Of a stretch of DNA of 64,000 bases, positions 1 to 64,000 are shown piece after piece. The stretch lies in assembly GCA_963834935.1 (NCBI GenBank), contig CAWIDS010000001.1:236499-300498 (forward strand). The letters run 5' to 3'. The notes below the pieces were generated by a model. It was not told the DNA's origin, did no database searches, and saw only the letters and a list, made by a program, of their open reading frames with translations. A program made the translations under genes and the position numbers. Every line of letters begins with the position of its first letter. Positions within the stretch are counted from its first letter, which is position 1. The DNA is from Candidatus Nomurabacteria bacterium. Its GTDB lineage: Bacteria > Patescibacteriota > Minisyncoccia > Phycocordibacterales > CALRBL01.

Positions 1-666
1 GTAACTGCTGTCATAAAATTCATAGCTTGTGATCGGCTGGCCATCCGAGCCATAGACGGTTCCACCTACAATACCAGACCAAACCTGATTACCTGAAATG
101 ACAAACACTCCGCCGGATGGAACAGTGCTGTTATCAGCATCGTAGTAGGTAGTGTTGAAGGTGGCATTGCCATCGATGTCGCCACCGTTGTAACTACTGC
201 CGTTAAAGGTAGCATCGCCGGTGATTTCGCCACCGTTGTTGCCACTGTCGTTAAAGGTGGCATTGCCGCTGATGGTGCCACTGTTGTTGCCACTGTCGTT
301 AAAGGTGGCATTGCCGCTGATGGTGCCACGGCTGTAACTGCTGTCATAAAATTCATAGCTTGTGATCGGCTGGCCATCCGAGCCATAGACGGTTCCACCT
401 ACAATACCAGACCAAACCTGATTACCTGAAATGACAAACACTCCGCCGGATGGAACAGTGCTGTTATCAGTATCGTAGTAGGTAGTGTTGAAGGTGGCGT
501 TGCCATCGATGTTGCCACCGTTGTAACTACTGTCGTTAAAGGTGGCATTGCCGCTGATGGTACCCCTGTTGTAACTATTGCCATTAAAGGTAGCATCGCC
601 GGTGATGTTGCCACCGATGTGACTACTGTCGTTAAAGGTCGTCATGCCGACACCACCTGTGCCATT
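1..666. repeat. Two tandem copies of a 333-bp coding repeat (111 aa) inside the surface-protein gene
   Basis: The sequence at 1-140 recurs at 334-473 nearly identically: gtaactgctgtcataaaattcatagcttgtgatcggctggccatccg... Confidence 0.85.
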
Positions 667-1026
667 CCCCGTAGCAAGAATGTTTCCATCCATCACGATA
701 CTGCCAGAAATAATGAAGCTTGTTCCATTGGCATTGGTAGTGGTGGTGGTAGCAGTGATGTTTCCATTGATGATATAATGTGACAACGAAGAGGTGATCA
801 CTGCTCCTGAAGCTGCGGGAGTGATGACAAAGCAGGTGTGGCCTGAAGTTCCCACGTTTGCCGTCACGGTATAGGTTCCGACTGCTGAGATGGTTCCGCA
901 GGTGCTGATGTTTCCAGGAGAGAGGTCAGCGAAAGCGGCATTAGCAAAGAAGAAGGATAAACAAAAGAAGATTCCGAAAAGAATCAACTTGTGGCTCTTG
1001 GCTGCTTTAAGGAATTTGTTATTCAT
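1..1026 (-). CDS. Secreted repeat protein with a signal peptide and tandem Gly/Asn-rich repeats (GNATFNDS...). The C-terminus runs past the window start. This frame is not in the ORF track.
   Basis: The reverse complement from the ATG at 1026 reads MNNKFLKAAKSHKLILFGIFFCLSFFFANAAFADLSPGN... with no stop down to position 1. A 333-bp tandem repeat (1..333 and 334..~666) encodes ...GTISGNATFNDSGNNSG... The start overlaps the upstream stop as TAATG. Confidence 0.75.
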   Translation of the reverse strand, partial: MNNKFLKAAKSHKLILFGIFFCLSFFFANAAFADLSPGNISTCGTISAVGTYTVTANVGTSGHTCFVITPAASGAVITSSLSHYIINGNITATTTTTNANGTSFIISGSIVMDGNILATGNGTGGVGMTTFNDSSHIGGNITGDATFNGNSYNRGTISGNATFNDSSYNGGNIDGNATFNTTYYDTDNSTVPSGGVFVISGNQVWSGIVGGTVYGSDGQPITSYEFYDSSYSRGTISGNATFNDSGNNSGTISGNATFNDSGNNGGEITGDATFNGSSYNGGDIDGNATFNTTYYDADNSTVPSGGVFVISGNQVWSGIVGGTVYGSDGQPITSYEFYDSSY

Positions 1027-2141
1027 TACGGTGTGGAGCTGGCATTGTCAGGAGAGGTAGATGGATCATTCGAAGGGGTCGAGGTTGAATCAGCAGGCGG
1101 TGGAGTGATGAGATTAGACAGAAGATCGGTAATGACGGAAGTCACTGATGTGGTAGGAGTGGAGGTTGAGTCTGCAGTAGAGACAAGTGGGGTTGAAGAG
1201 CTTGTGGTCATTGACTGGTCGGTAGTGGTAGGAGTGGAGGTAGGAATGAGATTCGATAGCAGATCAATGATAGTCGAAGTTACCGGCGTGGTAGATGCCG
1301 AGGTGGAATCTGTTGGTTGGTCGACAACAGGAGAAACGGCAGAAAAGTAGATTATCCTCTTGCCTCGAAGATTGATGCCGTTTAGGGAGCCTTGGACGGT
1401 AATGTTGTCCCCTGCCTTTACGTCAGAAAGAGGGATGGTTATTGAATTGTCATCGCTTAACACTACTTCGGCTACATTGGTCAGATCGACATTGAAGGTG
1501 TTGATGCCTTGATACTGTGATCCATTAGAGTCATCGAGGGAGAGAGTGCTGCCTGAGACTGATGTGACGGTGCCGTATATGCCGATGTCATCGACGACGA
1601 GGGTTGCTGGAGCTTGAGGGATTGTTGAAGAGCTTGTGGTCGTTGACTGGTCGGTGGTGGTGTCGGTGGTGGAAGGAGTGGAAGAAGGAATGAGATCTGA
1701 CAGAAGGTCGGTGATGTCGGAAGTTATCGATGTGGTGGGAGTCGAGGTTGAGTCTGCTGAATCGAGCGCAGGGGCGATTGAAGTGGTAGAGCTTGTGGTC
1801 GTTGACTGGTCGGTGGTGGTGTCGGTGGTGGAAGGAGTGGAAGAAGGAATGAGATCTGACAGCAGATTAGTGATATCGGAAGTTACCGGCGTGGTGGATG
1901 CCGAGGTGAAATCCGTAGAAGAGCCTGTGATTATCGAATCATCGGTGATAGCAGGGGTGGAAGTAGAGGCAGAATCATCAGCATGAGAGACGCCGTAGAC
2001 GATGATCGAGACGATAGTGACGATGAGGCATACCTTAAGAAGCTCTTGAGCCCATGATGTCTTCTGAATGATTATCTTTTCGACTATTTGTATCTCAGGC
2101 TTGGGTCTTTCACGAAGATCGAGTAAATTTTTCAAACTCAT
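1026..2141 (-). CDS. Membrane-anchored Ser/Thr-rich repeat protein, probably a surface protein
   Basis: 371 aa. One N-terminal hydrophobic helix (LLKVCLIVTIVSIIVYGV). Long STP-rich tracts. An internal ~165-bp tandem repeat (~1626-1790 and ~1790-1955), with a related copy at ~1196-1290. Confidence 0.6.
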   Translation of the reverse strand: MSLKNLLDLRERPKPEIQIVEKIIIQKTSWAQELLKVCLIVTIVSIIVYGVSHADDSASTSTPAITDDSIITGSSTDFTSASTTPVTSDITNLLSDLIPSSTPSTTDTTTDQSTTTSSTTSIAPALDSADSTSTPTTSITSDITDLLSDLIPSSTPSTTDTTTDQSTTTSSSTIPQAPATLVVDDIGIYGTVTSVSGSTLSLDDSNGSQYQGINTFNVDLTNVAEVVLSDDNSITIPLSDVKAGDNITVQGSLNGINLRGKRIIYFSAVSPVVDQPTDSTSASTTPVTSTIIDLLSNLIPTSTPTTTDQSMTTSSSTPLVSTADSTSTPTTSVTSVITDLLSNLITPPPADSTSTPSNDPSTSPDNASSTP

Positions 2142-2202
2142 ATACCGAGTATTGTATCATAAAATAATATAATGCAATATATATATGGGGAAAAAGGTGA
2201 TT

Positions 2203-2277
2203 TGGGGCGACTAGAGAGAATCGGACTCTCGACACCAGATCCACAGACTGGGGTTTTACCACTAAACTATAGTCGCC
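2203..2277 (-). tRNA. tRNA-His: tRNA-His (anticodon GTG) with the encoded G-1 extra 5' base and an encoded CCA
   Basis: Reverse complement reads G|GCGACTA...TAGTCGC|C|CCA. The anticodon loop is CTGTGGA and the T-arm is GAGAG-TCCGATT-CTCTC. G-1 pairing with C73 is the tRNA-His hallmark. Confidence 0.75.
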
Positions 2278-2280
2278 ATG

Positions 2281-2895
2281 TTAAATAAGAGCTTTGTAAG
2301 CATTCATTCCTGCAACGGAACCGATGATCGGTCCGACAATATAGACGAATGAGAAGCCTCCTTTCAATACCGAGTTCAGAGACATCGCCACTGCCGGGTT
2401 CAAGACTCCGCCCGATCCGAGAAATGCGGCGAAGGATATTCCGAAGAGAAGAGACGCCCCGATGACAAAACCATTGGCCACTGACGGCGTCCTTTCGAAT
2501 ACTACTGATGCGATGCCGAAAGTAAAGAAGAAAGTTCCTATCGTCTCTGCCACCAGATCCTTGAAAGTGCCCACTGATGCCAATGCGACTGTCACATCCT
2601 GAAGGAGAATGAGGCGCACAAGAAGGACCGCAATGAGCGCTCCCCCGACTTGAGCCAGGATATAATAGAGCGCCCGGCGGCCTTTGATCTTGCCTATCGA
2701 CCAAACTCCGATGGTCACTGCCGGGTTGATATGGCATCCGGAAATGCCACCGATAGTGTAGACGAACAAACCGAGAGTGATTCCTGCGAGCAATGCCGTC
2801 GGCAATGGAAAGGGCGAGCCTGAAGTAATCGACAGAAGAACCATGAATGACAAGGTGAAGGTTCCGAGACATTCCGCAAAAAGTTGTTTTTTCAT
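2281..2895 (-). CDS. aqpZ: Aquaporin/MIP-family channel (AqpZ/GlpF-like)
   Basis: 204 aa. Two NPA motifs (HINPAVT and NPAVAM). Six predicted TM segments. Confidence 0.85.
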   Translation of the reverse strand: MKKQLFAECLGTFTLSFMVLLSITSGSPFPLPTALLAGITLGLFVYTIGGISGCHINPAVTIGVWSIGKIKGRRALYYILAQVGGALIAVLLVRLILLQDVTVALASVGTFKDLVAETIGTFFFTFGIASVVFERTPSVANGFVIGASLLFGISFAAFLGSGGVLNPAVAMSLNSVLKGGFSFVYIVGPIIGSVAGMNAYKALI

Positions 2896-2936
2896 AGATG
2901 TATTTTAGCAGAATTAGGATACTTAGAAAAGATTTG

Positions 2937-3020
2937 TGCGCAGGAGAGGACTTGAACCTCCACGCCCGTAAGGGCACACCCACCTCAAGGGTGCTTGGCT
3001 ACCAGTTACAACACCTGCGC
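2937..3020 (-). tRNA. tRNA-Leu: tRNA-Leu (anticodon GAG), type II with a long variable arm
   Basis: Reverse complement: GCGCAGG...CACCC-TTGAGGT-GGGTG...GGAGG-TTCAAGT-CCTCT-CCTGCGC-A. The acceptor stem is 7 bp and the variable arm is 14 nt. Confidence 0.75.
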
Positions 3021-3044
3021 ATTTCCTATCAAACTATACAGGGA

Positions 3045-3446
3045 TTACTCGGCGGCGACAACTGGAATATTCTGAGAGTTTCGCATCTGGCGGCTGATTT
3101 CCTTGGCTGCCTTTTCTCGGATGTAGTAGAGCTTGGCTCGGCGCACTTTCGCTCGGCGGACCACTTCGATCTTGTCGATCATAGGCGAGTACAAGGGAAA
3201 TATCCTCTCGACTCCGACACCCTGGGCTACTTTTCGGACGGTGAAGGTAGCTCCTGCTTCGCTTCCATGCTTTCGGGCAAGAACCAATCCTTCGAAGATC
3301 TGGGTTCGGGTCTTTCCTTTTTCCTGGATGATCTGGCCGACTTTGACGGTGTCACCCGCGCGGAGGTCTATCTTTGCGCGCGCTTCGGTATCAACTGCCT
3401 TGAGTTTTATTGGTTTTATATTCTTTTCGTCTGTTTTCTTTGCCAT
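3045..3446 (-). CDS. rplS: 50S ribosomal protein L19
   Basis: 133 aa. Motifs [51 protein letters not shown]. Confidence 0.9.
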
Positions 3447-3476
3447 AAATGTATTTCGTAAGTGAATAGGACTTTA

Positions 3477-4190
3477 TCACATCAGCTTAGAAAGGGCAAA
3501 TTCGAAGTCAGGCGGGTATGGCGCCTCGACGTGGATCTCTTTTCCAGCAATATTCTCGAAAATAATCTCCCGGGCATGAAGGGCGAGCCGCTTGAAGCCA
3601 AGCAATGCCTCCCGCTTCGGGGCATAGAGCGCATCGGCTACGATAGGGTGGTTTATAGCCTTGAAATGGACGCGAATCTGGTGCGTCCGGCCGGTGAGAG
3701 GGTGGGCTTCAATAAATGAGGCTTCTTCAGTCCTTTTCAATACCTTATATATAGTCACTGCATCCCTTGCTTCACCTCTTCCGCCCCGCTGGGCCGACCA
3801 AAGCCTGAAATCCTTGCGAGATCGCGTAATCGGACGATTGATCTCGCCCTCATTCTCCTTCATCGAGCCATAAACGAAAGCATTGTAGGTTTTGCGGGTA
3901 TCTCTCCGCTGAAATTGCGATTTCAGAAAGACGAAGGCATTTTCGGTCTTAGCGATCAAGAGCACCCCTGAAGTGTCGCGATCGATGCGGTGAACGATGC
4001 CTGGACGGATTATCGTTCCGCCATTGGTAAGCTCGATCGGTTCGCCGACATCCTTGGCTTCCGGATATTTTTCCAAAATCCAATCCACCACCGTCGGCTC
4101 AGTCGTCCGCCCATCGCCATGTACCACAAGCCCCGCCGGCTTGTTGATGGCTACAATATCATTGTCTTCGTAGAGAATAGGCAGATCCAT
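3477..4190 (-). CDS. RluA-family pseudouridine synthase (RluC/RluD-like)
   Basis: 237 aa. Catalytic-Asp motif HRIDRDTSGVLL. Upstream VAINKPAGLVVH. Confidence 0.85.
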   Translation of the reverse strand: MDLPILYEDNDIVAINKPAGLVVHGDGRTTEPTVVDWILEKYPEAKDVGEPIELTNGGTIIRPGIVHRIDRDTSGVLLIAKTENAFVFLKSQFQRRDTRKTYNAFVYGSMKENEGEINRPITRSRKDFRLWSAQRGGRGEARDAVTIYKVLKRTEEASFIEAHPLTGRTHQIRVHFKAINHPIVADALYAPKREALLGFKRLALHAREIIFENIAGKEIHVEAPYPPDFEFALSKLM

Positions 4191-4254
4191 TGATGTACCT
4201 TAGCAGATTTGGGGAAATAAAAAAGAGACGGCTTCCATTGCTGAAAGCCGTCTG

Positions 4255-4833
4255 TTAGGGTCCTCTCGCCTTCTTCGTGATGATTCCGCTTTTTCTCGCT
4301 TCATTCATATCGAAGATGACATCGCGCCTGGTGTTGAAATACTCCATTACTTCCTTCCTCCTCATGTCTGTGCGCCGGACGATGAAGTCGCAAACCTCCT
4401 TGAAGGTCGTCATGGCGTCGCGCTGGGCGCGAGCGAACTCCATACCGATCTCGCTGATGATGAGACGCGGCGTGGAATAAGCGAAAGAGTGGATGCCGAA
4501 GCTGCTATCCTCCGTGCCTGTCCTTTCCTTCCCCGCAAGGAAGATGAAGGTCGCTGATGACTGGATGCGTCCTTTGGCATGAGTGGATATGCGAGGCTCG
4601 CTCTCAATCCACAAAGCAAGGTCCAGGGCCGGCTTTGCTTGGCCGCCTTCGCAATCGCCCATCTCGAGGATGATCTTGTGATACGAATCCTTCGAAAGCG
4701 CTTTCTGTAGCTTTCGGCGGGTGCTTTCGATCGTCGATTCGTTCAGCTCGTGTCCGACGACCCTTCCCTTGTGATCCTTGATGACCAGAGTTCTCATTGC
4801 CACCCTGACAGCGGCAGTCTTGCTGCTTTTCAT
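4255..4833 (-). CDS. ClpP/crotonase-fold serine peptidase-like protein (S14/S49-like)
   Basis: 192 aa. GRIQSSATFIFLAG resembles the ClpP GxxSxG-containing segment. No firm family assignment is possible without a search. Confidence 0.4.
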   Translation of the reverse strand: MKSSKTAAVRVAMRTLVIKDHKGRVVGHELNESTIESTRRKLQKALSKDSYHKIILEMGDCEGGQAKPALDLALWIESEPRISTHAKGRIQSSATFIFLAGKERTGTEDSSFGIHSFAYSTPRLIISEIGMEFARAQRDAMTTFKEVCDFIVRRTDMRRKEVMEYFNTRRDVIFDMNEARKSGIITKKARGP

Positions 4834-4963
4834 TCTTGCTACCCCCTTTCCTGGTTAGGTGTTCGTAATTGACTTGATATATATAAGGAACTCTGTTACT
4901 ATCAGACTAGACTTTATCACATTGTGTGGTTTAGTGCAAACAAAAGGAGATCCTACAAAACCG

Positions 4964-5188
4964 ATGAAAACAAGCAGTATGTCAAACCCGGACGAGACCA
5001 GAGGCCTCGACCCAGTCGCACGCGCCAAAGCAAGAACCCGAATGGGGAAAAGAATTCCCTACACTCGGGTCGCTCAAGACCCCAGGCTCAACATCGTGGC
5101 ATGCGCGAACAACGGCGAGCCAATCACCGTACAGGTGTTCCGGGAGATGAGTCCCGAAGAGAAACGGGACAACCCAAAGATGGACTGA
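4964..5188 (+). CDS. Small hypothetical basic protein
   Basis: The internal ATG at 4964 is preceded by aaggag. The longer track ORF (4859..) starts in AT-rich putative promoter sequence. Confidence 0.3.
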   Translation: MKTSSMSNPDETRGLDPVARAKARTRMGKRIPYTRVAQDPRLNIVACANNGEPITVQVFREMSPEEKRDNPKMD

Positions 5189-5254
5189 ACGACAGCCCCT
5201 TCATCGAAACCAGCGCCGACCCAAACACGTGACGGGTCGGCGCTTTCGTATCTG

Positions 5255-5327
5255 TGGGCGATGCAGGACTTGAACCTGCGACCTTCTCAGTGTAAATGAG
5301 TTGCTCTACCAACTGAGCTAATCGCCC
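5255..5327 (-). tRNA. tRNA-Val: tRNA-Val (anticodon TAC)
   Basis: Reverse complement: GGGCGAT-TA-GCTC-AGTTGGTA-GAGC-A-ACTCA-TTTACAC-TGAGA-AGGTC-GCAGG-TTCAAGT-CCTGC-ATCGCCC-A. Confidence 0.75.
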
Positions 5328-5364
5328 GTCAAAGCACTCTATCATATGAAAAGAAAACGGTAAA

Positions 5365-5814
5365 TTAACCTCTCTTTATATAAAACTTCTTCTGCAAATA
5401 ATTCTCTATCACCTCGAAGCTCGGGAAATAACGGGGCTGGGGCAAATCGTCCAGGCTGAACCATTTCCATTCGATGATCTCGTTAGGTTCCATGACCAAG
5501 GCTTCGCCCTGCCACTGATGCGTCACTAATCCGACCGTCATGAAGTGGGCATGCTCATTCATGCAATTGTGGACCGAAATGACTTCCGGATCGCTGATGG
5601 TGATTCCGGTTTCCTCTTTCACTTCCCTGATCGCGCCGTCCTCAATGCTCTCTCCCCATTCGAGCTTGCCGCCGGGAAGGCACCATTCGCCCGCGCTTCG
5701 GAATGCCGAGTCGGCCTTGTCGGGATCAGGATGCCTCATGCCAAGAAGTATCTTGCCGTCCTTCTCGAGAATCACTCCGAATCCCGCTCCTACTTTCTTC
5801 TTTTCTTCTGCCAT
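5365..5814 (-). CDS. NUDIX hydrolase
   Basis: 149 aa. Nudix box GGKLEWGESIEDGAIREVKEETGI. Confidence 0.85.
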   Translation of the reverse strand: MAEEKKKVGAGFGVILEKDGKILLGMRHPDPDKADSAFRSAGEWCLPGGKLEWGESIEDGAIREVKEETGITISDPEVISVHNCMNEHAHFMTVGLVTHQWQGEALVMEPNEIIEWKWFSLDDLPQPRYFPSFEVIENYLQKKFYIKRG

Positions 5815-5837
5815 TTTTTGATGTTATCTGTTAAATG

Positions 5838-7037
5838 CTAGTTCGTGAATGTCAGCGAACCGACGCTTTTCTGTATCGGCTGCGTCACCAGCTCATCATA
5901 ATTCTTCGAGAGATACTCGCATGCCGCATACGTAGGATCGCCTTGATAGACGCCGCAGCCGTTGGTGGTATGGATGACGTATTGGATAGTAATATAGAGG
6001 CCATTTCTTTCAGTTGTATAATCATCGGTAGTATAAAGCTGGCTCATGCCAGCATCTCCTCCGCTCGAAAGGCAGAATTGCGTGCCATTCAAAGTTATCT
6101 TCGAATCATTGGTTGCCGGTCCACCTCCATAATTCATCGATGAATGATAGCAGCCATTCGTTCCTATATCACTGCTTGTCGAGGTGACGAATACATCAGG
6201 CTTGCCGCTCGGGCCGAATATGAGATTGGCTCCTGATCCGTTGAGGCTTGTTGGATACTGGAATGAAAATCCGTTCTGGCTATCGGTATAGGTCTGCCAG
6301 GTTATGCTTTGGTTGCCGGATTGGCCGTCATAGGAAGCGATTTCGTTCTGAATCGTCTGAGCTTGTTCGTCGCTACTTACCGGCGTCGCCACCGCAGGAT
6401 CAAGGGCAAGTATAGTCTTATCGAGATAGGTGCTATCGACATCGTCAATATTGTTGACTACCAGGAAATTCTGAGCGCTTAACGGGATGATGTAGGCATA
6501 ATACGTATTGGCTTTGGTGCCGAACATATGCAAGCCTCCCATGGTATTGACCGAGATATCGGCTGTAGTTGTGGCTGCAGGATCATTCTGGACCGTCATC
6601 CATGTATGACTTGAAGGATTGAAAAAATAGGTCGGATTCGAAGCTGTGCCGAAATTGTCGGTGATAGTCATGGAGGGGGACTGCACTTCCTGGATCGAGA
6701 TCTCAGGCTTTGCATTTCCCGCAGCATCTTTCTCGCCCACCAAAAGGGTTGCAAGAACTTTCCCCACAGAAATATTTCCATCGGTATCCTGGCTTGGCGC
6801 CGCTTTTGTCACCTGCCAATCATTCGGATACGAGAACGAGAATCCGAAATCCTGATCGGCATAGGTGAGTGCGGATTGTGTCGAGGTGGCGGTCGAAGTG
6901 GCCACGCTAGTCGAATCCACTGTCGGAGCACTCACCTTCGCTACTTGCGCCTCATATATATAAGCGCCTCCAATGATGAGAAGTAGGATGATGATGCCCC
7001 ATAAGATGAAGACGGCGTAATCTTTTTTATTGTTCAT
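5838..7037 (-). CDS. Membrane-anchored or secreted hypothetical protein
   Basis: 399 aa. N-terminal TM helix (AVFILWGIIILLLIIGGAYIY) followed by a Thr/Ser-rich linker. No recognisable catalytic motif. Confidence 0.5.
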   Translation of the reverse strand: MNNKKDYAVFILWGIIILLLIIGGAYIYEAQVAKVSAPTVDSTSVATSTATSTQSALTYADQDFGFSFSYPNDWQVTKAAPSQDTDGNISVGKVLATLLVGEKDAAGNAKPEISIQEVQSPSMTITDNFGTASNPTYFFNPSSHTWMTVQNDPAATTTADISVNTMGGLHMFGTKANTYYAYIIPLSAQNFLVVNNIDDVDSTYLDKTILALDPAVATPVSSDEQAQTIQNEIASYDGQSGNQSITWQTYTDSQNGFSFQYPTSLNGSGANLIFGPSGKPDVFVTSTSSDIGTNGCYHSSMNYGGGPATNDSKITLNGTQFCLSSGGDAGMSQLYTTDDYTTERNGLYITIQYVIHTTNGCGVYQGDPTYAACEYLSKNYDELVTQPIQKSVGSLTFTN

Positions 7038-7279
7038 GAGGCTATTATACCACTAGTGTGTGCCGTTGCACGGTCTCGGATAAAGTAAGGTGAGTCTCTT
7101 ACGACCATTTCCTTTTAAGGGAGAACTTACAATCTATAGAAATAATAAAGTCTCTATTGTTAATCTTAATAAGGAAAAATTAACAGGTATTATTATTGAA
7201 GATGAAACAATTTACAATATGATGCGAGTGATATTCGAGCTTTCCTGGAAGGGTGCTAAAACTTTTTAATCAGATAAAA

Positions 7280-7768
7280 TTATATTTTTTTAATCATCGT
7301 AATATCAAGATCTTCATACCCTTTGGATTCGTAAAAAGAGTGTGAATCTGTGTTTGGGGAAAAAACTCCTACCAATGTTGTGTCACATCCTTTTGACTTG
7401 AAATAATCTTCCATAGTTTTCATAAGAAGTGATCCGACACCTTTTCCCCGAAATTCCGAATCAACATACAATTCCCTGATCCACGAAGGATTGGAAGGAA
7501 CTACTTGCAAGGTTCCACCTGGGGCCTGTGGTTGGATGGTGCCAGCAATGAAGCCAGCAATCCTTCCTTCAGCTTCTGCAAAAAATATCTTGCCATTCTT
7601 TTCGCTAATAGCTTTCAGAAGCTTCTTAGTGTAGCTATCTGCATATCCAGGAGATGTTACTTGACGCTTTAATGGATCGATTTCTACAATATGACTCTGT
7701 AGAGCTTCTATTGATTTAATCAATATTTCTTTGTCATTTTCAGTGTATTCTCTGATGCTAATTTTCAT
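7280..7768 (-). CDS. GNAT-family N-acetyltransferase
   Basis: 162 aa. Acetyl-CoA-binding motif ELYVDSEFRGKGVGSLLM. Confidence 0.8.
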   Translation of the reverse strand: MKISIREYTENDKEILIKSIEALQSHIVEIDPLKRQVTSPGYADSYTKKLLKAISEKNGKIFFAEAEGRIAGFIAGTIQPQAPGGTLQVVPSNPSWIRELYVDSEFRGKGVGSLLMKTMEDYFKSKGCDTTLVGVFSPNTDSHSFYESKGYEDLDITMIKKI

Positions 7769-7868
7769 AGTTAAATTATACCTTAGTTTAAACTGTTTTG
7801 AGCAGAACTTATGTAATGTAGTAGAATTGTCAACAATTGTAATATATCAAATGTGATAAAATATTCAG

Positions 7869-8180
7869 ATGAATCTCGAATCCCCCGACATCGAACCAAA
7901 GAGGCCTAATGTGCCTTTGCTGGAATGGTTTAAAGAGAAATATGGACCAAAGTCAGAAATTATAGTTCAAACTGAAGACATACAAGAAAGTAAGGAAAAA
8001 GGACTCTCTACTGAGAATGAAGTGCTTATCAAAGACACAGCACAAAAGGAGGCTATGCATGTGGAAAAAGAAAAATTCAGGCTTAATCGTATCGATGAAA
8101 TACATCAAGAGCTGATAATTTTATACTATCTCCCATCCCTCCAAGTTCTGAAAGCCAAGTCATGCGGTCGTGTTTTTTAA
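7869..8180 (+). CDS. Hypothetical protein
   Basis: 103-aa ORF in AT-rich sequence with no motifs. It may be non-coding. Confidence 0.25.
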   Translation: MNLESPDIEPKRPNVPLLEWFKEKYGPKSEIIVQTEDIQESKEKGLSTENEVLIKDTAQKEAMHVEKEKFRLNRIDEIHQELIILYYLPSLQVLKAKSCGRVF

Positions 8181-8228
8181 TGCTAAAAAACCAGCATTTG
8201 AGCCCTCTCGGTAGGTCTCACTAGCGTG

Positions 8229-8300
8229 TGCTCCCGGTTGGAATCGAACCAACAATAGCGGCTTAGAAGTCCGCGGTTATATCCATTTAACTACAGGAGC
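8229..8300 (-). tRNA. tRNA-Arg: tRNA-Arg (anticodon TCT)
   Basis: Reverse complement: GCTCCTG...GCGGA-CTTCTAA-GCCGC...GTTGG-TTCGATT-CCAAC-CGGGAGC-A. The anticodon loop CTTCTAA matches argU-type tRNAs. Confidence 0.7.
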
Positions 8301-8320
8301 ATTGCCCGACTATATCAACC

Positions 8321-8619
8321 CTATAGCGAGGGGTCAATGAGATTATTACGGGTGGAAGAAGCGAGGTCGCTCTGCCTTTGGCTGAAAAAAACTTCCATCT
8401 TGTCGACGTCGCTTGTCTTCTTGATACTGATTCCATTACTGAATGAATCCGCAGGCACGACTACATCCTGCTGATAGTAATAATAGAGCGAGATATTTCC
8501 TGCCATGACGATAGCAGAAAGAATAAGGAATGAACAGACCAGCAGCTGCCAGTCACGCTGGGGGTGTATTTCCTCATAGACGTTTCCTGCTTTGAATTTT
8601 ATCTTGAAATTGAGTTTCA
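8321..8619 (-). CDS. Small membrane protein downstream of pilO (possible pilus accessory). The track ORF extends to 8710 and overlaps pilO.
   Basis: One TM helix (LLVCSFLILSAIVMAG). The internal start MKLNFK sits just after the pilO stop. Confidence 0.35.
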
Positions 8620-8624
8620 TATGC

Positions 8625-9161
8625 TTATTGGGAAAAAGTAGGGACCATGACATCCAAATTTCCCATCCAGGAAGTTCCTTTATCGGTCTTCGAGGAAGTA
8701 AGGACGACATTGGAAATGGAGATCAGATAGGAAGAATCATCGAGATGTTGCAGCAAGGAAACCATGCCACTGAAGCTCCCGTTGGCCTCGATACCAAGAT
8801 GGAACGTATTGATCGGTCCGACACCGCTCTGTCCCGGAATGATCTCGAGCGATTGCATGGTGCATGAAAGCGAGATGCTTGAGCAGAGCGATTCTATCGA
8901 CGCGATGAAGTCCGCTTCTCCTCCGTTCTTGATGACATGCGAAAGTATCTCATCGCTCTTGGCGTCGAGCTGTTTAGCATTTATATCATTAATGACTAGG
9001 AGCGACGTGCTGTCCTGCAAGGTCATCTGGTTTTTTTGCAAGTCAATCTGATCCTGCCTCATCGTCCTAATGGAATAGAAGAAGAAAAGATAAGCGCCGA
9101 CACAAAGAAGAACGAAGGCTATCTCGGAGATTATGACGATTTGGAAGGTATTTTTTTTCAT
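8625..9161 (-). CDS. pilO: Type IV pilus assembly protein PilO-like
   Basis: 178 aa with an N-terminal TM helix, a coiled coil and a periplasmic domain. It lies immediately downstream of the PilN-like and PilM-like genes. Confidence 0.6.
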   Translation of the reverse strand: MKKNTFQIVIISEIAFVLLCVGAYLFFFYSIRTMRQDQIDLQKNQMTLQDSTSLLVINDINAKQLDAKSDEILSHVIKNGGEADFIASIESLCSSISLSCTMQSLEIIPGQSGVGPINTFHLGIEANGSFSGMVSLLQHLDDSSYLISISNVVLTSSKTDKGTSWMGNLDVMVPTFSQ

Positions 9162-9162
9162 A

Positions 9163-9681
9163 TCATTTCAATTCGAGCTGCAGGGTGAAATTATCGTCAG
9201 TGCTTTTGGCGATATCAGAGATGGGAAGGTCGGCACTCTTGAAGTAGGGATCCGTCTTGAATGAATTCCAGAAAGAGATGAGGTCTTCGCGCGTCTTGCT
9301 AGTGCCAATGACCCCCATAGCCTTGCCGCTCCACTGTATGTCGTCTATGGCTATGGCGCTCGTCTTCTTGTCGAGGACGCGGGAAATGGCATCGACCGCA
9401 GAGAGCGATGAGGTCGAAGTATGGCTATCAATATATGACAGGACCGCCTTCAAGTCATGTGATTTTGAAATGGCTTCGCTGCTGCTGGCGGAAAGGGCCG
9501 GCGCGTTCGCTTTCTTGGATACCTGACTTACGTTTCCCTTTTCATAGAAATACGAAGGCAGGAGGCTGACGATGGCTATGATGCCAAGAGCGCACAGAAA
9601 GGCCAGGCTCACCACAGCTAATCTCGTATGATATTCTTTCTTGATTTCCTTCTTTTCTTTTGGGGGTAAAAGAGTAAGCAT
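9163..9681 (-). CDS. pilN: Type IV pilus assembly protein PilN-like
   Basis: 172 aa, single TM. Sits in the pilM-pilN-pilO gene order. Confidence 0.6.
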   Translation of the reverse strand: MLTLLPPKEKKEIKKEYHTRLAVVSLAFLCALGIIAIVSLLPSYFYEKGNVSQVSKKANAPALSASSSEAISKSHDLKAVLSYIDSHTSTSSLSAVDAISRVLDKKTSAIAIDDIQWSGKAMGVIGTSKTREDLISFWNSFKTDPYFKSADLPISDIAKSTDDNFTLQLELK

Positions 9682-9686
9682 ATTGA

Positions 9687-10766
9687 TTAATAGAGCTTAG
9701 GAAGGGCTACCCCTATTGATGAAGCAAAATTAAGGGCGTCTTCGGCTTTTATTGGTGGGATGTATTCGTCGAAGGAAGCCACATTCGTCCAGACATTGCC
9801 GATATCAGTCTCGACTTTCATATTCTGGCTTATGAATTCCTTGAAGCCGGTGATCGTTGCCCCCCTTCCGCAAAGTAGAATCTTCCTCACTTCATCCGCT
9901 GCCTTTCCATCGCTGCTTTTGTGGGTATGCCAATACACGTATACTTTTTCTATCTCCTGGCGGAAAGCCGAAGCGGTACCCATCAAGGCGTTGAGCACTT
10001 CCTCATTTTCCTTGCTTCTGGTGAAGCCCTTCTCTTTTTTCATTTTTTCAGCTGCCTCTTCGGAAAGAGCGAATTGCTTCATCAATGCAGCAGTGAAATC
10101 CCCGCTCCCGATAGGGATAGTCGAAGAAAACTGCACGCTTCCCTGGCTGACGATGAAGAATCCTGTCCTTTTCTGGTTGATGTTCACTATGAGATACGTT
10201 CCAAGATCGTCTTTCTTTATTAAGGCTTTTGAAATAGCCTGCGCCTCAATGAGGAACGAGAGTGGCACCAGTCCGCATTCCTTGAGAAGCGATATATAGC
10301 CCTCAATGACCGTTCGCGGAAGGACAGTCACCATCACGCTGGCGCGTCCGTTGCTGATGCTGCTGCTTATGATGCGATAATCGAAGATCGCCTCGGCGCC
10401 GGAAAGCGGCACATTCTCTTCCAGATTGAATTCGATGACATTTCTCATCTTCTCGTCTGTCTCTATCTCGATTTCGGTCTTGAAAAGGTAAGCTTTTTCC
10501 TCAGGAATAGAAGCTTCGACATAATCGAGATTGAATTGTTTCTTCCACCGCTTCAAGGTCTCCTTCACCTCGGCATTGTCGCCCTCCCCGACCAAGAAAG
10601 GAGTGGTGAAATGGCTCTCAGCAAAGCGGCCGACCTTCAGCGAGTCGTTCCCTTTTACGATCTCAATGAATCTCATCGAATAAGAAGAGATGTCGATGCC
10701 GACGCAAGGCATTTCGAGGAATTTAGGCGTCGGGAAATATCTGAAAAAGGTTTTTGCCCGGAACAT
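9687..10766 (-). CDS. pilM: Type IV pilus assembly protein PilM (actin-like ATPase fold)
   Basis: 359 aa. CVGIDISSYSMRFIEI at the N-terminus and later GSGDFTAALMKQF give the PilM/FtsA-like fold. Confidence 0.75.
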   Translation of the reverse strand: MFRAKTFFRYFPTPKFLEMPCVGIDISSYSMRFIEIVKGNDSLKVGRFAESHFTTPFLVGEGDNAEVKETLKRWKKQFNLDYVEASIPEEKAYLFKTEIEIETDEKMRNVIEFNLEENVPLSGAEAIFDYRIISSSISNGRASVMVTVLPRTVIEGYISLLKECGLVPLSFLIEAQAISKALIKKDDLGTYLIVNINQKRTGFFIVSQGSVQFSSTIPIGSGDFTAALMKQFALSEEAAEKMKKEKGFTRSKENEEVLNALMGTASAFRQEIEKVYVYWHTHKSSDGKAADEVRKILLCGRGATITGFKEFISQNMKVETDIGNVWTNVASFDEYIPPIKAEDALNFASSIGVALPKLY

Positions 10767-10786
10767 ATTGGCCTAATTGTATCACA

Positions 10787-11149
10787 TCAGACAAGGCGCG
10801 CGCCATTTGAAATGGGAGACGACGGTTCTATGAAAGAGAAGCCTTCCTGATCGTCGCTTGCCACCATGATCATGCCGTTGCTTTCCACGCCGCGTATCAT
10901 CCGGGGCTCGAGATTGGTGACGAAGGGGAATTTCTTGCCGATAAGGTCTGCCGGCGTGGCGACGCGATGAGCGATGCCCGAGACGATAGTGCGAACTTCC
11001 TGTTCGCCGAAATCCACCGCAAGCTTGATGAGCTTGTCGGTATCCTCTATCTTCTCCGCCGACTTTATCTCGCCAATCTTAACCTCTATTTTCTTGAAAT
11101 ATTCGAAGGATATTTTTTCCATGACGCTATTATATATTATTTCCTCCAT
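10787..11149 (-). CDS. tRNA-binding domain protein (CsaA/Trbp111/MetRS C-terminal-like)
   Basis: GKKFPFVTNLEPRMIRGVESNGMIMVAS is the EMAP/Trbp111 OB-fold signature. A start at MEEIIYNS avoids a long overlap with ruvX. Confidence 0.7.
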   Translation of the reverse strand: MEEIIYNSVMEKISFEYFKKIEVKIGEIKSAEKIEDTDKLIKLAVDFGEQEVRTIVSGIAHRVATPADLIGKKFPFVTNLEPRMIRGVESNGMIMVASDDQEGFSFIEPSSPISNGARLV

Positions 11150-11552
11150 TTTCGTTGCTTTTCTTCCTATCCAGAAAGCTCTGAAGGATGATAGCGGCAG
11201 CAGAAGCATGGGTTTTCTCTCCCCCTCCTTGGATATGGCGCGCTTCGACGGAGGTCATGAATTCCGGCTCGAAATGGACCTCTAGCCATAATTGCTTGCT
11301 GATTTTTTCCGCTAACGCTCGGGCGTCTTCCATGATGTGATTGTCTTTGCCTTGGAAATCCTTTGACTCCCCCATCACTACTTCCCCGACTTTTTTTTCG
11401 AGGCAGATCTTCTTTATTTCATCAATGAGAGCGGGGTGGTCAAACCTTGAATTATTGTCGAGATGGGCATACGGAAAAGCCATCGTTCCGCTCTCGTCGG
11501 AAAGAGAAATACCGATATGTTTCTTACCGTAATCGATGCCGAGATATCTCAT
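11130..11552 (-). CDS. ruvX: Holliday junction resolvase-like protein YqgF/RuvX
   Basis: 140 aa. N-terminus MRYLGIDYGKKHIGISLSD matches the YqgF family. Confidence 0.85.
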   Translation of the reverse strand: MRYLGIDYGKKHIGISLSDESGTMAFPYAHLDNNSRFDHPALIDEIKKICLEKKVGEVVMGESKDFQGKDNHIMEDARALAEKISKQLWLEVHFEPEFMTSVEARHIQGGGEKTHASAAAIILQSFLDRKKSNENGGNNI

Positions 11553-11608
11553 GAAGCGAGTCTATCAGAAAATTGTCCAATGAGGTATTTTCTGCTAGGA
11601 TGCTCTGC

Positions 11609-11695
11609 GGAGAGGTGCCAGAGCGGTCGAATGGAACAGTCTTGAAAACTGTCAGGCTCGAAAGGGTCTCGAGGGTTCGAATCCCTCCCTCTCCG
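11609..11695 (+). tRNA. tRNA-Ser: tRNA-Ser (anticodon TGA), type II
   Basis: GGAGAGG-TG-CCAGAGCGGTCGAATGG-AACAGTC-TTGAAAA-CTGTC...GAGGG-TTCGAAT-CCCTC-CCTCTCC-G. It lies at the left edge of the AT-rich island. Confidence 0.8.
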
Positions 11696-11850
11696 CCTTG
11701 ACAACTTAGTATCGGTGTGACCTAATTACATATGATGTATGGGCGACCCGATTGCTTAGTTGAAAAACAAAAAACTCTCATTTTGAGAGTTTTTTGTTTA
11801 TTCTAGGTATATAAGTTGAATGTTCAAACTTTTGATACAATTAATTACCA

Positions 11851-12438
11851 ATGACATCAGCAATACTTTTTTCGATTATAAAATATAAATATCTTGTCCT
11901 TTTCCCTATCTTGGTAGTTGAAGGGCCAATTGCAACTTTAATATCTGGTTTTTTAGCATCTCCAAATATTCATATTTTTAATATATATTTTTTGTATTTT
12001 TTCGTAATATTTTCTGATATATGTGGAGATAACATGTATTATTGGATTGGAAGATTAACAGGAAATAAAATTATTGAAAAATTTAAAATCTGGAGGAAAA
12101 AAGAGACCGATTACGAATATGCTCTTAAAGAATATTTTAATAATAATGGACGTCTCACGATTATTCTTGGAAAAATCAGTCACGGTTTCGGTTGGCCTTC
12201 TATGGTTGCTGCAGGTGCAGCCAGAATGTCCTATTACAAATTTAATTTTTATTGTTTTATTACGAGTATTTTTAAATCAGCAGTACTTTTATTTATCGGA
12301 TATTACTACGGCAAAGCATATATTTCGATGACTAAATATTTAGGAGAATTTGGTGCACTAACTTCAACTATACTAATAATTGGTATAGTTGTTTTTATTT
12401 TTAGGAAATATGCTTTTTTTAAAAAAGATTTAAATTAA
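11851..12438 (+). CDS. DedA/SNARE-associated (VTT-domain) membrane protein
   Basis: 195 aa, multi-TM. GRLTGNKIIEKF...YALKEYFNNNGRLTIILGKISHGFG fits the DedA family pattern. The locus is AT-rich. Confidence 0.6.
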   Translation: MTSAILFSIIKYKYLVLFPILVVEGPIATLISGFLASPNIHIFNIYFLYFFVIFSDICGDNMYYWIGRLTGNKIIEKFKIWRKKETDYEYALKEYFNNNGRLTIILGKISHGFGWPSMVAAGAARMSYYKFNFYCFITSIFKSAVLLFIGYYYGKAYISMTKYLGEFGALTSTILIIGIVVFIFRKYAFFKKDLN

Positions 12439-12456
12439 CTAAAGAAAAAAGTTACT

Positions 12457-13203
12457 TTATACCCAACCTCCGTTTACTTGCCATTTTTTCATCCATTCAT
12501 GAGGAAAGGCTTCCGCATCACCACTTTCGATAGCCTGTAGAATAGTTTCAGCGACAACTTTAGCAGAATCTGGAGGTGGTATTTTCCCATCACCTTTTGG
12601 AATTTCTCTGTCTGGTCCGGCATTTAAGGTGTCTTTATAAAAATTTGTTGCAGTTATATATGGATACACAACACTCACTATAATGTTGTCTTTTTTCAAC
12701 TCTTCTCGAGCAACTAAACTAAATGTTGCTAGAGCACGTTTAGAAGCTACATAGGTGCTCATACGAGGAAAGGGTTGCATAAAAACTGTACCGGAACTTA
12801 TATTTACAATTGATCCACCTCCTTGCTTTCGCATTATAGGAGTAACTTCTTGCATTAATGTTACAGGAGTGAGAACGTTAAGTTCAAAAATTTCTCGTAT
12901 ATTATTGGTCTCGATTTGCTCAATTGAAGAAGAATAATTTCTGCCAGCGTTATTGATAAGGATATCTATTTTTCTAAAATGATTTATTACTTTTTTAATC
13001 ATTTCTCTTGCTTCGTTCTCATTACGTAAATCGGCTGCAATAGGTATCGATTCAGGTATATCTTTTGCCAGTACATCTAATTCATCTTGAGATTGTGCAA
13101 TCATTACAACTTTTGCACCTTTTTGTGCTAGAAGTTTTGCTGTTGCAAGACCTATTCCAGAAGAAGCACCTGTGACAACTGCAATTTTTTCTTGTAGGTC
13201 CAT
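12457..13203 (-). CDS. Short-chain dehydrogenase/reductase (SDR)
   Basis: TGASSGIGLATA (Rossmann TGxxxGxG), NNAG, catalytic YVASKRAL (YxxxK). Confidence 0.85.
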   Translation of the reverse strand: MDLQEKIAVVTGASSGIGLATAKLLAQKGAKVVMIAQSQDELDVLAKDIPESIPIAADLRNENEAREMIKKVINHFRKIDILINNAGRNYSSSIEQIETNNIREIFELNVLTPVTLMQEVTPIMRKQGGGSIVNISSGTVFMQPFPRMSTYVASKRALATFSLVAREELKKDNIIVSVVYPYITATNFYKDTLNAGPDREIPKGDGKIPPPDSAKVVAETILQAIESGDAEAFPHEWMKKWQVNGGWV

Positions 13204-13242
13204 CTGTTTTTATAAAGATAATCTTAGGTTATGAATAATCGA

Positions 13243-14232
13243 CTACAACTTAAATAATTTCTCAGCATTACCATGAGCAATCTTTTCTCTATCCGCAGGA
13301 CTAATTGGTAACTTATCCAGAAACTCTTTTGCTTCTTGCATTGATGCATATGGATAATCGGCAGAAAACATAATTCGGTCTACACCAACCTGAAGCATTA
13401 AATCAATAAAAGTTGGAGTGAAATTAAAACCACTAAAAGTGTAATGAATATTTTCTCTAAGATAATAACTAACTGGGTGTTTGAGTTTTGTCATTTCAGG
13501 TGGCATGTTATCAACTCTGTTTAACATAAAAGGTAAAGATTCCCCAAGATGACCAATGACAATCTGTAGTTTTGGATATTTATCAAAAACACCCCCAAGA
13601 ATCAGTCGGAGAACATGAAGGGCAGTTTCAATATGCCAACCCCAGCCAGCGTTGGCAAACATATAGGACACATTAGGCGCAAAACCTTTGTAGTAGGTAT
13701 CTACTACAGCTTTTGGAGGTTGTGTAGGGTGAAGATATATTGGTACACCGAGAGCTTCTGCTTTTTCAAAAATTGGCCAGAAGAATTTATCGTCTAAATA
13801 GCGACCTTGAACATGTCCGTTAATTACGGCTCCTTTGAAATCATGATCGTAAACCATCCTTTCTAATTCATCTGCTGCTTTTTCTGGAGATATGGTTGGT
13901 ATTGTTGCGAAGGCGACAAAACGCGTCGGATTTTTCTTCACTGCATCAACTAAAAAATCATTAGATTCACGAGCAACTTTTATCGCTTCTTTTTCCTCAA
14001 GTTGTTCAACCCCAGGGGATGTGAGAGACAAGATTTGCATATCTATACCAGCTTTATCCATATCTGAAATTCTTCTTTTGTCTACATCAATTAATTGTTC
14101 AAGTAAATTTGCACGAGGACCTGTAAAATTTTTTGCATGTTCCTTTAATCCTTTGCCCGGACCTTCGATAAAAGATGGGGAAGCATAATGTTCTTCAAGA
14201 GTAATTGTTTTCATATAAATATTATAACTCAA
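13243..14232 (-). CDS. Amidohydrolase-2 family metal-dependent hydrolase (ACMSD-like)
   Basis: 329 aa. The pattern EEHYASP...MDKAGIDMQILS...HLGESLPFM is typical of PF04909-type TIM-barrel hydrolases. Confidence 0.6.
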   Translation of the reverse strand: MSYNIYMKTITLEEHYASPSFIEGPGKGLKEHAKNFTGPRANLLEQLIDVDKRRISDMDKAGIDMQILSLTSPGVEQLEEKEAIKVARESNDFLVDAVKKNPTRFVAFATIPTISPEKAADELERMVYDHDFKGAVINGHVQGRYLDDKFFWPIFEKAEALGVPIYLHPTQPPKAVVDTYYKGFAPNVSYMFANAGWGWHIETALHVLRLILGGVFDKYPKLQIVIGHLGESLPFMLNRVDNMPPEMTKLKHPVSYYLRENIHYTFSGFNFTPTFIDLMLQVGVDRIMFSADYPYASMQEAKEFLDKLPISPADREKIAHGNAEKLFKL

Positions 14233-14263
14233 ATTTAATGAAGATTTCTATTCCAAGTAAAAA

Positions 14264-14842
14264 TTAATCAGCTAACAAATCTAATATTTCTTTTGTTTTC
14301 CTCACTAAACCGATACGTGAAAAAATCTTTGAAATTGTGGACTGATGTTCTTCTGCTGACATCGCTGACATAGCATCTTCAATAAAGATTTGATTGTAAC
14401 CGTATTCATAAGCAAATCGAGCAGTACTTTCAACGCCGATATTTGTTGAGATTCCACACAAAACAATTGTATCTATTTTACGGCGTCGTAATTGGAGGTC
14501 GAGCTCTGTACCATAAAAAGCTCCCCATTGATGTTTAGTTATTATAAAATCTCCCGGTTCTGGTCCCAATTCAGAAACGATATCTGCCCAACCAGCTTTA
14601 GGTGTTTGTCTCCATGCTGGTGTATCAGTAATTGGTTGTAATGAGTCTTTTCCGTCCGGAGAAGGAGTAACTCTCACCAAAAAAACAGGTATATTGTTTT
14701 TACGAAAAGATTTTAACAACTGGACAGTATTTTCAATAACTTCTTTCGTTGTGTAAGGATGTGTTTCAAAAGAAGCGACTCCCTTTTGCAGATCAATAAC
14801 GACTATAACAGTTTTTGACTTATCAATTTGGATGTTGTTCAT
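14264..14842 (-). CDS. Isochorismatase-family cysteine hydrolase
   Basis: 192 aa. VIDLQ near the N-terminus and the catalytic-Cys region TIVLCGISTNIGVESTAR. Confidence 0.8.
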   Translation of the reverse strand: MNNIQIDKSKTVIVVIDLQKGVASFETHPYTTKEVIENTVQLLKSFRKNNIPVFLVRVTPSPDGKDSLQPITDTPAWRQTPKAGWADIVSELGPEPGDFIITKHQWGAFYGTELDLQLRRRKIDTIVLCGISTNIGVESTARFAYEYGYNQIFIEDAMSAMSAEEHQSTISKIFSRIGLVRKTKEILDLLAD

Positions 14843-14915
14843 AATTGTAATATTATCATTTTTAGATAAAAACCCCTTTCGGGGTGTTTTAAATTAAAGT
14901 CTCATAAACTTGACT

Positions 14916-15110
14916 CTACTTTTTATTTTCTGGCATTTTTTTGAGTATTTCTCTCATTTTGCCGATAAACTCTAACTCTGCCTTTAGAATTTTTTCTTTT
15001 TTCTCTAGCATGGCCAATTTAAACTCTTTTTTCATTGGTCCGTGCATATGGTGACAATGTCCATGTTCTTCGTGTCCTTCTCCACCTTCATAGTTTTCGT
15101 CGTGTATCAT
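14916..15110 (-). CDS. Small His-rich protein, possibly metal-binding
   Basis: 64 aa: EGGEGHEEHGHCHHMHGP followed by a Lys/Glu-rich helix. Confidence 0.35.
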   Translation of the reverse strand: MIHDENYEGGEGHEEHGHCHHMHGPMKKEFKLAMLEKKEKILKAELEFIGKMREILKKMPENKK

Positions 15111-15194
15111 AATTTTATTTTAAATATTAATTTATAACTCGACTTTTATGTTCGTAATTATTAATACGTTCACGAAGACAGAAACGGTGCTAAT

Positions 15195-16196
15195 TTAAAA
15201 TCTATTTCCAAAAAAGTTTTTACTAAATTTAAATTGTATTCTGGAAAACTGTCCTCCAAATTGATTCTTGAAATCTCTTTGTTCTCTATTTTTGTTTTGA
15301 ATTTTAAAATTATAACCTTGTACTTTAGCACCACCTCTTTTGAAGGTTCTTCTTGTAAAACCATTCCATGAAGAATTTCCTGATGAAGCTGGAGTATTAC
15401 TTGATCTTGTTACAGTAAAACTAGCTTCGTCATTTCCTAAAGATGAAGGTGAAGAAACGACTTGATTTGATGAATTTATCATTGTAATAGTTGAAGCCCC
15501 TAACTGTCCGAGATTAAGACTTGTTCCATTCTGTGTAGCGTAAGCTCCTGTAAACTGTACTGAATTAAAATTATCTAAAGGTATAAAAGAGTTTGAGTTT
15601 GCATCTGTTGGCATTTCTTCAATCCACTCTGCTGATGAGTGTGATGATGTGTAATTAACTGTAGTTGAATAATTTTGTCCATTTGTATTATCTTTAAAAG
15701 AAATATTCCACACATTAGTTGATGTTTCATTAATTGAAACACTTATTGAATCTCCTGGATTTACTGTAACGGGTATTGTTTGATTTCCTTGTGGCAATAA
15801 TTCAAACCACGCCTGATACACATTCTGACCGTTGTAATTTTCTATATTTTGGGTACCAACCTGTATAAGATCATTGCTATTTATTCCCCCAATCCCAACC
15901 CAAGTTGCATCCGCAGACATTGTCTGACTTGTCTGCACGCTTGGTATAACCCAGCTTCCAGAAACTGATGTGTAAGTACCATTTGTTGAAGTATATCCAG
16001 CCCAATTTGAAGAATAACCAGAACCAGCCGACAAATTTACAGTTGGATTATTTATATTAGATGAAAAAACAGGAAATATTTGGTTTGAAGTTGAAGCAGA
16101 GGTATTTTGTGAAAAAACCAAAAAACTAGCCACCATAAAAACTGGAATAAGAAAACTTTTTAATTTTTTAAACGAAAAATTGACTCTTTTTTGCAT
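15195..16196 (-). CDS. Secreted peptidase G1 (eqolisin)/Peptidase_A4-like protein
   Basis: Signal peptide, then SSNWAGY and later AEWIEE segments. These resemble the Gln/Glu catalytic-dyad regions of glutamic peptidases. Assigned from memory of the motifs, not from a search. Confidence 0.45.
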   Translation of the reverse strand: MQKRVNFSFKKLKSFLIPVFMVASFLVFSQNTSASTSNQIFPVFSSNINNPTVNLSAGSGYSSNWAGYTSTNGTYTSVSGSWVIPSVQTSQTMSADATWVGIGGINSNDLIQVGTQNIENYNGQNVYQAWFELLPQGNQTIPVTVNPGDSISVSINETSTNVWNISFKDNTNGQNYSTTVNYTSSHSSAEWIEEMPTDANSNSFIPLDNFNSVQFTGAYATQNGTSLNLGQLGASTITMINSSNQVVSSPSSLGNDEASFTVTRSSNTPASSGNSSWNGFTRRTFKRGGAKVQGYNFKIQNKNREQRDFKNQFGGQFSRIQFKFSKNFFGNRF

Positions 16197-16273
16197 AGTC
16201 TGTATCTAGTCATACGATAATACAAACAAAAAAGTTTCATTAACTTTTTTGTTTGTATTATCGAATTTCTTAA

Positions 16274-17050
16274 CTAGATAATTACTTTTGGATACATCCA
16301 TGCACTAATTATTGATATAACAAATGTTACGATAGCAAGTATACATATATCAGGACCCACCCCGGAAAAACTATTTGTGAGCATCAAAGTTCTAAGACCA
16401 TCAACCATATAACTTAAAGGATTTATAGTTGCAATAACACGGAGCCAATCTGGCATAATCGAAATTGGATAAATTGCATTCGAGGCAAAGAAAAGAGGAA
16501 GAGTTATAACTTGTCCAATACCCATGAACCTTTCCCGAGTTTTTACAATAGAAGCAATAATCATCGATAAACCAGTGAAAAAACCTGCTCCAAGCATGAC
16601 AATTAAAATAACTCCTAAAATAGACAGGATGGTAATATTCAGTTGTATACCAATTATTAAGGCAAATAAAAAAACAATTAGTGCCTGACTAAGACCACGA
16701 ATCCCAGCTGAAAGCATTTTACCTAAAACTAATGCCAAACGAGGTGTTGGAGTCACCAGCATTTTTTGGAGTATTCCTGTATCACGATCCATAATAATAT
16801 AAAGACCATAAAAAATAGCGACAAACACTACAGATTGAGTAAGAATTCCAGGAGCAATAAATTGCAAATAAGTTAGTCCAGGTGTTGGTATTGCTCTCAC
16901 TTTACTTAAGGCTTCACCAAAAATGCCCAGCCAGAGTATTGGTTGTACTGCACGAGAAATAAGTTCAGTTGGATCATGCAAAAGTTTACGAGTTTCCATC
17001 TCTGCCAAAATATAAGATTTTTTAATTGTTTGAGAAATATAATGAAACAT
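16274..17050 (-). CDS. ABC-2 type transporter permease
   Basis: 258 aa, six TM helices. Immediately downstream of the ABC ATPase. Confidence 0.75.
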   Translation of the reverse strand: MFHYISQTIKKSYILAEMETRKLLHDPTELISRAVQPILWLGIFGEALSKVRAIPTPGLTYLQFIAPGILTQSVVFVAIFYGLYIIMDRDTGILQKMLVTPTPRLALVLGKMLSAGIRGLSQALIVFLFALIIGIQLNITILSILGVILIVMLGAGFFTGLSMIIASIVKTRERFMGIGQVITLPLFFASNAIYPISIMPDWLRVIATINPLSYMVDGLRTLMLTNSFSGVGPDICILAIVTFVISIISAWMYPKVII

Positions 17051-17065
17051 AATTTTTTATTTAAA

Positions 17066-17884
17066 TTACCCTAATCTACTCTCAGTCTTTCTTGCTCTCC
17101 GAATTTCTCGAAAATTTCCTCTATCTTGAAGTTTATTTCCTGTAAAGAAAATAAAAGCGTCTTCAAGATCTGCCTCTGGCTTACCAGTTTTTGATTTTAT
17201 TTCTTCTGGAGTTCCAATTACAGCAATTTTCCCTTCATTGATAATAGCAACTCGATCACTTACTTCGTCGGCTTCTTCCATATTATGTGTAGAAAAAAAG
17301 ATTGTAGTTCCCATAGTGTCTCGTAATTTAATAAGGTGATCCCAAACACTTCTCTGAGCCACAGGGTCTAAACCCGTAGTAGGTTCATCAAGAAAAAGAA
17401 CTTTTGGATGATGAAGCATTGCTTGTCCTATTTCCATTTTACGAATCATCCCACCAGAAAATGTTCGAACCAAAGCATGGGCGTGATCCTGTAGATTTAG
17501 AAACAAAAGAATTTCATTAATACGCTTTATCCTTTCAGCTTTTGGAACGATGTCATAAAGACGAGCCATCAGCATCAAGTTTTCGTATGCAGTCAAAGTT
17601 CCATCTACAGAAATCATTTGTGGTACATACCCAATAGTCTCACGAACTCTTGAGGAATTGTGAACAATATCATGTCCATCAATAACAGCTTTACCGCTTG
17701 TTGGTTTAAGTAAAGTTATTAGCATTTTAATTGTTGTACTTTTTCCCGCTCCGTTTGGACCGAGAAATCCAAAAATCTCTCCCTGACTCACATTAAATGA
17801 AATGTTATCTACCGCAGCAAAATCTTTAAATTTTTTTGTAAGATTTACTACTCCAATTAGTTTTTGATCCGGTTGTGATGACAT
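17066..17884 (-). CDS. ABC transporter ATP-binding protein
   Basis: Walker A GPNGAGKST, signature FSGGMIRKMEIGQAM, Walker B LFLDEPTTGLD. Confidence 0.9.
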   Translation of the reverse strand: MSSQPDQKLIGVVNLTKKFKDFAAVDNISFNVSQGEIFGFLGPNGAGKSTTIKMLITLLKPTSGKAVIDGHDIVHNSSRVRETIGYVPQMISVDGTLTAYENLMLMARLYDIVPKAERIKRINEILLFLNLQDHAHALVRTFSGGMIRKMEIGQAMLHHPKVLFLDEPTTGLDPVAQRSVWDHLIKLRDTMGTTIFFSTHNMEEADEVSDRVAIINEGKIAVIGTPEEIKSKTGKPEADLEDAFIFFTGNKLQDRGNFREIRRARKTESRLG

Positions 17885-18061
17885 AAAATTAATAATTTTT
17901 AGGGAACTATATACAATGTTACCCTAGATTATTTTAATGCTGGGGTGTTTTGGGTAATAAGTGCTATGTTGCTATCAATATTAACGAGATAAAGTTTAAT
18001 CTTAACCAGTTCGGAAAGTATAAGTATCAGTATTATTATATAAACTACGTGTAGCCATTTT

Positions 18062-19200
18062 TGTCCTGTTGTCATTTTGTTTTTTTCTTAACTTTTAATT
18101 TCTTCTTGATAGTCTTCTCGTCTTTGTACTTCGAGCCTCCAATAGCCTTTAGCACCTCGTCAAAAGTTGCTTCGACTACTTTGTGAATTTTTACCTTTCT
18201 TCCTCTTGTTTCTTTTTTCATGCCGTGAGTTTCTTGTAAGGCATTCTAGCATTACTTGAAACCTTTTGCACTACCTTCGAGAACAAATCCTGCATATCAA
18301 GGTCTCGGTTGTTGAAACGGAAGGCGAACTCGTCAACGTATCGCTGTAGATGTTTCTTGCTCATGGTATGATAGATGCCGTGATAGCCTCTCTTGAACAA
18401 AGCCCAAAAGCTCTCTGCGGTATTTGAGTGAATATCGCCTCGAACATACTCGTACTTTCCATGCTTCACTACTCCGTGATTGAAATGCTTGTTGAGCTTT
18501 GAATAAGAAAGAAAATCATCAGTATAGACGTTGCTTCCTTTCTCCACATTAGCGATGATATGTCCTTCAACGGTAGCGACTTTGACATCAGGAATGACTG
18601 TTGTCCTGACTTCTCCACCTCGCTGAAACAAACCCATGACAGCGGTCTTGGTTGTCGTACTTCTTCCTTGCGTGTGTTTCGTTCGCTTGTTGTAGTGTTT
18701 GTTCTTCTCCTTGCCTCCTGTATAGGTTTCGTCTACCTCTACCGTTCCAAAGAGCTTGCCATTATTTTGCTTTAAAGACTCACGGATGCGCATATCCATG
18801 TACCAAGCGGTCTTTTGAGACACGCCGACCTGTTGTGCAAGCTCAATGGACGATATACCTTTCTTTCGTGTTGTAAGGAGATAGATAGCGATAAACCACT
18901 TTTGAATAGGTAGTTTGCTTTCTCCAAAAAGCGTGCCTGTCTTTATCGTGAAATCTTGTCGGCATGAATGACATCGGTAACGCTTGCCGTCTGCAAAGCG
19001 CATAATCTTGTCATGTTTGCAGTGGGGACAGTATTCGCCTTCCTTGAAGCGGATTAGCTCGAAATACTTTCGGCAAGTGTCCTCGTCCTTGAAGAAGTTT
19101 ATAAATTCTGCTAGGGTTTTGAAATCGTTTTTCATACCCTTATCTTATACCCATTGATTGGGGTTGTCAAGTTATATAAATAATATGATACACCTATACA
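18062..19200 (-). mobile_element. IS1595-family insertion sequence (boundaries approximate)
   Basis: A single transposase ORF sits at the right-hand edge of the AT-rich island next to a tRNA-like gene. Terminal inverted repeats could not be defined by eye. Confidence 0.4.
18218..19135 (-). CDS. IS1595-family (ISXO2-like) transposase
   Basis: 305 aa. N-terminal zinc-binding CPHC...CHSC, then a DDE region typical of ISXO2-like transposases. Confidence 0.8.
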   Translation of the reverse strand: MKNDFKTLAEFINFFKDEDTCRKYFELIRFKEGEYCPHCKHDKIMRFADGKRYRCHSCRQDFTIKTGTLFGESKLPIQKWFIAIYLLTTRKKGISSIELAQQVGVSQKTAWYMDMRIRESLKQNNGKLFGTVEVDETYTGGKEKNKHYNKRTKHTQGRSTTTKTAVMGLFQRGGEVRTTVIPDVKVATVEGHIIANVEKGSNVYTDDFLSYSKLNKHFNHGVVKHGKYEYVRGDIHSNTAESFWALFKRGYHGIYHTMSKKHLQRYVDEFAFRFNNRDLDMQDLFSKVVQKVSSNARMPYKKLTA

Positions 19201-19302
19201 TAGAAGTCAATTAAATACTAATCCACACAAAAATAAAAAGTATGCTTGACACAAGATAGTGAATATAATACAATAAAATAGAAGTTTAGAAAGTCAAGTC
19301 AG

Positions 19303-19386
19303 TCCCCCCGACGAGAGTCGGACTCGTATACCCGGCAAGGTGTCCGTTTACAAAACGGATGCGTCTACCAGTTCCGCCACAGGGGG
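19303..19386 (-). tRNA. Atypical type II tRNA: Leu-like D-arm and long variable arm but anticodon loop TTTGTAA (anticodon UGU). Possibly an unusual tRNA or a pseudo-tRNA.
   Basis: Reverse complement: CCCCCTG-TG-GCG-GAACTGGTAGA-CGC-A-TCCGT-TTTGTAA-ACGGA-(15-nt variable)-ACGAG-TCCGACT-CTCGT-CGGGGGG-A. The acceptor has one T.G pair. The D-arm nearly matches E. coli tRNA-Leu (TGGCGGAATTGGTAGACGC). Confidence 0.45.
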
Positions 19387-19759
19387 ACAGATTTAACTTC
19401 CTAATTTCTTGAAATGTCGCCAGTAGGAGGAAATATCACAGCAGACATAATCAATTGATTGGGCGAGGAAGGTGTACACCGCCTCTAGGATTTGTATGAG
19501 AGTCATTAGCTCTCGCTCCATAATTATTCTTAGTGCTTCCAGCCTGCTTGTAATATCGCCCCCTACTTGGGACATTTCATCATTCAATTTTCAATAAACT
19601 AACCAACCCCCTGATCACTTGTGACAGGGGGATTGGTTCTTAATCGATACATGCCCTTTTTACCCCGCAGTCAGTCTTTTGTATCGGACCTATGCGGAAA
19701 CCTATATTTTCCAACGTCTTTTTAGTTCAAATCCCTGAGACCCTCGGTATTTAAAGTAC

Positions 19760-19788
19760 TTGACATAAGCTATATATGGGTGTATAAT
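19760..19788 (+). promoter_or_regulatory. Consensus sigma70-type promoter (TTGACA, 17 bp, TATAAT) for the DGR target gene
   Basis: TTGACA at 19760-19765. Exactly 17-bp spacer. TATAAT at 19783-19788, preceded by TG. Confidence 0.6.
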
Positions 19789-19822
19789 CTACAAGCAAGA
19801 TAGTTCTTTGAGAAGAAGCATG

Positions 19823-19871
19823 TTGAGACGAGCTTTTTGTGCCTGTATCGGGCTTAAAAAGCTCGTCTCAA
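19823..19871 (+). promoter_or_regulatory. Perfect 16-bp inverted repeat (stem-loop) in the 5' leader between the promoter and the RBS
   Basis: TTGAGACGAGCTTTTT (19823-38) and AAAAAGCTCGTCTCAA (19856-71), with a 17-nt loop. No U-tract follows, so it is not a terminator. Confidence 0.5.
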
Positions 19872-19920
19872 TTCTGGGACAAGACGCAACCGCTGGAGCG
19901 TATCCGGTACAATAAAGGAG

Positions 19921-20607
19921 ATGACGACGATGCCAAAAGCATTGACCACATCACACGTTACTGCACGGGATCCAAAAGGTCTCCGTTTCATGGAAAAAGT
20001 CGAGGCCGCCTTCAACAAGTCCGGCCTCACCGAAGAAGAAGCGCAACGCATCAATGAGGCCCCCGGTCTCAACGATCACATCGCGCAATTCATCGAAAAG
20101 TTTCGGAACGACAAGTTCGCCCTGCTCGTTGATCTCGGCACCATCACGGTGCCCGATGACTACGTTCACGGCAGTCGGCTCACGACGTTTGGTAAGAAAC
20201 ACCGCAAGGAGTTTTATTACTACAACGACAACATCACCGACGGGAACTTCGGCAATCCCTCCCGTGTGCTCAAGCCAGGCGACAAGCTCCGCGTTCGCGC
20301 GTACAAGCAAGTCACCCCCGGCGAGACCACATCGGAAGAGCGCATGGCGTTTCTTGCCACGCAGAAGGCCGTGCTCGTCGGAGCTCAAGGGGCTTCCCTC
20401 GTCTACGAACAGAAACGCGCTCAACTGCCGAAGGGTAAGTGGTACGTTTCCTTCGATGAGAAGGATCGCCTTTGGGAAGATGCCGGCGGCTGCCGCAGGG
20501 TGCCGTACGTGAGTGCCCACTCGGGTGGCGACTTCCACTTCCACCTCGGCTACTTCGAGAACCCCTGGAGCGACGACTTCGTCCTGCTGTGCTTCTGCGA
20601 CGAGTAG
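19921..20607 (+). CDS. DGR variable (target) protein. The C-terminal ~41 codons form the variable repeat. The start is more likely the ATG at 19930, which has an AAGGAG RBS.
   Basis: 228 aa and GC-rich (~57%) against the neighbouring sequence. The 3' end (20480-20602) is near-identical to a downstream repeat, with every mismatch at a template adenine. Confidence 0.7.
   Translation: MTTMPKALTTSHVTARDPKGLRFMEKVEAAFNKSGLTEEEAQRINEAPGLNDHIAQFIEKFRNDKFALLVDLGTITVPDDYVHGSRLTTFGKKHRKEFYYYNDNITDGNFGNPSRVLKPGDKLRVRAYKQVTPGETTSEERMAFLATQKAVLVGAQGASLVYEQKRAQLPKGKWYVSFDEKDRLWEDAGGCRRVPYVSAHSGGDFHFHLGYFENPWSDDFVLLCFCDE
20480..20602 (+). repeat. DGR variable repeat (VR)
   Basis: 123 bp aligned to 20952-21074. 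There are 15 mismatches and all lie where the template has A (VR has G, T or C). Confidence 0.8.
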
Positions 20608-20658
20608 TCCTTGGAAACTTGGATACTTAAGTTAGTTACTTCGGGTCTTAGACCCTTT

Positions 20659-20699
20659 GAGCCCGCGCGAGACTTTTTCGCGCGGGCTCTTTCTTTTTT
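20659..20699 (+). terminator. Rho-independent terminator after the DGR target gene
   Basis: GAGCCCGCGCG...CGCGCGGGCTC, an 11-bp GC stem, followed by TTTCTTTTTTG. Confidence 0.6.
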
Positions 20700-20951
20700 G
20701 TATAATAATTTCGGAACTTAGATAGCGCATGCGGTCACTAGAATTTCTTAGATTTCATGCCATCGAATTCTCGTATAAGGAATCGGCGAGCAATTTCTTG
20801 GGTACGCCTTAGAGATGAGTGCCACCTTTTATGAAAAAATCAAATAAGTCGGTGCGATGTGTCAGCGAGTGAATACTCGGAATAAAATACAGAGGGGAAC
20901 CGGTGTTCCTCTTGGTGGAATAGACGACACGTCGTACATTGCTGGTAGGCT

Positions 20952-21074
20952 ATGCCGACGGCAACCACAGGGTGCCGAACGTGAATGCCAACTCGGATGG
21001 CGACTTCAACTTCAACCTCGGCAACTTCGAGAACCCCTGGAACGACGACAACGTCCTGCTGTGCTTCTGCAACT
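20952..21074 (+). repeat. DGR template repeat (TR)
   Basis: Non-coding copy of the VR that keeps adenines at every variable position. Lies between the target gene and the avd-like gene. Confidence 0.8.
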
Positions 21075-21090
21075 CAAATGATTTCTCCCG

Positions 21091-21408
21091 CTATTTGTTA
21101 GCGGGAGTTTTGTCTCCGAGGTTTTTCTTCCAACCACCGAGCATCCGGCCGACTTCATCAAGGAGGAGTATGAACTCACCATAGCTTTTATGGTCAATGA
21201 CTTTGTGTTCCCAGCTTACTTGCAGAAAAAACTTCAACAGATCGGCTTTTGCAATAGCTTGAGATACAAGCGACAGTTTCTCGAATTTGTCGTAGGCAAA
21301 ACAAGCTCTGAATATGAGTTCAAGAAGAGAGAGGAAAATATCATCAACTCTGGCACCGATCGTGTAGCGATCGACGCGTTTTAGATTTACGATTGAGCCA
21401 TGCCACAC
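21091..21408 (-). CDS. avd: Avd-like four-helix-bundle protein (DGR accessory variability determinant; '23S rRNA intervening-sequence protein' family)
   Basis: 105 aa. C-terminal LLLDEVGRMLGGWKKNL resembles bAvd ...LIAEVGRILGSWIARVN. Matched from recalled sequence. Confidence 0.55.
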   Translation of the reverse strand: MWHGSIVNLKRVDRYTIGARVDDIFLSLLELIFRACFAYDKFEKLSLVSQAIAKADLLKFFLQVSWEHKVIDHKSYGEFILLLDEVGRMLGGWKKNLGDKTPANK

Positions 21409-21472
21409 TTGGTATGCTTCCTTCGCGCGTACAAGAACGAGCGGAATCGTGGGGGGGGTTACTTCCTAGTTT

Positions 21473-21688
21473 ATGCTGACTCATACATACAATTCTATCA
21501 TCACGATCGAAAATTTACTTCTCACATGGGAGAAATTTTTGCGTGGCAAAAGACGCAAAAGAGATGTCATACAATTTCAGGCAGAGCTCGCGGCGAATAT
21601 TGTGAGTCTGTATGCCGATTTGAAAAACAAGACGTATGTGACCCGGTCCCCAAATTTTAAACACCCCTTCTACACAATTAACAGCTAA
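21473..21688 (+). pseudogene. Reverse transcriptase N-terminal fragment (DGR RT), cut short by the IS3-family insertion
   Basis: SIITIENLLLTWEKFLRGKRRKRDVIQFQAELAANIVSLYADLKNKTY matches the conserved N-terminal region of DGR/retron-type RTs. Motifs 1-7 are absent. The ORF stops at the IS boundary. Confidence 0.6.
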
Positions 21689-21704
21689 TTTGTAGAATAC
21701 ATAC

Positions 21705-21956
21705 ATGAAGAAATATCGTATCGCTCCCGAAGTAAAGGAGCAGGTTTTAGGTAGGATTAAAAATGATGGCATATCGGTAGCGGAAGCGGCTAAAGACCAC
21801 GGAGTTTCCACCCACACCATATACAAGTGGCTGGGAGGCTCGGCGGACGGTCCCTCGTATGCCGAGATGGCACGACTCAGAAAGGAAAACAAAGCTCTTC
21901 TTGAACTGGTTGGAGAGATGACTCTCAAGCTGTCTGAATCCCAAAAAAAGAATTGA
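21705..21956 (+). CDS. IS3-family transposase OrfA (HTH)
   Basis: 83 aa. ISVAEAAKDHGVSTHTIYKWL helix-turn-helix and a leucine-zipper-like C-terminus. Confidence 0.8.
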   Translation: MKKYRIAPEVKEQVLGRIKNDGISVAEAAKDHGVSTHTIYKWLGGSADGPSYAEMARLRKENKALLELVGEMTLKLSESQKKN

Positions 21957-22774
21957 GGAGTATGAAATCTTCTGACAAATCAACGCTTGCCAGGGAGCTT
22001 GGCGTTTCTCGAGGCACTTTGTACTACAAGCCAAAGAAACCTGACAGGGATTGGGTGCTGAAGTGCCGGATTGAGGAAACCCTCAGGGAGCATCCCTCAT
22101 ACGGCTCAAGAAGGATTGCTATCCACCTCAAAATGAACCGAAAACCTGTTCAAAGAGTCATGAGCATATTCGGCATCAAAGCATATCGCAGGCGTGGCAG
22201 AAAATGGAAGAAAACAAGGAATATCAAGGTCACTTACCCCAATCTGTTGTTGACGGAATACCCTTCATGCGAGAACCATATCTGGGTGTCGGACTTCACC
22301 AGAATTCCTTTTCAAGGGAAGGTTGTGTATGTGGCAACCGTTGAGGACTTGTTCACCAGGAAAGTGGTTGGTGTGTCGGTCTACACCAACCATTCGGTGC
22401 AACTGACCTTGTCAGCCTTGATGAATGCGATGCTTTCAAATTCAAGACCGGAAATATTTCACTCCGACAATGGCAGTGAGTACAATTCGGAGACATTTGT
22501 TGGAGCATTGCAAACAGTCGGAGTATCCATTTCCCGTTCAGCTCCCGGCTGTCCATGGGAGAACGGCTACCAGGAATCGTTCTATGACAAATTCAAGGTG
22601 GAGCTTGGAGATCCTTCCCGATTCAAAACACTCGGTGAACTCGTCTCAGAAATGTACCGACTGATCCACTACTACAATCAAAGCCGCATACATTCCGCAC
22701 TTAAAATGTCTCCGTCAGAATTTGCGAAAATACAGAAAAAAGAGTTAAACTTAGTGAGTAGAATGAGTGTCTAA
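21953..22774 (+). CDS. IS3-family transposase OrfB (DDE/rve integrase core)
   Basis: WVSDFT...HSDNGSEY...ENGYQESF gives the D, D and E catalytic residues with the typical spacing. Confidence 0.85.
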   Translation: MRSMKSSDKSTLARELGVSRGTLYYKPKKPDRDWVLKCRIEETLREHPSYGSRRIAIHLKMNRKPVQRVMSIFGIKAYRRRGRKWKKTRNIKVTYPNLLLTEYPSCENHIWVSDFTRIPFQGKVVYVATVEDLFTRKVVGVSVYTNHSVQLTLSALMNAMLSNSRPEIFHSDNGSEYNSETFVGALQTVGVSISRSAPGCPWENGYQESFYDKFKVELGDPSRFKTLGELVSEMYRLIHYYNQSRIHSALKMSPSEFAKIQKKELNLVSRMSV

Positions 22775-23509
22775 AGAAAGGGGTCCGGTACACGGGTACC
22801 ATTTTTCCAATGGATCAATTGTGAGTGTTGTATACCCTACGATTGTGCGGAGTGTTTCAATTTTTTCAACATTCAGTTTGAATTTTTTTAGAAGTTTTTT
22901 AGCATCCTCTTTCAATGCGCCAAAATTAAATTGAAAATCAGGCTGTCTTGTATAGTATCTAGTTCGCTCTGGCTTCCAGCTATCGGAATAACGGGGAGCT
23001 AAGTCAAAGGTGTGGAGCATGCGAAGAAAATTGTAGAGGTAATCACACAACATCAATTCGCTAGGCCAACCGGTAGGACCTCTTTGTTCCTTTTTATTAG
23101 CAATATTAAAACTCATTGCACCGCCATTACCCCAAGAAATATACCTTGTTACAGGTTGTTGATTCTGCATTCTCCTAGAATCCGGACTTTCTAATTTTCC
23201 CTCCTCATTAATAATGTTATTGCTCAACTGCAATACTATGTAGATCTGAAATGGGCTGTAATAATGAACAGGTTGTTCTTTCATTGACCCATCGTTTTGC
23301 AACACAGATTGTTCAGCTATCAAAAGCGGCTTAAGAAATCCGTCGCTCTCCATAGCTGTCAAAAAATTTTTCTCTACGTACCGATGAAATTTGCCTGTCA
23401 TGGTCACAACCCTATTATTAGAATCATTGCAGTAATAGATAAAATTGTCTTCTGAAAGAAGCTGGTCTTTTTTTATTTCAGCATTTTTGACTCTAGTTAT
23501 TTTTTCCAT
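22751..23509 (-). CDS. Hypothetical protein (AT-rich)
   Basis: 252-aa ORF with no recognisable motifs. Abuts the IS3 right end. Confidence 0.4.
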   Translation of the reverse strand: MEKITRVKNAEIKKDQLLSEDNFIYYCNDSNNRVVTMTGKFHRYVEKNFLTAMESDGFLKPLLIAEQSVLQNDGSMKEQPVHYYSPFQIYIVLQLSNNIINEEGKLESPDSRRMQNQQPVTRYISWGNGGAMSFNIANKKEQRGPTGWPSELMLCDYLYNFLRMLHTFDLAPRYSDSWKPERTRYYTRQPDFQFNFGALKEDAKKLLKKFKLNVEKIETLRTIVGYTTLTIDPLEKWYPCTGPLSLDTHSTH

Positions 23510-23919
23510 ATGAGTTGATAGTTCATAATAATTTACCTTTAATCTACTCCTTTTTCCTTTTTATTCAAATCAATACAAAGCAACATAGTTACTAACTTGT
23601 CAACTCAAATGCATAAAACGTAACTACGGGTTGTTGATCTGTATTATAGCCCTATAAATAAAGGTTGTTTGGAAATTGGTGAAGAATACCTAAAACCTCA
23701 AAAATCGCTATTATTGGCATTTGTTGGCATTTCGACTTCAAAATTGCCATAATTGGAAAATGGGCGACCCTATGCGGAGACCTCAATATGTCATTGAGAA
23801 AATCGCCAAAATACCCTTATGGGGACTAGCCCCCAAAGTTTGAATCGTCGACACACCGCAGCGAACAAAGTGAACAAGGAGAAGAAAATACGAAGTGTTT
23901 TCGGAGGGTTCGAATCCCC

Positions 23920-24342
23920 ATGTGTATGCTTTACCACGGATCAAAAACGCCAGGAATAAAGATGTTAAAGCCATTTCCACATAATGGCGTTGATGGCGAA
24001 CCTGTTGTTTTTGCCACACCTGATATCCTTTTTGCCTTAGCAATGATTCATGGAACGGGCAATGAATTAGCGGTCGGCTATTTTGTAGACCTAGAGACGC
24101 GCAAGGAAGAAATGTATATTGATGAGCTCATGCCTGACGTAAGATTGATCCGCTCGGAACTTATCTCAAAATCTGTAACGCCGGTCATCTCAGAAACATC
24201 TTACCCCAGCATCCTTGCTGAACTGAAGAAGTACAACATAAACTTCGTCGGTTATGAGAATGTTCTAATAGAAATGCAAAAGCGGGGGAAAGATCCAAAG
24301 AAAGCAACGATTCTTTACAAATCTGACAGATTCGTAAACTAG
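23920..24342 (+). CDS. Hypothetical protein
   Basis: 140-aa ORF with no motifs. Confidence 0.35.
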   Translation: MCMLYHGSKTPGIKMLKPFPHNGVDGEPVVFATPDILFALAMIHGTGNELAVGYFVDLETRKEEMYIDELMPDVRLIRSELISKSVTPVISETSYPSILAELKKYNINFVGYENVLIEMQKRGKDPKKATILYKSDRFVN

Positions 24343-24432
24343 AGCCCTGACCCACATGCCTCGATTAAGGAAAAATTGATGTCTTGTTTATTATAGATAA
24401 TATCGGATTTGAAACAGAAAAATAGAATTCCA

Positions 24433-25143
24433 CTAAAAGAACGCCTCAGTATAAATTTTCTCTTCCGAAACCCCGCTATCGTGCAAGCCCCTCCACATGT
24501 CTCTGGTGAATGAAATCGATCCGCAAATCATGAACTCGGCATTTATTATTTCTTCGGAAACGGCATCGAGTACACGCTTGACGTTGATTCTCCCCATTGC
24601 AGCGAAGGGAATAGCGGCATCTTCCTGGGTAATATGATAGAAAATTTTCAGACTCGGATGCCGGGCCGCCAAATCCCCAAATTCTTTTTTAAAGACCAAC
24701 TCTTCAGCTTTCTTTGAGCTATGAAAAAGGAAAATTTTCCTCAAAGGTCTTTTCTTGAGTGCCTCAAAGATGATCGCGTGAAAAGGCGCCGCTCCGATGC
24801 CTGCCGCTATCATCACCAACGGCGTATTTTCTTCCTCGCTATAAAAATATCCGTATGGGTTTGAACCTGTCAGGATGTCGCCACTCTTCATCCCTACAAG
24901 CCTGTTCGAGAATTCTCCCATTGCCTTCACGCTGATAGTGAATCTTTTTTCTGAAACTCTTCCGGAAATGCTGTAGGCTTTGCCTTCCGGCGTGCCACTT
25001 TCCGGAAAATAAGCAGTGACGTACTGCCCGGCGATGAAAGAAAAAACCTCGCCGTCTTCCCTTTCCAATGCCAAAGTAGTGACGTGGTCCGTCTCTTTTC
25101 TTACCTCGATTACCCTGTACCTTATCTTATTTTCCTCCTTCAT
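24433..25143 (-). CDS. FNR-like FAD/NAD(P)-binding oxidoreductase (PyrK/flavodoxin-reductase-like)
   Basis: 236 aa. N-terminal beta-barrel FAD domain, then MIAAGIGAAPF NAD-binding glycine motif. Confidence 0.65.
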   Translation of the reverse strand: MKEENKIRYRVIEVRKETDHVTTLALEREDGEVFSFIAGQYVTAYFPESGTPEGKAYSISGRVSEKRFTISVKAMGEFSNRLVGMKSGDILTGSNPYGYFYSEEENTPLVMIAAGIGAAPFHAIIFEALKKRPLRKIFLFHSSKKAEELVFKKEFGDLAARHPSLKIFYHITQEDAAIPFAAMGRINVKRVLDAVSEEIINAEFMICGSISFTRDMWRGLHDSGVSEEKIYTEAFF

Positions 25144-25540
25144 AATCTATGATCGCTTCGCGAAGGGCCGCATGTCCCAGCACCGAGCAGTGATATTTCC
25201 TGTCCGGAAGGCCTTCAAGCCTTTCGATAATCGCTTCCGGGGTGATGCGCTTCGCTCGAGCTATGGTCATGCCGCCCTTTTCCGTCGCCATCACCGACAT
25301 CATAGATGTGGAGGCTATCGCCGAAGCGCAGCCGAACGTCCGCCACTTGCATTCGGCGATCCTACCAGTTTTTCTGTCGACCTTTATCCATACTGCCATC
25401 ATATCGCCGCAGGCTGGGCTTCCGACCACCCCGACGCCATCCGCCGCATATTCCGCTTCATCAAGCAGGATATTCCGAGGATTGAAAAAATGGTCCTTCA
25501 CGATGTCGCTGTAAAGCCAATTGACGTCTTTATTATTCAT
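25127..25540 (-). CDS. IscU/NifU-like Fe-S cluster scaffold
   Basis: GSPACGDMM...CKWRTFGCASAIAS holds the three conserved cysteines. Confidence 0.85.
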   Translation of the reverse strand: MNNKDVNWLYSDIVKDHFFNPRNILLDEAEYAADGVGVVGSPACGDMMAVWIKVDRKTGRIAECKWRTFGCASAIASTSMMSVMATEKGGMTIARAKRITPEAIIERLEGLPDRKYHCSVLGHAALREAIIDYEGGK

Positions 25541-26738
25541 ATTTTTTTACGGTTAAAGATGACATATTCTTCAGCGTCTCGATGATACCAGGAAAAACAG
25601 ACATCACCTGATTGATCTGAGAGAGCGTTGTCTGCCTTCCGAGCGAGAAACGGATGCTGCCGTGCACGAGCCCTGAACTTTGGCCGAGCGCTATAAGGAC
25701 ATGCGAGGGCTTGAGATCAAAAGCCGAACACGCCGAGCCGGTGCTCGCCTCGATGCCGTACGTGTCGAGCATCAGCAAAATGGATTCTCCCTCGATGAAA
25801 GGCAACGAGACATGGATATTGTTCGGCAATCGCTTTTCTGGATGGCCGTTTAGTATGATATCTGGGATCTCTTCGGCCAAGCGGCGGATAAAATAGTCCC
25901 GCATCGGAGCAAGCTTTCTTGATTCGGCTTCGCGCTGGCCATCAGCCCTTTTCAAGGCTCGAGCGAAGCCCACTATCAAAGAAAGGCTTTCGGTTCCCGC
26001 CCGTATGTTCATTTCCTGTTCTCCCCCAACAATGATAGGACTTATCCGTATTCCCTTCCTTTTGTACAGCATCCCGATTCCTTTCGGGCCATATATCTTC
26101 GAGCCGTTCAATGTCATCAAGTCGACGCCCAGCTCTTTCACATCCAGGCTCAGGAATCCCGCCGCTTGGCATGCGTCGGTATGAAAAAAAGGAAACATAC
26201 CCGATCTGCAACGGCTTCTTATCGCTTCAGCCAGTTCCTTGATAGGCTCGATCGTTCCGATCTCATTGTTCGCATACATGACCGAAATGAGAATCGTTTT
26301 AGACGTGACATTCCTGATGCATTCATCGACGCTGATCATGCCGAATTTATCTACAGGGAGGATCGTCAGCAAAAACCCTTCTTGCTCAAGCTGTCGTGCT
26401 GCCTCGATCACCGCCTTATGCTCCACTGCCGAGATTATGATGTGATTGCCTTCTTTCGCATAAGCGCGAGCGATTCCAAGCAAAGCCAGATTGTCCGACT
26501 CCGTTCCCGATCCGGTGAAGATTATCTCTTCTGGCGAGGCATTGATAACCCTTGCTACTTCGTCGCGCGCTTCGGAAATCACCCTTTTCGCTCTCCTGCC
26601 GCTCGAATGAAGAGAAGACGGATTGGAATACTTCGCAGCGAAATACGGTAGCATACTTTCAAGCACCTTCGGATCGAGAGGAGTGGTAGCGGCGTAGTCC
26701 ATATATATGGTATTAGCGGATTCCACAGTAATCCACAT
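25533..26738 (-). CDS. iscS: Cysteine desulfurase (NifS/IscS, class V aminotransferase)
   Basis: 401 aa. SGTESDNLAL, PLP-lysine region SAVEHKAV, C-terminal SGSACS active-site cysteine loop. Confidence 0.85.
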   Translation of the reverse strand: MWITVESANTIYMDYAATTPLDPKVLESMLPYFAAKYSNPSSLHSSGRRAKRVISEARDEVARVINASPEEIIFTGSGTESDNLALLGIARAYAKEGNHIIISAVEHKAVIEAARQLEQEGFLLTILPVDKFGMISVDECIRNVTSKTILISVMYANNEIGTIEPIKELAEAIRSRCRSGMFPFFHTDACQAAGFLSLDVKELGVDLMTLNGSKIYGPKGIGMLYKRKGIRISPIIVGGEQEMNIRAGTESLSLIVGFARALKRADGQREAESRKLAPMRDYFIRRLAEEIPDIILNGHPEKRLPNNIHVSLPFIEGESILLMLDTYGIEASTGSACSAFDLKPSHVLIALGQSSGLVHGSIRFSLGRQTTLSQINQVMSVFPGIIETLKNMSSLTVKKYE

Positions 26739-27399
26739 GCTTAGCTAGTAATGCTTGAAAGGACTTGAACTCATCATCGCTATAAGTGACCTTCTTCCTG
26801 AACTGGGCGTTCAGGATCTTGGTAGGGATGAATTTCTGTAAATAATATCTTCTCGCCCCCATGATTTCCTTGCCAATTTCCTGGATATCTTCCGGCGACA
26901 ACATGGCCTTTATGACTGTCGTCCGGAATTCATAATCGACCGCATTTTCCATGAGAATAGCTATGCTTTTCCTGATTGCATCACTATCCACCGGATGCGC
27001 CGCGATCGATTCATATTTCGAAAGCGGCGACTTTATATCCATAGCTATATAATCGACTAATCGCCTATCAATCGCCTTCTGTATGATCTCAGGGCGCGTG
27101 CCGTTCGAATCGAGCTTCACCAAGTATCCCCTTTTCTTCACTTCTTCCATGAAATCAAGCAGGTCGCCGTGCATGGTAGGCTCGCCGCCAGTGATAACCA
27201 CGCCATCGAGCATATTCTTGCGCTTATCGAGAAAATCAAGGATCTGCCTTTCGCTGTAAGTCTTCTCGACCGTCTCGTCTACAAGCTCAGGATTGTGGCA
27301 ATAGGGGCAGCGGAAGTTGCAGCCGATAGTATAAACCATGCAGGCTACTTTTCCCGGATAGTCGATGAGGGTGAATTTTTCAAATCCTCCAAAGGTCAT
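26713..27399 (-). CDS. nrdG: Anaerobic ribonucleotide reductase activating protein NrdG (radical SAM)
   Basis: CNFRCPYCHN radical-SAM cluster motif. The start at MTFGGFEKF overlaps the nrdD stop as ATGA. The 299-aa track ORF is an upstream extension. Confidence 0.8.
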   Translation of the reverse strand: MTFGGFEKFTLIDYPGKVACMVYTIGCNFRCPYCHNPELVDETVEKTYSERQILDFLDKRKNMLDGVVITGGEPTMHGDLLDFMEEVKKRGYLVKLDSNGTRPEIIQKAIDRRLVDYIAMDIKSPLSKYESIAAHPVDSDAIRKSIAILMENAVDYEFRTTVIKAMLSPEDIQEIGKEIMGARRYYLQKFIPTKILNAQFRKKVTYSDDEFKSFQALLAKHVDYCGIR

Positions 27400-29483
27400 A
27401 TTGGAACATACGTCTCGCGCGCTTTGAATTCTGCTTGCTTTCCGGCATTCCACTGGCTGACCGGGCGCAGGTAGCCGACGATGCGCGAATATACTTCGCA
27501 TTCCTTCTGACAGCTCGGACAATTGAAATGCTCTCCGGCTACGTAGCCATGCGACTGGCAGATGCTGAATGTCGGCGTAAGGGTGAAATACGGCAGTTTG
27601 TAATTCTCGCATATCTTCTTGACGAGCCTCGGCACCGCTTGCGCATCCCTAATCCTTTCGCCGAGGAAAAGATGTATGACTGTGCCTCCGGTATATTTCG
27701 TCTGCAAGCTGTCCTGGATGTCGAGCGTCTCGACAATGTCGTCAGTGTAATGGACCGGCAGATGCGAAGAATTGGTGTAGAACGGCTCGGCGCCATTCTT
27801 GTATTCGGCCTCGTTGGCGACTATGATGCCGGGGTATTTCTTTTTGTCCTTGAGCGCCGATCGATATGCCGTGCCTTCGGCCGGAGTGGCTTCGAGATTG
27901 TAGAGATTGCCCGTCTCCTTCTGATACGAGACGAGCCTCTTGCGCATGAAATCAAGGACTTCTTCGGCGAAAGAATGCCCTTCTCCCGACCCGAGGTCCG
28001 TGCCGAGGAGATTCAGCGAAGCTTCATTCATTCCCACAAGCCCGATGGTCGAGAAATGATTATGCCAGTATTTGCCGAAAGACGACTTGATGTTGCGCAG
28101 ATAAAATTTCGTGTACGGATAAAGATTGGCGCCAGTCAGGCGCTCTAAGACCTTGCGCTTTATCTCCAAGCTCTCCTTAGCGATATCCATCTTTTCGGCA
28201 AGTGTTGCAAAAAATTCCTCCTTTCCTTTCGAGTTGAAGGCTATGCGTGGCAGGTTGATGGTGACTACGCCGACTGATCCAGTGAGCGCATTGGCTCCGA
28301 ACAGCCCGCCTCCGCGCCGGTCGAGCTCTTCGAGATCGAGCCTTAAGCGGCAGCACATCGATCGCGTATCCTCGGGCTTCATGTCGGAATTGACGAAATT
28401 GCTGAAGTAAGGAACGCCGTATTTCGCTGTGATCTCCCACAAGCCGGCGAGATTCGGATTTTCCCATTCGAAATCTTTGGTGACATTGACAGTCGGAATG
28501 GGAAAGGTGAATACCCTTCCGGCGGCGTCGCCTTCAGCCATCACTTCGAAAAATGCTTTGTTCAGCATGTCCATTTCGAGCTGGAATTCGGCATAGGTTT
28601 CCTTCTGGTGCTTGCCGCCGATGACTACTGGCAGCTTCTTGAAATTCGGCGAGGGCGTGAGGTCAAGGGTGATGTTCGAGAAAGGCGTCTGGAAGCCGAC
28701 ACGCGTCGGCACGTTCATATTGAAGATGAATTCCTGGATGCACTGCTTCACTTCCTTCTCGCCAAGCCTGTCGTAGCGTATGAAAGGAGCGAGCAGAGTG
28801 TCGAAGTTGGAAAAAGCGATGGCACCTGCAGCCTCGCCTTGAAGCGTGTACATGAAATTAACCACTTGGCCGAGAGCTGTGCGGAAATGCTTGGGTGGCG
28901 CAGACTCGATCTTGTCTGGCGTGCCGCGAAAGCCTTCAAGAAGAAGATCCATCAAGTCCCAGCCGACGCAATATATCGAAAGCGTTCCGAGATCATGCAA
29001 GTGAAAGTCGCCTTGCTCGTATGCGTCACGAATTTCCTGTGGATAGATCTTGTTGATCCAATAGGTCTTGCTTATCTCCGAGAAGATGTAGTTGTTGAGG
29101 CCTTGAAGCGAGTAGCCCATGTTGCTGTTTTCCTTCACCTGCCAGTCGAGCTTCTCGAGATAGCTGTCGACGAGGTCAAGCGAGGTGGTGGTGGCAAAAG
29201 CGCGCATCTCCGCATGCTGTTCGCGGTAAAGGATGTATGCCTTTGCTGTGCGCTTGTAACGTGAATGCATCAGGATATTCTCCACTGCGTCCTGCACTAT
29301 CTCCACAGTCGGCACTTTTCCTCCGCACACGCTTTCGACATACATCACTACCTGCGATGACAGCGATTCCGCCACACTGTCCCCGAACTGACCAGTGGCC
29401 TTTCCCGCCTTGGCGATGGCTGCCGTTATCTTCCTGCCTTCGAACACCTCTTCCGATCCGTCCCGCTTGATTATTTTTTGCAT
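27396..29483 (-). CDS. nrdD: Anaerobic (class III) ribonucleoside-triphosphate reductase NrdD
   Basis: 695 aa. N-terminal ATP-cone (KRDGSEEVFEGRKI). C-terminal zinc ribbon CPSCQ and glycyl-radical motif RIVGYLRPV. Confidence 0.9.
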   Translation of the reverse strand: MQKIIKRDGSEEVFEGRKITAAIAKAGKATGQFGDSVAESLSSQVVMYVESVCGGKVPTVEIVQDAVENILMHSRYKRTAKAYILYREQHAEMRAFATTTSLDLVDSYLEKLDWQVKENSNMGYSLQGLNNYIFSEISKTYWINKIYPQEIRDAYEQGDFHLHDLGTLSIYCVGWDLMDLLLEGFRGTPDKIESAPPKHFRTALGQVVNFMYTLQGEAAGAIAFSNFDTLLAPFIRYDRLGEKEVKQCIQEFIFNMNVPTRVGFQTPFSNITLDLTPSPNFKKLPVVIGGKHQKETYAEFQLEMDMLNKAFFEVMAEGDAAGRVFTFPIPTVNVTKDFEWENPNLAGLWEITAKYGVPYFSNFVNSDMKPEDTRSMCCRLRLDLEELDRRGGGLFGANALTGSVGVVTINLPRIAFNSKGKEEFFATLAEKMDIAKESLEIKRKVLERLTGANLYPYTKFYLRNIKSSFGKYWHNHFSTIGLVGMNEASLNLLGTDLGSGEGHSFAEEVLDFMRKRLVSYQKETGNLYNLEATPAEGTAYRSALKDKKKYPGIIVANEAEYKNGAEPFYTNSSHLPVHYTDDIVETLDIQDSLQTKYTGGTVIHLFLGERIRDAQAVPRLVKKICENYKLPYFTLTPTFSICQSHGYVAGEHFNCPSCQKECEVYSRIVGYLRPVSQWNAGKQAEFKARETYVPI

Positions 29484-29503
29484 ATGCGTCCATTATCATG
29501 CTA

Positions 29504-29529
29504 GTTTCATTATTTCGCAATAATGAAAC
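29504..29529. promoter_or_regulatory. Perfect 10-bp inverted repeat 21-46 nt upstream of the nrdD start; candidate operator
   Basis: GTTTCATTAT-TTCGCA-ATAATGAAAC. It does not match the NrdR-box consensus. Confidence 0.35.
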
Positions 29530-29653
29530 AGTGGATTATGCAACTGCGACACAGGAAGAGGTCTGGCGCTAGACTACCAACTGGCGATGACGAAGCTCAT
29601 GGAGGATCTTGCAAGGGCTGACGATGCGGGGATCGACTATGCGGTAAATGACA

Positions 29654-29911
29654 TTAAGGCCGTTCCTGCGCGTATGGACGAGGCCGTTGTGGCGAAGCCA
29701 GCGCCAAATGCTGGGAAAGGTTAGCCTTCGAAAGCTTGGTTATCTTCAGCAGGCTTTCGACGGAAGTCTCGCCTGTCTTCAGGATGTTGAGGATTTCCAA
29801 ACGTTTAGGATTGGCCAATATCTTGTAGATATTGGCGTTCTTGTCGTATGCCTCCTGCGGAAGCGGCGATTTTATCTTCAGTTTTGCTTTTGTCTTTATC
29901 TTTAGTTTCAT
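29654..29911 (-). CDS. ArsR/SmtB-family transcriptional regulator
   Basis: ILANPKRLEILNILKTGETSVESLLKITKLSKANLSQHLA is a winged-helix HTH. Confidence 0.75.
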   Translation of the reverse strand: MKLKIKTKAKLKIKSPLPQEAYDKNANIYKILANPKRLEILNILKTGETSVESLLKITKLSKANLSQHLALASPQRPRPYAQERP

Positions 29912-29941
29912 ATTTTCGATATTTAGTGCGTTTTCAGTATA

Positions 29942-30745
29942 TCACAAGAGATTCGTGACGTGTCGCCTTCCTTCATGCTTCTCAGCTTCAAGCACTATCC
30001 TTTCCATCATGGCTATAGTTTCCAGGGGATATTTGCCTATGGTGGTCTCTTCCGAAAGCATGACCGCGTCTGAGCCGAGGAGGATGGCATTGGCGACGTC
30101 AGTCACCTCCGCTCGCGTAGGAACTGGGCGATCAACCATCGAAAGAAGCATCTGAGTAGCAGTGATGACTGGCTTCCCTGCTTCATTAGACTTGCGTATG
30201 ATCCTCTCTTGGATGAAAGGAATCTGCTCGACGGGGACCTCACTGCCGAGGTCACCGCGAGCCACCATGACTGCGTCCGTAGCAGCGATGATCTCGTCGA
30301 GATGCTCGAGTGCGGCGGCCCTTTCGATCTTGGCGATTATCTTCTGCGAGCCGCCGAGGCTGCGTATGATTTCCCTGCATTTGAATATGTCATCGGCATT
30401 GCCGACGAATGACACCGCAACGTATCGTATATTTTGCTCGAGGGCGAACTTGATGAAGCCAGCGTCCTTCTCGGTTATGGCAGAGGTTACGGACGCATCA
30501 TAGGTATGACTTTTTTCTTCCTGCACGCGAGGACCCGGAAGGTCGACGATGATGGGAATCTCGCGGCCGAATTCCTTCTCAAGTTGGCGGATGATGCCTA
30601 TCTGCTCGAGACGGCTCGCGAGGTCTCCCCACGAAAAATTAAACCTGACGACGTCGAGCTGGCACTCAACCATGGAACGAAGAGTCTTCATATCAGAAGA
30701 GCTCGGCCCGAGTGTTGCTACGATCTGTGCTTTGGAATGGTTCAT
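29942..30745 (-). CDS. pyk: Pyruvate kinase, short form lacking the C-terminal regulatory domain
   Basis: 267 aa. [39 protein letters not shown] complete PK is ~470 aa. Confidence 0.7.
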
Positions 30746-31371
30746 GCGTTTACTTTTGACTGCACTTGCCTTATTTCCTTATGCGTCATCCTGCCCTCAC
30801 TATCAACATCATAAATGAGTATTCCGCCGAAAAGCATCTCCACTTTGGCGATTTCGCTATCGGCAATGGATTCGATGTATTTCATCAGGGCCCTAATGGC
30901 ATTGCCATGCGACACAACAAGCACGTTCTTATTTTCCTTTATGAGCGGCAGGATATTGTCCCGGAAATACGGCACCACCCTTTCGTAGACCATCTTCAAG
31001 GTCTCGCCATTCGGCACCGGGCAATCCCATTCTCTCCTAACATTATTCCACTGCTCTTCCCCGATAATTTTCTCCACCTCCCACTTATTCTTTCCGGTAT
31101 AGTCGCCATAATCGCGTTCATTGAGGGCAGAAGCATGCACCGTCGGCACATGGCAGAGGTTGAGAGTCTCGAGCATGCAGGAAAGCGTCTCGATCGAGCG
31201 CACTTGCATCGAGGCGAAAGCGGCGTCGATATGAATATCCTTTATCAGAAGGCCCATCTCGGCGGATTTCTCAAAGCCATATTCGGTAAGATGCCTATCG
31301 CGGATGCCAGTCCACTGGCCTAGTTTGTTCCATTCCGATTCGTGATGCCGTGCAATGATTAACTTTCCCAT
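30742..31371 (-). CDS. gpmA: 2,3-bisphosphoglycerate-dependent phosphoglycerate mutase
   Basis: 209 aa. Histidine-phosphatase motif [11 protein letters not shown] and [11 protein letters not shown]. Confidence 0.85.
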
Positions 31372-31372
31372 A

Positions 31373-32347
31373 TTAAATGCTTATCCTATTCCTCGGCACC
31401 CTGCCCTCGAAGAAATCAATGATGTTATTGGCAGATATTTCAGCCATCTCGTTGCGAGCTGCTACCCGGGCCGAGGCGATATGCGGAGTAAGGATGACAT
31501 TGTCGAGCTTGGCGAGTCCGGGTGAGAGCTTCGGCTCGAATTCATAGACATCGAGGCCAGCTCCGGCAATCGTTCCTTCTTTCAAAACCTTGACGAGGGC
31601 CTTTTCGTTTATGACTGGTCCGCGCGACGTGTTTACAAGAAACGCCATCTTTTTCATGAGCTTCAATTCCTTCTCGCTTATGAGATGCCTGGTCGAATCG
31701 ATAAGCGGCACGTGAAGGCTGACGATATCCGCTTCTGCGAGCAGCTCATCGAGGGTCGATGCTTTCTTTGCTTGATACTGGTTCTCGATTTCCTCATTGC
31801 GAACAAGGTCATGATAGATGATTTTCGCATTGAATCCGCGATAGGCCATGCGGGCTACCTCGCTACCGATAAGGCCAGTGCCTACGAGGCCGATCGTCTT
31901 GCCGCTGAAATCGCTGCCGATGAAGGCCATTGGCGTCCAACCTTTATATTTTCCCTTCCTAGTAAACTTGTCGCCTTCCACCATGCGTGTGGTGAGACCG
32001 AGCATCAAGGCAATAGCATGCTCAGCGACCTGCGTACGCGATGCTCCTGAAGTGTTTGTAATGGTGATACCTCTTTTCTTCGCTTCGGCAACGTCGATAT
32101 TGTTGTAGCCGACAGTATAGGTAGCAAAAATCTTTGCAGTCGGCACTGCGTCATACACTCTTGAATCGATCTGGTCGGTGAGAAGGCAGAGCACTGCGTC
32201 ATATGGATGCTTCTTCAGATATGAAATGAGTTCTTTCTGGTTCGGCACGCGCTCCTTCGGATAGACATCTACTCTGTATCCCTTGTCTTCGAGCATCTTT
32301 ATGCCGATATCGGGAATCCTTCTCGTTATGAAAACTGATTTATTCAT
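31373..32347 (-). CDS. D-isomer-specific 2-hydroxyacid dehydrogenase (glycerate/hydroxypyruvate reductase family)
   Basis: 324 aa. NAD-binding GLVGTGLIGSEVARMA. Catalytic-domain arrangement typical of the family. Confidence 0.8.
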   Translation of the reverse strand: MNKSVFITRRIPDIGIKMLEDKGYRVDVYPKERVPNQKELISYLKKHPYDAVLCLLTDQIDSRVYDAVPTAKIFATYTVGYNNIDVAEAKKRGITITNTSGASRTQVAEHAIALMLGLTTRMVEGDKFTRKGKYKGWTPMAFIGSDFSGKTIGLVGTGLIGSEVARMAYRGFNAKIIYHDLVRNEEIENQYQAKKASTLDELLAEADIVSLHVPLIDSTRHLISEKELKLMKKMAFLVNTSRGPVINEKALVKVLKEGTIAGAGLDVYEFEPKLSPGLAKLDNVILTPHIASARVAARNEMAEISANNIIDFFEGRVPRNRISI

Positions 32348-32380
32348 TTTTTATTTAAAATTCATGCGTCAATGCTTCTA

Positions 32381-33499
32381 TTATCTATCCGCGCCGATTG
32401 CTTCGCTGATATTCTTGAATCCGTCGCGCTTCAGCAACACAACTAATCCCTGATTGATCTCGCTGATAACCTGCGGGCCTTCGAAAATCATTCCGGTGAT
32501 TATCTGCACAAGCGATGCGCCAAGCCTGATCTTCCTGTATGCATCTTCGGCGGTGAACACTCCACCCGAACCGATGAGAGCGAAACGTTTGCCTTCTTTC
32601 CGATAAATGTATGAAAGCAAACCATCCGAAAGCCCTTCGACTACTTTTCCACTAAGGCCTCCCTTCTGCGGCACATCGCCGTCAAGGATTTTCGGATTGT
32701 CCCTCTTCTTCGTCAAGTTCGTGCAAATGATACCATGAATGCGATGAGATTTAGCGACCGCAAGCAGAGAATCAAGTTCCGGTTCGCTCATATCAGGCGA
32801 AAGCTTTATAAAAACAGGCTTTTGTGTCGGTATTCCGTCCAGGATGTCGAAAAGATAATCGAGCTTATGCGGCTGAATGAAGGGCTGTCCGCCTAGGGTA
32901 TTCGGACAGCTGATATTGACGGTAATGTAATCGGCGAATGGCTCCATTGTCAGGAATGCCTTGGCATAATCCGCTATTGCATTCTTCAGGATGCAGTTTT
33001 CGGAGCAGTTGGTCATAGCGACGCTCACTCCGACAGGAATCGAGAAATGCTTGCCATGGAGCCGTGAAGCGATCGCTTCGCATCCGTCATTCTTCAATCC
33101 GTAATAGACGACAAGGCTTTTTGACTCCGGAAGGCGCCAGAGGCGCGGCTTCGGATTGCCTGTGCACGGCTTGCCGGTGATCGAGCCAACCTCGATGAAG
33201 CCGAAGCCGACTGACGGAAGGATATCCGCGAGCTCCGCATTCTTGTCGAAGCCAGCCGAGAGGCCGATCGGATTTCTGAAAGCGATGCCAGCCACCTCCT
33301 GCTTCAAGATCGGGTTCTGATAGTCGAACAGCATACCAGTCATCTTCTGCGCCAAAAAATGGCGTCCAAGCATGCTTCCAAGGCGAGCCATGCGATCGTG
33401 AACATATTCGGGATCATTGTGGAAAAAGACCGGCTTCAGGACATTCTTGTAGAGCCTGTGGGTGATCTTGTTGCGATAGGAAACGAAAGATTCGCTCAT
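32381..33499 (-). CDS. pyrD: Dihydroorotate dehydrogenase (class 2-like)
   Basis: 372 aa. GFDKN, IEVGSITGKPCTGNPKPR, GIICTNLT, FALIGSGGV. Confidence 0.85.
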   Translation of the reverse strand: MSESFVSYRNKITHRLYKNVLKPVFFHNDPEYVHDRMARLGSMLGRHFLAQKMTGMLFDYQNPILKQEVAGIAFRNPIGLSAGFDKNAELADILPSVGFGFIEVGSITGKPCTGNPKPRLWRLPESKSLVVYYGLKNDGCEAIASRLHGKHFSIPVGVSVAMTNCSENCILKNAIADYAKAFLTMEPFADYITVNISCPNTLGGQPFIQPHKLDYLFDILDGIPTQKPVFIKLSPDMSEPELDSLLAVAKSHRIHGIICTNLTKKRDNPKILDGDVPQKGGLSGKVVEGLSDGLLSYIYRKEGKRFALIGSGGVFTAEDAYRKIRLGASLVQIITGMIFEGPQVISEINQGLVVLLKRDGFKNISEAIGADR

Positions 33500-33538
33500 A
33501 GTTTCGAAGTATATTGATTACTTAATTATAGTATACCT

Positions 33539-34054
33539 CTATATTCCGAAAAATCCACAAAGCTTTCCTATGCCGAAGGTGATGACCATAGCCACCACCC
33601 CTCCGATAACGACGCGTATGGAGGCCCGCGTCTTATTTGCTCCGCCCGCCTCAGCGCTCAGCATGCCAGTGATGAGAAGGGCTACCACTGAGGCAGCGAA
33701 GACGGCTTGTATGCGAAAATTTACCGGAGATGCAAGCACCGAAAAGAGAGGAATGACTGCCCCGCAAAAAAATGATGATGCCGAAGCGAAAGCGGCGTAC
33801 CAGGGACTGGAGCTTCTCTCCACCGACATTACTTTCTCGGTATCCCTCTGGGCGCTCACTGATACGTATTCGCCGGCTGCCATGGACAATGCCCCAGCTA
33901 CTAAGCCGGCAGTCGCCGCGGTCAAAATAAAGATGGCTGAATTCGATGCGCCGGATACTCCGACGATGATCGATGCTACTGAGATGATGCCGTCATTGGC
34001 GCCGAGCACCGCCGCGCGTATCCAATTCAGTCTAGACCTCGAAGAAAATCTCAT
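33539..34054 (-). CDS. VIT1/CCC1-family membrane protein (putative Fe/Mn transporter)
   Basis: 171 aa. LGANDGIISVASIIVGV signature and five TM helices. Confidence 0.65.
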   Translation of the reverse strand: MRFSSRSRLNWIRAAVLGANDGIISVASIIVGVSGASNSAIFILTAATAGLVAGALSMAAGEYVSVSAQRDTEKVMSVERSSSPWYAAFASASSFFCGAVIPLFSVLASPVNFRIQAVFAASVVALLITGMLSAEAGGANKTRASIRVVIGGVVAMVITFGIGKLCGFFGI

Positions 34055-34111
34055 TGACTAAGAATATCACATTCTATATTATTCAATCACAACAAAATAG
34101 TTATCAAGAGT

Positions 34112-34255
34112 GCGGGGAGAGAACTAGCTCTATGAACCGCCAGCAACTCTTCGAAAGAAGTAAGTGCTCAATCTAGCCCGCAAGGGAAAGATATTTCGCC
34201 ACGGAAGTGGCGGCGATGAAAAGTCTTTTCCTACCGGAAGGACTTTTTTGTTTTT
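34112..34255 (+). ncRNA. Candidate small structured RNA with its own terminator
   Basis: Two GNRA-tetraloop hairpins (CTTC-GAAA-GAAG and CGCCAC-GGAA-GTGGCG), an enclosing GCGGG...CCCGC helix and a terminator hairpin plus T-run at ~34216-34255. No family assigned. Confidence 0.25.
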
Positions 34256-34404
34256 ATTAGGCGGCTAATCAAAACAAAAAGATGACTAACAATATCAATC
34301 AGGAATGGCTGGCGCGCTACGCCTTCTGGAGTAGTTATTATCTGGAGTCGGTCTTGCACCTCGCTCTGCTAGTTTGGGAATTGAGAAGATGATATAATTT
34401 CCAC

Positions 34405-34875
34405 ATGTCTTCTTCGATCTCGTGGAAAGCATACGAGTACCATCACATGCCGAAAACTGCCGACTGGTTTTGGGCTCTTGGGGTTATCTCAGTCTCGATC
34501 GCAGCCATTTCCCTCATCTATGGCAACATCATGTTCGCCATCCTCATCATCATCGCGGCAATCGCCCTTGCAATTCATGCCCACCGCGAGCCGAAGCTCG
34601 TCGATTTCGAACTCAACGAGAAAGGCCTCCGCATCGAGGACACGTTCTACCCCTACTCTTCCCTCGATTCATACAATATAGAGGCACACGACACCGATAT
34701 CGGCGTATTCGCCAAAGCCCTCATCAAATCGAAGAGGACATTCATGCCTCTTATCGTCATTCCGCTTGCCGATGTCTACATCGAGGAAGTCGACGAATAC
34801 CTTTCCATCTTCCTCAAGCAGGAAGACCATCACGAGACATTCGAGGAAAAAATCTTGGAGTATTTGGGTTTCTAG
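34405..34875 (+). CDS. Membrane hypothetical protein
   Basis: 156 aa, two N-terminal TM helices. Confidence 0.45.
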   Translation: MSSSISWKAYEYHHMPKTADWFWALGVISVSIAAISLIYGNIMFAILIIIAAIALAIHAHREPKLVDFELNEKGLRIEDTFYPYSSLDSYNIEAHDTDIGVFAKALIKSKRTFMPLIVIPLADVYIEEVDEYLSIFLKQEDHHETFEEKILEYLGF

Positions 34876-35108
34876 TGTATAAAAAGCCTGCGCCTAGGCG
34901 CTTCGCTCTCGTCGTTCAATGGATAGGACATAACTTTGCGGAAGTTAAAATATAGGTTCGATTCCTATCGAGAGCACATCGTAGTGAGACCTATCGGGAG
35001 GCCTAAATGCTGACTAATTTTGAATGAGTCAAGGCTGACCCCGATAGGAATCGAAAAAATAAATATCGATCCATTAAGGCGTTTCAAAAAAGCTGTTTTG
35101 GTAGTAGT

Positions 35109-35927
35109 ATGGCCAGTATGGATGTAGAAAATTATTTAAGGAGCATACTCAAGAAATACTCGATATCAGCTGATCTCAATCGGCTCATTGCCATTGGAAA
35201 CGCCGAAAAATCTGTCAGAGTAGTTATTACCGAATGGGCTCATACATTTCTACACGAGATCAAGCGGTCAGGCTCGATTGAGAAGGGCACTGCTATCTCG
35301 ACTTCGGCAGATCTTGATCTGTTTATATCGCTAAAATCAGAAACACCAGGTTCCTTGCCAGAGCTATACGAGGGTCTTGCCAAGTGGCTTGAGTCAAAGA
35401 ACTATAAAATCCGTAGACAGAATAGCTCCATCAGGATCAATCATGCAGGTATCAATGTCGATCTCATACCCGCACGAAAGTTCGCTAGTCAAAGCGGCTC
35501 TTTGCCGGGATTGCTCGGTCAGAGCCAAGACCACTCCATACGCATAAGGAAAAGTAACTCTTGGGCAAAGACTAATATTGAGGCACAGATACGGAAGGTC
35601 AAGGACTCAAGGAGACACGACGACATAAAGCTGGCTAAGATATGGCGTGATATAAGCGGTATCGATTTTCCGTCAATTTACCTTGAGCTTTCAGTCATCA
35701 AGGCTCTTAACGGCGATGCTCTAGGGTTGTTACTGCCGCCACCCATATCAAAAAGGTTCGTGACTTTCATGAACTACCTTGTCAATGACTTTGAGACAGC
35801 GACAATCGAAGACCCTGGCAATAAGAGTAACAAGATATCAGATGACCTCTCGACAGTAGAAAAGAAGGTGATTATCAACGCCGCAAAAAATGTCCTAACT
35901 AAAAACTGGACTCAAGTACTATGGTAA
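35109..35927 (+). CDS. Short cGAS/DncV-like nucleotidyltransferase (CD-NTase/SMODS-like) of a CBASS-type system
   Basis: GSIEKGTAISTSADLDLFISL (GS...GT...DhD, Pol-beta NTase motif) and the third acidic residue in INVDLIP. Overlaps the next gene by 7 nt (ATGGTAA). Confidence 0.6.
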   Translation: MASMDVENYLRSILKKYSISADLNRLIAIGNAEKSVRVVITEWAHTFLHEIKRSGSIEKGTAISTSADLDLFISLKSETPGSLPELYEGLAKWLESKNYKIRRQNSSIRINHAGINVDLIPARKFASQSGSLPGLLGQSQDHSIRIRKSNSWAKTNIEAQIRKVKDSRRHDDIKLAKIWRDISGIDFPSIYLELSVIKALNGDALGLLLPPPISKRFVTFMNYLVNDFETATIEDPGNKSNKISDDLSTVEKKVIINAAKNVLTKNWTQVLW

Positions 35928-36616
35928 AAAAGATCAACATTCAAAAATTATTCGAGGCACTCGACGAAGAGATGCGACTAAAGCTCTCGAGCAAGATCGA
36001 TGAGATATATCATCCGACCGCAAAGGGTGATGAGTCTGAGCTTAACTGGATCGGCTTGCTCAGGTCATATCTTCCCGAAAGGTATACCGTCGACAGTGGC
36101 TTCGTCGTCGATCACGAAGGTAATCTGAGCGAACAGATTGATATCATTATTTACGATAGGCATTTCACTCCTTTTATCTTTAGGGGAGAAAATGTGGTCT
36201 ATATTCCAGCCGAAGGTGTATATGCGGTCTTTGAGGTTAAGCCCTATTTTGACAAAAAGAATCATGATTACGCCGTAAAGAAGCTCGGTAGCGTCAAGGC
36301 ACTCAAAAGGACCTCGGCACAGTTTACGCATATCGGTGGTAAAGATAAAAAGGAGCTTTTTGATGTGGTCGGAGGGGTCTTAACCAAAGCGAACAAGGCG
36401 AAAAAGCTTTTCAATGATTTGACCATTGGCTCTGAACTATCAGTGATACTGTCGCTCGATCATGGGGTGAAAATCATAAATAGCGAGTCTGTTGAAAAAC
36501 AAGGCAAAGAAGCCGTATTGGCCTTTTTCTTGCTAAAGCTTATTGAGAAATTACGCGCCTTAGGGTCGGTACCTGCGCTAGAGGCGGATAAATATTTGGA
36601 GTCTATCAAAAAATAA
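35921..36616 (+). CDS. nucC: NucC-like cyclic-oligonucleotide-activated restriction-endonuclease-fold nuclease (CBASS effector)
   Basis: HPTAKGDESELNWIGLLRSYLPERY, IDIIIYDR and IPAEGVYAVFEVK (PD-ExK) parallel recalled E. coli NucC segments (HPGAKGDASEGVWIEMLDTYLPKRY, IDVVVFDR, VPAESVYAVFEAK). Confidence 0.6.
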   Translation: MVKKINIQKLFEALDEEMRLKLSSKIDEIYHPTAKGDESELNWIGLLRSYLPERYTVDSGFVVDHEGNLSEQIDIIIYDRHFTPFIFRGENVVYIPAEGVYAVFEVKPYFDKKNHDYAVKKLGSVKALKRTSAQFTHIGGKDKKELFDVVGGVLTKANKAKKLFNDLTIGSELSVILSLDHGVKIINSESVEKQGKEAVLAFFLLKLIEKLRALGSVPALEADKYLESIKK

Positions 36617-36625
36617 CGATAATTT

Positions 36626-38425
36626 ATGAGTATTTTGCAGAACATAAACGGTGCAGAAATCTCCTCGTGGTCTGGAGTAAATGTGTCCTCTAATAATTAC
36701 CTCGACCAAGGTCATTGCCTGTTTCGTTTTGTTCATGACGGCTACTGTAATAGTGCCATGCTTAGCACTCCGATTTATCTCGATCTAGGAGGTGCCCTAG
36801 CCGCCTTTGGTCTGTTATTTGCCGTATACCAACTCCGTAATCCTAAATGGGATACTGCCCTCAAAATCCGTGATGCTTGGCAACGCCACCTATTCTGGAT
36901 ACTGGGAATCATAGGCTTAGCTCTTGTCCTCGCACGAGTGCTGATAACGCAGATACCTGTAGATTATCTCAGTTACCCATTCAATGTTCCTATACTATAT
37001 GAGCTTTTAGCATACGTCTTCTTCGTAGCATCGCCACTCTCTTTGATGTATTTCGGGCAACGATCGAAGCATCTCTTCAAAGAAAGAACAGCGAGAAAAT
37101 TCTACGAGGTACTCATAGCAGAAGTGTCTCGTTCTGACGAAAAATGGATTGATGCCGCCCTCGAAGTGCTCATGCGCAATTTCGACGATATCTGCAAATC
37201 GATTGCTGAAAATGAGCCGAGGACTGAGATAAGCGGATCAGCTCGAGCGATCATCGATGTTGTCTTGAGCGAAGAGTCGATAGTTAAAATTTTGACCACC
37301 AAACGGCTCGATGCGCTTCAGCGTATATTTTATACAATCAAGAAATATCACATTAATCGCAATCAATGCGACGTCGGTATACCAGCACTTGTCAGAAATT
37401 TGTTCCTCGACGAAACATCTTTCTTTTACAAGCATCTTAACCGAGACGGCTTGGCATTGTCATTGAATATCTACGAAAGCATTTTTGAGTCACCGATACT
37501 GCTCACCAATTTTAATCTATTCGGGTATCCGACCTTGGGATACTCGGCACGAAATAATAGTGGCATCGCTATGAAGGTATTTATTCAGGCCCTGTCAAAA
37601 TCTATTGCCACATATTTGAAAACAGGAAAAGGGTCGGTGCGCTATATAAATGATGGTCTCGAATACCTCAGTGACGCATTCGGGAATATATGCATGAAAA
37701 TCAGCACTGAGGAAGGTAGAGGTGTTGATACGAGATACAGTTTAGAGGATGAATGGTGGACGTTGCATGACATCGCACATTTCTTGGGTCATGACTACCC
37801 ATTCCTGGTCTACCAAGACACACTTAATCAAATTACTGTTGATACAGAAAAGACAGCGTCTGAAGCAGGATTTTATTCTGATCTAACAATCAACGCTGGT
37901 ATTGCCGCCGTCTTATATAAAGCATTTGAACAACTCGCATATCTTAGAAAGACGACCGACATATATCATACCGTTCTCCAGCTACTGAATGGTATGATGT
38001 ACCACGAAAATTATAAGGAAGGATACAGGAATCCGTTTGAAAAAAGACTGTGGGAACAGATTGCCAAAAACGTATCAAGCAAGCACTATCCAAATGTGCT
38101 CAGGATCTACCTTACATTTATGGGCTTTATGCTCACCTCTGACGATACCAATCAGAGACAAGGTTGGATTGGTGGACAGACGGAGAGAATGAGGAGATTA
38201 CTCTATGTTGATCTCAAGCCGCTTCTCGATAGGGGTGAAAAGATGGTCAATGATGAGCTAATGATCGATGTCCTGCTTCCAGAATGGATGAAGTACAAAG
38301 ATGGCAAATTCTCGTATACTAATGGCTTTGGCAGGGGTGATACGAAAGTGATTACCGAGCCACCTGCGGGATCAGCATCGGCTTTAGTAGGTGTTGATAT
38401 GGATAATCGCAGTTCATTGCTCTAG
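36626..38425 (+). CDS. Large membrane protein of unknown function, operonic with the CD-NTase and nucC genes
   Basis: 599 aa. Three or four N-terminal TM helices and a ~450-aa soluble domain with no recognisable motifs. Starts 10 nt after the nucC stop. Confidence 0.5.
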   Translation: MSILQNINGAEISSWSGVNVSSNNYLDQGHCLFRFVHDGYCNSAMLSTPIYLDLGGALAAFGLLFAVYQLRNPKWDTALKIRDAWQRHLFWILGIIGLALVLARVLITQIPVDYLSYPFNVPILYELLAYVFFVASPLSLMYFGQRSKHLFKERTARKFYEVLIAEVSRSDEKWIDAALEVLMRNFDDICKSIAENEPRTEISGSARAIIDVVLSEESIVKILTTKRLDALQRIFYTIKKYHINRNQCDVGIPALVRNLFLDETSFFYKHLNRDGLALSLNIYESIFESPILLTNFNLFGYPTLGYSARNNSGIAMKVFIQALSKSIATYLKTGKGSVRYINDGLEYLSDAFGNICMKISTEEGRGVDTRYSLEDEWWTLHDIAHFLGHDYPFLVYQDTLNQITVDTEKTASEAGFYSDLTINAGIAAVLYKAFEQLAYLRKTTDIYHTVLQLLNGMMYHENYKEGYRNPFEKRLWEQIAKNVSSKHYPNVLRIYLTFMGFMLTSDDTNQRQGWIGGQTERMRRLLYVDLKPLLDRGEKMVNDELMIDVLLPEWMKYKDGKFSYTNGFGRGDTKVITEPPAGSASALVGVDMDNRSSLL

Positions 38426-39756
38426 GTAGTTTGTATCTGCACGACCTTGTTATTCACCACCACCTTGCTCTTGAGGCACGACAGTAGCTCTCGCTTCTCC
38501 CAGACACCGCCCTCACGCAGGATATACTTGGCATAGTTTCGTATATCGATGTCAGTGGTCTTGATAGCAGTCGGTTTTTCCCCAAGAAGTGATGACTGGA
38601 ATTTCTTGTGTCGCTCGATCTCGCTCTTGACCCGCTCTTTCATGCCGATCTCATCGAGGTCGATCTTGTCCATGAGTGTCGCCAGTTGTTCGATGAGGTC
38701 TTCTTCATTGATCCAGCCAGAGGTGCACTTCGGATCATTATGTCTGGTACATCCGTAGTAGACATATCGGTGGACATTGCCGTTCTTTTGCTTCTTGTAT
38801 TTCTCGTCAGCGGTGATGCCTGATCCGCATAGTCCGCAGGACATGAGCTTGGTGAAGGCGAACTCCTTATGATCGCCCCGGTCAGCATAGTCGATCATAT
38901 TCTCCTGCACTTTGTCGAAGAGCTCTTTGGTGATGAGGGGCGTATGCTTGCCCTGATACCACTGTCCACCGCCTTTCGGATACTCGAATGCGCCATAGTA
39001 GAAAGTATTGCGGAGTGTAAGGTAGACATTGCTCAAGGAAAATATCTTGCCGTTTCTGGTTTTGAATTTTATATCGTTCTTGAGCCATGCGTGAATCTTT
39101 CTACCACTCCATTTCTCATATCCTGCTTTTTCGAATACCTTTTTAACAATTGGCGCTCTATGGGGATCAACCTCGACATGACACCGCTTGTCCACATTCT
39201 TGCTATTAAGATAGCCAGTCGGTGCCGTGCATGGCCATAGTCCCATCTCGCATCGAGCTCGGAGTCCGCGCTTGACGTTAACCACCTTGTTGTCATTCTC
39301 GAGCTTGGCCTGTGATCCTAGAATCATCAGCATGAACTTGTCATTCGGCGTGTTCATGAATTTCTGGCCATAGGTGCGTATCTCGATGAGCTTCTTTTGA
39401 TCCATAAGGTCGACGATCCTTCCAAGGTCGCCGGCGTTTCGGCTGATACGATCCGGTGCCCATGTGAGGATGCCATTAAATTTACCACTTTTTATTTCAT
39501 CGACTATTTCATTGAATACTTGTCGTTGTCCCGCCTCCTTGGCCGAGTGCGACTCCTTCTTTATCTCTACAATCTCAAGGCACTCTTTTTCGGCCATGGC
39601 GATCATCTCCTTGATCTGCGAGTCGATGGACAAGACTTGTTTGTCCTCGGCCTCAGTTGATTTTCTCGCGTAAAGGCAGTACTTCATCGGTATCGCCTTT
39701 ATCTCCGGCTTTACAAAGGCGCCGGTAAACCCTTTTGTTGCTTGTATTTGTTGCAT
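38422..39756 (-). CDS. Large serine recombinase/integrase
   Basis: N-terminal resolvase domain YARKSTEAEDKQVLSIDSQ with the catalytic Ser, a recombinase domain and a C-terminal zinc ribbon (CGLCG...C..C). Confidence 0.85.
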   Translation of the reverse strand: MQQIQATKGFTGAFVKPEIKAIPMKYCLYARKSTEAEDKQVLSIDSQIKEMIAMAEKECLEIVEIKKESHSAKEAGQRQVFNEIVDEIKSGKFNGILTWAPDRISRNAGDLGRIVDLMDQKKLIEIRTYGQKFMNTPNDKFMLMILGSQAKLENDNKVVNVKRGLRARCEMGLWPCTAPTGYLNSKNVDKRCHVEVDPHRAPIVKKVFEKAGYEKWSGRKIHAWLKNDIKFKTRNGKIFSLSNVYLTLRNTFYYGAFEYPKGGGQWYQGKHTPLITKELFDKVQENMIDYADRGDHKEFAFTKLMSCGLCGSGITADEKYKKQKNGNVHRYVYYGCTRHNDPKCTSGWINEEDLIEQLATLMDKIDLDEIGMKERVKSEIERHKKFQSSLLGEKPTAIKTTDIDIRNYAKYILREGGVWEKRELLSCLKSKVVVNNKVVQIQTT

Positions 39757-39759
39757 ATT

Positions 39760-39783
39760 GGTATACCTGTTAGCTGGTATACC
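39760..39783. repeat. Two palindromic GGTATACC octamers 8 bp apart, immediately upstream of the recombinase start; candidate att core or operator
   Basis: GGTATACC-TGTTAGCT-GGTATACC. Confidence 0.3.
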
Positions 39784-39891
39784 TCAAGGGATGACGCAAC
39801 CCCGCCGAGGAGTCTAGGAGGCCTGAAGTTGGTAAAGTGTCGGTAACTAAATACTCAAAAAAGCTTCTAAAATATAGGAAAAAATGCTAGA

Positions 39892-41481
39892 GTGTCACTA
39901 ATAATGACAGTCAATAATCGCAAACAACTACACGAGAGACTATGGGCGGCGGCAGAGCAGTTGCGCGCCAACAGCTCGCTCAAACTCAATGAAATATCAG
40001 AGCCAATTTTAGGTTTGATTTTTCTTAAATTTGCCGATGTAAAATTCCGTAGAGCCAAAGCTGAAATCGAGAAAGAACGCGAAAAACTGACTGGCAGGAA
40101 GCCACCGATTACTCCCGATAATTATAAACAGCGAGGTGTACCATTTATTCCAGATGAAGCTGGCTATGCGCATCTCATGGATCTGCCTGAAGGTGAAAAT
40201 ATCGGCAAAGCAATCAATGACGCCATGAAGTCTATTGAACAAGAAAATCGCGAGCTGGCGGGCATTCTTCCGCAAGACTTTACCACTCTTTCATCACGTC
40301 CGGCAGAAAATAGTAGGATACTTCTTACACTTCTCAAAAACTTCAATCAAATTCCCGACGATATCGAGGGTGACGCTTTCGGCGAGATTTATGAATATTT
40401 TCTAGGTGAGTTTGCTCGCGCTGAAGGCCAAAAGGGCGGAGAATTCTTTACTCCGCAATCCATAGTCAAGCTTCTAGTGGAAATCATAGAGCCGTATCAC
40501 GGCAAGATTTTTGATCCGGCTTGCGGTTCGGGCGGCATGTTTGTGCAGTCGGCAAACTTTGTGGCGCGTCATCAAAAGAACAAGCGTCCGATCATGGAAG
40601 AAGTTGGTATTTATGGCCAAGAAAAAGGCGCCAACAATATGCGCGTGGCCAAAATGAACCTCGCCATTCATGGAATCTCTGGCAAAATCGAGCTTGCCAA
40701 TTCATTTTATGAAGATCCGCACAAAAGTATCGGCCAATTCGACTTCGTGCTCGCCAATCCGCCATTCAATGTAAAAGGCAAAGATAAGAACGGGCAAATC
40801 GTCATTGATCCGGCACGTCTCCAAGGCGATGCCCGCTATAACTACGGCCTCCCGCTTACCGGAAAGGGCGAAATCTCCAACGCCAACTATCTCTGGATGC
40901 AAATGTTTGCAAGCGCCTTGAACGACAAAGGCCGTGCCGGTTTTGTTATGGCCAATTCCGCGAGCGACGCTGGCAACGCCGAAAAAGTAATTCGCAGAAA
41001 AATGATTGATGCCGGAATGGTGGATGTGATTGTTTCGGTGGGAACAAATATGTTTATGAACGCCACGCTTTCTTGCACACTTTGGTTTTTTGATAAGCGG
41101 AAAAAAGGCACGGATAGGCAAAACGAAGTTTTGTTTATTAACGCGCAAGATATTTTCACGCCGATTGATCGCGCCCATAGCGAATGGACACCAGAGCAAA
41201 TCCAAGAAATAGCCGACATCGTATGCCGTTATCGGGGAGAAAAGGGCGAAGACGCATACAATGACATAAAAGGCCGATGCAAAGTGGCAACGCTTGAGGA
41301 AGTCCGTGCCAATGACTACTCGCTCAATCCGGGGCGCTATGTGGAGATTGTAGAAAAAGAAATGAGCGACGTGGACTTTGACGCGCGAATGAAAGAACTG
41401 ATGGGCGAGTTTACGGATTTGACCAGCGAAGCGCACAAGCTGGAAAAGAAAATCCAAGAGGATTGGAAAAAGATTTTATGA
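39892..41481 (+). CDS. hsdM: Type I restriction-modification N6-adenine methyltransferase subunit HsdM
   Basis: Motif I DPACGSGGMF and motif IV LANPPFN. N-terminal HsdM_N region. GTG or ATG(39904) start. Confidence 0.9.
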   Translation: MSLIMTVNNRKQLHERLWAAAEQLRANSSLKLNEISEPILGLIFLKFADVKFRRAKAEIEKEREKLTGRKPPITPDNYKQRGVPFIPDEAGYAHLMDLPEGENIGKAINDAMKSIEQENRELAGILPQDFTTLSSRPAENSRILLTLLKNFNQIPDDIEGDAFGEIYEYFLGEFARAEGQKGGEFFTPQSIVKLLVEIIEPYHGKIFDPACGSGGMFVQSANFVARHQKNKRPIMEEVGIYGQEKGANNMRVAKMNLAIHGISGKIELANSFYEDPHKSIGQFDFVLANPPFNVKGKDKNGQIVIDPARLQGDARYNYGLPLTGKGEISNANYLWMQMFASALNDKGRAGFVMANSASDAGNAEKVIRRKMIDAGMVDVIVSVGTNMFMNATLSCTLWFFDKRKKGTDRQNEVLFINAQDIFTPIDRAHSEWTPEQIQEIADIVCRYRGEKGEDAYNDIKGRCKVATLEEVRANDYSLNPGRYVEIVEKEMSDVDFDARMKELMGEFTDLTSEAHKLEKKIQEDWKKIL

Positions 41482-42635
41482 GCACTTGGACTAAGCAAAA
41501 ATTATCGGATATTTGCGACGTTAGGGACGGAACGCATGATTCACCTAAGCCTGCTACAAGTGGTTTTCCTTTGGTGACTTCAAAACATATAATAAATAAC
41601 AAAATTGATTTTTCGAGTGCATACTTGATAACGAATGAGGATTTTGATGCTGTAAATAAAAGAAGCAAAGTAAGCAAGTTCGATATTCTGATTAGTATGA
41701 TTGGTACTGTTGGTGAAATTGCTCTTGTAAAAGAGGAGCCTAGATTTGCTATAAAAAATGTTGGTCTAATAAAAACAAATAATGAAACACTGGGTAAATA
41801 TTTATTTTATTATCTAATTTCACCAACCGGTAAAAATATACTCAGTTCATTTCTTACAGGTTCAACACAAAAATTTATTAGCCTTAGTAAACTTAGAGAT
41901 TTTCCAATAACACTACCACCGGAAGAAAATCAAAATAAGATCACTTCTGTCCTCTCCGCCTACGATGACTTGATAGAAAACAATGAAAAGCGCATCAAGA
42001 TACTGGAAGAAATGGCACAACTTCTTTATACCGAATGGTTTGTAAAGTTCAAATTTCCCGGCTATGAAAAAGTAAAGGTGGTCCATAGTGGCACTGAATA
42101 CGGCAAGATTCCGACGGGGTGGGAGGTGAGAAATGTTGAAAGCTTAATCAAACGGATTCCGGTTGGTAAAAAATATGAAAATAAAAGTGTCCTTGAGATA
42201 GGCAGAGTCCCCGTACTTGATCAAGGGAAATCAGGCTTTATTGGTTATCACAATGACGAGCCTGGTGTAAAAGCTTCAATTGAAAACCCAGTGATTGTTT
42301 TTGCAAATCATACCTGCTATCAAAATATCATCGTCTATCCATTTTCGGCGATACAAAATGTTCTACCGTTTGTTCCAAATGATGAACGAGATATTTTTTG
42401 GTTGCACTGGTCTACGAAAGACCTAATTAAATTTAACGACTACAAAGGTCACTGGCCGGAATATATGTCAAAGAAACTCATTGTGCCGTCTGTTGATTTA
42501 ACAAAAAAATTCGGCAGTATTGTCGGTAAATATGTTGCGATGAAATATAAAATGGAAACAGAAAATAAAAACTTATCCCAAATCCGCGATCTTTTAATTC
42601 CCCAGCTGGTGAATGGGAAAAGGGATTTAAAATAA
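41463..42635 (+). CDS. hsdS: Type I R-M specificity subunit HsdS
   Basis: 390 aa. Two AT-rich target-recognition domains separated by conserved coiled-coil repeats (ITSVLSAYDDLIENNEKRIKILEEMAQLLYTEWF). Confidence 0.85.
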   Translation: MEKDFMSTWTKQKLSDICDVRDGTHDSPKPATSGFPLVTSKHIINNKIDFSSAYLITNEDFDAVNKRSKVSKFDILISMIGTVGEIALVKEEPRFAIKNVGLIKTNNETLGKYLFYYLISPTGKNILSSFLTGSTQKFISLSKLRDFPITLPPEENQNKITSVLSAYDDLIENNEKRIKILEEMAQLLYTEWFVKFKFPGYEKVKVVHSGTEYGKIPTGWEVRNVESLIKRIPVGKKYENKSVLEIGRVPVLDQGKSGFIGYHNDEPGVKASIENPVIVFANHTCYQNIIVYPFSAIQNVLPFVPNDERDIFWLHWSTKDLIKFNDYKGHWPEYMSKKLIVPSVDLTKKFGSIVGKYVAMKYKMETENKNLSQIRDLLIPQLVNGKRDLK

Positions 42636-42639
42636 TTTT

Positions 42640-43470
42640 ATGATAGCTCCAAATAGATTTTCGAGAAAGGATAAAGAATATTGCGGAATTAGGACTCACA
42701 GTAGATATGTCGGAAATATTTATTTATTATTGAACTCTGAAAAGTTGACATTCAATTTGGAACTAGAAAAAGATAATCATCTTGGATTTAAGGATGAAAT
42801 AAATAAAAAAATAATCAAGAAATTAGGAATTGTTCAGTATACAGTAGAATCTATACAGAAAGAATACGAATATTCAAAAACAGATGAAGAATTTTTACCA
42901 TTAGCACTATCTTGGATATGGATAAAGGGTTATTATGCCATCTTCCATCTCTTGTCTCTTTTGGTTGCGATTGAAAAATCTGATGAAAAATATATCTTTG
43001 ACAAGAAATTTAATCTACACCAAAAAATAAATAATAATGCGAATGAATTTTTATCAAGAAAACCATTCAATCTAGATGAAATTAACGAAGTATTTTGTGG
43101 AACTGATTTAGAAAAGTTTGTCACAAAAGACTATGAGAATTTAAAGACATTGAGTGAGTTTGATCAAAATCTTTACAAATTATCAATAAAGAAAGTATTT
43201 AAAGATAATAGGAAAAAGAACGGCGTAAAAGAGGCAAGGCAGAAACAATACTCAATATTTAATGTTTGTTTAAATTATAGGGAAATGTTTAATTATTCTG
43301 GGTTTCATTATATTGAAACGGAAGCTGAACAAAATCAGGAAGAAATAAAAAAACTTTATTTTGCTTCGCACTATGTAATTTTAGCTCTTGTTAATGCTAT
43401 AGCCGAATTTTTATCCAAAAAGACAGATGGGGCATTACATGATAAATTAGTAGAAATAACCAATTTATGA
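42640..43470 (+). CDS. Hypothetical protein embedded between hsdS and hsdR (AT-rich)
   Basis: 276 aa with no motifs. Coupled to hsdR by a 4-nt ATGA overlap. Confidence 0.5.
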   Translation: MIAPNRFSRKDKEYCGIRTHSRYVGNIYLLLNSEKLTFNLELEKDNHLGFKDEINKKIIKKLGIVQYTVESIQKEYEYSKTDEEFLPLALSWIWIKGYYAIFHLLSLLVAIEKSDEKYIFDKKFNLHQKINNNANEFLSRKPFNLDEINEVFCGTDLEKFVTKDYENLKTLSEFDQNLYKLSIKKVFKDNRKKNGVKEARQKQYSIFNVCLNYREMFNYSGFHYIETEAEQNQEEIKKLYFASHYVILALVNAIAEFLSKKTDGALHDKLVEITNL

Positions 43471-46400
43471 ACCCGTTCTCCGAAGACAACCTAGTCGAGC
43501 AAACGGTCATCAAGCTCATAAAAGAAGCATGGGCTGATTCTGCTTGCCACATAAATACTTATACCGATGAAGAAGATGCCAAACTGGGGCGAGAACATCG
43601 TGGTGAAGTGGTGCTGAAGAAATACCTTTTGCCAGCTTTGGAAAAATTGAATCCTGACTTGCCAAAAGAATCATTGGATCAAGCCGTTGAGCAAATTACC
43701 CGCGATAGGTCGCAAATGTCCTTGGTGAACGCTAACAAGGAGATTTATCAGCTCTTGCGTGACGGCGCCAGCGTGCAAGTAATGAACAAAGACGGGGAAT
43801 ACGAAACAGAAACCGCCCGCTTCTTTGACTTTACAAATCCTTCAAATAATTCTTTTTTATGCGTATCACAACTTTGGGTAGTCGGCGAAATGCATACAAA
43901 ACGACCGGATGTAGTACTTTTTGTAAATGGAATTCCACTTGTCCTTCTTGAACTAAAAGCATCGCATAAAAGCTTGGTAGATGCTCATCGAGACAATTTA
44001 CGCGATTATAAAGATACCATACCAAAACTACTTTGGTATAACCTCGGCATCATCATCAGCAATGGCATTGAAAATAAATTCGGTTCAATAACCTCGCCAT
44101 ACGAATTTTTTAATGAATGGAAAAAGGTTGAAAGCGAAGATGATAAACCAAAGACCGATATCGCTACTATTATTCGAGGCGTCTGTGATAAGGGACGGAT
44201 GATGGATATTTTTGAAAACTTTATTCTCTATGACGAATCCGGTCCAGGCGAAATCAAGAAAATCGTTCCGCGCTATTTTCAATACTACGGAGTCAATCGA
44301 GCCTTTCAAAAAGTAATCAACCGCAAGACAAATGAAGGAAAGCTCGGCGTTTTTTGGCATACACAAGGCTCAGGCAAATCGTATTCAATGGTTTACCTAT
44401 CGCAAAAAGTATTACGCAAACTGCAAGGTAATTTTACTTTTGTCATAGTAACCGACCGAAGCGACCTAGATCGACAGGCGTATGATAACTTTGCCAATGT
44501 TGGTGCTGTGTATGAAGCAGAAGTTCGGGCTAATTCAATTGTTCATTTGAAAGAATTATTGCGAGCGGATCATCGCCAAATTTTTACCACCATTCAAAAA
44601 TTCCAGGATATTCCCGATGCTATTTCAGAGCGCGATGATATTATCGTCATGACCGACGAGGCGCATCGCACTCAATATGACCGGATGGCGCAAAATATGC
44701 GTCGAGCATTGCCAAAAGCGGCATTCATTGGCTTTACCGGAACCCCGCTTATGGCTAAAGGCGAGGAAAAGACACGCGAAACATTCGGTAATTATGTGTC
44801 CCAGTATAACTTCGGTGATTCGGTGCGAGATGGTGCGACCGTGCCTTTGTATTATGAAAATCGTGTGCCGAGATTGGAGAATGTAAATAAGCAGTTGGAA
44901 CAAGAAATCGGCAAAGTCATGGACTTTTATGAGTTGAATGACGAGGAAGAGGAAAAACTAGAATCTGAATTTTCTACTTTCTATAACTTGGTGACTCGCG
45001 AAGATCGCCTCAATGCCATTGCGCGGGATATTGTTGAGCATTTTGTCGGTCGTGGATATAACGGCAAGGCAATGGTGGTTTCGATTGATAAAAAGACGGC
45101 AGTGAGAATGTACACAAAAGTGCGTGCCGAATGGGAGCGATATTTGGGGAAATTGCGAATGGATTTATCACGCACAACCGATGAATATGAGAGGGAAAAG
45201 ATTGAAGAAAAACTCACACGACATGAATACGTAGAGATGGCAGTAATGGTTAGTCAAAGCCAAAATGAGATAGCGGACTTGGAACCATTTGAGATAAATA
45301 TGCGGCCAATTCGCGAACACATTATACACGGCAATTTGGAAAAAGAATTTAAGAAAGCAGAAAGTAATCTACGCATTGTATTTGTCTGTGCCATGTGGAT
45401 GACCGGCTTTGATGTGCCTAATCTGTCAACACTATATCTCGATAAGCCGCTTAAAAATCACACTCTGATGCAAGCGATCGCGCGCGTCAATCGTGTTTCG
45501 CCCGGCAAGAATAACGGATTAATCGTCGACTATATCGGCGTATTTAGGAATATCGAAAAGGCTCTTGCAATTTACGCTTCTACCGAAGGTGGAGATGATG
45601 AAATTATCCGAAGCAAAGACGAGCTCGTGGATGAGTTGAGAGAAGCGCTTAAACTTGGTAAAAAATTCCTGCAAGAAGAGCATGTCGATCTGGCAAAAAT
45701 CGTTTCCGCTCTGGCCGAAGAAAAACTGCTTTTGCTTGAATACGCGGCCAATGCGATTGTGTCGGATGTGGCAAAGAAAAAGAAGTTTCTGAACCTTGCC
45801 TCGGATATACAGAATACATATTACGCAGTCTTGCCCGACCCATCGGCGGATGATTTTTATACTGAAGTGACGGCCATCCGTGTCATTGCTTCGCGCGTGC
45901 GCGATGTCGGTTCCGCAAGCATAGATGTGTCGCAAGTTAAGAAAGATATGGAAGACTTGCTAGATCGCTCAATACAAGCCGGCGAGTATGTCATTCCGCA
46001 ACACAAGCGACTGCGAGATTTGAGTATGCTTGATACGGATGCTTTACATGATTTTTTTGTAAAGTTGGACAACAAGAATTTGCAAGCAGAAAGTTTGAGC
46101 GCAGAGTTGAAAGGAAAAATCGAGGAAATGGTTAGGCGTAATCGAAAGCGAGCAAGGTTTATGGAACGGTTGGATTCCTTGCTCAAAGAATACAATTCCG
46201 GCGCGCATGATATAGATAAACTTTTGAATGATCTTGTGGCATTGGCAAAAGATCTTAATGAAGAGGAACAGCGCGCGGTAAAAGAGGGTTTGACCGAAGA
46301 CGAATTGGCAATTTTTGATCTGTTGCGCAAAGAAAACTTGAATCCAGATGAAACAGCCAAAGTGCGTTTGGTCGCAAAAGAACTATTGGAAAAGTTAAAA

Positions 46401-46592
46401 GATAAACTTGTGCTCGGCTGGCGAGATTTTGAGCCGTTACGTTCGGGTGTGAAAATTACGATATCAGATGTCTTGTTTCCAAAGCTGCCTGAATCGGTTT
46501 ATACAGAGAATGATTGTGAGAAAAAAGGATTGGAAGTTTATAATTTTGTGTATGAGAATTATCCGAATGCTAAATCGTTTTCGCATAATTAA
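43467..46592 (+). CDS. hsdR: Type I restriction enzyme R subunit HsdR (SF2 helicase plus nuclease)
   Basis: 1041 aa. N-terminal nuclease region (VLFVNGIPLVLLELK), Walker A TQGSGKS, DEAH box MTDEAHRTQY, motif VI QAIARVNR. Confidence 0.9.
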   Translation: MNPFSEDNLVEQTVIKLIKEAWADSACHINTYTDEEDAKLGREHRGEVVLKKYLLPALEKLNPDLPKESLDQAVEQITRDRSQMSLVNANKEIYQLLRDGASVQVMNKDGEYETETARFFDFTNPSNNSFLCVSQLWVVGEMHTKRPDVVLFVNGIPLVLLELKASHKSLVDAHRDNLRDYKDTIPKLLWYNLGIIISNGIENKFGSITSPYEFFNEWKKVESEDDKPKTDIATIIRGVCDKGRMMDIFENFILYDESGPGEIKKIVPRYFQYYGVNRAFQKVINRKTNEGKLGVFWHTQGSGKSYSMVYLSQKVLRKLQGNFTFVIVTDRSDLDRQAYDNFANVGAVYEAEVRANSIVHLKELLRADHRQIFTTIQKFQDIPDAISERDDIIVMTDEAHRTQYDRMAQNMRRALPKAAFIGFTGTPLMAKGEEKTRETFGNYVSQYNFGDSVRDGATVPLYYENRVPRLENVNKQLEQEIGKVMDFYELNDEEEEKLESEFSTFYNLVTREDRLNAIARDIVEHFVGRGYNGKAMVVSIDKKTAVRMYTKVRAEWERYLGKLRMDLSRTTDEYEREKIEEKLTRHEYVEMAVMVSQSQNEIADLEPFEINMRPIREHIIHGNLEKEFKKAESNLRIVFVCAMWMTGFDVPNLSTLYLDKPLKNHTLMQAIARVNRVSPGKNNGLIVDYIGVFRNIEKALAIYASTEGGDDEIIRSKDELVDELREALKLGKKFLQEEHVDLAKIVSALAEEKLLLLEYAANAIVSDVAKKKKFLNLASDIQNTYYAVLPDPSADDFYTEVTAIRVIASRVRDVGSASIDVSQVKKDMEDLLDRSIQAGEYVIPQHKRLRDLSMLDTDALHDFFVKLDNKNLQAESLSAELKGKIEEMVRRNRKRARFMERLDSLLKEYNSGAHDIDKLLNDLVALAKDLNEEEQRAVKEGLTEDELAIFDLLRKENLNPDETAKVRLVAKELLEKLKDKLVLGWRDFEPLRSGVKITISDVLFPKLPESVYTENDCEKKGLEVYNFVYENYPNAKSFSHN

Positions 46593-46688
46593 ACATTATG
46601 GACTCCTCCGAAATCCTAGAACTTATCAAAGATAGCGTAAGGTTGTGAGACTTTCTATACCGGTATCTTTATGCGTTAAAATAGTGAT

Positions 46689-47435
46689 ATGAATACATTA
46701 AATCCAGACGAACGGCCCTTTATCTCAGGATTTGTCGATAATAAAGGTAAAACATGGCTTATTGACGGTGAAGCGTCAATAAGAGAAATTGAGGAGAATA
46801 CAAATGTTCAATATCAGAAAATTGATAACGAGAAAGATACTGCGGAACTGAAGGAAATTGTTAAACAGCTAGAAAGTCTTGAGAAAGAATTTGATAATAA
46901 AGAAACACTTATAAGGATCGCGAACGTGCTTGCGGCATTTGTCTTAAGGTATGTTCGTCACAATACGGAAGACATTATAGCAATGGGAAATATTCAAAAA
47001 TCCTCTACATATGTAAGCTTGGGGGAGTTATTTGTTGAAATCGCAAGTATATACATTCTGTATGTAGACAAATTTTCTCACAATTTCTTTAGTAAAGAGA
47101 ATAATAACTTTTTTTACGATCGATTTCTAGATGATTTCATCGCTTTAGCTATGCTAACAAACTACGGAATAAACGCACACGCTATGCAAGGTATATTTGT
47201 TGAAGAGTTAAATAGTCGCATTAAAGAATATGCTAAGTTCGATATTATTGGTTCTGATGTAAATCAAGAAGAGTCCCAAATATATCAATTAGGTATCAAT
47301 GTCACTAAAATACTAAAAAACCATAAACAAAAACACCTCCTGACAGGTGCTACGATCGATATCCTGATTCAGATTTATGTAATTAAAGAATTTACAGCCT
47401 TAGACCAAATATTCAAACGAATATTTACCCATTAA
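46689..47435 (+). CDS. Hypothetical protein (AT-rich insert)
   Basis: 248 aa. Flanked by two copies of a ~36-bp sequence encoding MDS(S/D)EILEL(I/V)KD. Confidence 0.45.
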   Translation: MNTLNPDERPFISGFVDNKGKTWLIDGEASIREIEENTNVQYQKIDNEKDTAELKEIVKQLESLEKEFDNKETLIRIANVLAAFVLRYVRHNTEDIIAMGNIQKSSTYVSLGELFVEIASIYILYVDKFSHNFFSKENNNFFYDRFLDDFIALAMLTNYGINAHAMQGIFVEELNSRIKEYAKFDIIGSDVNQEESQIYQLGINVTKILKNHKQKHLLTGATIDILIQIYVIKEFTALDQIFKRIFTH

Positions 47436-47439
47436 TAAT

Positions 47440-47583
47440 ATGGACTCCGACGAAATCCTTGAACTTGTCAAAGACGGTGTAATCGAACCAGACCAAGTCG
47501 AGGATTTTGAAGCGCTAGATGAAGAAATCCAGCAATTAGTTGCGGATGGTGATCTTGATATGGATGATGTGGTAAATCTCTAA
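47440..47583 (+). CDS. Small acidic protein (47 aa) whose 5' end is duplicated at 46598-46648
   Basis: MDSDEILELVKDGVIEPDQVEDFEALDEEIQQLVADGDLDMDDVVNL. A truncated 16-codon copy lies upstream of the inserted gene. Confidence 0.3.
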   Translation: MDSDEILELVKDGVIEPDQVEDFEALDEEIQQLVADGDLDMDDVVNL

Positions 47584-47753
47584 GGACATATGTTCTCAAT
47601 ATGAAAAGAAAGGTAAAACAAAATAAGCTAAAAGTAAAAATAGTTTTCAAAAAGGTAGAAGGCGTATCCGAATCAGAAATACAAAGGAGATGGGACAAAG
47701 CTTTTGATATACTTTTTGGCGAAGTGAAAAACTCTAAATAAGTCACATTGCTT

Positions 47754-48395
47754 TCATTTCGTTGTCAGATCCAAAATCATAACTTCCGGCTTGGGTGGTA
47801 ACAGACTTTCCGCTATATCCAACAAATCTACTTTTCTTACTGGCAGTGCCATCTTTTCCGTAAATAATTCAACAGGGTCGAGAGGAAATCCAAGCCCTTT
47901 AACTCCATAGTGCATGGGGATAACAATTTTCGGTTGTATCTTATCAACAATCTTGGCGGCTATTTCTACATTGATTGTAGGTCCGCCGCCAACAGGAATC
48001 ATGATGATATCGACACCCCTCAATTCCAGAGCTTGCATATCAGTCAACATATGGCCAAGGTCACCCAAGTGAGCAATAGTCATGCCATCAAGAGTGAATT
48101 TGAAAATGATATTTGATCCACGCTTGCTACCGCCCTCATTGTCGTGAAAAGTGTTTATTCCAGTAAATGTAATATTTTTCACTATAGTGGATCCACCAGC
48201 TGATATTACCGATGGATTACCGCTGACAGCCGAGACATAGTTATGATCCATATGCTGATGTGATACGGTGACTATATCCGCCTTGAGATCCTTTGGAAGA
48301 GTAAGACCGATCTTTGGATCAAACGGATCAGTGACAACGGCGGTGTCGTCGGTTTCTATGAGAAAGCAGGCTTGTCCGAACCATGTGATTTTCAT
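47754..48395 (-). CDS. Metallo-beta-lactamase-fold hydrolase
   Basis: HQHMDH (HxHxDH) motif. The start at MKITWFGQACFLIETDD is typical for the fold. Confidence 0.7.
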   Translation of the reverse strand: MKITWFGQACFLIETDDTAVVTDPFDPKIGLTLPKDLKADIVTVSHQHMDHNYVSAVSGNPSVISAGGSTIVKNITFTGINTFHDNEGGSKRGSNIIFKFTLDGMTIAHLGDLGHMLTDMQALELRGVDIIMIPVGGGPTINVEIAAKIVDKIQPKIVIPMHYGVKGLGFPLDPVELFTEKMALPVRKVDLLDIAESLLPPKPEVMILDLTTK

Positions 48396-48460
48396 ATGGA
48401 TATTATATATTAATATCAATTCTTGCACACCCGTGCACACCAAAGGATGATACAACGGCA

Positions 48461-49666
48461 TCAGTGCTGAAAGAAGCTTCCGTCCTCATTGTAGTTCTGT
48501 GATTTGGGAATACCGCAGGCATTCCAGATGAGATCGAATATAGGCCGTAAAAGTCTATCGACAGATTTGGACTCGTCTTCAAGGAGCTCACCGGATAGAA
48601 TCAAATCCTTCTGTAAAATAGGATGCTCACTATCAAATCGATGTCTTCCGTACGATGCAGTACCACCTCTTGTCATAGTCATACCTTTCACATTCAGCAA
48701 AGAGATCATTATTAGGATAGGTACACCAACCTCGATTTTTTTCATGATCTTTAATGCCCTTTCAACCCCGTCAATGATTTCGCCTTCCAACAATCCTGAG
48801 GCAATTATGGTGCCATCGCCACGATCGAGTATTGAACTGTTTACTAATTCTATTGCTCCATTCCTAAATATCTGAGTGAAAGAATGAGTGCCTTCACCTG
48901 CTACCACAGGAGAATAAGAAAACATGCCTTCAAGATTGACTCGGAACGGATTCCATCCCTGTATAGGATATATTGGTTTGGAGAGTTCTGTTTCACCTTT
49001 GAGAGAAAGCAGAACATCTTGACCAATGATCTTTTTTGCCGAAAAGCCTTCGAGAGGCAATAGATGTACAACCACCAGGTTGTTACTAGTAAGCGGAAGT
49101 GTGGTATTTCCGGTTTCAACGGCAAATAATCTCTCGGTGCGGAACTCGGCCATCCTTTTTTCAATGCCGTTTGATAGTGTGAAAATCTGTCGTAATTCTT
49201 CGACATCTAAGTCATATTTTCCTGCAGAAGTCCTTGCACAGAACCTATTACTTCCGCCACATGTTACGCGATGTGGTTTATTCCAGCTTTCGCGGATGCG
49301 AATGACAATGATGTATTCGCCAGGATTACCGGCGAGTATAGGATGGACAATAAATGGGAACCTTGGGTTGATTCCGGTGCGGATCATTCCCTCAATGCGC
49401 AATACTTCAGCATCTATGTTGTCTATTGCCAGTGGCCGCAATGCCATCGGCACGCCATTGGTGGCTTCTATGCCTAGAATCAAGTCTCCGCCAGCAGAAT
49501 TGGTAAATGAAGAGACGTCCGCCAAAAAATCTTTTTTCTGCGGGTCATTGCTGATGGATAGTCCTCGCTTGTATTCAATTGTCTTATCTTCTCGCACCGC
49601 AGAGGTGATGAGACCTTGAATATCCGATATTACTATGTCCTCAATCTTTTTTTGTATCATAGACAC
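48461..49666 (-). CDS. AlbA_2 (Schlafen-like, 'divergent AAA') domain protein, a putative DNA-binding or defence-associated protein
   Basis: N-terminal TIEYKRGLS...KDFLADVSSFTNSAGGDLILGIE matches the AlbA_2 signature (E.K...aFaN..GG.l.iGv). Confidence 0.55.
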   Translation of the reverse strand: MSMIQKKIEDIVISDIQGLITSAVREDKTIEYKRGLSISNDPQKKDFLADVSSFTNSAGGDLILGIEATNGVPMALRPLAIDNIDAEVLRIEGMIRTGINPRFPFIVHPILAGNPGEYIIVIRIRESWNKPHRVTCGGSNRFCARTSAGKYDLDVEELRQIFTLSNGIEKRMAEFRTERLFAVETGNTTLPLTSNNLVVVHLLPLEGFSAKKIIGQDVLLSLKGETELSKPIYPIQGWNPFRVNLEGMFSYSPVVAGEGTHSFTQIFRNGAIELVNSSILDRGDGTIIASGLLEGEIIDGVERALKIMKKIEVGVPILIMISLLNVKGMTMTRGGTASYGRHRFDSEHPILQKDLILSGELLEDESKSVDRLLRPIFDLIWNACGIPKSQNYNEDGSFFQH

Positions 49667-49743
49667 ATTCTAACATTAATGGCCATGGATCAATAAGTAA
49701 TGTTGGATGATGACCGAAAGGATTTTGCTATTGACGTTACCTG

Positions 49744-50328
49744 TTGTGTAGATATAGAGTGTACGGTATGGACATAAAAGATAGAAAAAGACTAGAAAAA
49801 TTTATCCTGATCGCCGACAGAATATTTAATTCACGGTTTATAAAAGAAACAAGGAGCATAAAAATGCAAATTAATATAGAAATAGGAAAACCTGTGGAAC
49901 AAAAAATTGAGGGGCTAGATGAGGATCTCATGCGATCAGCTCTGATAGACATCAGGAAGCTTCTCTTACCAAAAGATGGTATAAAATTCACCGACATTTG
50001 TAATCTTATAATCAAAACAACGGCAGATAAAAAAAATGAAGAGGAGACGAATGGTTGGCTTCGTCTATATGATGGGTTGATGAATAACATTCCACCGGTT
50101 CATATCGTCACAGGGCAAAAACTCCACAAAAATGACAAAGTTATTGAGAATTGGCTTTACGGCTATTATCTTCACGATGACGAGGCCAAAACAAAGGAAC
50201 TTGAAAGCATGGGTTTTCTTCTAGCTACGCATAAATACATCTTTGTCTCTACAATCCTCACCCTTGCCCGGTTTGCATATGGACTATCTAAACAGGCAAG
50301 GATAGTCCTAGCAGAGCAAACAGCATAA
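49744..50328 (+). CDS. Hypothetical protein
   Basis: 194-aa ORF with no motifs. Confidence 0.35.
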   Translation: MCRYRVYGMDIKDRKRLEKFILIADRIFNSRFIKETRSIKMQINIEIGKPVEQKIEGLDEDLMRSALIDIRKLLLPKDGIKFTDICNLIIKTTADKKNEEETNGWLRLYDGLMNNIPPVHIVTGQKLHKNDKVIENWLYGYYLHDDEAKTKELESMGFLLATHKYIFVSTILTLARFAYGLSKQARIVLAEQTA

Positions 50329-50365
50329 AAAAGGATAAGTTTTCTTATATCTCGTAACTTACACT

Positions 50366-50932
50366 CTAACTTTTAGGAAAATTTATCTTTAAGATATCCA
50401 AAAATAAATTTGTTCCGGTTGAGATCATTACGCCGAGATAAAAAGCAATAAAAAAGCCCATGATTACGGAAATGACTATTACCGATCTTTGTAAACGAGT
50501 TTTTTGTCTATTACCAATACCAAAAAATCTGCGCGTCACAGGAAATATACCTAGTATTTGATGAACAAGATCAGCCTCGAACCAGTATGAGATTATCGTC
50601 ATAGGAATAAAGAGAAAGATATCCCAAAATGCTCGATATTGATACAGCCAGCAATATATGATCCCGATAACGCTCCAGAGCATGACATATCTGAAGAGAA
50701 ACAAACGCCATGTTACTTGCTCAGGAAACTTGAACCATATTTCGAGCCACAAAAGGACAATGCCGCCAGTTAGAAGAAAAAGTACTATGCCAGCTGCATA
50801 ACTCGGCGAGAGGTCTTTGGAAAAGACGAAAAGGGCGGCAATTACAGCCAATGCCGATAAAAGTGCCTCGTTGTCTTTAATGAACGATTCAAGTGATGTG
50901 CCCGTATCATTTATCTGAATATTTCGCGCCAT
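50366..50932 (-). CDS. Membrane hypothetical protein
   Basis: 188 aa, five TM helices. Confidence 0.45.
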   Translation of the reverse strand: MARNIQINDTGTSLESFIKDNEALLSALAVIAALFVFSKDLSPSYAAGIVLFLLTGGIVLLWLEIWFKFPEQVTWRLFLFRYVMLWSVIGIIYCWLYQYRAFWDIFLFIPMTIISYWFEADLVHQILGIFPVTRRFFGIGNRQKTRLQRSVIVISVIMGFFIAFYLGVMISTGTNLFLDILKINFPKS

Positions 50933-51272
50933 ATATCAGCAGACTATATCTGATTCCTAAAAACAGCAAGCCATCATTGATTTGGTAAATTGTTGGTAAC
51001 TCGACTTCGCAAACTCCCATATCTAAGCTAGGGTACAATCAGATAGCCAAAAGTGCTATTATATGTTTACAACTTAATATGCCTAACCCCTTAAACCTTG
51101 TGGTTTTAGGACATGGCGCTAAAACCTACTAGAGCATAAAAGACTCCTCGTCAGAGTCACTCTAGTAGGTCATATCTGGAAACGGGTATGGGTGGGGCCG
51201 AAAGGTTTCATCGCGATGGCGAGGAGCCTTTTGTGCAGGCTATTCTCATCCGCTAAATCCTACTAGGGTGCA

Positions 51273-52343
51273 ATGTCAATAATTATTTCAACCAACGGCA
51301 AAAAAGCCGTAAAGGTGGACAAGTCCGCCTTCGACAAAGAACACAAGCTACAGGAATATATCTACGAGAATCCCGAGAGTATACCGCTCTATGAGATCAA
51401 GGAAGATATCCGTCTCCTCATTCTTGCCCGAGAATTTCCGACATCAAGCGGTCCCATAGACGCTGTCGGCATCGACAAATATGGCGAACTCTATATAGTC
51501 GAGACAAAGCTTTTCAAGAATCCAGACAAACGCACGGTCATAGCACAAGCTCTCGACTACGGAGCCGCTCTTTGGAAGCATTCGAGTGACTTTGACGACT
51601 TTATCAGTACTCTTGATCAACATACTCAGAAGATGTTTGGCATGAGGATGACCGATAAGATAAAGGAATTTTTTAGCATGACCGACGAAGAGGTTTTACA
51701 GGTGATGGATCGCGCAAGAGCCAATCTAAACAATGGTTCTTTTCATTTCGTCATTCTCATGGATGAGCTTGGCGACAGACTGAAAGATCTAATTCTCTAC
51801 GTCAATCAAAACAGTCAATTTGACGTCTATGCAGTCGAGCTTGAATATTATAAGCACGAAAATCAGGAGATTATCATCCCGCGCATATTCGGTGCGGAAG
51901 TGAAGAAAGACGTGGGTACTGCCAAAAACACTGGTCCGCGACAATACTGGACTGAGGATATGCTTATTGAAGATGCTAAAGACAAATATTCTTCAGAAGA
52001 ATTCAAGGCCTTTCAGGAAATATATGAATTTTCAAAGAAAACTGCTGATAAGGTACGTTTTGGCACCGGCTCATACGGAACATTCAGTCCGGTTTTTGAA
52101 AAAATATGCCAGCGATCAATGTACACGCTCGGTACTGACGGCAGATTAAGTTTTAATTTCGATTGGATCGCAGACAAGAAATTATGCAAGGACTATGCCC
52201 AGTCTCTTGAAAAGGCAGGCTTTACTATTGATCAAAGCATTGCACAGGGAGGTTTTACCAAGAGACCGAGTGTTCTCGTGGACGAGTGGGTGCCGAAGGC
52301 AAGAACATTCGTTGAGATAATCAGAGAGCTCGTTAATAAATAA
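51273..52343 (+). CDS. PD-(D/E)xK nuclease-superfamily protein
   Basis: N-terminal IDAVGIDKYGELYIVETK has the D...E.K catalytic arrangement. C-terminal domain unknown. Confidence 0.5.
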   Translation: MSIIISTNGKKAVKVDKSAFDKEHKLQEYIYENPESIPLYEIKEDIRLLILAREFPTSSGPIDAVGIDKYGELYIVETKLFKNPDKRTVIAQALDYGAALWKHSSDFDDFISTLDQHTQKMFGMRMTDKIKEFFSMTDEEVLQVMDRARANLNNGSFHFVILMDELGDRLKDLILYVNQNSQFDVYAVELEYYKHENQEIIIPRIFGAEVKKDVGTAKNTGPRQYWTEDMLIEDAKDKYSSEEFKAFQEIYEFSKKTADKVRFGTGSYGTFSPVFEKICQRSMYTLGTDGRLSFNFDWIADKKLCKDYAQSLEKAGFTIDQSIAQGGFTKRPSVLVDEWVPKARTFVEIIRELVNK

Positions 52344-52351
52344 AAATTGTC

Positions 52352-53698
52352 ATGAATAATATAAAAAAATTCTTTGCTACCACAAGAGGTAAAGTTGCTG
52401 GCGTAGTTGTAGTGTTAGTGATCGGAATTATTGTTATTTCAATAATCAGTTCATCTGGAAACCAGACTTCTGCTCCAGTTGTAGCAACAACCCCTATCCC
52501 AACAGTCCCTCAACCTGTCTCTGCTGACGGTTTTGTTTCTACAACAAGCGCACAATTTGGTGTAAAGACCGAGGTGATTGACGGCGTATATTTGACCATA
52601 AGCAAACCCCAAAACTTTACCGAGAATGATTCAATGCAAGAACAACCTGCCGCCGGGGATAAATATATAAGCATCTATGTTTCTTTTGATAATGAATCAC
52701 AGAACCCGATTGGTTACAACGACTACGACTTCACGGTTGTTGATAGTTCAGGTGAAAGTTATAAGTCGGCTATTGCTATCAAATCTCCTGATCTTAACGA
52801 TGGTACTCTTAATCCGAACAATCTTGCTAGTGGTAATGTAGTTTTCGAAGTTCCTAACACATTACCGACAACGCAATTTACAGTTCACTGGGAATCAGAA
52901 GAATATCCTCAGACAACCGTCGATTTCAGTGGATCGGCAAATAGCCAGACGACAATTCAACCTGTGGTAACCAAGCCTGTTTCCGTTCCAGTAGTCCAGT
53001 CAGTGAAGCCAGTGCCAACACCGACTCCTGTTGCGCCTGTGACGACTGCGCCAGCGCCAACATCTGTCTCAACACCACCATCACCACCGCCGACTCAGCA
53101 GACACTGCTCAATATTTCAGGGGAAGGAAGCAAATCGACCCAAGAGTTTACGGTGGTTGGTGATTGGCAGATACAATATACCTACAACTGTTCGAATGAT
53201 GGCGACAGAGGCAATTTTCAGGTCTATATCGACAATAGTGATGGATCTGACTCTGGCATGATCGGAATCAATGAGCTCGGAGCTTCAGGATCTGACACAG
53301 AATACTATCATCAAGGCGGCACGTATTATCTTGAGGTTAATTCTGAGTGCAGTTGGACTATTCAAGTTACAGCGGTTCAGCCCCCATCGGTCAATCAACC
53401 ATCACAATCGACCAATCTACAGACTGTCATGAACATTTCCGGCCAAGGAATGAAGTCGACACAGAGCTTTACTGTGAATAGCGAATGGCAGATGGTGTAT
53501 AACTACAATTGCTCGGCCGCCGGTGGTACTGGAAATTTTCAAGTCTACATAGACACTAGCGGTGGAAATCCTGCTGACATGTCCGGTCCGAATGAACTTG
53601 GTGCTTCGGGATCAGATACTGATTACTATCACGAAGCCGGAACATATTATCTCGAAATCAATTCGGAATGTTCTTGGAATGTTCAGGTCAAGGAATAA
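52352..53698 (+). CDS. Membrane-anchored secreted protein with two tandem ~95-aa Cys-containing domains
   Basis: N-terminal TM helix, PT-rich linker, then the duplicated module ...GNFQVYID...NELGASGSDT.YYH..GTYYLE.NSECSW..QV. Confidence 0.5.
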   Translation: MNNIKKFFATTRGKVAGVVVVLVIGIIVISIISSSGNQTSAPVVATTPIPTVPQPVSADGFVSTTSAQFGVKTEVIDGVYLTISKPQNFTENDSMQEQPAAGDKYISIYVSFDNESQNPIGYNDYDFTVVDSSGESYKSAIAIKSPDLNDGTLNPNNLASGNVVFEVPNTLPTTQFTVHWESEEYPQTTVDFSGSANSQTTIQPVVTKPVSVPVVQSVKPVPTPTPVAPVTTAPAPTSVSTPPSPPPTQQTLLNISGEGSKSTQEFTVVGDWQIQYTYNCSNDGDRGNFQVYIDNSDGSDSGMIGINELGASGSDTEYYHQGGTYYLEVNSECSWTIQVTAVQPPSVNQPSQSTNLQTVMNISGQGMKSTQSFTVNSEWQMVYNYNCSAAGGTGNFQVYIDTSGGNPADMSGPNELGASGSDTDYYHEAGTYYLEINSECSWNVQVKE

Positions 53699-53742
53699 TT
53701 CAATAATAGAAATGTAAAACGACCGTGTAATTTATGTTTTTT

Positions 53743-53884
53743 CGTGTGGCACTCCTAACTACATAATAAATATATGGTTATCAAGACTCTTATCATCGGC
53801 TTTACTCCGCTTAATGACACAACAGGTCAAAAACCTCGCGCTATTCGTGATGACGCATACATGAAGGAGTTGCTTGCCAAGTTT
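53743..53884 (+). repeat. Left copy of the 142-bp direct repeat flanking the IS1634-like element; it duplicates the 5' end of gene 55562..56440
   Basis: Identical to 55531-55672 from CGTGTGGCACTCC through GCCAAGTTT. Confidence 0.85.
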
Positions 53885-55530
53885 CCTGACTTCCGATTTG
53901 CAACACCCTCACTTCCATACGGCATCGTAAAGTAACTGCTGCTCATCGTCCAATTTCAGTATGTTTTTCTCCGATTTTTTTGAGTCTGGCAATATGTAGT
54001 GGAATTCATACATCGTGTGAGTCAACTCTCCGGCTCGTTTCGGACTCATTTCAATCTTCTTTTCTGAGAGAAGCCTCTCCAACTCTTTCCAAATGCTGTA
54101 GGCAACAAAAGCGATACAGAGATGAGCTTCGATCCTTTTCCTTCTGTAATGATATATCGGTCGAATACGCAGATCGGTTTTTGATATTCTAAAAGCTTTT
54201 TCAATCTGCCAGAGGTGGCTGTAATTCTCAATCACTTTTTCCGAAGACAGGCCGGTGTTCGTTACATACCCCTTGAGACCATCCCACATCTCATCATTTT
54301 TGATTTTTTCTTCATCAATTGTTACAGATACATCTTGTGAGAGGTTGAGAAACTTGTTGTAGCCGCGATTAGTGATGGAATCTTTTGTTAGTATTCCACT
54401 TTTCACTTTTAGACGGAGCTTTTTCAACCCCTTCTCGCGATTATGCTCATCTTTTCGTGCGCGCTTTTCGCTTAAAGAAACAATCAGTTGGTTGCCGTCT
54501 CCTTTCGCAATCACACAGGTATCGCCGTATCTCATATTCCCTCTTGAAAGCAGAATCTCTTTTTTGATCGCTTCTGTTTCGTTTTTGATCCTAGCTCCAA
54601 TGATGAAAGTGTATTTTTCTTTGACCAATTCCTCCAAAGTATTTTTGGAAAGCATGGCGGCGTCTGCGACCACAATTGGCTTTGTAAAGCCATATTTCTT
54701 CTGTAGTTTTTTGAGGATCGGTATCAATGTTTTTCCTTCGAAGGTATTGCCCTCAAAGATATCATAGCCAATGGGATATCCACCTTCACCAACGAGGAGT
54801 CCTACCATGATCTGAGGACATTGGAACTTGCCGTCTTTGGAGAAGCCGATCTTTCTCAAATCATCCTCGTCTTCCGTCTCGAAGTACAAAGTGGTCATAT
54901 CGTAGAAGACGACGGATATGGTGCCGATGGTTTTCTTGGTATGTTCGTAAGATATCTTTTCAACTGTTCTCTTGTGCACATCATTAAGAGTATCGAGGAA
55001 ACGGTACACCGTATCCTCGTGCGTGTGTATTCCTTGATATCTGTACAAGTAATCAACCGTTTTCAGTTTGCTTGTCGGGTAAGCTAGGCGAGCGACGACC
55101 AAATGACGGAACAACGGCTCTTGTATGATATTGAAGCCGATACGGTCAAAGATGGTGCCAAAGATGAGTTCTGGGCCGATTGTCCGTACAGAGGCATTTT
55201 CGAGTGTATTAAAAAAATTCTTGATGACAAGATCGTTTGTAGAAAGATTGGAAAACAAAGGGGACGAATCCGTTGGATTTTGAACAAAAGCTCGAGCTTT
55301 AAAAAGCAATATTTCAATCTCATTTGGATCTTTTGATGTTCCGAAGGTCTTTACAACGATGTAACGATCATTCTTTTTCTCGATTGCCTGGACGGAAACT
55401 GATCCGCTTCGATTCTTTAATTTACGAATGAACATTCCCCAATATTACTCGTGCAACACCCACTTTTCAATGGTCAGCGTGGAAGAATATGGATATTTTA
55501 GGTGTTCAAAAGGGGTGTGCGGAAGTCAGG
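53885..55530 (-). mobile_element. IS1634-family (IS4-superfamily) insertion sequence with 11-bp terminal inverted repeats CCTGACTTCCG
   Basis: The left end CCTGACTTCCGATTTG matches the reverse complement of the right end CCTGACTTCCGCACAC. The element is flanked by 142-bp direct repeats. The family is known for long target duplications (established knowledge). Confidence 0.7.
53909..55435 (-). CDS. IS1634-family DDE transposase
   Basis: 508 aa. DDE_Tnp_1-like core with VVADAAM and the downstream acidic residues. The size fits IS1634-group transposases. Confidence 0.7.
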   Translation of the reverse strand: MFIRKLKNRSGSVSVQAIEKKNDRYIVVKTFGTSKDPNEIEILLFKARAFVQNPTDSSPLFSNLSTNDLVIKNFFNTLENASVRTIGPELIFGTIFDRIGFNIIQEPLFRHLVVARLAYPTSKLKTVDYLYRYQGIHTHEDTVYRFLDTLNDVHKRTVEKISYEHTKKTIGTISVVFYDMTTLYFETEDEDDLRKIGFSKDGKFQCPQIMVGLLVGEGGYPIGYDIFEGNTFEGKTLIPILKKLQKKYGFTKPIVVADAAMLSKNTLEELVKEKYTFIIGARIKNETEAIKKEILLSRGNMRYGDTCVIAKGDGNQLIVSLSEKRARKDEHNREKGLKKLRLKVKSGILTKDSITNRGYNKFLNLSQDVSVTIDEEKIKNDEMWDGLKGYVTNTGLSSEKVIENYSHLWQIEKAFRISKTDLRIRPIYHYRRKRIEAHLCIAFVAYSIWKELERLLSEKKIEMSPKRAGELTHTMYEFHYILPDSKKSEKNILKLDDEQQLLYDAVWK

Positions 55531-55672
55531 CGTGTGGCACTCCTAACTACATAATAAATATATGGTTATCAAGACTCTTATCATCGGCTTTACTCCGCTT
55601 AATGACACAACAGGTCAAAAACCTCGCGCTATTCGTGATGACGCATACATGAAGGAGTTGCTTGCCAAGTTT
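55531..55672 (+). repeat. Right copy of the 142-bp direct repeat
   Basis: See 53743-53884. Confidence 0.85.
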
Positions 55673-56440
55673 GAAATAGGCGAAGTCCATTTTGCGACAT
55701 ATTCAAACTGGCAGGAGACCATACGCGATCTGGATCCGATCATCATTATTGTTTTTGGTGAGTATTATGCTCAGCAGGTAAAGGACATAAAATCTGACGC
55801 GCTGGTGTACCTCACCGATGATCCCGGCTCCATCTTTTATCGTAAAGCCGAGACTGAAGCCAAGAAAGAACATCAGAAAAAGGTTTTTAGTGAAATAGCT
55901 GGTATTGTAAAGCAAATAGAGGAAGGAGGAGAAAAGGAATTATTATCAGTGCGCAAATTCGCGGCCATGTCGTTCAAAGATATGTACGATATGATAGTTC
56001 AAGCGATAATCGGCGACGACAAAAAACTCAGGGAACAGGCATGGGGACTACTGAATGATAACAGTAGCCATAAAGATTTTGTTTGGATGCGCGTCAAGCT
56101 TATCTGTGAAGTTTGGGATCATGGAGACGGAAAACATAAAGAGCAATTCATGTGCATGGCCATGAATCAGCACATTGATAACGGCATAGCTAGAAAAATG
56201 CAAAATTTTACCGATGAATATGGCCAAGTATTCCATCAGTATATGTTCACTGATTTTTGGGGTCGAGATTTGAATTACATAAGGCGAATTCCATTCGGTG
56301 AAAAAGGTCAGGACAAATACGCCTATGAGGCGATATTAACGAAGTACGAAACGCCTATTGGTCCTCGAATAATGCTTGAGGCAGGAGAGATGAGAAAAAA
56401 GAGAGAAGAATACACAAAGAAAGAAACCAAAAGTCTATAG
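55562..56440 (+). CDS. Hypothetical protein whose 5' end was duplicated by the IS insertion
   Basis: 292 aa. The first 37 codons recur at 53779 fused to IS sequence. Confidence 0.5.
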   Translation: MVIKTLIIGFTPLNDTTGQKPRAIRDDAYMKELLAKFEIGEVHFATYSNWQETIRDLDPIIIIVFGEYYAQQVKDIKSDALVYLTDDPGSIFYRKAETEAKKEHQKKVFSEIAGIVKQIEEGGEKELLSVRKFAAMSFKDMYDMIVQAIIGDDKKLREQAWGLLNDNSSHKDFVWMRVKLICEVWDHGDGKHKEQFMCMAMNQHIDNGIARKMQNFTDEYGQVFHQYMFTDFWGRDLNYIRRIPFGEKGQDKYAYEAILTKYETPIGPRIMLEAGEMRKKREEYTKKETKSL

Positions 56441-57988
56441 CCCGCTTTGTGCATGAGCCATATTAACCCAGTTGTTCATACTATGTGGCTTATTGAAGTA
56501 GTTTGGATCAACTTTTTGCTTGGCAAGATATTCTTCCATTATGCTGATCCATCCGTTTTGCTGATTCGCACTCTGATATTCGTTTACCAATGTGGCAAAG
56601 GCGTCAGGCAGATCATCGTGTCCTTCAATGCCGAAGCCTGTTAGATGGTCGATGAGCAATTCGGCTCCTGAGGCGGGAAACAAGATGACTCCATCCTTGA
56701 TTTTGTATCCGGTCATAGCCACACGTAATCTCTTGTCTGCCGTATTTTTGACTGATACCGCTTTCAGATTGGCCTTACGCATAAGATCAGAATATATTCT
56801 CTGGAATCCATTCGACTCCACGAAAATGACGGGCTGACGTTCGAACGGTAAACTTTTAACCAACTGAGCTACTGTGTCGACCACCTCCGGATAATCTATC
56901 CTCTTGTTTATTGGATTTGGCAGGATGTAAAGCCGTTCATTCTCTCCGAAACCATACAATACGCCCGTGACTATTGCAGTATAATCGGCTTTCTTTTCTT
57001 CCGATATAGCCAAATCAACGCCGATAAATACTCCTCTGGCATTCGTGCGTATATCAGCAGGCAGATCTGTATACGTATGGATCCATTCGGGGTATACCAC
57101 TCGCGTGGTATCGGATATGATCTTGAGAAGATATTCCTGTTGCCAAGCCAGTTCATTGGCGACGCTTCGTCTTAGCCCCTCTATTTTCTCTGGCGTGTCG
57201 AACTTGCGTGGCCATAGGCACACGTTATTCTCATCAAGAAGTGGAAAATAGCGATATATGCCATCCAATTCCTTGGCATCTATCTTCTTTTTCAAACGCA
57301 TGACCAATGAGTCTTCGTGAAGCAGATTGCCAACAATTATGATCCTTGTACCAAGGTCGCCTAGCGGCACGATCTCTCGGGTGAACCAATCGAATATCTT
57401 GTTTCTGCCATCAAGCGTCCTTGTCGAGTTCATGTCCTCAACATCGTCGAGGATGGTCAGGTCAGGTCTGTTCTCGTGGTGTCTTACGCCGCGAATGGCC
57501 TGATCTACCGATGCAATCATGATTCTTGCTCCCGTATTCTCGAATACAATCGACGATATCGCCCAATTACCTCCATTGTCTTCATGGAATGGTCCGAGGT
57601 CGCTTTTCAAAAGCTCGTTATGATCCAATTCATCTTTCAGGTTGGTCATGTGCTGTCTTGCTAGGGCTTGCGTGGCGCAGATGATGAGGACGAATTTCTT
57701 TTCTTGCACGCCCAAAATCGACCAAATTGCATATGAGAAAGTGACTATGGTACTTTTGCCGCTTCCGCGAAAAGCTACGATACAGGCGAGCTTGTTTGTC
57801 TGGTCTTCGGTAATGCGAAAAATATCCTTCTGAAACTCGGCCATTGGGTATTCTAGGTAGTGAGGAAAATAGGTGCTGAAGAATAGCAGATGACTCTCTT
57901 TTGTTATCGCTTGGCGTACCTGTCGGTCTTTCGAAAGAGCCTCAAAGATGTCGTCATTGCTATTTTGATTCTGGTTTTGATTGTTCAT
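56435..57988 (-). CDS. terL: Phage terminase large subunit
   Basis: Walker A AFRGSGKST. The ATPase region, then a C-terminal nuclease region with acidic residues (GVDLAISEE...DDLPDAF). Confidence 0.8.
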   Translation of the reverse strand: MNNQNQNQNSNDDIFEALSKDRQVRQAITKESHLLFFSTYFPHYLEYPMAEFQKDIFRITEDQTNKLACIVAFRGSGKSTIVTFSYAIWSILGVQEKKFVLIICATQALARQHMTNLKDELDHNELLKSDLGPFHEDNGGNWAISSIVFENTGARIMIASVDQAIRGVRHHENRPDLTILDDVEDMNSTRTLDGRNKIFDWFTREIVPLGDLGTRIIIVGNLLHEDSLVMRLKKKIDAKELDGIYRYFPLLDENNVCLWPRKFDTPEKIEGLRRSVANELAWQQEYLLKIISDTTRVVYPEWIHTYTDLPADIRTNARGVFIGVDLAISEEKKADYTAIVTGVLYGFGENERLYILPNPINKRIDYPEVVDTVAQLVKSLPFERQPVIFVESNGFQRIYSDLMRKANLKAVSVKNTADKRLRVAMTGYKIKDGVILFPASGAELLIDHLTGFGIEGHDDLPDAFATLVNEYQSANQQNGWISIMEEYLAKQKVDPNYFNKPHSMNNWVNMAHAQSGL

Positions 57989-58376
57989 GGTTGTTACTGA
58001 GATTAATGCCTACTAATTGCTGGGCTCTTCGAACAAGCTCTTTTTGTTTTGGAGATAACTCCTCTATTAATTTTATAGAGCCGTCGATTTGGATACGGGT
58101 CTTGTAATCTTGATGATGATTTTTTAGCCAATATACAATTGCTGGCATATTTTGCTCTTTGACCGCTCCTATCAGCTGATGCTCCGCTAAGTCATTGACC
58201 AGAAGACGGCCTTCAACGATCGCGTCAATTATTTGCTTGGCAAAATCAGGATCTGCTTTTTTCCATCTAGAAAGCGTCATACGGGTGATACCGATTTTCT
58301 GGCAACTTGTTTCAATGACAGGCGTTTTCTTGAGCTGTTCTATGATCAATGCTTTTGTCTTTGTATCTTTTTTCAT
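57960..58376 (-). CDS. Phage terminase small subunit-like HTH protein
   Basis: A start at MKKDTKTKALIIEQLKKTPVIETSCQKIGITRMTLSRWKK gives an HTH. It sits directly upstream of terL. Confidence 0.5.
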   Translation of the reverse strand: MKKDTKTKALIIEQLKKTPVIETSCQKIGITRMTLSRWKKADPDFAKQIIDAIVEGRLLVNDLAEHQLIGAVKEQNMPAIVYWLKNHHQDYKTRIQIDGSIKLIEELSPKQKELVRRAQQLVGINLSNNHEQSKPESK

Positions 58377-59146
58377 AGTTGTTTCGCCTTGAGGCCGGTA
58401 ATACGCTCCCACCGTTCGATCACAGTGAGACAATATTCAAGATCTATTTCAACTCCGAAGCACTTTCGCTTCGTCTGCTCACAGGCGAGCAACGCCGTGC
58501 CACTGCCAAGAAAGCCATCATAGACCGTATCGCCGATCTCGGTTGAGTTAAGTATGAGTCTGCGTATGAGACCTATCGGCTTTGTAGATGGGTGCCACCT
58601 GCTTTTCGTTGGGCGCGGGTGGAATAGGACTGACTTGTCCTTCGATCTCCTGAATTTGTGAGTTCCATGCCAACCATAAATAATCAACTCGTGCTGTGGG
58701 GCATAATCCAGCCTGCCGATGACTGCTTGCGACTTTACCCACACCAAAAGCTGTGCCACCTTGAAACCGGCGTCAATCATGCCTTCTCGAAGCGACCAAA
58801 CCATTTTATCCGCATTGAATATGTAAGCTGAATTCTTTCTTGCAAGAAATGGAATGATTGCTTCCATCCATTTACTCGTAAACTTTCGATAATCTGTATC
58901 AGATTGAATTTGATCGTTAGCAATGTCCTTGTCTTTGGACAAAGTCCTGAACCCTCGCTTTGACTCTGCCACCGCCACGCCGTAGGGAACATCACAGCAG
59001 ATGAGGTTGATCTTCAGGTCTTTGATAAGCCGTGCGAGCAAGTCCGTATCACGGCAATCACCGTAAGCCAGGCGGTGTTCGCCCAATTGCCATATAGTAC
59101 CGAGCTTAATTAAGCTTTTTTGCTTTGTTTCCGGTTGCTTGTTCAT
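58373..59146 (-). CDS. DNA methyltransferase (beta-class N6A/N4C)
   Basis: Motif IV CCDVPYG comes before motif I FLGSGTALLACE. Confidence 0.8.
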   Translation of the reverse strand: MNKQPETKQKSLIKLGTIWQLGEHRLAYGDCRDTDLLARLIKDLKINLICCDVPYGVAVAESKRGFRTLSKDKDIANDQIQSDTDYRKFTSKWMEAIIPFLARKNSAYIFNADKMVWSLREGMIDAGFKVAQLLVWVKSQAVIGRLDYAPQHELIIYGWHGTHKFRRSKDKSVLFHPRPTKSRWHPSTKPIGLIRRLILNSTEIGDTVYDGFLGSGTALLACEQTKRKCFGVEIDLEYCLTVIERWERITGLKAKQL

Positions 59147-60395
59147 ATCGTTTTATGATTAAATCAATAAATATCGGTTCGCAGTCGGCCATAAAACAAA
59201 CGCGCTTCATAGCATCGGCCGCAAGTAACGTCGATCCGCTACCACCGAACAAATCTAGGATGGTATCGCCTGGTTTGGTGCATCTTTTTATCGCTCGTTC
59301 ATGCAAGGTCACAGGCTTCTGCGTCGGATGTTGATATTCGATTCCGGCGATGCGCTTTGCCAACCATATATCTATCGAGTCCATAATGTCATCCAGTAGC
59401 TTATTACCAGATGGCCCAAGTTCCTTATTCATGACCTCGGCGAAGTTGAGACCGATCGGCGCGATGTAAGGCTTCTTGCGCGTGGCATATACGCAGGGTT
59501 CGTAACTCTTCCCGAAAGCAATGCCAGGTGTAGGGTTTGCTGGCCCTTTCAACCATAAGCATACTCGTCGATTATCTAGGCCGAGTTCGGAAAAGAGTGA
59601 CTGCACTATTCCTATATATTTTTGATCGCAGTAATAGTATGCGTGGCAATTCTCCTTGGCGACCGACAAGGCATTTTCCATTGATCGTTTAAGGAAATCT
59701 CGATACTCAGTATCGGACTTAGAGTCATCAGTCTGTCCGCCATATGAAGCTTTACCGCCTATGCCTTTGTTGTATAAGCCTTTGATCCCAAGATTATAGA
59801 TTGGGTCACAATAGACCATGTCGATTCTTGCCTTACCGACCAATCTCTTGACGCTTGCCTGATCAAGAGAATCGATACAGGCTAGACGATGCGGTCCGAG
59901 AGCATAGATGTCCCCGAGTCTTGCCTTTGGCTTTTTGATCTTGGCTATTTCCTCATCTTGATCCCAATCATCTTCGACAACATCGAATGCATCGCCGAAA
60001 ATCTGGGACAAGTCGTCGTTTTCGAAGCCGGTGTTGAGCATGGTTTCTATGTCGAAGTTTTGTGTCAGTAAATCATAGTCCCAGTCGGCATGTAGCCTAT
60101 TGCTGGCCAATATATATGTCTTGCGTTCCGACTCAGTCAGCGCTCTCGATGGTATCCTCACCTCAATCTCATATTCTGGTCCATAAAGGGCAAGCAATAC
60201 CGCTATGCGCTGATGTCCGGCCAATATTTTTCCATCTATATCTACTGCGGGAATTTCGACTAGTCCGAATTTTTGTATCATCTTCAGAAGTTTACTCTTG
60301 AATGACTCCGAGGCGATTCGTGGATTATGTGTGTATGGCACGAGATCGCCAAGACGACGTTTGACCGTAGACCAAGTTAGTTTTTTTATTTTCAT
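59106..60395 (-). CDS. ParB-like nuclease domain fused to a DNA methyltransferase
   Basis: ParB/Srx N-domain (GLVEIPAVDIDGKILAGHQRIAVL), then motif IV VYCDPIYN and motif I LDLFGGSGSTLLAA. Confidence 0.8.
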   Translation of the reverse strand: MKIKKLTWSTVKRRLGDLVPYTHNPRIASESFKSKLLKMIQKFGLVEIPAVDIDGKILAGHQRIAVLLALYGPEYEIEVRIPSRALTESERKTYILASNRLHADWDYDLLTQNFDIETMLNTGFENDDLSQIFGDAFDVVEDDWDQDEEIAKIKKPKARLGDIYALGPHRLACIDSLDQASVKRLVGKARIDMVYCDPIYNLGIKGLYNKGIGGKASYGGQTDDSKSDTEYRDFLKRSMENALSVAKENCHAYYYCDQKYIGIVQSLFSELGLDNRRVCLWLKGPANPTPGIAFGKSYEPCVYATRKKPYIAPIGLNFAEVMNKELGPSGNKLLDDIMDSIDIWLAKRIAGIEYQHPTQKPVTLHERAIKRCTKPGDTILDLFGGSGSTLLAADAMKRVCFMADCEPIFIDLIIKRYEQATGNKAKKLN

Positions 60396-60396
60396 T

Positions 60397-60780
60397 TTAT
60401 TTTTTGTTATTGTTGGTAATACCCATGCCTGCCAGACGCAGGAACATGTCGACTTCTTTTCCTTTGCCTTCTCCTGAAGCCTTTTCGTAGAGAGCATTCA
60501 CGACATCTAGCACTCTTTCCTTGATCCATTCTGCGAGAATCTTTTGCACGAGCGGCCAGAATTGCGGGTGCCGCTTCCATGCGGTCAAGGTATCCTCATC
60601 CACTCGGATTTTTGCCGCAAATTCCTTTTGTGTCTTGGAATCACGCGATTGTCTCGGCGTTGCGCACCACATAGCAAATTCAATGAATTCGCGAACCGAT
60701 TTTACGTTCGCTATGACTGTCGTGAAATCCGACTGAATCGGTTTAGCGATCGCTCCATCTAATTTTTGTAATTTATCCAT
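60397..60780 (-). CDS. Hypothetical phage-associated protein
   Basis: 127-aa ORF, collinear with the methyltransferases. Confidence 0.35.
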   Translation of the reverse strand: MDKLQKLDGAIAKPIQSDFTTVIANVKSVREFIEFAMWCATPRQSRDSKTQKEFAAKIRVDEDTLTAWKRHPQFWPLVQKILAEWIKERVLDVVNALYEKASGEGKGKEVDMFLRLAGMGITNNNKK

Positions 60781-60930
60781 GAATACTTTTTAGTGTTTTA
60801 GCTGATAAGGTTTACATATTTATCATGTCATTTTTGTCGATTTATAAGTACGGGAAATAATTTTACGAATAAGAAAAAAGCCCAGTATTTAACACTGGGA
60901 TTTTGGGGGAAAAATATGAGTTGGGGTTAA

Positions 60931-61602
60931 CTAGGCTTTTTTCTTCAAAATATAGGCATCATGCCCATCGCCATAAATGATATTTTGATTAATTGATTTT
61001 TTAACTTCACCCATTCTGAGTTTGCGTCGAATACGCTTGATTATGTTATCGATGTCTATATCATCTTGGTGTTTTTTACGTTTCTTGCTTTTAGATATAT
61101 ACCAACTGCTTATTATCTGAGCTTTTAGTGCTAGTCTTGTCACGGGTTTCTCCTTATTAATCATAAGTGCATAAAGAACACTCCATAATTCAGAATATGG
61201 GCGCATATTTTCTTTGACCTTCCCATACTGAAAAGACCCGTCTGTGATATAAAATATCAAGCCCTTGTATCTAAATATCTTCTGGCCGAGTATTGGATTG
61301 TTAATTTGCGGATTTTTCTTTTCGAGTTCGCGATATAGTAGGCGGAACTTGTTTTCATGAAGTCCAACACGAAAATGGTTCTCATAGTCTAAGTTTTCTT
61401 CAGTTGGAAACGTATGTATACTCAGCACACCGCGTTTTTTAAGCTCCTTGAGCGCTTCTCCTAAGTCCTCTTGCGCCAGGTAGCCCATTTCGCTGGTACT
61501 ACGGCAATCGATGGCTATGAGGCGTTTCGGCTCGTATTCTGGCAGTTGGCGCAATCTTTCTATGGCCTGCATCGCAATAAAAATTTTTGCTTCGTCAATC
61601 AT
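60931..61602 (-). CDS. Hypothetical protein
   Basis: 223 aa with a Lys-rich C-terminus. Confidence 0.4.
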   Translation of the reverse strand: MIDEAKIFIAMQAIERLRQLPEYEPKRLIAIDCRSTSEMGYLAQEDLGEALKELKKRGVLSIHTFPTEENLDYENHFRVGLHENKFRLLYRELEKKNPQINNPILGQKIFRYKGLIFYITDGSFQYGKVKENMRPYSELWSVLYALMINKEKPVTRLALKAQIISSWYISKSKKRKKHQDDIDIDNIIKRIRRKLRMGEVKKSINQNIIYGDGHDAYILKKKA

Positions 61603-61673
61603 GTACGCATTCTAATTCTCGCTATCAAACAAAGCAAGTGTCGCAGAAATAGAATATTACCTGGCATGGTAGA

Positions 61674-62261
61674 ATGTGGAAAATAGTAATCAAAAAAAGT
61701 ATGGGCTATACAAACATAATGGAAAAACTGAATACTTTCTTAATCAAGCAACCTCTTAAGGGTGAGGAGGATGTTGTTTATTTATTGGTTGAGATAAGGA
61801 AAGTTATCAAGCAAAACGGATTAAGTAAAAAATATCCTATACTGAAATTTTACTGTGATTGGTCTGTCCACTCGGAAAAAGACGCAATTACTCCGGAGAT
61901 TAAAATGATTATGGAGAATATATACCAAGAGATTATTTTACGTGTTATAAAAAAAGTTCATGTCATTAAACCGAATACACTGGGATTTATAGATATGAAA
62001 CATCTAAGACCAGAAATGGATAAATTCCTAAAGGAAAACGGTTTACCTGATTCTTTAACTGTTGACTCCAAAAATTGGACGAGTTTTCAAATATTTTTAG
62101 CAGGTGTACTTGTTGATCAGCCGATCAAAAATCCATGCAAGGGTATAAAAGAATATTCATACAAATTGACCGGTAAACCAAGAGTGACAAAGACTGAGGC
62201 TACTTTTGAAAAGAGACCAGCGGAATATGGTATTTTTCAGACCGAAGAGTCTTTTAACTAA
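61674..62261 (+). CDS. Hypothetical protein
   Basis: 195-aa ORF. Confidence 0.4.
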   Translation: MWKIVIKKSMGYTNIMEKLNTFLIKQPLKGEEDVVYLLVEIRKVIKQNGLSKKYPILKFYCDWSVHSEKDAITPEIKMIMENIYQEIILRVIKKVHVIKPNTLGFIDMKHLRPEMDKFLKENGLPDSLTVDSKNWTSFQIFLAGVLVDQPIKNPCKGIKEYSYKLTGKPRVTKTEATFEKRPAEYGIFQTEESFN

Positions 62262-62536
62262 AGTTAATCATTCTGGCATTATTCTTAGCCATATGTTACT
62301 TTAAAAAACAGAATGTTACATATCAAAAAAAGCGTAACATTTGTAACATTCTTCAGATCTTATAGAAGAAATGGAACGATCTAAAAAGTGCCAGAAATCG
62401 TCCCATTCGTCCTATTTTGTTTTTCGAGCCCCAGACCGAGAGGGCTCAATCTGGTATACTGAAATCACCCCAAGAACCCTTATGGGGTCTGGTACCTATA
62501 ATTCCGAGACCGAGCAAGGGCACAAATAAGGAAAAA

Positions 62537-63262
62537 CTACCTTCTCAATCTTTCACGTGCTGATAATGCATCAAGCAGATCACCTCTTTTTAAGTCAAGA
62601 CGTCCTCGTACTTTCCCTACTTCTTGAGAAAGACTTGCATAGTCACCGGATCCTGTCTTTTGAAATGCTCCTTTGAGTTTGGAGAGGTCATCGATTACAT
62701 CTTCGATCCCGTGGATAACTGCTCTAAAATTATGAGGCTCTAAACTCATCATATCCCGACGATCTTCAGGCCTCTTTATCCTGCTTATAGATAGCGAAAA
62801 ATCTTGTAATTCTCTTAAAATTGCCCCTTCTTCAATAGTTTCTCTGGAAGCGACTTTGGCTAGTTGTTGAGAATTAAATCTCACTTTTGGAAATTTGTTT
62901 CGAGAGATGGTACTCGAAAGCTCCTCAATGTCTGTCGATAACTGTTTGAGCGAATAGGGGAGGTGCTCTATGTCTTCTTTTCGGTTATTGGTTTTTTCGT
63001 CTCTCCTTTCAGGCGTCATTCCAAGTTCTTGCCGTATTGCATCAATGCGATCGAGCCGATCTTTTTCCTTTAATGCTTTTTCAGACTCAACTTGCTCAGT
63101 TGGCTTTTCGAGAACAGCTTTATCTGGAATTGCTTCTTCTCTTAAAAGACTGTCAGCAGTTTCTATTTCTACACTTTTTTCTTCGGTTGCTTTAAAGCTC
63201 TCATTCATGCCTTTATCATACATAATAACCTCAGATTTTACTAAACCTTTTGAGCTGCGCAA
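62537..63262 (-). CDS. Hypothetical acidic coiled-coil protein
   Basis: 241-aa ORF rich in E, K and R. Confidence 0.4.
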   Translation of the reverse strand: MRSSKGLVKSEVIMYDKGMNESFKATEEKSVEIETADSLLREEAIPDKAVLEKPTEQVESEKALKEKDRLDRIDAIRQELGMTPERRDEKTNNRKEDIEHLPYSLKQLSTDIEELSSTISRNKFPKVRFNSQQLAKVASRETIEEGAILRELQDFSLSISRIKRPEDRRDMMSLEPHNFRAVIHGIEDVIDDLSKLKGAFQKTGSGDYASLSQEVGKVRGRLDLKRGDLLDALSARERLRR

Positions 63263-63288
63263 AAAACCGCCTTTCGGCGGCTTTTTCC

Positions 63289-63549
63289 TTATATTTTCTT
63301 GATCATCTTCGACAAGCGGGATTTCTTTCGGGAAGCGGTGTTCTTTTTGATGGTGCCGGTCTTTACAGCCTTGTCGAGAGCTTGATAAGCGAGTGAAAGG
63401 GCTTTCTTTGCTTCTTCCTTTGTTTTTGAAACGACAAGTTTCTTGACTGATTTGACGGTCTTGGCCACGGCTTCCTTTCGGCGAAGGTTCACTTCCTTCT
63501 TTCGCTTCGAGGATCGGAGAGCTTTTTTGGCTGATTTTGTGATAGGCAT
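63289..63549 (-). CDS. rpsT: 30S ribosomal protein S20
   Basis: From the internal start MPITKSAKKALRSSKRKKEVNLRRKEAVAKTVKS...LAYQALDKAVKTGTIKKNTASRKKSRLSKMIKKI. Confidence 0.8.
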   Translation of the reverse strand: MPITKSAKKALRSSKRKKEVNLRRKEAVAKTVKSVKKLVVSKTKEEAKKALSLAYQALDKAVKTGTIKKNTASRKKSRLSKMIKKI

Positions 63550-63602
63550 GAGAGAAAAAGTAACATACTGCGAGGAAAAAAGCAAAGTGCTATACTGTGT
63601 CA

Positions 63603-64000
63603 ATGATCGCACGGCTTAAAGGAATATTGCTCGACCTCGACCTTAAATCGGCTGTTATCGACGTGAATGGCGTCGGCTACAAGGTGGCAGTTGCTGGCGA
63701 AGCGGTCGAATACCTGGCAGGAAACATCGGAAAGGATGTCAGCCTTTTCACCTATCTGGCGGTGCGGGAAAACGCCCTTGACCTCTACGGCTTCAAGAGT
63801 CAGAAAACACTCCAGATGTTCGAGATGCTCATTACTGTCTCTGGTATCGGGCCGAAGTCGGCTCTCGGCATACTGAGTGTGGCAAGCGAGGAGACCATCC
63901 GCGAAGCGGTCTTCAACGAGGACACCTCGTATCTCACCAAGGTCTCCGGCATCGGCAAGAAAAATGCCGAAAAGATCGTCCTTGAGCTCAAGGGCAAGAT
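63603..64000 (+). CDS. ruvA: Holliday junction DNA helicase RuvA (3' end beyond the window)
   Basis: MIARLKGILLDLDLKSAVIDVNGVGYKVAV...LYGF...FEMLITVSGIGPKSALGILS gives the OB domain plus HhH motif. Absent from the ORF track because no stop lies inside the window. Confidence 0.8.
   Translation, partial: MIARLKGILLDLDLKSAVIDVNGVGYKVAVAGEAVEYLAGNIGKDVSLFTYLAVRENALDLYGFKSQKTLQMFEMLITVSGIGPKSALGILSVASEETIREAVFNEDTSYLTKVSGIGKKNAEKIVLELKGK

Follow-up and report, generated by a model that had tools for sequence, protein, structure and literature searches.

Organisation of the locus

The window, that is, the whole 64-kb stretch of DNA that was analysed, carries a diversity-generating retroelement (DGR) with its target gene, a variable region (VR), a template region (TR), a structured leader RNA, the accessory gene avd and the 5′ end of a reverse transcriptase (RT) gene, beyond which lies an insertion sequence. 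Its features, with related cassettes designated by L numbers, are:

19665..21639, plus strand: conserved DGR cassette, from its left boundary to the cut in RT homology (identity with L047 and L048)
19760..19788, plus strand: putative promoter of the sigma-70 type upstream of the target gene, TTGACA-17-TATAAT (12/12 consensus positions)
19823..19871, plus strand: long hairpin in the 5′ leader of the target gene (inverted repeat by self-BLAST)
19921..20607, plus strand: DGR target (variable protein) gene, an ORF of 228 aa, or 225 aa if the ATG at 19930 is used
20480..20601, plus strand: VR
20659..20699, plus strand: GC-rich 14-bp hairpin and T-run, 58 nt past VR (terminator scan)
20699..20706, plus strand: extended -10 element TGTATAAT, its TATAAT-like hexamer kept in the aligned cassettes that reach this point
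20719..20940, plus strand: structured non-coding leader RNA directly 5′ of TR (covariation), with helix 1 (20721-20764), helices 2-4 (20771-20834), a conserved single strand (20835-20851) and helices 5-7 (20852-20937)
20952..21073, plus strand: TR, non-coding, the same in L047
21085..21107, plus strand: hairpin of 9 bp with a trailing T-run, 11 nt past TR and overlapping the avd stop codon (terminator scan)
21091..21484, minus strand: avd accessory gene (Pfam bAvd), out of frame; ATG 21484-21482, conserved body frame 21465-21094, stop codon 21093-21091
21451..21458, either strand: homopolymer tract (G8 on the plus strand, C8 as read in avd) that separates the start codon of avd from the body of Avd
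21473..21637, plus strand: DGR RT remnant, codons 1-55 of about 327 (tblastn with the L016 and L033 RTs)
21638..22793, plus strand: IS3-family insertion sequence of about 1.15 kb, its ends uncertain by 2-3 nt; orfA 21705-21956 (Pfam HTH_Tnp_1), orfB 21953-22774 (Pfam rve; NCBIfam transpos_IS3, 211 bits), A7G slippery site 21943-21950, imperfect 39-nt terminal inverted repeats 21638-21676 and 22755-22793
22794..23509, minus strand: truncated gene at the right flank of the insertion sequence, its first ~238 codons genuine

The repeat pair and the target gene

VR and TR align without gaps at a fixed offset of 472 nt, and a self-comparison of the 64-kb window identified them as the sole long repeat of the region. 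The similarity breaks off sharply at either side, with a G/T mismatch at 20602/21074, and the pair measures 122 bp rather than the 123 bp given in the first-pass annotation. The adenine specificity claimed there stands: all 15 mismatches fall at TR adenines (7 A>G, 5 A>T and 3 A>C) and, because 31 of the 122 nt of TR are adenines, the probability of 15 random sites all falling on A is about 5e-11. Differences confined to TR adenines, where VR carries G, T or C, uphold the signature of mutagenic retrohoming. In the reading frame of VR, 12 of the TR adenines occupy codon position 1 and 19 position 2, with none at position 3.

The target protein matches no Pfam or NCBIfam profile and had been called unannotatable. 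The absence of profile matches holds, yet the protein belongs to a family in which 468 homologues were found, which come from Patescibacteria wherever a source is named. Its AlphaFold2 model has a mean pLDDT of 85 (about 97 for residues 65-228), and the VR-bearing domain is predicted from this model to be C-type-lectin-like, with modest structural scores.

Hairpins and a structured leader RNA upstream of TR

The hairpin at 20659..20699 may terminate transcription of the target gene and/or correspond to the hairpin seen after VR in other DGRs. The extended -10 element at its 3′ edge is likely to be the promoter of the TR RNA. In the leader RNA that follows, 96% of cells in an alignment of 16 sequences are paired, compared with 37-48% when the partners are slid, and compensatory changes occur in 39 of 67 pairs, a level reached in 0 of 500 shuffles. 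A covariance model of the 3′ domain (20831-20940) finds one match per cassette in 56 loci and none elsewhere in 570 kb; in a 52-sequence alignment, 24 of 26 pairs are compensatory. Comparison with Rfam yielded no credible match.

The stem of the hairpin past TR also carries compensatory changes. Other DGRs have an Avd-binding stem-loop of about 9 bp just downstream of TR (bioRxiv 10.1101/2023.10.23.563531), and the hairpin may, by analogy, serve as a bidirectional terminator and/or as such an Avd-binding element.

The avd gene and its simple-sequence repeat

The minus-strand gene proposed to be Avd-like is indeed an Avd: it scores 47.5 bits against Pfam bAvd (cut-off 40), though its 53.8 bits against NCBIfam DivGenRetAVD lie under that model's cut-off of 80. 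Of the span 21091..21408 first assigned to it, the stop end is kept; the NCBIfam match extends upstream of the GTG at 21408, and the gene reaches an ATG at 21484, out of frame at the C8 tract. Its orientation opposite to the target and RT had seemed unusual, a view that does not survive comparison. An avd on the opposite strand and adjoining RT is found in 57 of 57 related genome loci with upstream sequence, nearly all of them from MAGs labelled as Patescibacteria lineages. Wu et al. (2018, PMC5758913) described this layout as the B3 architecture, TR-(avd)-RT, to which 90% of CPR DGRs belong; the arrangement is therefore not unusual in this lineage.

The tract that breaks the avd frame is the only G/C run of at least 7 nt in the 64-kb window. 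In close relatives it reads C9 (L001) or C10 (L047), and only C10 is in frame, giving L047 an intact Avd of 131 aa. A repeat occupies the equivalent position in the 5′ coding region of avd in 58 of 62 cassettes and takes four forms, poly-C, (CA)n, (CT)n and (AG)n. Across the related loci (452 kb), most G/C runs of at least 8 nt and all eight long dinucleotide repeats are instances of it. When only ATG starts are counted, avd is in frame in 19 cassettes and out of frame in 41, the window copy among the latter. Both frame offsets occur among the out-of-frame loci, so no single fixed frameshift direction rescues every one of them. Between the window and L047 the tract is the sole indel across 1975 bp. 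Similarly, when L016, which shares its C8 tract with four other assemblies, is compared over ~470 bp with L113/L114, short-read assemblies from two other samples, the one gap is an indel at the tract.

There is an appreciable chance, short of even, that this repeat is no switch, and that its length differences reflect homopolymer sequencing or assembly errors, or that Avd is made constitutively through programmed ribosomal or transcriptional slippage. Homopolymers of 8-11 nt slip readily in vitro and during transcription. Moreover, the in-frame close relatives L043 and L047 share one assembly, with contig names suggesting long reads, and the L043 RT has a probable frameshift error. Against such an explanation stand the recurrence of the repeat at one place in four different forms, its dominance among the repeats of the related loci, the presence of both frame offsets, and its being the only gap in both pairwise comparisons. 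Searches of the accessible DGR literature found no description of a repeat in the 5′ coding region of avd or of a long structured RNA upstream of TR; both are clade-wide features that appear to be undescribed.

The RT remnant and the IS3 element

The ORF at 21473, whose first 12 nt overlap the start of avd in the opposite direction, aligns (E 7e-24) with residues 1-55 of the intact RTs, 325-327 aa long, that related cassettes encode. When the intact L016 and L033 RTs were searched against the window with tblastn, only residues 1-55/59 matched. Over these 55-59 residues the stub is 75% identical to intact RTs with RVT_1, a YADD box and an LGNLTSQ motif; the L016 RT is matched by Pfam RVT_1. The sole match of the ORF among solved structures is the RT of the Bordetella-phage DGR (8ub7), which is also the best solved relative of the intact L047 RT (E 1e-38, compared with 1e-14 for group II intron RTs). 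The remaining parts of RT were sought across the 64-kb window and not found. The initial reading, an N-terminal RT segment that ends where an IS3 element begins, with no catalytic domain downstream, is thus confirmed.

How RT was lost is a different matter. No flanking direct repeat (target-site duplication) is seen at the ends of the IS3 element, and no second copy lies within the 64-kb window. On its right, the annotated ORF 22751-23509 continues 14 codons into the insertion sequence; this gene retains the first ~238 aa of a family of proteins with ~600-650 aa, its homologues being mostly 590-670 aa long, and only their first ~230 residues align with query residues 1-238/240. With no target-site duplication and truncated genes on both flanks, the junctions suggest a deletion or rearrangement, not a simple insertion. 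The proposal of a once-active DGR now disabled is retained, its disabling by simple insertion is not, and the loss of ~272 RT codons points to an IS-associated deletion or rearrangement, or to a contig mis-join across IS copies.

It is unlikely that the truncation is an assembly artefact, with the flanks of two IS copies joined and the true locus holding a simple insertion or even, in part of the population, an intact RT. The junctions are exactly what a mis-join would give, and contigs of the close relatives L001, L003 and L048 break or diverge near this region. However, the insertion sequence is single-copy in 64 kb, the same protein set lies on one 432-kb contig, and relatives have genuine truncated RTs, such as that of L109, a complete chromosome, cut after residue ~113. 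Even in a mis-joined contig RT would be interrupted at codon 55, and its 3′ part might lie elsewhere.

Recent activity and present state

An uninterrupted RT, sought in relatives, is present in L047, a metagenome contig on which positions 8857-10833 are 99% identical to the window cassette and which carries intact RT and avd. Its left cassette boundary lies 4 nt within the 3′ end of tRNA-Ser(GGA), and its DNA homology to the window stops at 21639, at the insertion sequence; L048, 100% identical to the window cassette, begins as a contig exactly at 19665. The window and L047 differ by 17 VR substitutions, all at TR-adenine sites, by one other SNP (19869, inside the target-leader hairpin) and by G8 versus G10. 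That two cassettes so alike have diverged almost exclusively at the TR-adenine sites within VR shows that the DGR was active very recently in this lineage. In L043 (88% identical) 22 of 22 VR/TR mismatches are at TR-A sites, and its TR shows three differences from that of the window, none at A positions.

Overall, we put the probability at roughly 90% that the region is a chromosomal DGR of the Patescibacteria (CPR) clade, in an ultra-small bacterium, with the order target gene - TR - (avd, opposite strand) - RT, recently active and now disabled. Known DGRs suggest how an intact copy would work, and the proposed transcript boundaries and functions of leader RNA and hairpin are modelled on them likewise. 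A promoter at ~20700 would give an RNA in which the ~220-nt structured leader precedes the 122-nt TR and the 3′ hairpin comes last; RT and Avd would copy TR into cDNA, misincorporating opposite adenines; and the cDNA would replace the 3′-terminal VR of the target gene, recoding up to 19 codons at the surface of the C-type-lectin-like domain.

With 55 of ~327 RT codons left and avd out of frame, the window copy alone is no longer able to diversify VR. As RT is lost, VR is presumably frozen as it now stands, barring an RT provided by another part of the genome; we infer that no trans-acting RT exists, from an RT search that covered the 64-kb window. It is very improbable that the element is still active through an RT (and Avd) encoded elsewhere and acting in trans on the local TR RNA and VR. 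Intact L047 has exactly the same promoter, leader RNA, TR and 3′ hairpin, and L061, with two RT genes at one related locus, indicates that multi-DGR genomes exist in the clade. On the other hand, the window has no RT domain and its own avd is also out of frame, the identical VR in an independent assembly (L048, P0124) fits a fixed VR, and the prototype RT-Avd needs its own cognate RNA scaffold (bioRxiv 10.1101/2023.10.23.563531).

Comparison with known systems

The cassette resembles the DGRs of CPR/Patescibacteria (B3, PMC5758913; DGR clade 2, Roux et al. 2021, PMC8144416) in gene order and opposite-strand avd, in a VR at the C-terminus of the target and a TR rich in AAC codons, in targets without recognisable domains or membrane segments, and in being cellular, not viral; a search of IMG/VR for relatives found none. 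It differs from them in that the window copy lacks RT and has a frameshifted avd.

With the prototype BPP-1 DGR (mtd-avd-TR-brt) it shares adenine-specific TR-to-VR transfer, a bRT-homologous RT, an Avd four-helix-bundle protein, a (here predicted) C-type-lectin-like variable domain and hairpins downstream of VR and TR. Unlike the window cassette, BPP-1 has all its genes on one strand, and its RNA scaffold comprises 20 nt upstream of TR and a 140-nt spacer downstream, the latter providing the priming site (bioRxiv 10.1101/2023.10.23.563531). In the window the covarying structure found, ~220 nt, is upstream of TR, which is followed by the 9-bp hairpin, as far as which structure was examined, and by antisense avd. 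Compared with C-type-lectin-fold variable proteins (Mtd, TvpA, archaeal AvpA) and FGE-like domains, the target has no Pfam lectin or FGE match, and its VR motif, …RVPxVxxxSDGxFxFxLGxFExxWxDxxxLLCFCD, is unlike the classical CLec VR ends.

The insertion sequence is typical of the IS3 family in its orfA (HTH) and orfB (DDE, rve), A7G slippery site and imperfect terminal inverted repeats, but lacks the 3-5-bp target-site duplication and has truncated genes as both neighbours, differences indicating that neighbouring DNA was deleted, that copies recombined with each other, or that the contig was mis-joined.

Finally, the avd repeat recalls the contingency loci of phase-variable genes in Neisseria, Haemophilus, Campylobacter and, lately, phages: the start codon is closely followed by a homopolymer or dinucleotide repeat, whose length varies among near-identical relatives and sets the frame, and about one-third of alleles are in frame. 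If it is a switch, what the repeat would gate is an accessory factor for targeted hypermutation, not a surface or restriction-modification gene.

The template and its adenines

The variable region (VR) and the template region (TR) of the diversity-generating retroelement (DGR) align without gaps over 122 bp at a constant offset of 472 nt, and their similarity ends sharply on either side. The elements of the locus are the following.

19665-21639: cassette, the conserved DGR unit, in the order target gene, TR, avd (opposite strand), reverse transcriptase (RT)
19921-20607, plus strand: target gene
20480-20601: VR
20719-20940: leader, a structured RNA region directly upstream of the TR
20952-21073: TR
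starting 11 nt after the TR: 9-bp hairpin with a T-run, overlapping the avd stop codon
from 21484 leftwards, minus strand: avd, accessory variability determinant
from 21473, plus strand: RT remnant
21638-22793: IS3-family element, bounded by imperfect terminal repeats of 39 nt and containing orfA (HTH_Tnp_1) and orfB (rve) with an A7G slippery site

The first-pass annotation had described an A-specific pair of 123 bp. The base-for-base alignment stands; its length does not, as 20602/21074 is a G/T mismatch. When mismatches are tabulated by TR base, all 15 lie at adenines (seven A>G, five A>T and three A>C). There are 31 adenines in the 122 nt, which sets the probability that 15 random sites all fall on A at about 5e-11; the VR/TR pattern is genuine, far exceeding what chance would produce. 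Confinement of the mismatches to adenines rules out an ordinary duplicated gene fragment. In the reading frame of the target ORF, 12 TR adenines occupy codon position 1, 19 position 2 and none position 3, and the VR ends 6 nt ahead of the target stop codon. A test for an IMH-like, A-free 3′ end found the final AAC/GAC codon to be the sole variable site in the last ~24 nt of the repeat. A 14-bp GC-rich hairpin 58 nt downstream of the VR is a candidate homing hairpin. The 64-kb window contains no further long repeats of the VR/TR region.

Relatives carry the trace of mutagenesis as well. In L043, a related locus of 88% identity, 22 of 22 VR/TR mismatches fall on TR adenines, and the VRs of cassettes that are otherwise 99-100% identical differ at TR-A sites only. 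The nearest protein relatives of the target (P0004, P0005 and P0123) are near-identical to it outside the VR and scrambled at AAC-templated positions. An uninterrupted RT occurs in L047, a 14.4-kb metagenome contig from the same sample as L043 that is 99% identical to window 19665-21639; it encodes Avd (131 aa) and a full-length RT of 327 aa. Outside the VR the two cassettes are separated by a single substitution, at 19869, and by one homopolymer, which is G8 in the window and G10 in L047; inside the VR there are 17 substitutions, every one at a TR-adenine position (17/17). Such VR-confined TR-A differences between near-identical cassettes show that mutagenic homing operated in the lineage after the last common ancestor of the window and L047 cassettes. 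The pair constitutes a clean natural experiment, in which near-identical cassettes differ almost only at TR-A sites and one has since been left without an RT.

The target protein

The 228-aa target was initially considered unannotatable, and it indeed has no Pfam or NCBIfam match. It does, however, have 468 homologues at E ≤0.001, from Patescibacteria wherever the source is named, and prediction of the C-terminal fold makes a CLec-like VR-bearing domain likely. An AlphaFold2 model based on 64 homologues has a mean pLDDT of 85, rising to ~97 over residues 65-228; in this modelled domain the VR would supply the last strands. No signal peptide or hydrophobic segment is evident in the target sequence. 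Between a consensus promoter and the start codon, the target gene's 5′ leader contains a 14-bp perfect hairpin (19823-19871) that is conserved in L043 and L047.

Loss of the reverse transcriptase

The ORF at 21473 matches no Pfam or NCBIfam family. Its sole match among solved structures is 8ub7_A, the 328-aa Bordetella-phage DGR reverse transcriptase (E 0.01, residues 7-55 versus 10-58), and a word-indexed protein search with the 56-aa stub returned two short fragments only, through which related contigs were nonetheless reached. Intact relatives on related contigs encode RTs of 325-327 aa with an RVT_1 domain (87 bits) and the motifs YADD and LGNLTSQ; their similarity to the window is limited to residues 1-55, at 75% identity (E 7e-24). 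The RT of L047 aligns with 8ub7 at E 1e-38, versus 1e-14 for group II intron RTs. An adjacent catalytic RT with YxDD and I/LGxxxSQ motifs, by which DGRs are recognised, is thus present in the L047 orthologue (YADD and LGNLTSQ) and missing from the window, where neither the rest of the RT nor an RVT domain occurs elsewhere in the 64 kb. The window therefore holds a defective member of the class, and two earlier statements, that the RT is reduced to an N-terminal segment at an IS3 element and that no catalytic motifs lie downstream, proved correct: residues 1-55 remain, with the insertion sequence (IS) beginning at 21638.

The assignment of the element rests on the orfA/orfB arrangement with a −1 slippery site (21943-21950), a DDE transposase (orfB scores 211 bits against NCBIfam transpos_IS3) and inverted repeats. 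Homology between the window and L047 stops exactly at 21639, where L047 goes on with RT codons (…TATGT followed by TCATGATTC…) and the window with the IS. There is no target-site duplication, the flanks ATG(T) and (C)GGG being without repeat. To the right, ORF 22751-23509 (minus strand) encodes the N-terminal ~238 residues of a family whose members mostly have 590-670 aa, and its alignment with that family stops at the IS boundary, so that the IS lies between two truncated genes facing each other. The missing direct repeat and the two truncated genes together indicate that the junctions may stem from an IS-associated deletion, from recombination between two copies or from an assembly mis-join across copies. 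All three readings leave the RT gene interrupted at codon 55. A second IS copy or an inversion carrying the remainder of the RT within the window was rejected because neither was found in the 64 kb.

A once-active DGR stopped by an IS insertion had been proposed; activity followed by disablement is upheld, a simple insertion is not, given the absent target-site duplication and the truncated gene on the right flank. The locus is a genuine DGR of a known CPR type, active until recently and now disabled by loss of the RT, with avd also out of frame. Taken by itself it adds one new but defective member to a known class, and loss of the RT seems to be recurrent in the clade.

A structured RNA upstream of the template

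Some 250 nt between the target terminator and the TR are conserved among 16 aligned cassettes; its first element, also conserved, is a putative promoter, an extended −10 box resembling TGTATAAT (20699-20706). The consensus structure predicted by RNAalifold has seven helices in 20721-20937, in addition to the hairpin that follows the TR. Pairing is retained in 96% of cells across the 16 sequences, compared with 37-48% after shifting the partners by 1-3 columns, and changes on both sides affect 39 of 67 pairs (19 ± 3 in shuffles, with 0/500 as high). A covariance model of the 3′ domain of the leader alone (window 20831-20940) finds exactly one match per cassette at 56 loci. Each match is on the RT strand, directly before the TR; the model was built without about 35 of the 56 loci, and there are no further matches in 570 kb. 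Compensatory changes occur in 24 of 26 pairs among 52 sequences, in an alignment that was fitted to the model and is thereby biased towards the structure. Rfam yielded sub-threshold chance matches only and no credible match for the leader. The ~220-nt leader probably forms the scaffold portion of the DGR RNA in this clade. A search for a priming duplex between the TR 3′ end and either the leader or antisense avd yielded two solutions, one as weak as the other.

A simple repeat sets the frame of avd

The Avd-like gene recognised at first pass is supported by profile search: the minus-strand ORF matches Pfam bAvd with 47.5 bits (gathering score 40), while the NCBIfam DivGenRetAVD match (53.8 bits) falls under its cut-off of 80. 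The latter match reaches upstream of the GTG at 21408 into an open stretch without a start codon. The avd ATG lies at 21484-21482, and the gene overlaps the RT ATG region by exactly 12 nt on opposite strands (21473-21484). These 12 nt, ATGCTGACTCAT, read M-L-T-H for RT and, as the reverse complement, M-S-Q-H for Avd. Of the 22 closest cassettes examined, 17 retain the CAT of RT codon 4, which on the other strand is the avd ATG.

Between this ATG and the conserved Avd body sits a C8 tract (a G tract at 21451-21458 on the plus strand), the only G/C run of at least 7 in the whole window. Relative to the ATG, the Avd body is at +1 with C8 (window), at +2 with C9 (L001, a related locus 97% identical to the window) and in frame with C10 (L047 and L043). 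A survey of 62 cassettes found a simple repeat at this site in 58: poly-C of 6-14 nt in 50, (CA)n in three, (AG)n in three and (CT)n in two. The repeat comparison concerns the window and loci L001, L016, L033, L043, L047, L049-L111, L113 and L114. The avd repeats make up most of the 52 G/C runs of at least 8 and all 8 long dinucleotide repeats in 452 kb of related loci.

By an ATG-only count, in which the T6 and A7 runs of L099 and L107 score as repeats, 19 of the 62 cassettes have avd in frame, 41 have it out of frame, at either offset, and two have no repeat. The 60 repeat-bearing cassettes of this count all retain an open, conserved Avd body, and for this reason a simple avd pseudogene can be dismissed. 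A full-length RT is present at most of the out-of-frame loci. In-frame Avd N-termini read M..(S/T)PPP..IPLVLVRAKE, and the protein database contains M-(S/N)-(E/Q)-H…PPP…IPLVLVRAKE; a look-up with the 105-aa Avd identified no additional contig, and an exact look-up of P0003, the protein from the source genome, yielded no record. Tract length varies among cassettes that are 97-99.8% identical. L016 has an out-of-frame C8, whereas L113 and L114, from two other samples, have an in-frame C7AC; these cassettes are 99.6-99.8% identical and differ by a single indel, at the tract.

Three features here are typical of a contingency locus: about one-third of cassettes in frame, a repeat conserved in position and not in sequence, and length differences among near-identical cassettes. 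The repeat possibly provides phase-variable control of DGR activity. Assembly error in the out-of-frame tracts, and constitutive slippage that would make Avd whatever the tract, remain alternatives to phase variation.

If phase variation is correct, a hypermutable poly-C or CA/CT/AG repeat just past the avd start codon would shift Avd in and out of frame, and at any time only a fraction of cells would be able to diversify the target. The window would then represent an 'off' allele (C8) and its relative L047 an 'on' allele (C10). We give odds of roughly one in two (0.5) to the joint, clade-wide reading, in which hypermutation is placed under a stochastic on/off switch in the avd repeat and the DGR RNA is rearranged, with its large structured scaffold upstream of the TR.

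Little is understood of how cells control DGR mutagenesis. The avd frame switch, if true, would be a simple regulator, conserved in position but not in sequence in 58/62 cassettes, and a case of one evolvability device controlling another. An upstream scaffold would bear on the priming mechanism and on the use of compact CPR DGRs as mutagenesis tools. In the literature searched we could not find a description of the avd repeat and upstream RNA scaffold, both clade-wide, nor any link of DGRs or Avd to homopolymers, simple repeats or phase variation. Through these two features the locus offers a useful way into the control of DGR activity, and the clade comparison that it prompted weighs more than the decayed locus alone.

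Distribution and mobility of the cassette

Scanning species-representative genomes with the RT alignment yielded 63 loci, nearly all from MAGs labelled Patescibacteria (Paceibacterota, Kaiser-, Nomura-, Zambryski-, Taylor-, Yanofskybacteria and others). No relatives of the RT were found in IMG/VR viral contigs. A metagenome pattern scan with A masked to N also returned ~25 NuoL genes, which are unrelated, share a GDFGFxLGIF motif and were discarded. Some loci have paralogous targets, two in L033 and L060, three plus the TR in L040, and a second one downstream of the RT in L057; the VRs of paralogous targets match one TR, and some of these targets are located downstream of the RT. TR and avd are kept in relatives whose RT is independently truncated near its 5′ end: L001 diverges after RT codon 22 and L003 after codon 32, and in L109 (4001-4339; complete chromosome OY970290.1) the RT is cut after residue ~113.

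The cassette may travel on a small integrative island. In L047 its left end lies within tRNA-Ser(GGA) (L047:8773-8860), 4 nt from the 3′ end of the tRNA, and serine-recombinase remnants follow the RT (L047:11690-12592); in the window the same left boundary, 19665, adjoins different DNA, an IS1595 region. The IS1595-family transposase gene (18218-19135) lies just left of the cassette, and near it an unusually long tRNA-Thr(TGT) call (19302-19386, 85 nt) may be a fragment or a mis-call. The window also contains a cluster of defence or mobility genes (35109-46592). Its members are a weak SMODS-like protein, a type I restriction-modification system with HsdM (39892-41478) and HsdR (43467-46589), and a large serine recombinase (38425-39756) that resembles those adjoining the DGR cassettes in L043 and L047 (64-72% DNA identity).

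Comparison with known systems

The orientation of avd, at first thought unusual, is the norm: all 57 related loci with upstream sequence have the gene directly upstream of the RT, on the opposite strand. The TR-(avd)-RT order of the window, in which avd is read from the reverse strand, is the published B3 architecture found in 90% of CPR DGRs (PMC5758913). The window and its relatives correspond to DGR clade 2, which is cellular, restricted to CPR and has targets without recognisable domains (PMC8144416). With SSR contingency loci, avd shares a frame-setting repeat in the 5′ coding region and tract-length polymorphism between near-identical genomes.

Many DGRs have an Avd-binding stem-loop of ~9 bp just downstream of the TR (bioRxiv 10.1101/2023.10.23.563531), and the 9-bp hairpin after the TR here looks similar to it. 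In the Bordetella phage, the scaffold consists of 20 nt upstream of the TR and a 140-nt spacer downstream (bioRxiv 10.1101/2023.10.23.563531). It is thus mainly downstream of the TR, whereas the covarying structure found here is upstream. Taken together, a ~220-nt covarying RNA whose 3′ domain occurs once per cassette at 56 loci, and which has no credible Rfam match, suggests that the RNA scaffold that RT-Avd requires is differently organised in this large clade.

What the first reader, a model, noticed from the sequence alone, without database searches (positions are those of the whole stretch)
35109..38425. CBASS-like operon: short CD-NTase, NucC-like nuclease and an uncharacterised 599-aa membrane protein
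- Three translationally coupled genes.
- Gene 1 has the Pol-beta nucleotidyltransferase motif (GS...GTAISTSADLDLFISL) and a third acidic residue (INVDLIP). At 272 aa it is shorter than typical CD-NTases.
- Gene 2 matches NucC along most of its length by recalled sequence (HP.AKGD.SE..WI.LL.SYLP.RY, IDIIIYDR, EGVYAVFEVK, C-terminal F..LKLIE.L...G.VPA).
- Gene 3 is a multi-TM protein with no recognisable domain. It is not a usual CBASS partner.
- It could be a second effector, a regulator or a separate abortive-infection gene.
- The operon sits next to a serine recombinase and a type I R-M system, so this is a defence island.
Basis: partly seen in the sequence, partly recalled or inferred. Interest (0 to 1): 0.8.

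Follow-up and report, generated by a model that had tools for sequence, protein, structure and literature searches.

The report
Two-gene CBASS plus unrelated membrane gene
A 4.9-kb mobile island inserted after a tRNA gene carries an ordinary two-gene CBASS phage-defence system (a short cyclase plus the NucC nuclease) and, as separate cargo, an uncharacterised membrane protein whose relatives elsewhere sit behind restriction systems rather than next to CBASS.

Summary
The three ORFs are real. Gene 1 (35109-35927) is a CD-NTase: PADLOC cyclase E=4.9e-77, invariant GS/DxD/D triad, and a model that best matches E. coli CdnC. Gene 2 (35921-36616) is NucC: PADLOC E=2e-74, solved NucC structures at E~1e-39, ID..EVK motif and most cA3-pocket residues kept. 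Together they form a type I CBASS, a known kind.

Gene 3 (36626-38425) is not a CBASS component. Its family has about 313 clusters, mostly from Patescibacteria, all unannotated. In 35 distinct loci it lies near a cyclase once and near NucC never. The closest cyclase+NucC relatives (L024/L025, L085, also L026, L028) lack it.

Gene 3 homologues typically end gene arrays of type I, II, III-like or IV-like restriction systems, or abut a serine recombinase (11 loci including the window). The protein has three N-terminal TM helices and a cytoplasmic alpha-solenoid. It has no specific fold relative among solved or viral structures.

The block from tRNA-Arg to the recombinase recurs at 89% identity in an unrelated genomic context (L083). 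This defines a ~4.9-kb mobile unit with all four genes under purifying selection. Gene 3 is a plausible but untested new defence-island gene.

The parts
34905..34977 (+). tRNA-Arg (anticodon GCG). It is the host gene whose 3' end marks the left junction of the island.
   Evidence: Found by ARAGORN and Rfam (62 bits). Against L083 the tRNA is only 79.5% identical, with compensatory stem changes. Identity becomes perfect right after its 3' end.
34978..35108 (+). Left end of the mobile unit. This spacer carries a strong hairpin (about 34990-35048), and one arm of the hairpin is an inverted copy of the tRNA T-arm. It is a possible recombinase site and/or the promoter region of the operon (inference).
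   Evidence: 95.4% identical between the two genomic contexts, higher than the coding regions. Predicted fold -33.2 kcal/mol, z = -2.35. No Rfam family matches.
35109..35927 (+). Gene 1: short CdnC-like CD-NTase (CBASS cyclase), 272 aa.
   Evidence: PADLOC Cyclase PDLC00803 E=4.9e-77, full length. G55, S56, D68, D70 and D118 are invariant in a 40-member family alignment. AF2 model pLDDT 93; best Foldseek hits CdnC 6u7b/6p80 at E~4e-13, TM 0.70. dN/dS 0.08.
35921..36616 (+). Gene 2: NucC endonuclease effector, 231 aa.
   Evidence: PADLOC NucC effector PDLC00745 E=2e-74. Pfam DUF6602 E=1.3e-32. PDB NucC 6uxf E=4e-39 and 6p7o E=3e-38. D74/E105/K107 and R54/F82/S216/V217/H137 align with the published functional residues. 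dN/dS 0.045.
36626..38425 (+). Gene 3: 599-aa protein with three N-terminal TM helices (N-terminus outside) and a cytoplasmic alpha-solenoid domain of about 450 aa. It belongs to an unannotated family and is independent cargo, not a CBASS part.
38422..39756 (-). Large serine recombinase, 444 aa. It is convergent with gene 3 and their stop codons overlap by 4 nt. It is the presumed integrase of the island.
   Evidence: Resolvase 6e-20, Recombinase 7e-15, Zn_ribbon_recom 9e-9. Closest NCBIfam model is CcrB, well below its cut-off. Orthologues at 52-60% identity sit in the same position in L012, L014, L015, L019 and L024.
39757..39850 (.). Right end of the mobile unit, upstream of the recombinase gene. 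Similarity to the second copy fades out here.
   Evidence: L083 14628-14685 matches window 39790-39847 at 84%. Identity drops to about 51% (random) beyond 39850.
39892..46592 (+). Neighbouring type I R-M system, outside the 4.9-kb unit: hsdM 39892-41481, hsdS 41463-42635, an unknown 276-aa ORF 42640-43470, and hsdR 43467-46592.
   Evidence: PADLOC MTase_I 5e-188, Specificity_I 5e-62, REase_I 3e-184. Not shared with L083.

Best explanation
**What it is.** Window ~34978-39850 is a small (~4.9 kb) integrative island. It is inserted immediately after tRNA-Arg(GCG) and encodes a large serine recombinase at its far end. Its cargo is two independent modules.

**Module 1: a minimal type I CBASS (genes 1 and 2).**
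- On phage infection the short CdnC-like CD-NTase makes a cyclic oligonucleotide. This is most likely cyclic tri-AMP, inferred from its CdnC/CdnD-like fold and its NucC partner.
- The signal binds the three-fold pocket of a NucC trimer and drives hexamer formation.
- NucC then cuts double-stranded DNA non-specifically, killing the infected cell (abortive infection).

**Module 2: gene 3.**
- It is a membrane-anchored protein with three TM helices, the N-terminus outside, and a large cytoplasmic alpha-solenoid.
- It belongs to an unannotated accessory family spread mainly among Patescibacteria.
- It is co-transcribed with the CBASS here only because the cassettes are stacked.
- Elsewhere the same family follows restriction-modification operons of several types, or stands alone beside serine recombinases.
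- My best guess for its role is an autonomous defence or exclusion protein: the solenoid senses a phage or incoming-DNA component, and the membrane part acts or localises at the envelope. This step is inference only.

**Shown versus inferred.**
- Shown: gene identities, catalytic residues, folds, the non-association of gene 3 with CBASS, the borders of the mobile unit, and purifying selection.
- Inferred: the nucleotide product, the abortive-infection outcome, the recombinase acting at the tRNA end, and the function of gene 3.
For: **Cyclase**
- PADLOC E=4.9e-77.
- Invariant G55, S56, D68, D70, D118.
- The model's best fold matches are CdnC, then CdnD.

**NucC**
- PADLOC E=2e-74; PDB hits at E~1e-39.
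- Functional residues mapped from Lau et al., bioRxiv 10.1101/694703.

**Type I architecture**
- No HORMA, TRIP13, Cap2 or Cap3 domain in any neighbour.
- Type I is defined as one cyclase plus one Cap gene in PMC10419184.
- The same cyclase+NucC pair occurs as a two-gene unit in L024/L025, L026, L028 (Paenibacillus) and L085.

**Independence of gene 3**
- Of 35 distinct loci, a cyclase appears in 1 and NucC in 0.
- Upstream arrays are R-M systems in at least 12 of 38 loci.
- A serine recombinase is the top neighbour, in 11 distinct loci including the window.
- Three cargo layouts share orthologous recombinases: tRNA|CBASS|rec, tRNA|gene 3|rec and tRNA|CBASS+gene 3|rec.

**Mobile unit**
- L083 shares 88.9% identity from window 34905 to 39686, plus 39790-39847, inside otherwise unrelated flanks.

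**Functionality**
- dN/dS is 0.045-0.08 for all four genes.

**Gene 3 anatomy**
-.
Against: - Gene 3 starts 9 nt after NucC with no terminator or promoter signal between them, so it is expressed together with the CBASS here.
- The cyclase-NucC-gene 3 block has stayed together and intact in at least two genomic contexts.
- A second, diverged genome (L005/L011) has a cyclase 1.4 kb upstream of a gene 3 homologue.
- A lineage-specific functional link therefore cannot be excluded.
- No att site or empty target site was identified.
- The nucleotide product is not known.
- The NucC latch residue Tyr141 is not conserved.
- The defence role of gene 3 rests on guilt by association, without a computed background rate.
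Confidence: 0.8

Rival explanations
1. This is a three-gene CBASS variant in which the membrane protein is a second effector, a sensor that switches the cyclase on, or a regulator.
For: - 9-nt spacing and no terminator between NucC and gene 3.
- The three genes travel together at about 90-94% identity in two contexts, with gene 3 intact and at dN/dS 0.046.
- L005/L011 again combines a cyclase with gene 3.
- The cyclase is structurally closest to CdnC, which in E. coli needs a HORMA partner. No HORMA is present here, so an alternative activator is conceivable.
Against: - Family level: cyclase in 1 of 35 loci, NucC in 0 of 35.
- The closest CBASS relatives (62%/77% and 61%/85% identity) abut the recombinase without gene 3.
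- The cyclase family is found as two-gene systems with NucC, 1-TM or exonuclease effectors.
- The gene 3 model has no known cyclic-nucleotide-sensing fold.
- No PADLOC CBASS model hits it.
Confidence: 0.07
2. Gene 3 is a general accessory of DNA-cutting defence systems (R-M of several types, NucC-CBASS). For example, it could be a membrane-anchored scaffold that senses DNA entry and localises or licenses the nuclease encoded upstream.
For: - Gene 3 is the last gene of tight co-directional arrays, with gaps ranging from a short overlap to about 25 nt in most.
- It follows type II R-M (C-protein + EcoRI-like MTase + GmrSD_N-HNH REase; L051, L054, L058).
- It follows N6_N4 MTase + MutH-like nuclease (L044) and MTase + ResIII helicase (L001/L031, L029, L039).
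- It follows type I HsdR (L033), AAA-HNH (L035) and McrB_N-HNH (L059).
- In the window it follows NucC.
- All of these partners cut DNA.
Against: - The partners are too diverse for one specific protein-protein interface.
- 17 of 38 loci have no co-directional upstream gene within 200 nt, for example tRNA|gene 3|rec in L012, L014 and L019. Gene 3 can therefore stand alone.
- Tight spacing is common in compact genomes and in stacked defence cassettes.
Confidence: 0.13
3. Gene 3 belongs to the mobile-element backbone rather than to its defence cargo. It might serve entry exclusion, element maintenance or control of the recombinase.
For: - The serine recombinase is by far the commonest neighbour, in 11 distinct loci.
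- In 7 of these it is convergent and directly abuts gene 3 or overlaps its stop codon. Read-through from gene 3 could then interfere with recombinase expression.
- The family is patchy across phyla, as expected of mobile DNA.
Against: - 39 of 49 loci have no serine recombinase within 1.2 kb.
- The recombinases involved belong to different subfamilies (27-60% identity) and sit in different orientations.
- Elements with the orthologous recombinase exist without gene 3 (L024/L025, L085).
- The family is absent from sequenced phages, plasmids and IMG/VR contigs.
Confidence: 0.12
4. Gene 3 is an ordinary housekeeping envelope protein whose flank happens to be an insertion hot spot.
For: - Strong purifying selection.
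- Constant single architecture across the family.
Against: - It is rare: 313 clusters among 1.84 billion representatives, and 15 loci among 185,579 species genomes in a pattern-limited scan.
- Its flanks differ in nearly every locus.
- It moved with the island into an unrelated context.
Confidence: 0.04

Closest known systems
Type I CBASS (one CD-NTase plus one effector, no ancillary genes)
   Same: - A cyclase immediately followed by, and overlapping, an effector gene.
- No Cap2/Cap3 or HORMA/TRIP13 genes.
- Located in a defence island on mobile DNA.
- The short cyclase clade is already represented by a PADLOC CBASS model (PDLC00803) that it matches end to end.
   Different: - NucC was characterised in type III (HORMA/TRIP13) operons, whereas here it is paired with a regulator-less 250-270-aa cyclase.
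- The host is a Patescibacteria-type genome.
- The Pfam SMODS and NCBIfam CBASS-cyclase models do not reach their cut-offs.
E. coli MS115-1 CdnC + NucC (type III CBASS; PDB 6P80, 6P7O/6P7P)
   Same: - The cyclase model's best structural match is CdnC (E=4e-13, TM 0.70).
- NucC aligns over its full length at E~1e-38.
- The active site and the cA3-pocket residues are kept outright or conservatively (Tyr to Phe, Thr to Ser).
   Different: - No HORMA or TRIP13 partners.
- The cyclase is about 50 residues shorter, and its sequence similarity to CdnC is only marginal (E=0.013).
- The NucC gate loop is one residue shorter and lacks the Tyr141 latch.
Transmembrane CBASS effectors (1TM/2TM/4TM Cap proteins)
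   Same: Gene 3 has N-terminal TM helices and follows a cyclase operon.
   Different: - It matches no PADLOC effector model.
- It has no nucleotide-sensing domain.
- It is much larger, with a 450-aa alpha-solenoid.
- Its family does not co-occur with cyclases.
Membrane-anchored defence sensors such as Zorya ZorA and Kiwa KwaA (analogy only, from general knowledge)
   Same: A few TM helices plus a long helical cytoplasmic part, encoded in defence islands next to DNA-targeting proteins.
   Different: - No sequence match.
- No conserved partner gene.
SCC-type cassettes and other islands moved by large serine recombinases (CcrA/B-like)
   Same: A small island carrying accessory cargo, with a Resolvase + Recombinase + Zn-ribbon recombinase. 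The closest NCBIfam model is CcrB.
   Different: - It sits exactly at the 3' end of tRNA genes (Arg, Gln, Ser), rather than at rlmH.
- The score is far below the CcrB family cut-off (120 against 900 bits).
- The cargo is phage defence.

Membership tests
CD-NTase / CBASS cyclase (gene 1) | Pol-beta nucleotidyltransferase catalytic residues: GS motif, [DE]x[DE] and a third acidic residue | tested here: met
   G55, S56, D68, D70 and D118 are invariant in 40 family members. They are aligned with the CdnC motifs.
CD-NTase / CBASS cyclase (gene 1) | CD-NTase fold | tested here: met
   AF2 model pLDDT 93, pTM 0.89. The top Foldseek PDB hits are all CD-NTases: CdnC 4e-13, then CdnD, CdnB and CdnG.
CD-NTase / CBASS cyclase (gene 1) | Curated profile match | tested here: inconclusive
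   PADLOC Cyclase PDLC00803 matches at 4.9e-77 over its full length. Pfam SMODS scores 20 bits, below its 26.5 cut-off. NCBIfam CBASS_cyclase_a scores 39 bits against a cut-off of 200.
CD-NTase / CBASS cyclase (gene 1) | Synthesis of a cyclic oligonucleotide | not testable with these tools
   cA3 is inferred from the CdnC/CdnD-like fold and the NucC partner.
NucC endonuclease (gene 2) | Active-site motif IDx30EAK (Asp73, Glu104, Lys106 in E. coli NucC) | tested here: met
   I73-D74 ... E105-V106-K107, aligned without gaps. Motif taken from 10.1101/694703.
NucC endonuclease (gene 2) | cA3 pocket residues Arg53, Tyr81, Thr226, Val227 | tested here: met
   R54, F82 (aromatic kept), S216 (hydroxyl kept) and V217. 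Two are conservative substitutions.
NucC endonuclease (gene 2) | Gate-loop latch residues His136 and Tyr141 | tested here: inconclusive
   H137 is present. Tyr141 falls in a one-residue gap of the alignment, and V. metoecus NucC also lacks Tyr there.
NucC endonuclease (gene 2) | Homotrimer that becomes a hexamer on cA3 binding | not tested
   No multimer prediction was available.
Type I CBASS (operon) | Cyclase plus a single effector, with no Cap2/Cap3 or HORMA/TRIP13 genes | tested here: met
   Neighbouring ORFs carry no such domains. The two-gene form recurs in L024, L026, L028 and L085.
Type III CBASS | HORMA and TRIP13 regulator genes | tested here: not met
   None in the window around the operon.
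CBASS effector or accessory protein (gene 3) | Recurrent genomic association with CD-NTases | tested here: not met
   Cyclase in 1 of 35 and NucC in 0 of 35 distinct loci, by tblastn and profile HMMs. Five of six other cyclase-family loci lack gene 3.
CBASS effector or accessory protein (gene 3) | A cyclic-nucleotide-sensing domain (SAVED, STING, CARF-like, or the NucC pocket) | tested here: not met
Known anti-phage defence families (gene 3) | Match to any PADLOC-DB v2 model | tested here: not met
   0 families at E<=1.
Large serine recombinase (38422-39756) | Resolvase catalytic domain + Recombinase domain + zinc ribbon | tested here: met
   6e-20, 7e-15 and 9e-9, all above the gathering scores.
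Type I restriction-modification (39892-46592) | HsdM, HsdS and HsdR subunits | tested here: met
   PADLOC 5e-188, 5e-62 and 3e-184.

The most novel reading that the evidence does not exclude
The gene 3 family (three TM helices plus a cytoplasmic alpha-solenoid; about 300 sequence clusters; no relative in any domain, defence or structure library searched) is a new single-gene anti-phage defence or exclusion system of Patescibacteria and a few other phyla. Alternatively, it is a membrane-anchored partner shared by many DNA-cutting defence systems. It is shuffled as a cassette, together with R-M and CBASS modules, in small serine-recombinase islands that insert at the 3' ends of tRNA genes.
Probability: 0.35. 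Interest if true: 0.7.

Novelty: new member of a known kind. Interest (0 to 1): 0.45.

Why it matters
- **The CBASS itself is ordinary.** It is a regulator-less cyclase plus NucC. Its value is as an example from the ultra-small Patescibacteria, whose defence repertoire is little studied, and as a compact cA3-NucC pair that appears to need no HORMA partner.
- **Gene 3 is the more useful outcome.** It is a conserved, selected, completely unannotated membrane protein. It recurs at the tail of restriction operons and beside serine recombinases, which makes it a concrete, testable candidate for a new defence function.
- **The island has defined borders.** The 4.9-kb island with nucleotide-level borders offers a simple model of how defence cassettes are stacked and exchanged at tRNA genes by a serine recombinase.

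Tried and rejected
- **Profile searches for gene 3.** Pfam, PADLOC, NCBIfam and PHROGs gave nothing. A profile of 42 family members against PDB sequences gave 0 hits at E<=10.
- **Fold searches for gene 3.**
  - Foldseek against BFVD gave nothing below E=0.05.
  - The AlphaFold-database library was not installed, so annotated predicted-structure relatives could not be sought.
- **att-type direct repeat.** I looked for a repeat of the tRNA 3' end downstream and found none. This is as expected for serine recombinases, so it is uninformative.
- **Structured RNA.** Rfam finds only the tRNA in 34800-40000.
- **Gene 3 as phage- or plasmid-borne.** No match in 50,697 phage records, 72,556 plasmids or IMG/VR.
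- **The 452-aa product in L083 as a truncation.** Rejected: the ORF is intact, at 592 aa with an in-frame 21-nt deletion.
- **Literature.** Searches for CBASS in Patescibacteria found nothing directly relevant.
- **Background rate.** I did not compute how often R-M genes lie next to random genes in these genomes, so the defence-island enrichment of gene 3 is qualitative.


Full report
**1. Observation**

One search lists three same-strand ORFs exactly as described: 35109-35927 (272 aa), 35921-36616 (231 aa) and 36626-38425 (599 aa).
- Genes 1 and 2 overlap by 7 nt. Genes 2 and 3 are separated by 9 nt.
- A consensus scan finds no promoter-like or terminator-like site between genes 2 and 3, so the three genes are probably one transcript here.
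- A 444-aa ORF on the minus strand (38422-39756) converges on gene 3, and their stop codons overlap by 4 nt.

**2. Gene 1 is a CD-NTase**
- It matches the PADLOC model 'Cyclase' PDLC00803 end to end (E=4.9e-77).
- General libraries are weaker. Pfam SMODS gives 20 bits against a cut-off of 26.5. NCBIfam CBASS_cyclase_a gives 39 bits against 200.
- Its family has 63 clusters of 250-270 aa, which sources name 'nucleotidyltransferase' at most. Members occur in Paenibacillus, Phycisphaerae and Paceibacterota.
- In an alignment of 40 members, G55, S56, D68, D70 and D118 are invariant.
- An AlphaFold2 model built on that alignment is confident (pLDDT 93, pTM 0.89). Its best matches among solved structures are E. 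coli MS115-1 CdnC (E=4e-13, TM 0.70), then P. aeruginosa CdnD, CdnB and CdnG.
- 'Short' is a property of the whole clade, not a truncation.

**3. Gene 2 is NucC**
- PADLOC effector 'Endonuclease (NucC)' E=2e-74 and 'NucC nuclease' 1.7e-50. Pfam DUF6602 1.3e-32.
- Solved NucC structures: 6uxf 4e-39, 6p7o 3e-38.
- The defining residues come from Lau et al., bioRxiv 10.1101/694703. I mapped them through the alignment:

| E. coli NucC residue | Role | Gene 2 residue |
|---|---|---|
| Asp73 | Active site | D74 |
| Glu104 | Active site | E105 |
| Lys106 | Active site | K107 |
| Arg53 | cA3 pocket | R54 |
| Tyr81 | cA3 pocket | F82 |
| Thr226 | cA3 pocket | S216 |
| Val227 | cA3 pocket | V217 |
| His136 | Gate-loop latch | H137 |
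| Tyr141 | Gate-loop latch | one-residue gap |

- A cA3-activated DNA endonuclease is thus well supported, with a slightly different gate loop.

**4. Operon type**
- No neighbouring ORF has HORMA, TRIP13, Cap2 or Cap3 domains.
- One cyclase plus one effector is the definition of type I CBASS (PMC10419184).
- The same pair recurs as a two-gene unit in four other loci:
  - L024/L025: cyclase 62%, NucC 77% identical.
  - L085: 61% and 85%.
  - L026: 45% and 41%.
  - L028, Paenibacillus, next to a type I R-M system: 38% and 37%.
- The clade also pairs with other effectors. L027 has a 1-TM effector and an exonuclease effector flanking the cyclase.

**5. Gene 3: what it is**
- It has no hit in Pfam, PADLOC, NCBIfam or PHROGs.
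- A 42-sequence profile finds nothing among PDB sequences, even at E<=10.
- It belongs to a real family.
  - More than 135 clusters at 43-68% identity.
  - 313 clusters at E<=1e-3 in an exhaustive profile search of 1.84 billion representatives. Nearly all full-length members are 540-600 aa with one architecture.
  - All are called 'hypothetical'.
- Named sources are mostly Patescibacteria (Paceibacterota, Kaiserbacteria, Saccharibacteria, Magasanikiibacteriota, Peregrinibacteria). A few are Eremiobacterota and a Chlamydiales MAG.
- The AlphaFold2 model is confident (pLDDT 85.8, pTM 0.81). It shows three N-terminal TM helices, then about 450 residues of stacked helices with a small C-terminal beta-hairpin.
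- Mean K+R counts across the family are 4.3 in loop 1, 0.3 in loop 2 and 5.5 after TM3. This puts the N-terminus outside and the large domain in the cytoplasm.
- No enzyme-like or nucleotide-sensor fold is apparent.

**6. Gene 3: whom it travels with**

I collected 76 loci encoding family members. These reduce to 59 distinct loci.
- Among the 35 with at least 1.6 kb upstream, a cyclase homologue occurs in one (L005=L011) and NucC in none. This holds by tblastn and by profile HMMs built here.
- The commonest neighbour is a large serine recombinase, in 11 distinct loci including the window. In seven of these it is convergent and directly abuts gene 3.
- In 21 of 38 loci, gene 3 is the last gene of a co-directional array. 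In at least 12 of the 38, that array is a restriction system:

| Upstream array | Loci |
|---|---|
| HTH C-protein + EcoRI-like MTase + GmrSD_N-HNH type II REase | L051, L054, L058 |
| N6_N4 MTase + MutH-like nuclease | L044 |
| N6_N4 MTase + other genes | L030, L041 |
| MTase + ResIII helicase | L001/L031, L029, L039 |
| Type I HsdR | L033 |
| AAA-HNH | L035 |
| McrB_N-HNH | L059 |

- Beyond the recombinase there is again an R-M or other defence module in L012, L014, L015 and the window.
- The family is absent from sequenced phages, plasmids and IMG/VR.
- Gene 3 is therefore a defence-island resident with no specific tie to CBASS.

**7. The slot**

In loci with the orthologous recombinase, a tRNA gene lies directly upstream of the cargo.

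| Layout | Loci |
|---|---|
| tRNA-Gln, gene 3, recombinase | L012, L014 |
| tRNA-Ser, gene 3, recombinase | L019 |
| tRNA-Ser, two other genes, gene 3, recombinase, type I R-M | L015 |
| tRNA-Gln, cyclase, NucC, recombinase | L024, L025 |
| Cyclase, NucC, recombinase remnant (no tRNA found) | L085 |
| tRNA-Arg, cyclase, NucC, gene 3, recombinase | window |

CBASS and gene 3 are thus alternative cargoes that can be stacked.

**8. The mobile unit**
- L083 (JGI contig, 101 kb) carries the same four genes between RuvA/ribosomal protein S20 on one side and a PDC-S37/Hhe-like helicase on the other.
- The only DNA it shares with the 64-kb window is window 34905-39686 at 88.9% identity, plus 39790-39847.
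- Segment identities:

| Segment | Identity |
|---|---|
| Left flank | 45% |
| tRNA | 79.5% |
| Spacer | 95.4% |
| Cyclase | 94.0% |
| NucC | 91.7% |
| Gene 3 | 90.1% |
| Recombinase | 79.5% |
| Beyond 39850 | ~51% |

- The two tRNA-Arg genes differ by compensatory stem changes. Identity becomes perfect right after the tRNA 3' end. The left junction is therefore at about 34977/34978, and the tRNA is the host target.
- Gene 3 is intact in L083 (592 aa, with one in-frame 21-nt deletion).
- dN/dS is 0.081 (cyclase), 0.045 (NucC), 0.046 (gene 3) and 0.058 (recombinase). dS is 0.24, 0.41, 0.44 and 1.42 respectively.
- All four genes are under purifying selection. The cargo is far less diverged than the recombinase, which suggests cargo exchange between elements (inference).
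- L082 (100% identical) and L084 (92%) are further copies.
- The spacer forms a strong hairpin (-33 kcal/mol, z=-2.35) that matches no Rfam family. It may be a recombinase site or a regulatory element (inference).

**9. Mechanism**
- **CBASS.** Phage infection activates the cyclase, though the trigger is unknown, as for type I systems generally. A cyclic oligonucleotide, probably cA3, binds NucC trimers. These pair into hexamers and shred DNA, aborting the infection (mechanism from Lau et al.; applied here by homology).
- **Gene 3.** The most likely role is an autonomous membrane-anchored defence or exclusion protein. Its cytoplasmic solenoid would act as a binding or sensing surface. This rests on association only. 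I put about 0.35 on a defence role of its own or as a shared accessory.
- **Rivals.** These are a lineage-specific CBASS partner, a shared accessory of nucleases, an element-backbone function and a housekeeping protein. They are weighed in their own section.

**10. Verdict**
- The CBASS and NucC calls and the defence-island setting are right.
- The proposal that gene 3 is an unusual CBASS partner is not supported.
- The CBASS is a new member of a known kind.
- The noteworthy leftovers are the unannotated gene 3 family and the small island that inserts at tRNA ends, carries swappable defence cassettes and encodes a serine recombinase.

Noticed in passing
window 53743-53884 and 55531-55672: A perfect 142-nt direct repeat flanks a 508-aa DDE_Tnp_1 transposase ORF (53909-55435, minus strand). 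Direct rather than inverted flanking repeats of this length are unusual for an insertion sequence.
   Followed up: no
window 42640-43470: A 276-aa ORF with no Pfam or PADLOC hit is wedged between hsdS and hsdR of the type I R-M system and overlaps the hsdR start by 4 nt. It is a possible unrecognised accessory gene.
   Followed up: partly
window 34978-35108 (hairpin about 34990-35048): The spacer after tRNA-Arg is more conserved between island copies (95%) than the genes. It folds into a strong hairpin (-33 kcal/mol, z=-2.35), and one arm is an inverted copy of the tRNA T-arm. No Rfam family matches.
   Followed up: partly
window 34905-39850 versus L083 9797-14688: Synonymous divergence rises along the island: cyclase 0.24, NucC 0.41, gene 3 0.44, recombinase 1.42. 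This suggests the cargo block was exchanged between elements with diverged recombinases.
   Followed up: partly
L012, L014, L019, L015, L024, L025, L021 and the window: Islands with related large serine recombinases begin directly downstream of tRNA genes (Gln-TTG, Gln-CTG, Ser-GCT, Arg-GCG). L024 and L025 carry the identical cyclase protein behind two different tRNA-Gln isoacceptor genes. Insertion at tRNA ends is more typical of tyrosine integrases.
   Followed up: partly
L027 4493-6288: A member of the same short-cyclase clade is flanked by two different CBASS effector types. One is a 1-TM effector (PDLC00664, 1e-61) and the other an exonuclease effector (PDLC00753, 1e-14).
   Followed up: no
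L005/L011 (L011 7749-12126): A Kaiserbacteria MAG has a cyclase (49% identical) with no NucC. Next come two minus-strand ORFs, one a weak 1-TM-effector match (PDLC01057, 1.5e-11). A gene 3 homologue and a 134-aa recombinase remnant follow. This looks like a decayed or rearranged version of the window's island.
   Followed up: partly
L083 14800-19533: In its second context the island sits next to a 1577-aa DUF4011 helicase that matches PADLOC PDC-S37 (E=0) and Hhe. Both insertion sites are therefore in defence neighbourhoods.
   Followed up: no
window 48461-49666 (minus strand): A 401-aa protein with a Schlafen AlbA_2 domain (1.6e-11) lies 2 kb beyond the R-M system. It has no PADLOC hit.
   Followed up: no
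window 12001-18000 and 1001-2000: A 6-kb stretch has GC of 0.32-0.37, against about 0.50 for the window's GC-rich stretches, and may be another foreign insert. One 1-kb bin has a GC skew of 0.44.
   Followed up: no

What the first reader, a model, noticed from the sequence alone, without database searches (positions are those of the whole stretch)
36626..38425. Unknown 599-aa membrane protein coupled to the CD-NTase and nucC genes
- It has three or four N-terminal TM helices and a long soluble domain with no motif recognisable by eye.
- It starts 10 nt after the nucC stop.
- If it belongs to the system it would be an undescribed CBASS component or membrane effector.
Basis: inference. Interest (0 to 1): 0.6.

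Follow-up and report, generated by a model that had tools for sequence, protein, structure and literature searches.

The report
Orphan membrane protein of defence islets
The 599-aa gene is real, but it belongs to an uncharacterised membrane-protein family of ultra-small (CPR/Patescibacteria) bacteria that sits mostly beside restriction-modification systems and serine recombinases, so its position after the CBASS genes reflects a shared mobile defence islet, not a new CBASS part.

Summary
The ORF (36626-38425, +) is confirmed. It has three N-terminal TM helices (N-out/C-in) and a roughly 450-aa cytoplasmic all-alpha domain. It follows a genuine CD-NTase and NucC pair.

It matches nothing in Pfam, NCBIfam, PHROGs, PADLOC or PDB sequences. 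Confident AlphaFold models (pLDDT 84-86) have no significant Foldseek match.

It belongs to a length-uniform family of about 300 clusters at 50% identity, with no domain fusions. Named members are almost all CPR/Patescibacteria. None was found in phage, plasmid or viral-contig collections.

Across 53 dereplicated loci, a CD-NTase lies nearby in only 2 and NucC only in the window. The recurrent neighbours are:
- large serine recombinases, in 18 of 53 groups; one clade lies tail-to-tail with a 4-nt stop overlap, as in the window;
- restriction-modification operons of types I, II and III, often ending 2-27 nt upstream.

Homologues 85-87% identical sit behind different R-M systems. Some have their own Xre-type regulator. 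Genes six or more positions away are housekeeping.

Verdict: this is not a CBASS component. It is an autonomous, unknown-function cargo gene of recombinase-borne defence islets, and plausibly a single-gene membrane-anchored defence or exclusion protein. That function is inferred, not shown.

The parts
34905..34977 (+). tRNA-Arg(GCG). It marks the left edge of the islet: host-like composition lies to its left, foreign-like to its right.
   Evidence: ARAGORN. GC3 is 0.58-0.69 for the genes to the left, against 0.45-0.50 for CD-NTase, NucC and X599.
35109..35927 (+). CD-NTase (CBASS cyclase), 272 aa.
   Evidence: PADLOC PDLC00803 at 4.9e-77; weak Pfam SMODS hit. GS...DxD motif read from the translation.
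35921..36616 (+). NucC-type endonuclease effector, 231 aa. It overlaps the cyclase gene by 7 nt.
   Evidence: PADLOC PDLC00745 at 2e-74 and PDLC01051 at 1.7e-50; Pfam DUF6602 at 1.3e-32.
36626..38425 (+). The gene in question ('X599'), 599 aa. It belongs to an uncharacterised, mainly CPR family.
   Evidence: No significant family or structure match.
36626..36766 (+). X599 residues 1-47: variable, predicted-disordered N-terminal tail, inferred to be extracellular.
   Evidence: pLDDT below 50. This is the most variable region of the alignment. Topology from charge counts.
36770..37048 (+). X599 residues 49-141: three TM helices. TM1 is highly conserved (LDLGGALAAFGL.F.VYQLR.PKW; G55, A57, Q69 and W75 are invariant).
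   Evidence: Hydropathy, AlphaFold secondary structure, invariant columns.
37061..38422 (+). X599 residues 146-599: cytoplasmic all-alpha domain ending in a small beta-hairpin. Conserved motifs include FLGHDY.F and RLLY.DLKP.
   Evidence: Models with pLDDT 83.6 / pTM 0.80 and 85.9 / 0.86. Foldseek returns only generic ARM/HEAT-like solenoids, TM about 0.2-0.3 and no E<=1e-3.
38422..39756 (-). Large serine recombinase, 444 aa. It is convergent with X599 and the two stop codons overlap by 4 nt (CTAG).
   Evidence: Pfam Resolvase, Recombinase and Zn_ribbon_recom. The same tail-to-tail arrangement occurs in L026/L005, L008, L063/L009 and L013, with decayed remnants in L003 and L029.
39892..46592 (+). 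Type I R-M operon, divergent from the recombinase: hsdM 39892-41481, hsdS 41463-42635, unknown low-GC orf276 42640-43470, hsdR 43467-46592.
   Evidence: Pfam and PADLOC. An R-M or methyltransferase operon lies beyond the recombinase in L063, L026 and L008 as well.

Best explanation
X599 is not part of the CBASS pathway. It belongs to a conserved family of unknown function found mainly in CPR/Patescibacteria. Members have an N-out/C-in three-TM anchor and a roughly 450-aa cytoplasmic all-alpha domain of novel fold. The family behaves as a self-contained cargo gene of small mobile defence islets moved by large serine recombinases.

In the window, the islet starts right after tRNA-Arg. It reads CD-NTase - NucC - X599 -> <- recombinase, with a type I R-M system next door.

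Shown:
- the gene and its topology;
- the absence of known domains or folds;
- the uniform single-domain architecture;
- the lack of CBASS linkage across the family;
- the strong linkage to recombinases and R-M systems;
- the swapping of neighbours around closely related copies.

Inferred: the protein acts on its own as a membrane-anchored defence or exclusion factor. The cytoplasmic solenoid would serve as a binding or sensing surface. The conserved small-residue-rich TM1 would be an oligomerising, membrane-acting part (abortive-infection-like, or a block to DNA entry). Expression would come by read-through from whatever operon lies upstream, or from its own Xre-type regulator.
For: Not CBASS:
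- A CD-NTase is near X599 in 2 of 53 dereplicated groups, and NucC only in the window.
- There are no hits to PADLOC or Pfam CBASS effector or sensor models.
- The CBASS pair already has its effector, NucC.

Autonomous family:
- About 300 clusters at 50% identity, nearly all 540-620 aa and matched end to end, with no fusions.
- No other gene co-occurs widely. After the recombinase (17 groups), the next clusters reach at most 5 groups.
- An Xre HTH gene lies directly upstream in L064 and L067.

Islet and mobile-element context:
- Of 130 proteins within +/-2 genes, Pfam hits were Resolvase/Recombinase 9, ResIII 6, HNH 4, DNA methyltransferases about 9, GmrSD_N 2, Fic 2 and MrcB_N 1.
- PADLOC gave REase_III 4, MTase_I/II/III, REase_II 2 and SoFic 2.
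- Of 130 proteins six or more genes away, most are housekeeping (MreB, enolase, S2, pyruvate kinase), with Resolvase 2.

Individual contexts:
- type III R-M -> X;
- type II Dcm+NmeDI -> X;
- type I R-M + HARE-HTH -> X;
- MmeI-like MTase + Fic + HsdS -> X;
- EcoRI-type MTase + GmrSD/HNH REase -> X;
- AAA-HNH -> X;
- recombinase + Prim-Pol element;
- tyrosine integrase.

Neighbour swapping: X599 is 85-87% identical in L018, L031, L036 and L035, yet the upstream operons differ.

Selection independent of the recombinase: X599 is intact next to decayed recombinase remnants in L003 and L029.

Foreign composition: GC3 is 0.45-0.50 for CD-NTase, NucC and X599, against 0.58-0.69 for the host flank.

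Not phage- or plasmid-borne: no hits in IMG/VR, INPHARED or PLSDB.
Against: - There is no functional evidence of any kind. Defence is inferred only from neighbourhood, and CPR genomes are gene-dense and strand-biased, so short co-directional gaps are weak evidence of coupling.
- The family is unusually well conserved along its whole length, including the TM region. That is less typical of fast-evolving immune sensors and would also fit an enzyme or a structural or housekeeping role.
- One locus (L088) has no defence or mobility gene nearby. It shares position near holB with L026 at similar divergence, which hints at vertical, resident behaviour in some lineages.
- The far-gene control set comes from the same loci, and only the 25 commonest families were visible.
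- The islet boundaries (att sites) were not identified.
Confidence: 0.55

Rival explanations
1. X599 is a second, membrane-acting CBASS effector or accessory protein activated by the CD-NTase product.
For: It lies 9 nt downstream of nucC on the same strand, with composition similar to the CBASS genes. A second lineage (L003) has a CD-NTase of the same PADLOC family 1.4 kb upstream of its X599.
Against: 51 of 53 groups have no CD-NTase in the held flanks. There is no nucleotide-sensor or known effector domain. NucC already completes the system. In L003 the intervening genes are on the other strand.
Confidence: 0.04
2. X599 is mainly a landing site. Its 3' end, or the spot just after it, is the attachment site for one clade of serine-recombinase elements carrying R-M cargo, much as SCC elements insert at the end of orfX/rlmH. 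The gene's own function would be unrelated to defence.
For: - One recombinase clade sits exactly at the X599 stop codon, with a 4-nt overlap, in five divergent lineages plus two remnants.
- The L008 and L026 recombinases are 84% identical while their X599 genes are 52% identical. The similarity break falls at the stop codons.
- R-M operons always follow the recombinase.
- X599 lies near holB in two lineages.
Against: - X599 is patchy and rare, not a core gene (16 loci from a motif-pattern scan of one genome per 185,579 species).
- It is also flanked by at least six other, unrelated recombinase lineages in other orientations, and by a tyrosine integrase.
- Variable R-M operons also sit upstream of it.
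- The same recombinase clade overlaps the stop of a methyltransferase gene instead in L029.
- No displaced X599 end or significant att-like repeats were found.
Confidence: 0.15
3. X599 is an accessory of restriction-modification systems in general. It might be a membrane tether placing restriction at the site of DNA entry, or a back-up suicide module that fires when restriction is blocked (PrrC-like logic).
For: It is the last co-directional gene, 2-27 nt after R-M operons of types I, II and III, in many independent lineages. R-M families dominate its neighbours.
Against: - The partner R-M types share no common subunit that one conserved protein could recognise.
- Several loci have X599 with only a recombinase, an HTH or no R-M at all.
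- Closely related X599 copies sit behind unrelated R-M systems.
Confidence: 0.15
4. X599 is an ordinary CPR envelope or physiology protein (for example in cell-cell contact or uptake) that happens to border variable regions.
For: Strong whole-length conservation, including the TM helices. It is mainly CPR. L088 has a housekeeping context.
Against: Its distribution is sparse. It lies within foreign-composition DNA in the window. It is consistently close to mobility and R-M genes, while more distant genes are housekeeping.
Confidence: 0.1

Closest known systems
CBASS transmembrane effectors (Cap14/Cap15-type, SLATT-domain and other 2-4 TM effectors)
   Same: A membrane protein encoded directly after CBASS genes on the same strand. 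Membrane disruption is the commonest CBASS killing mode (general knowledge).
   Different: No match to any PADLOC or Pfam effector or sensor model. It is far larger, with a 450-aa cytoplasmic solenoid. The family is almost never next to a CD-NTase. The local system already has NucC.
SCC elements and the orfX(rlmH)/CcrAB arrangement in staphylococci
   Same: Large serine recombinases and variable cargo, often R-M, pile up immediately 3' of one conserved gene whose reading frame stays intact.
   Different: orfX is a universal housekeeping gene, whereas X599 is patchy and itself sits in foreign DNA. The recombinase here abuts the gene's stop codon. Att sites were not found. This comparison rests on general knowledge of SCCmec, not on a test.
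Accessory suicide or back-up genes embedded in R-M loci (e.g. PrrC in type Ic hsd loci)
   Same: An extra gene of unrelated function, co-transcribed with R-M genes.
   Different: PrrC is a soluble ABC-ATPase/anticodon nuclease tied to one R-M family. X599 is a membrane protein with no nuclease or ATPase motif, and it follows R-M systems of every type.
Patescibacteria-restricted defence genes of unknown mechanism (LdgA, DdgA/Dallas; Rodriguez-Rodriguez et al. 2025, PMC12366544)
   Same: They are restricted to Patescibacteria and have no sequence or structural homology to known proteins. They show that such orphan CPR genes can be true antiphage defences, even in E. coli.
   Different: This is a lead only.

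Membership tests
CBASS (as effector or Cap accessory) | Conserved genomic co-occurrence with a CD-NTase across homologues. | tested here: not met
   A CD-NTase lies within the held flanks in 2 of 53 dereplicated groups (window, L003). NucC occurs only in the window.
CBASS (as effector or Cap accessory) | A recognisable nucleotide-sensing or effector domain (SAVED, STING, Cap4/NucC-type, patatin, SLATT/TM effector models). | tested here: not met
   No PADLOC or Pfam families for X599. No Pfam families for 46 distant members. No structural match.
CBASS (as effector or Cap accessory) | Activation by the cyclase's cyclic oligonucleotide. | not testable with these tools
   Needs binding and activity assays.
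CBASS type I (the neighbouring two-gene system itself) | A CD-NTase plus a single effector are sufficient. | tested here: met
   PDLC00803 cyclase at 4.9e-77 plus NucC PDLC00745 at 2e-74, with overlapping genes. Sufficiency follows from the published classification (general knowledge).
orfX-like attachment-site gene for serine-recombinase elements | A recombinase-bearing element inserted at a fixed position at the gene's 3' end in independent lineages. | tested here: inconclusive
   One recombinase clade abuts the stop codon in five lineages plus two remnants. The 84% versus 52% identity contrast in L008/L026 fits re-insertion. However, the same clade abuts a methyltransferase gene in L029.
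orfX-like attachment-site gene for serine-recombinase elements | The target is a conserved resident (core) gene; att half-sites are recognisable at both element ends. | tested here: not met
   Patchy distribution. X599 lies within foreign-composition DNA. No displaced gene end. Repeat scores are within the shuffled range.
R-M-embedded back-up toxin (PrrC-like) | An ATPase/nuclease domain and linkage to one R-M family. | tested here: not met
   No such domains. It is linked to types I, II and III alike.
Known anti-phage defence families (PADLOC v2, including candidate PDC families) | HMM match. | tested here: not met
   No PADLOC families at E<=0.01.
Phage or plasmid gene | Homologues on viral contigs, phage genomes or plasmids. 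| tested here: not met
   None in IMG/VR, INPHARED or PLSDB.
LdgA / DdgA (Patescibacteria defence genes) | Sequence similarity to the published proteins. | not testable with these tools
   The sequences are not held in the library.

The most novel reading that the evidence does not exclude
The X599 family is a previously unrecognised, single-gene, membrane-anchored immunity or exclusion protein of CPR/Patescibacteria with a new fold. It would be carried as the constant payload of minimal serine-recombinase cassettes (X599 -> <- recombinase). These cassettes would recruit or land beside interchangeable R-M and CBASS modules, amounting to a CPR-specific way of building and moving defence islets.
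Probability: 0.35. Interest if true: 0.65.

Novelty: new variant of a known kind. Interest (0 to 1): 0.45.

Why it matters
CPR/Patescibacteria make up a large share of bacterial diversity, have tiny genomes and are thought to carry few defence systems.

Here is a conserved orphan family with a confident but unmatched predicted fold. It reliably marks small recombinase-borne R-M/CBASS islets. That makes it a concrete candidate for a lineage-specific immune or exclusion function, and a practical beacon for finding defence islets in these genomes.

For CBASS biology the result is negative but useful. Adjacency in a gene-dense genome should not be read as system membership, and the window's CBASS is an ordinary cyclase+NucC pair.

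Tried and rejected
1. Family searches. Pfam, NCBIfam, PHROGs and PADLOC on X599, and Pfam on 46 distant members, gave nothing significant.

2. Solved structures. Sequence profiles (A1, A2) against PDB sequences returned only noise: sarcospan, designed repeats, RNase kappa TM.

3. Fold searches.
- The full-length model against PDB and BFVD, and the C-terminal half against PDB, gave only generic solenoids with TM 0.1-0.36 and no E<=1e-3.
- No AlphaFold DB library was available.

4. A profile search with the 46-member alignment in the search for homologous proteins was unproductive, with 2 hits.

5. I tested whether the 541-aa gene tail-to-tail with the second recombinase in L007/L029 is a hidden X599 paralogue. 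It is not; it is an Eco57I-like methyltransferase.

6. Attachment-site tests.
- Six-frame HMM searches for a displaced X599 3' end at the far side of recombinase elements found none.
- A search for att-like direct or inverted repeats between the two candidate islet borders (34978-35108 and 39757-39891) gave a best score of 14/20, within the shuffled distribution.
- Longer repeats across 34.8-48.5 kb were also uninformative for borders.

7. The promoter/terminator scan around the gene was at background level.

8. My first ORF caller missed genes whose longest ORF overlapped a neighbour (noticed at L028). I rewrote it before the neighbourhood statistics.

9. The LdgA and DdgA sequences could not be obtained.

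10. The source organism of the window could not be named from cluster records.
Full report
**Observation**

The ORF at 36626-38425 (+) is real: ATG start, 599 codons.

The two genes before it are a CD-NTase and a NucC nuclease.
- CD-NTase: 35109-35927, PADLOC cyclase PDLC00803 at 4.9e-77.
- NucC: 35921-36616, PADLOC PDLC00745 at 2e-74 and Pfam DUF6602 at 1.3e-32.
- X599 starts 9 nt after the nucC stop.

Hydropathy gives three TM segments, at residues 49-70, 84-115 and 121-141. Lys+Arg counts are 1 in the N-terminal tail, 4 in loop 1-2, 0 in loop 2-3 and 8 after TM3. These place the N-terminus outside and the large C-terminal domain in the cytoplasm.

AlphaFold with a 28-sequence alignment gives a confident model (pLDDT 83.6, pTM 0.80). 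It shows a disordered tail (1-47), three TM helices plus a short amphipathic helix, an all-alpha domain (156-535) and a small beta-hairpin (555-575).

**No known relatives**

X599 has no significant hit in Pfam, PADLOC, NCBIfam or PHROGs. Forty-six distant family members also have none in Pfam.

Sequence profiles of the family find nothing meaningful among PDB sequences.

Foldseek was run with the full model against PDB and BFVD, and with a second model of residues 301-599 (pLDDT 85.9, pTM 0.86) against PDB. It returns only generic ARM/HEAT-like or designed helical repeats, with TM-scores of 0.1-0.36 and no E<=1e-3. The domain is a helical solenoid-like fold with no solved homologue.

**The family**

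A word-indexed search found 135 homologues at 43-68% identity, all 'hypothetical'.

An exhaustive profile search found 300 clusters (50% identity level) at E<=1e-3. Of these, 106 were at E<=1e-30. Nearly all are 540-620 aa and matched end to end. The architecture is therefore uniform, with no domain fusions to borrow function from.

Conservation is high along the whole length (mean column identity 54% among 28 sequences). This includes TM1 (LDLGGALAAFGL.F.VYQLR.PKW) and cytoplasmic motifs such as FLGHDY.F and RLLY.DLKP. Only the extracellular N-terminal tail is variable.

Named sources are almost all CPR/Patescibacteria: Parcubacteria, Paceibacterota, Kaiserbacteria, Saccharibacteria, Campbellbacteria, Magasanikiibacteriota and Peregrinibacteria. 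There are two Eremiobacterota MAGs and one short 'Pedobacter' contig.

No homologue was found in IMG/VR viral contigs, INPHARED phages or PLSDB plasmids.

**Neighbourhoods**

I collected 92 loci from genome and metagenome scans and exact-protein look-ups. I dereplicated them at 90% X599 identity into 53 groups, then called and clustered all flanking ORFs.

*CBASS.* A CD-NTase is present in only two groups, the window and L003. In L003 it lies 1.4 kb upstream, with opposite-strand genes in between. NucC occurs only in the window.

*Recombinases.* The only widely recurrent neighbour is a large serine recombinase. It occurs in 17 of 51 groups, plus L091.

*Within two genes of X599.* Among 130 proteins, the commonest Pfam families were:
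- Resolvase 9, Recombinase 9, Zn_ribbon_recom 7;
- ResIII 6, HNH 4;
- DNA methyltransferases about 9 in total;
- GmrSD_N 2, Fic 2, MrcB_N 1.

PADLOC gave type III REase (4), type I/II/III MTases, type II REase (2) and SoFic (2).

*Control.* An equal-sized sample of proteins six or more genes away was dominated by housekeeping families (MreB, enolase, ribosomal S2, pyruvate kinase, NrdD). It had Resolvase 2 and SWI2_SNF2 1. The variable patch around X599 is therefore small and embedded in ordinary genome.

*Individual contexts.*

| Context | Gap to X599 | Locus |
|---|---|---|
| Type III R-M upstream | 5 nt | L018 |
| Related type III R-M arrangements | | L035, L036, L046 |
| Dcm + NmeDI upstream | 24 nt | L028 |
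| Type I R-M + HARE-HTH upstream | 6 nt | L031 |
| MmeI-like MTase + Fic + HsdS upstream | 27 nt | L090 |
| EcoRI-type MTase + GmrSD/HNH REase upstream | 2-24 nt | L061, L065 |
| AAA-HNH nuclease upstream | 8 nt | L042 |
| CYTH upstream, PIF1 downstream | | L034 |
| Recombinase + Prim-Pol element | | L022 |
| Tyrosine integrase directly upstream | | L089 |
| No defence or mobility gene | | L088 |

X599 proteins that are 85-87% identical (L018, L031, L036, L035) sit behind different R-M operons. Neighbours are therefore exchanged around a constant X599.

In L064 and L067 an Xre-type HTH gene lies 7-26 nt upstream of X599 and divergent from a recombinase. There X599 looks like a self-contained regulated unit.

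**The recombinase junction**

In the window the recombinase (38422-39756, -) is convergent with X599, and the two stop codons overlap by 4 nt.
- The same 4-nt overlap occurs in L026/L005 and L008.
- L063/L009 (13-nt gap) and L013 (about 20-nt overlap) have the recombinase adjacent and convergent as well.
- Decayed recombinase remnants sit in the same place in L003 and L029.

These recombinases form one clade at 52-61% identity. Recombinases near X599 in other positions belong to at least six other lineages at 21-41% identity.

The histories of X599 and the recombinase are decoupled. The L008 and L026 recombinases are 84% identical while their X599 proteins are 52% identical. The change in similarity falls at the stop codons.

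Beyond the recombinase there is always an R-M or methyltransferase operon: type I in the window and L063, a type III-like system plus Dcm plus NOV_C in L026, and a double Dam-type MTase in L008.

In L029 an intact member of the same clade overlaps the stop of an Eco57I-like methyltransferase gene by 4 nt instead. The tail-to-tail overlap is therefore a habit of this recombinase clade and is not unique to X599.

I could not locate att sites. No displaced X599 end was found, and repeat scores between the candidate borders were within the shuffled range.

**The window's islet**

A tRNA-Arg (34905-34977) lies immediately before the CD-NTase.

| Genes | GC3 |
|---|---|
| Flanking host genes | 0.58-0.69 |
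| CD-NTase, NucC, X599 | 0.45-0.50 |
| Recombinase | 0.61 |
| Type I R-M genes | 0.24-0.49 |

The simplest layout is a foreign block that begins at the tRNA. It contains CD-NTase - NucC - X599 -> <- recombinase, followed by the type I R-M.

**Interpretation**

The CBASS reading fails the family-wide co-occurrence test and the domain tests. The local CBASS is also complete without X599.

The data do show a conserved, autonomous, mainly CPR membrane protein that lives in recombinase-borne R-M/defence islets. It stays intact when the adjacent recombinase decays, which argues that it benefits the cell rather than the element's mobility.

I therefore commit to an independent defence or exclusion function. 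The cytoplasmic solenoid would act as sensor or binding surface, and the conserved TM region as the oligomerising, membrane-acting part. This step is inference from context and anatomy only.

Live alternatives are:
- X599 mainly serves as a landing site for one recombinase clade (orfX/SCC-like);
- it is a general R-M accessory;
- it is a resident CPR envelope protein bordering a hotspot. L026 and L088 both carry it just downstream of holB at comparable divergence.

**Literature**

Genomic islands with R-M systems are documented in Patescibacteria (PMC12455944).

A functional metagenomics study found Patescibacteria-restricted defence proteins (LdgA, DdgA/Dallas) with no recognisable homology (PMC12366544). 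Whether X599 is one of them remains an open and easily settled question.

**Verdict**

- The CBASS-component interpretation is not supported, but the defence-island association is.
- The protein is an orphan family of unknown function with a new fold.
- Interest is moderate. It would rise if a phage or DNA-entry phenotype, or a role in a CPR-specific cassette system, were demonstrated.

Noticed in passing
window 46592-46640 and 47434-47482 (flanking 46689-47435): A 49-nt direct repeat (82% identity) brackets a low-GC 248-aa ORF with no family or PDB match. Each copy begins at a stop codon and reads ATGGACTCC... It looks like a duplicated 5' end of a small ORF made by insertion of the 248-aa gene.
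   Followed up: partly
window 42640-43470 (+): A very low-GC (0.28; GC3 0.24) 276-aa ORF is wedged between hsdS and hsdR of the type I R-M operon. It has no Pfam, PADLOC or PDB hit. It is a candidate R-M-embedded accessory gene.
   Followed up: partly
window 51273-52343 (+): A 356-aa protein matches the PADLOC candidate defence family PDC-S11 (1.5e-18) and PDC-S18. The defence-rich region may therefore extend beyond the type I R-M.
   Followed up: no
window ~12000-18000, e.g. 15195-16196 (-): A low-GC block (0.34) follows tRNA-Ser (11609-11697). One ORF resembles fungal-type glutamic peptidases (scytalidopepsin B, 8e-13), which is unusual in bacteria.
   Followed up: partly
L029 5075-6379 (-) and 3453-5078 (+); L029 10789-10947: An intact recombinase of the same clade overlaps, by 4 nt, the stop of an Eco57I-like methyltransferase. 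This gene follows HATPase_c_3 and HNH genes. Meanwhile a decayed recombinase remnant follows X599. The tail-to-tail stop overlap is thus a trait of this recombinase clade.
   Followed up: partly
L008 9659-10984 vs L026 9857-11185: The recombinases are 84% identical while the adjoining X599 genes are 52% identical, with the break at the overlapping stop codons. This indicates recombinase exchange or re-insertion at a fixed junction.
   Followed up: partly
L003 5023-7065: A second CD-NTase of the same PADLOC family (1e-73) lies near an X599 homologue. It is paired not with NucC but with an opposite-strand 178-aa TM protein resembling a CRISPR type III-associated TM effector (C3a59, 1.5e-11). It is preceded by a mad3/AriA-like ATPase fragment.
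   Followed up: no
L064 1469-1681; L067 7667-7903; also L059, L061, L051, L077: A 65-78-aa Xre-type HTH protein recurs in these islets. It lies directly upstream of X599 in L064 and L067, and at the head of the type II R-M operon in L061 and L059, where it is controller-protein-like.
   Followed up: partly
L026 6024-7163 and L015/L088 5493-6569: X599 lies 1-3 genes downstream of holB (DNA pol III delta') in two lineages, at similar divergence (holB 46%, X599 50%). This is either vertical inheritance or a shared insertion hotspot.
   Followed up: partly
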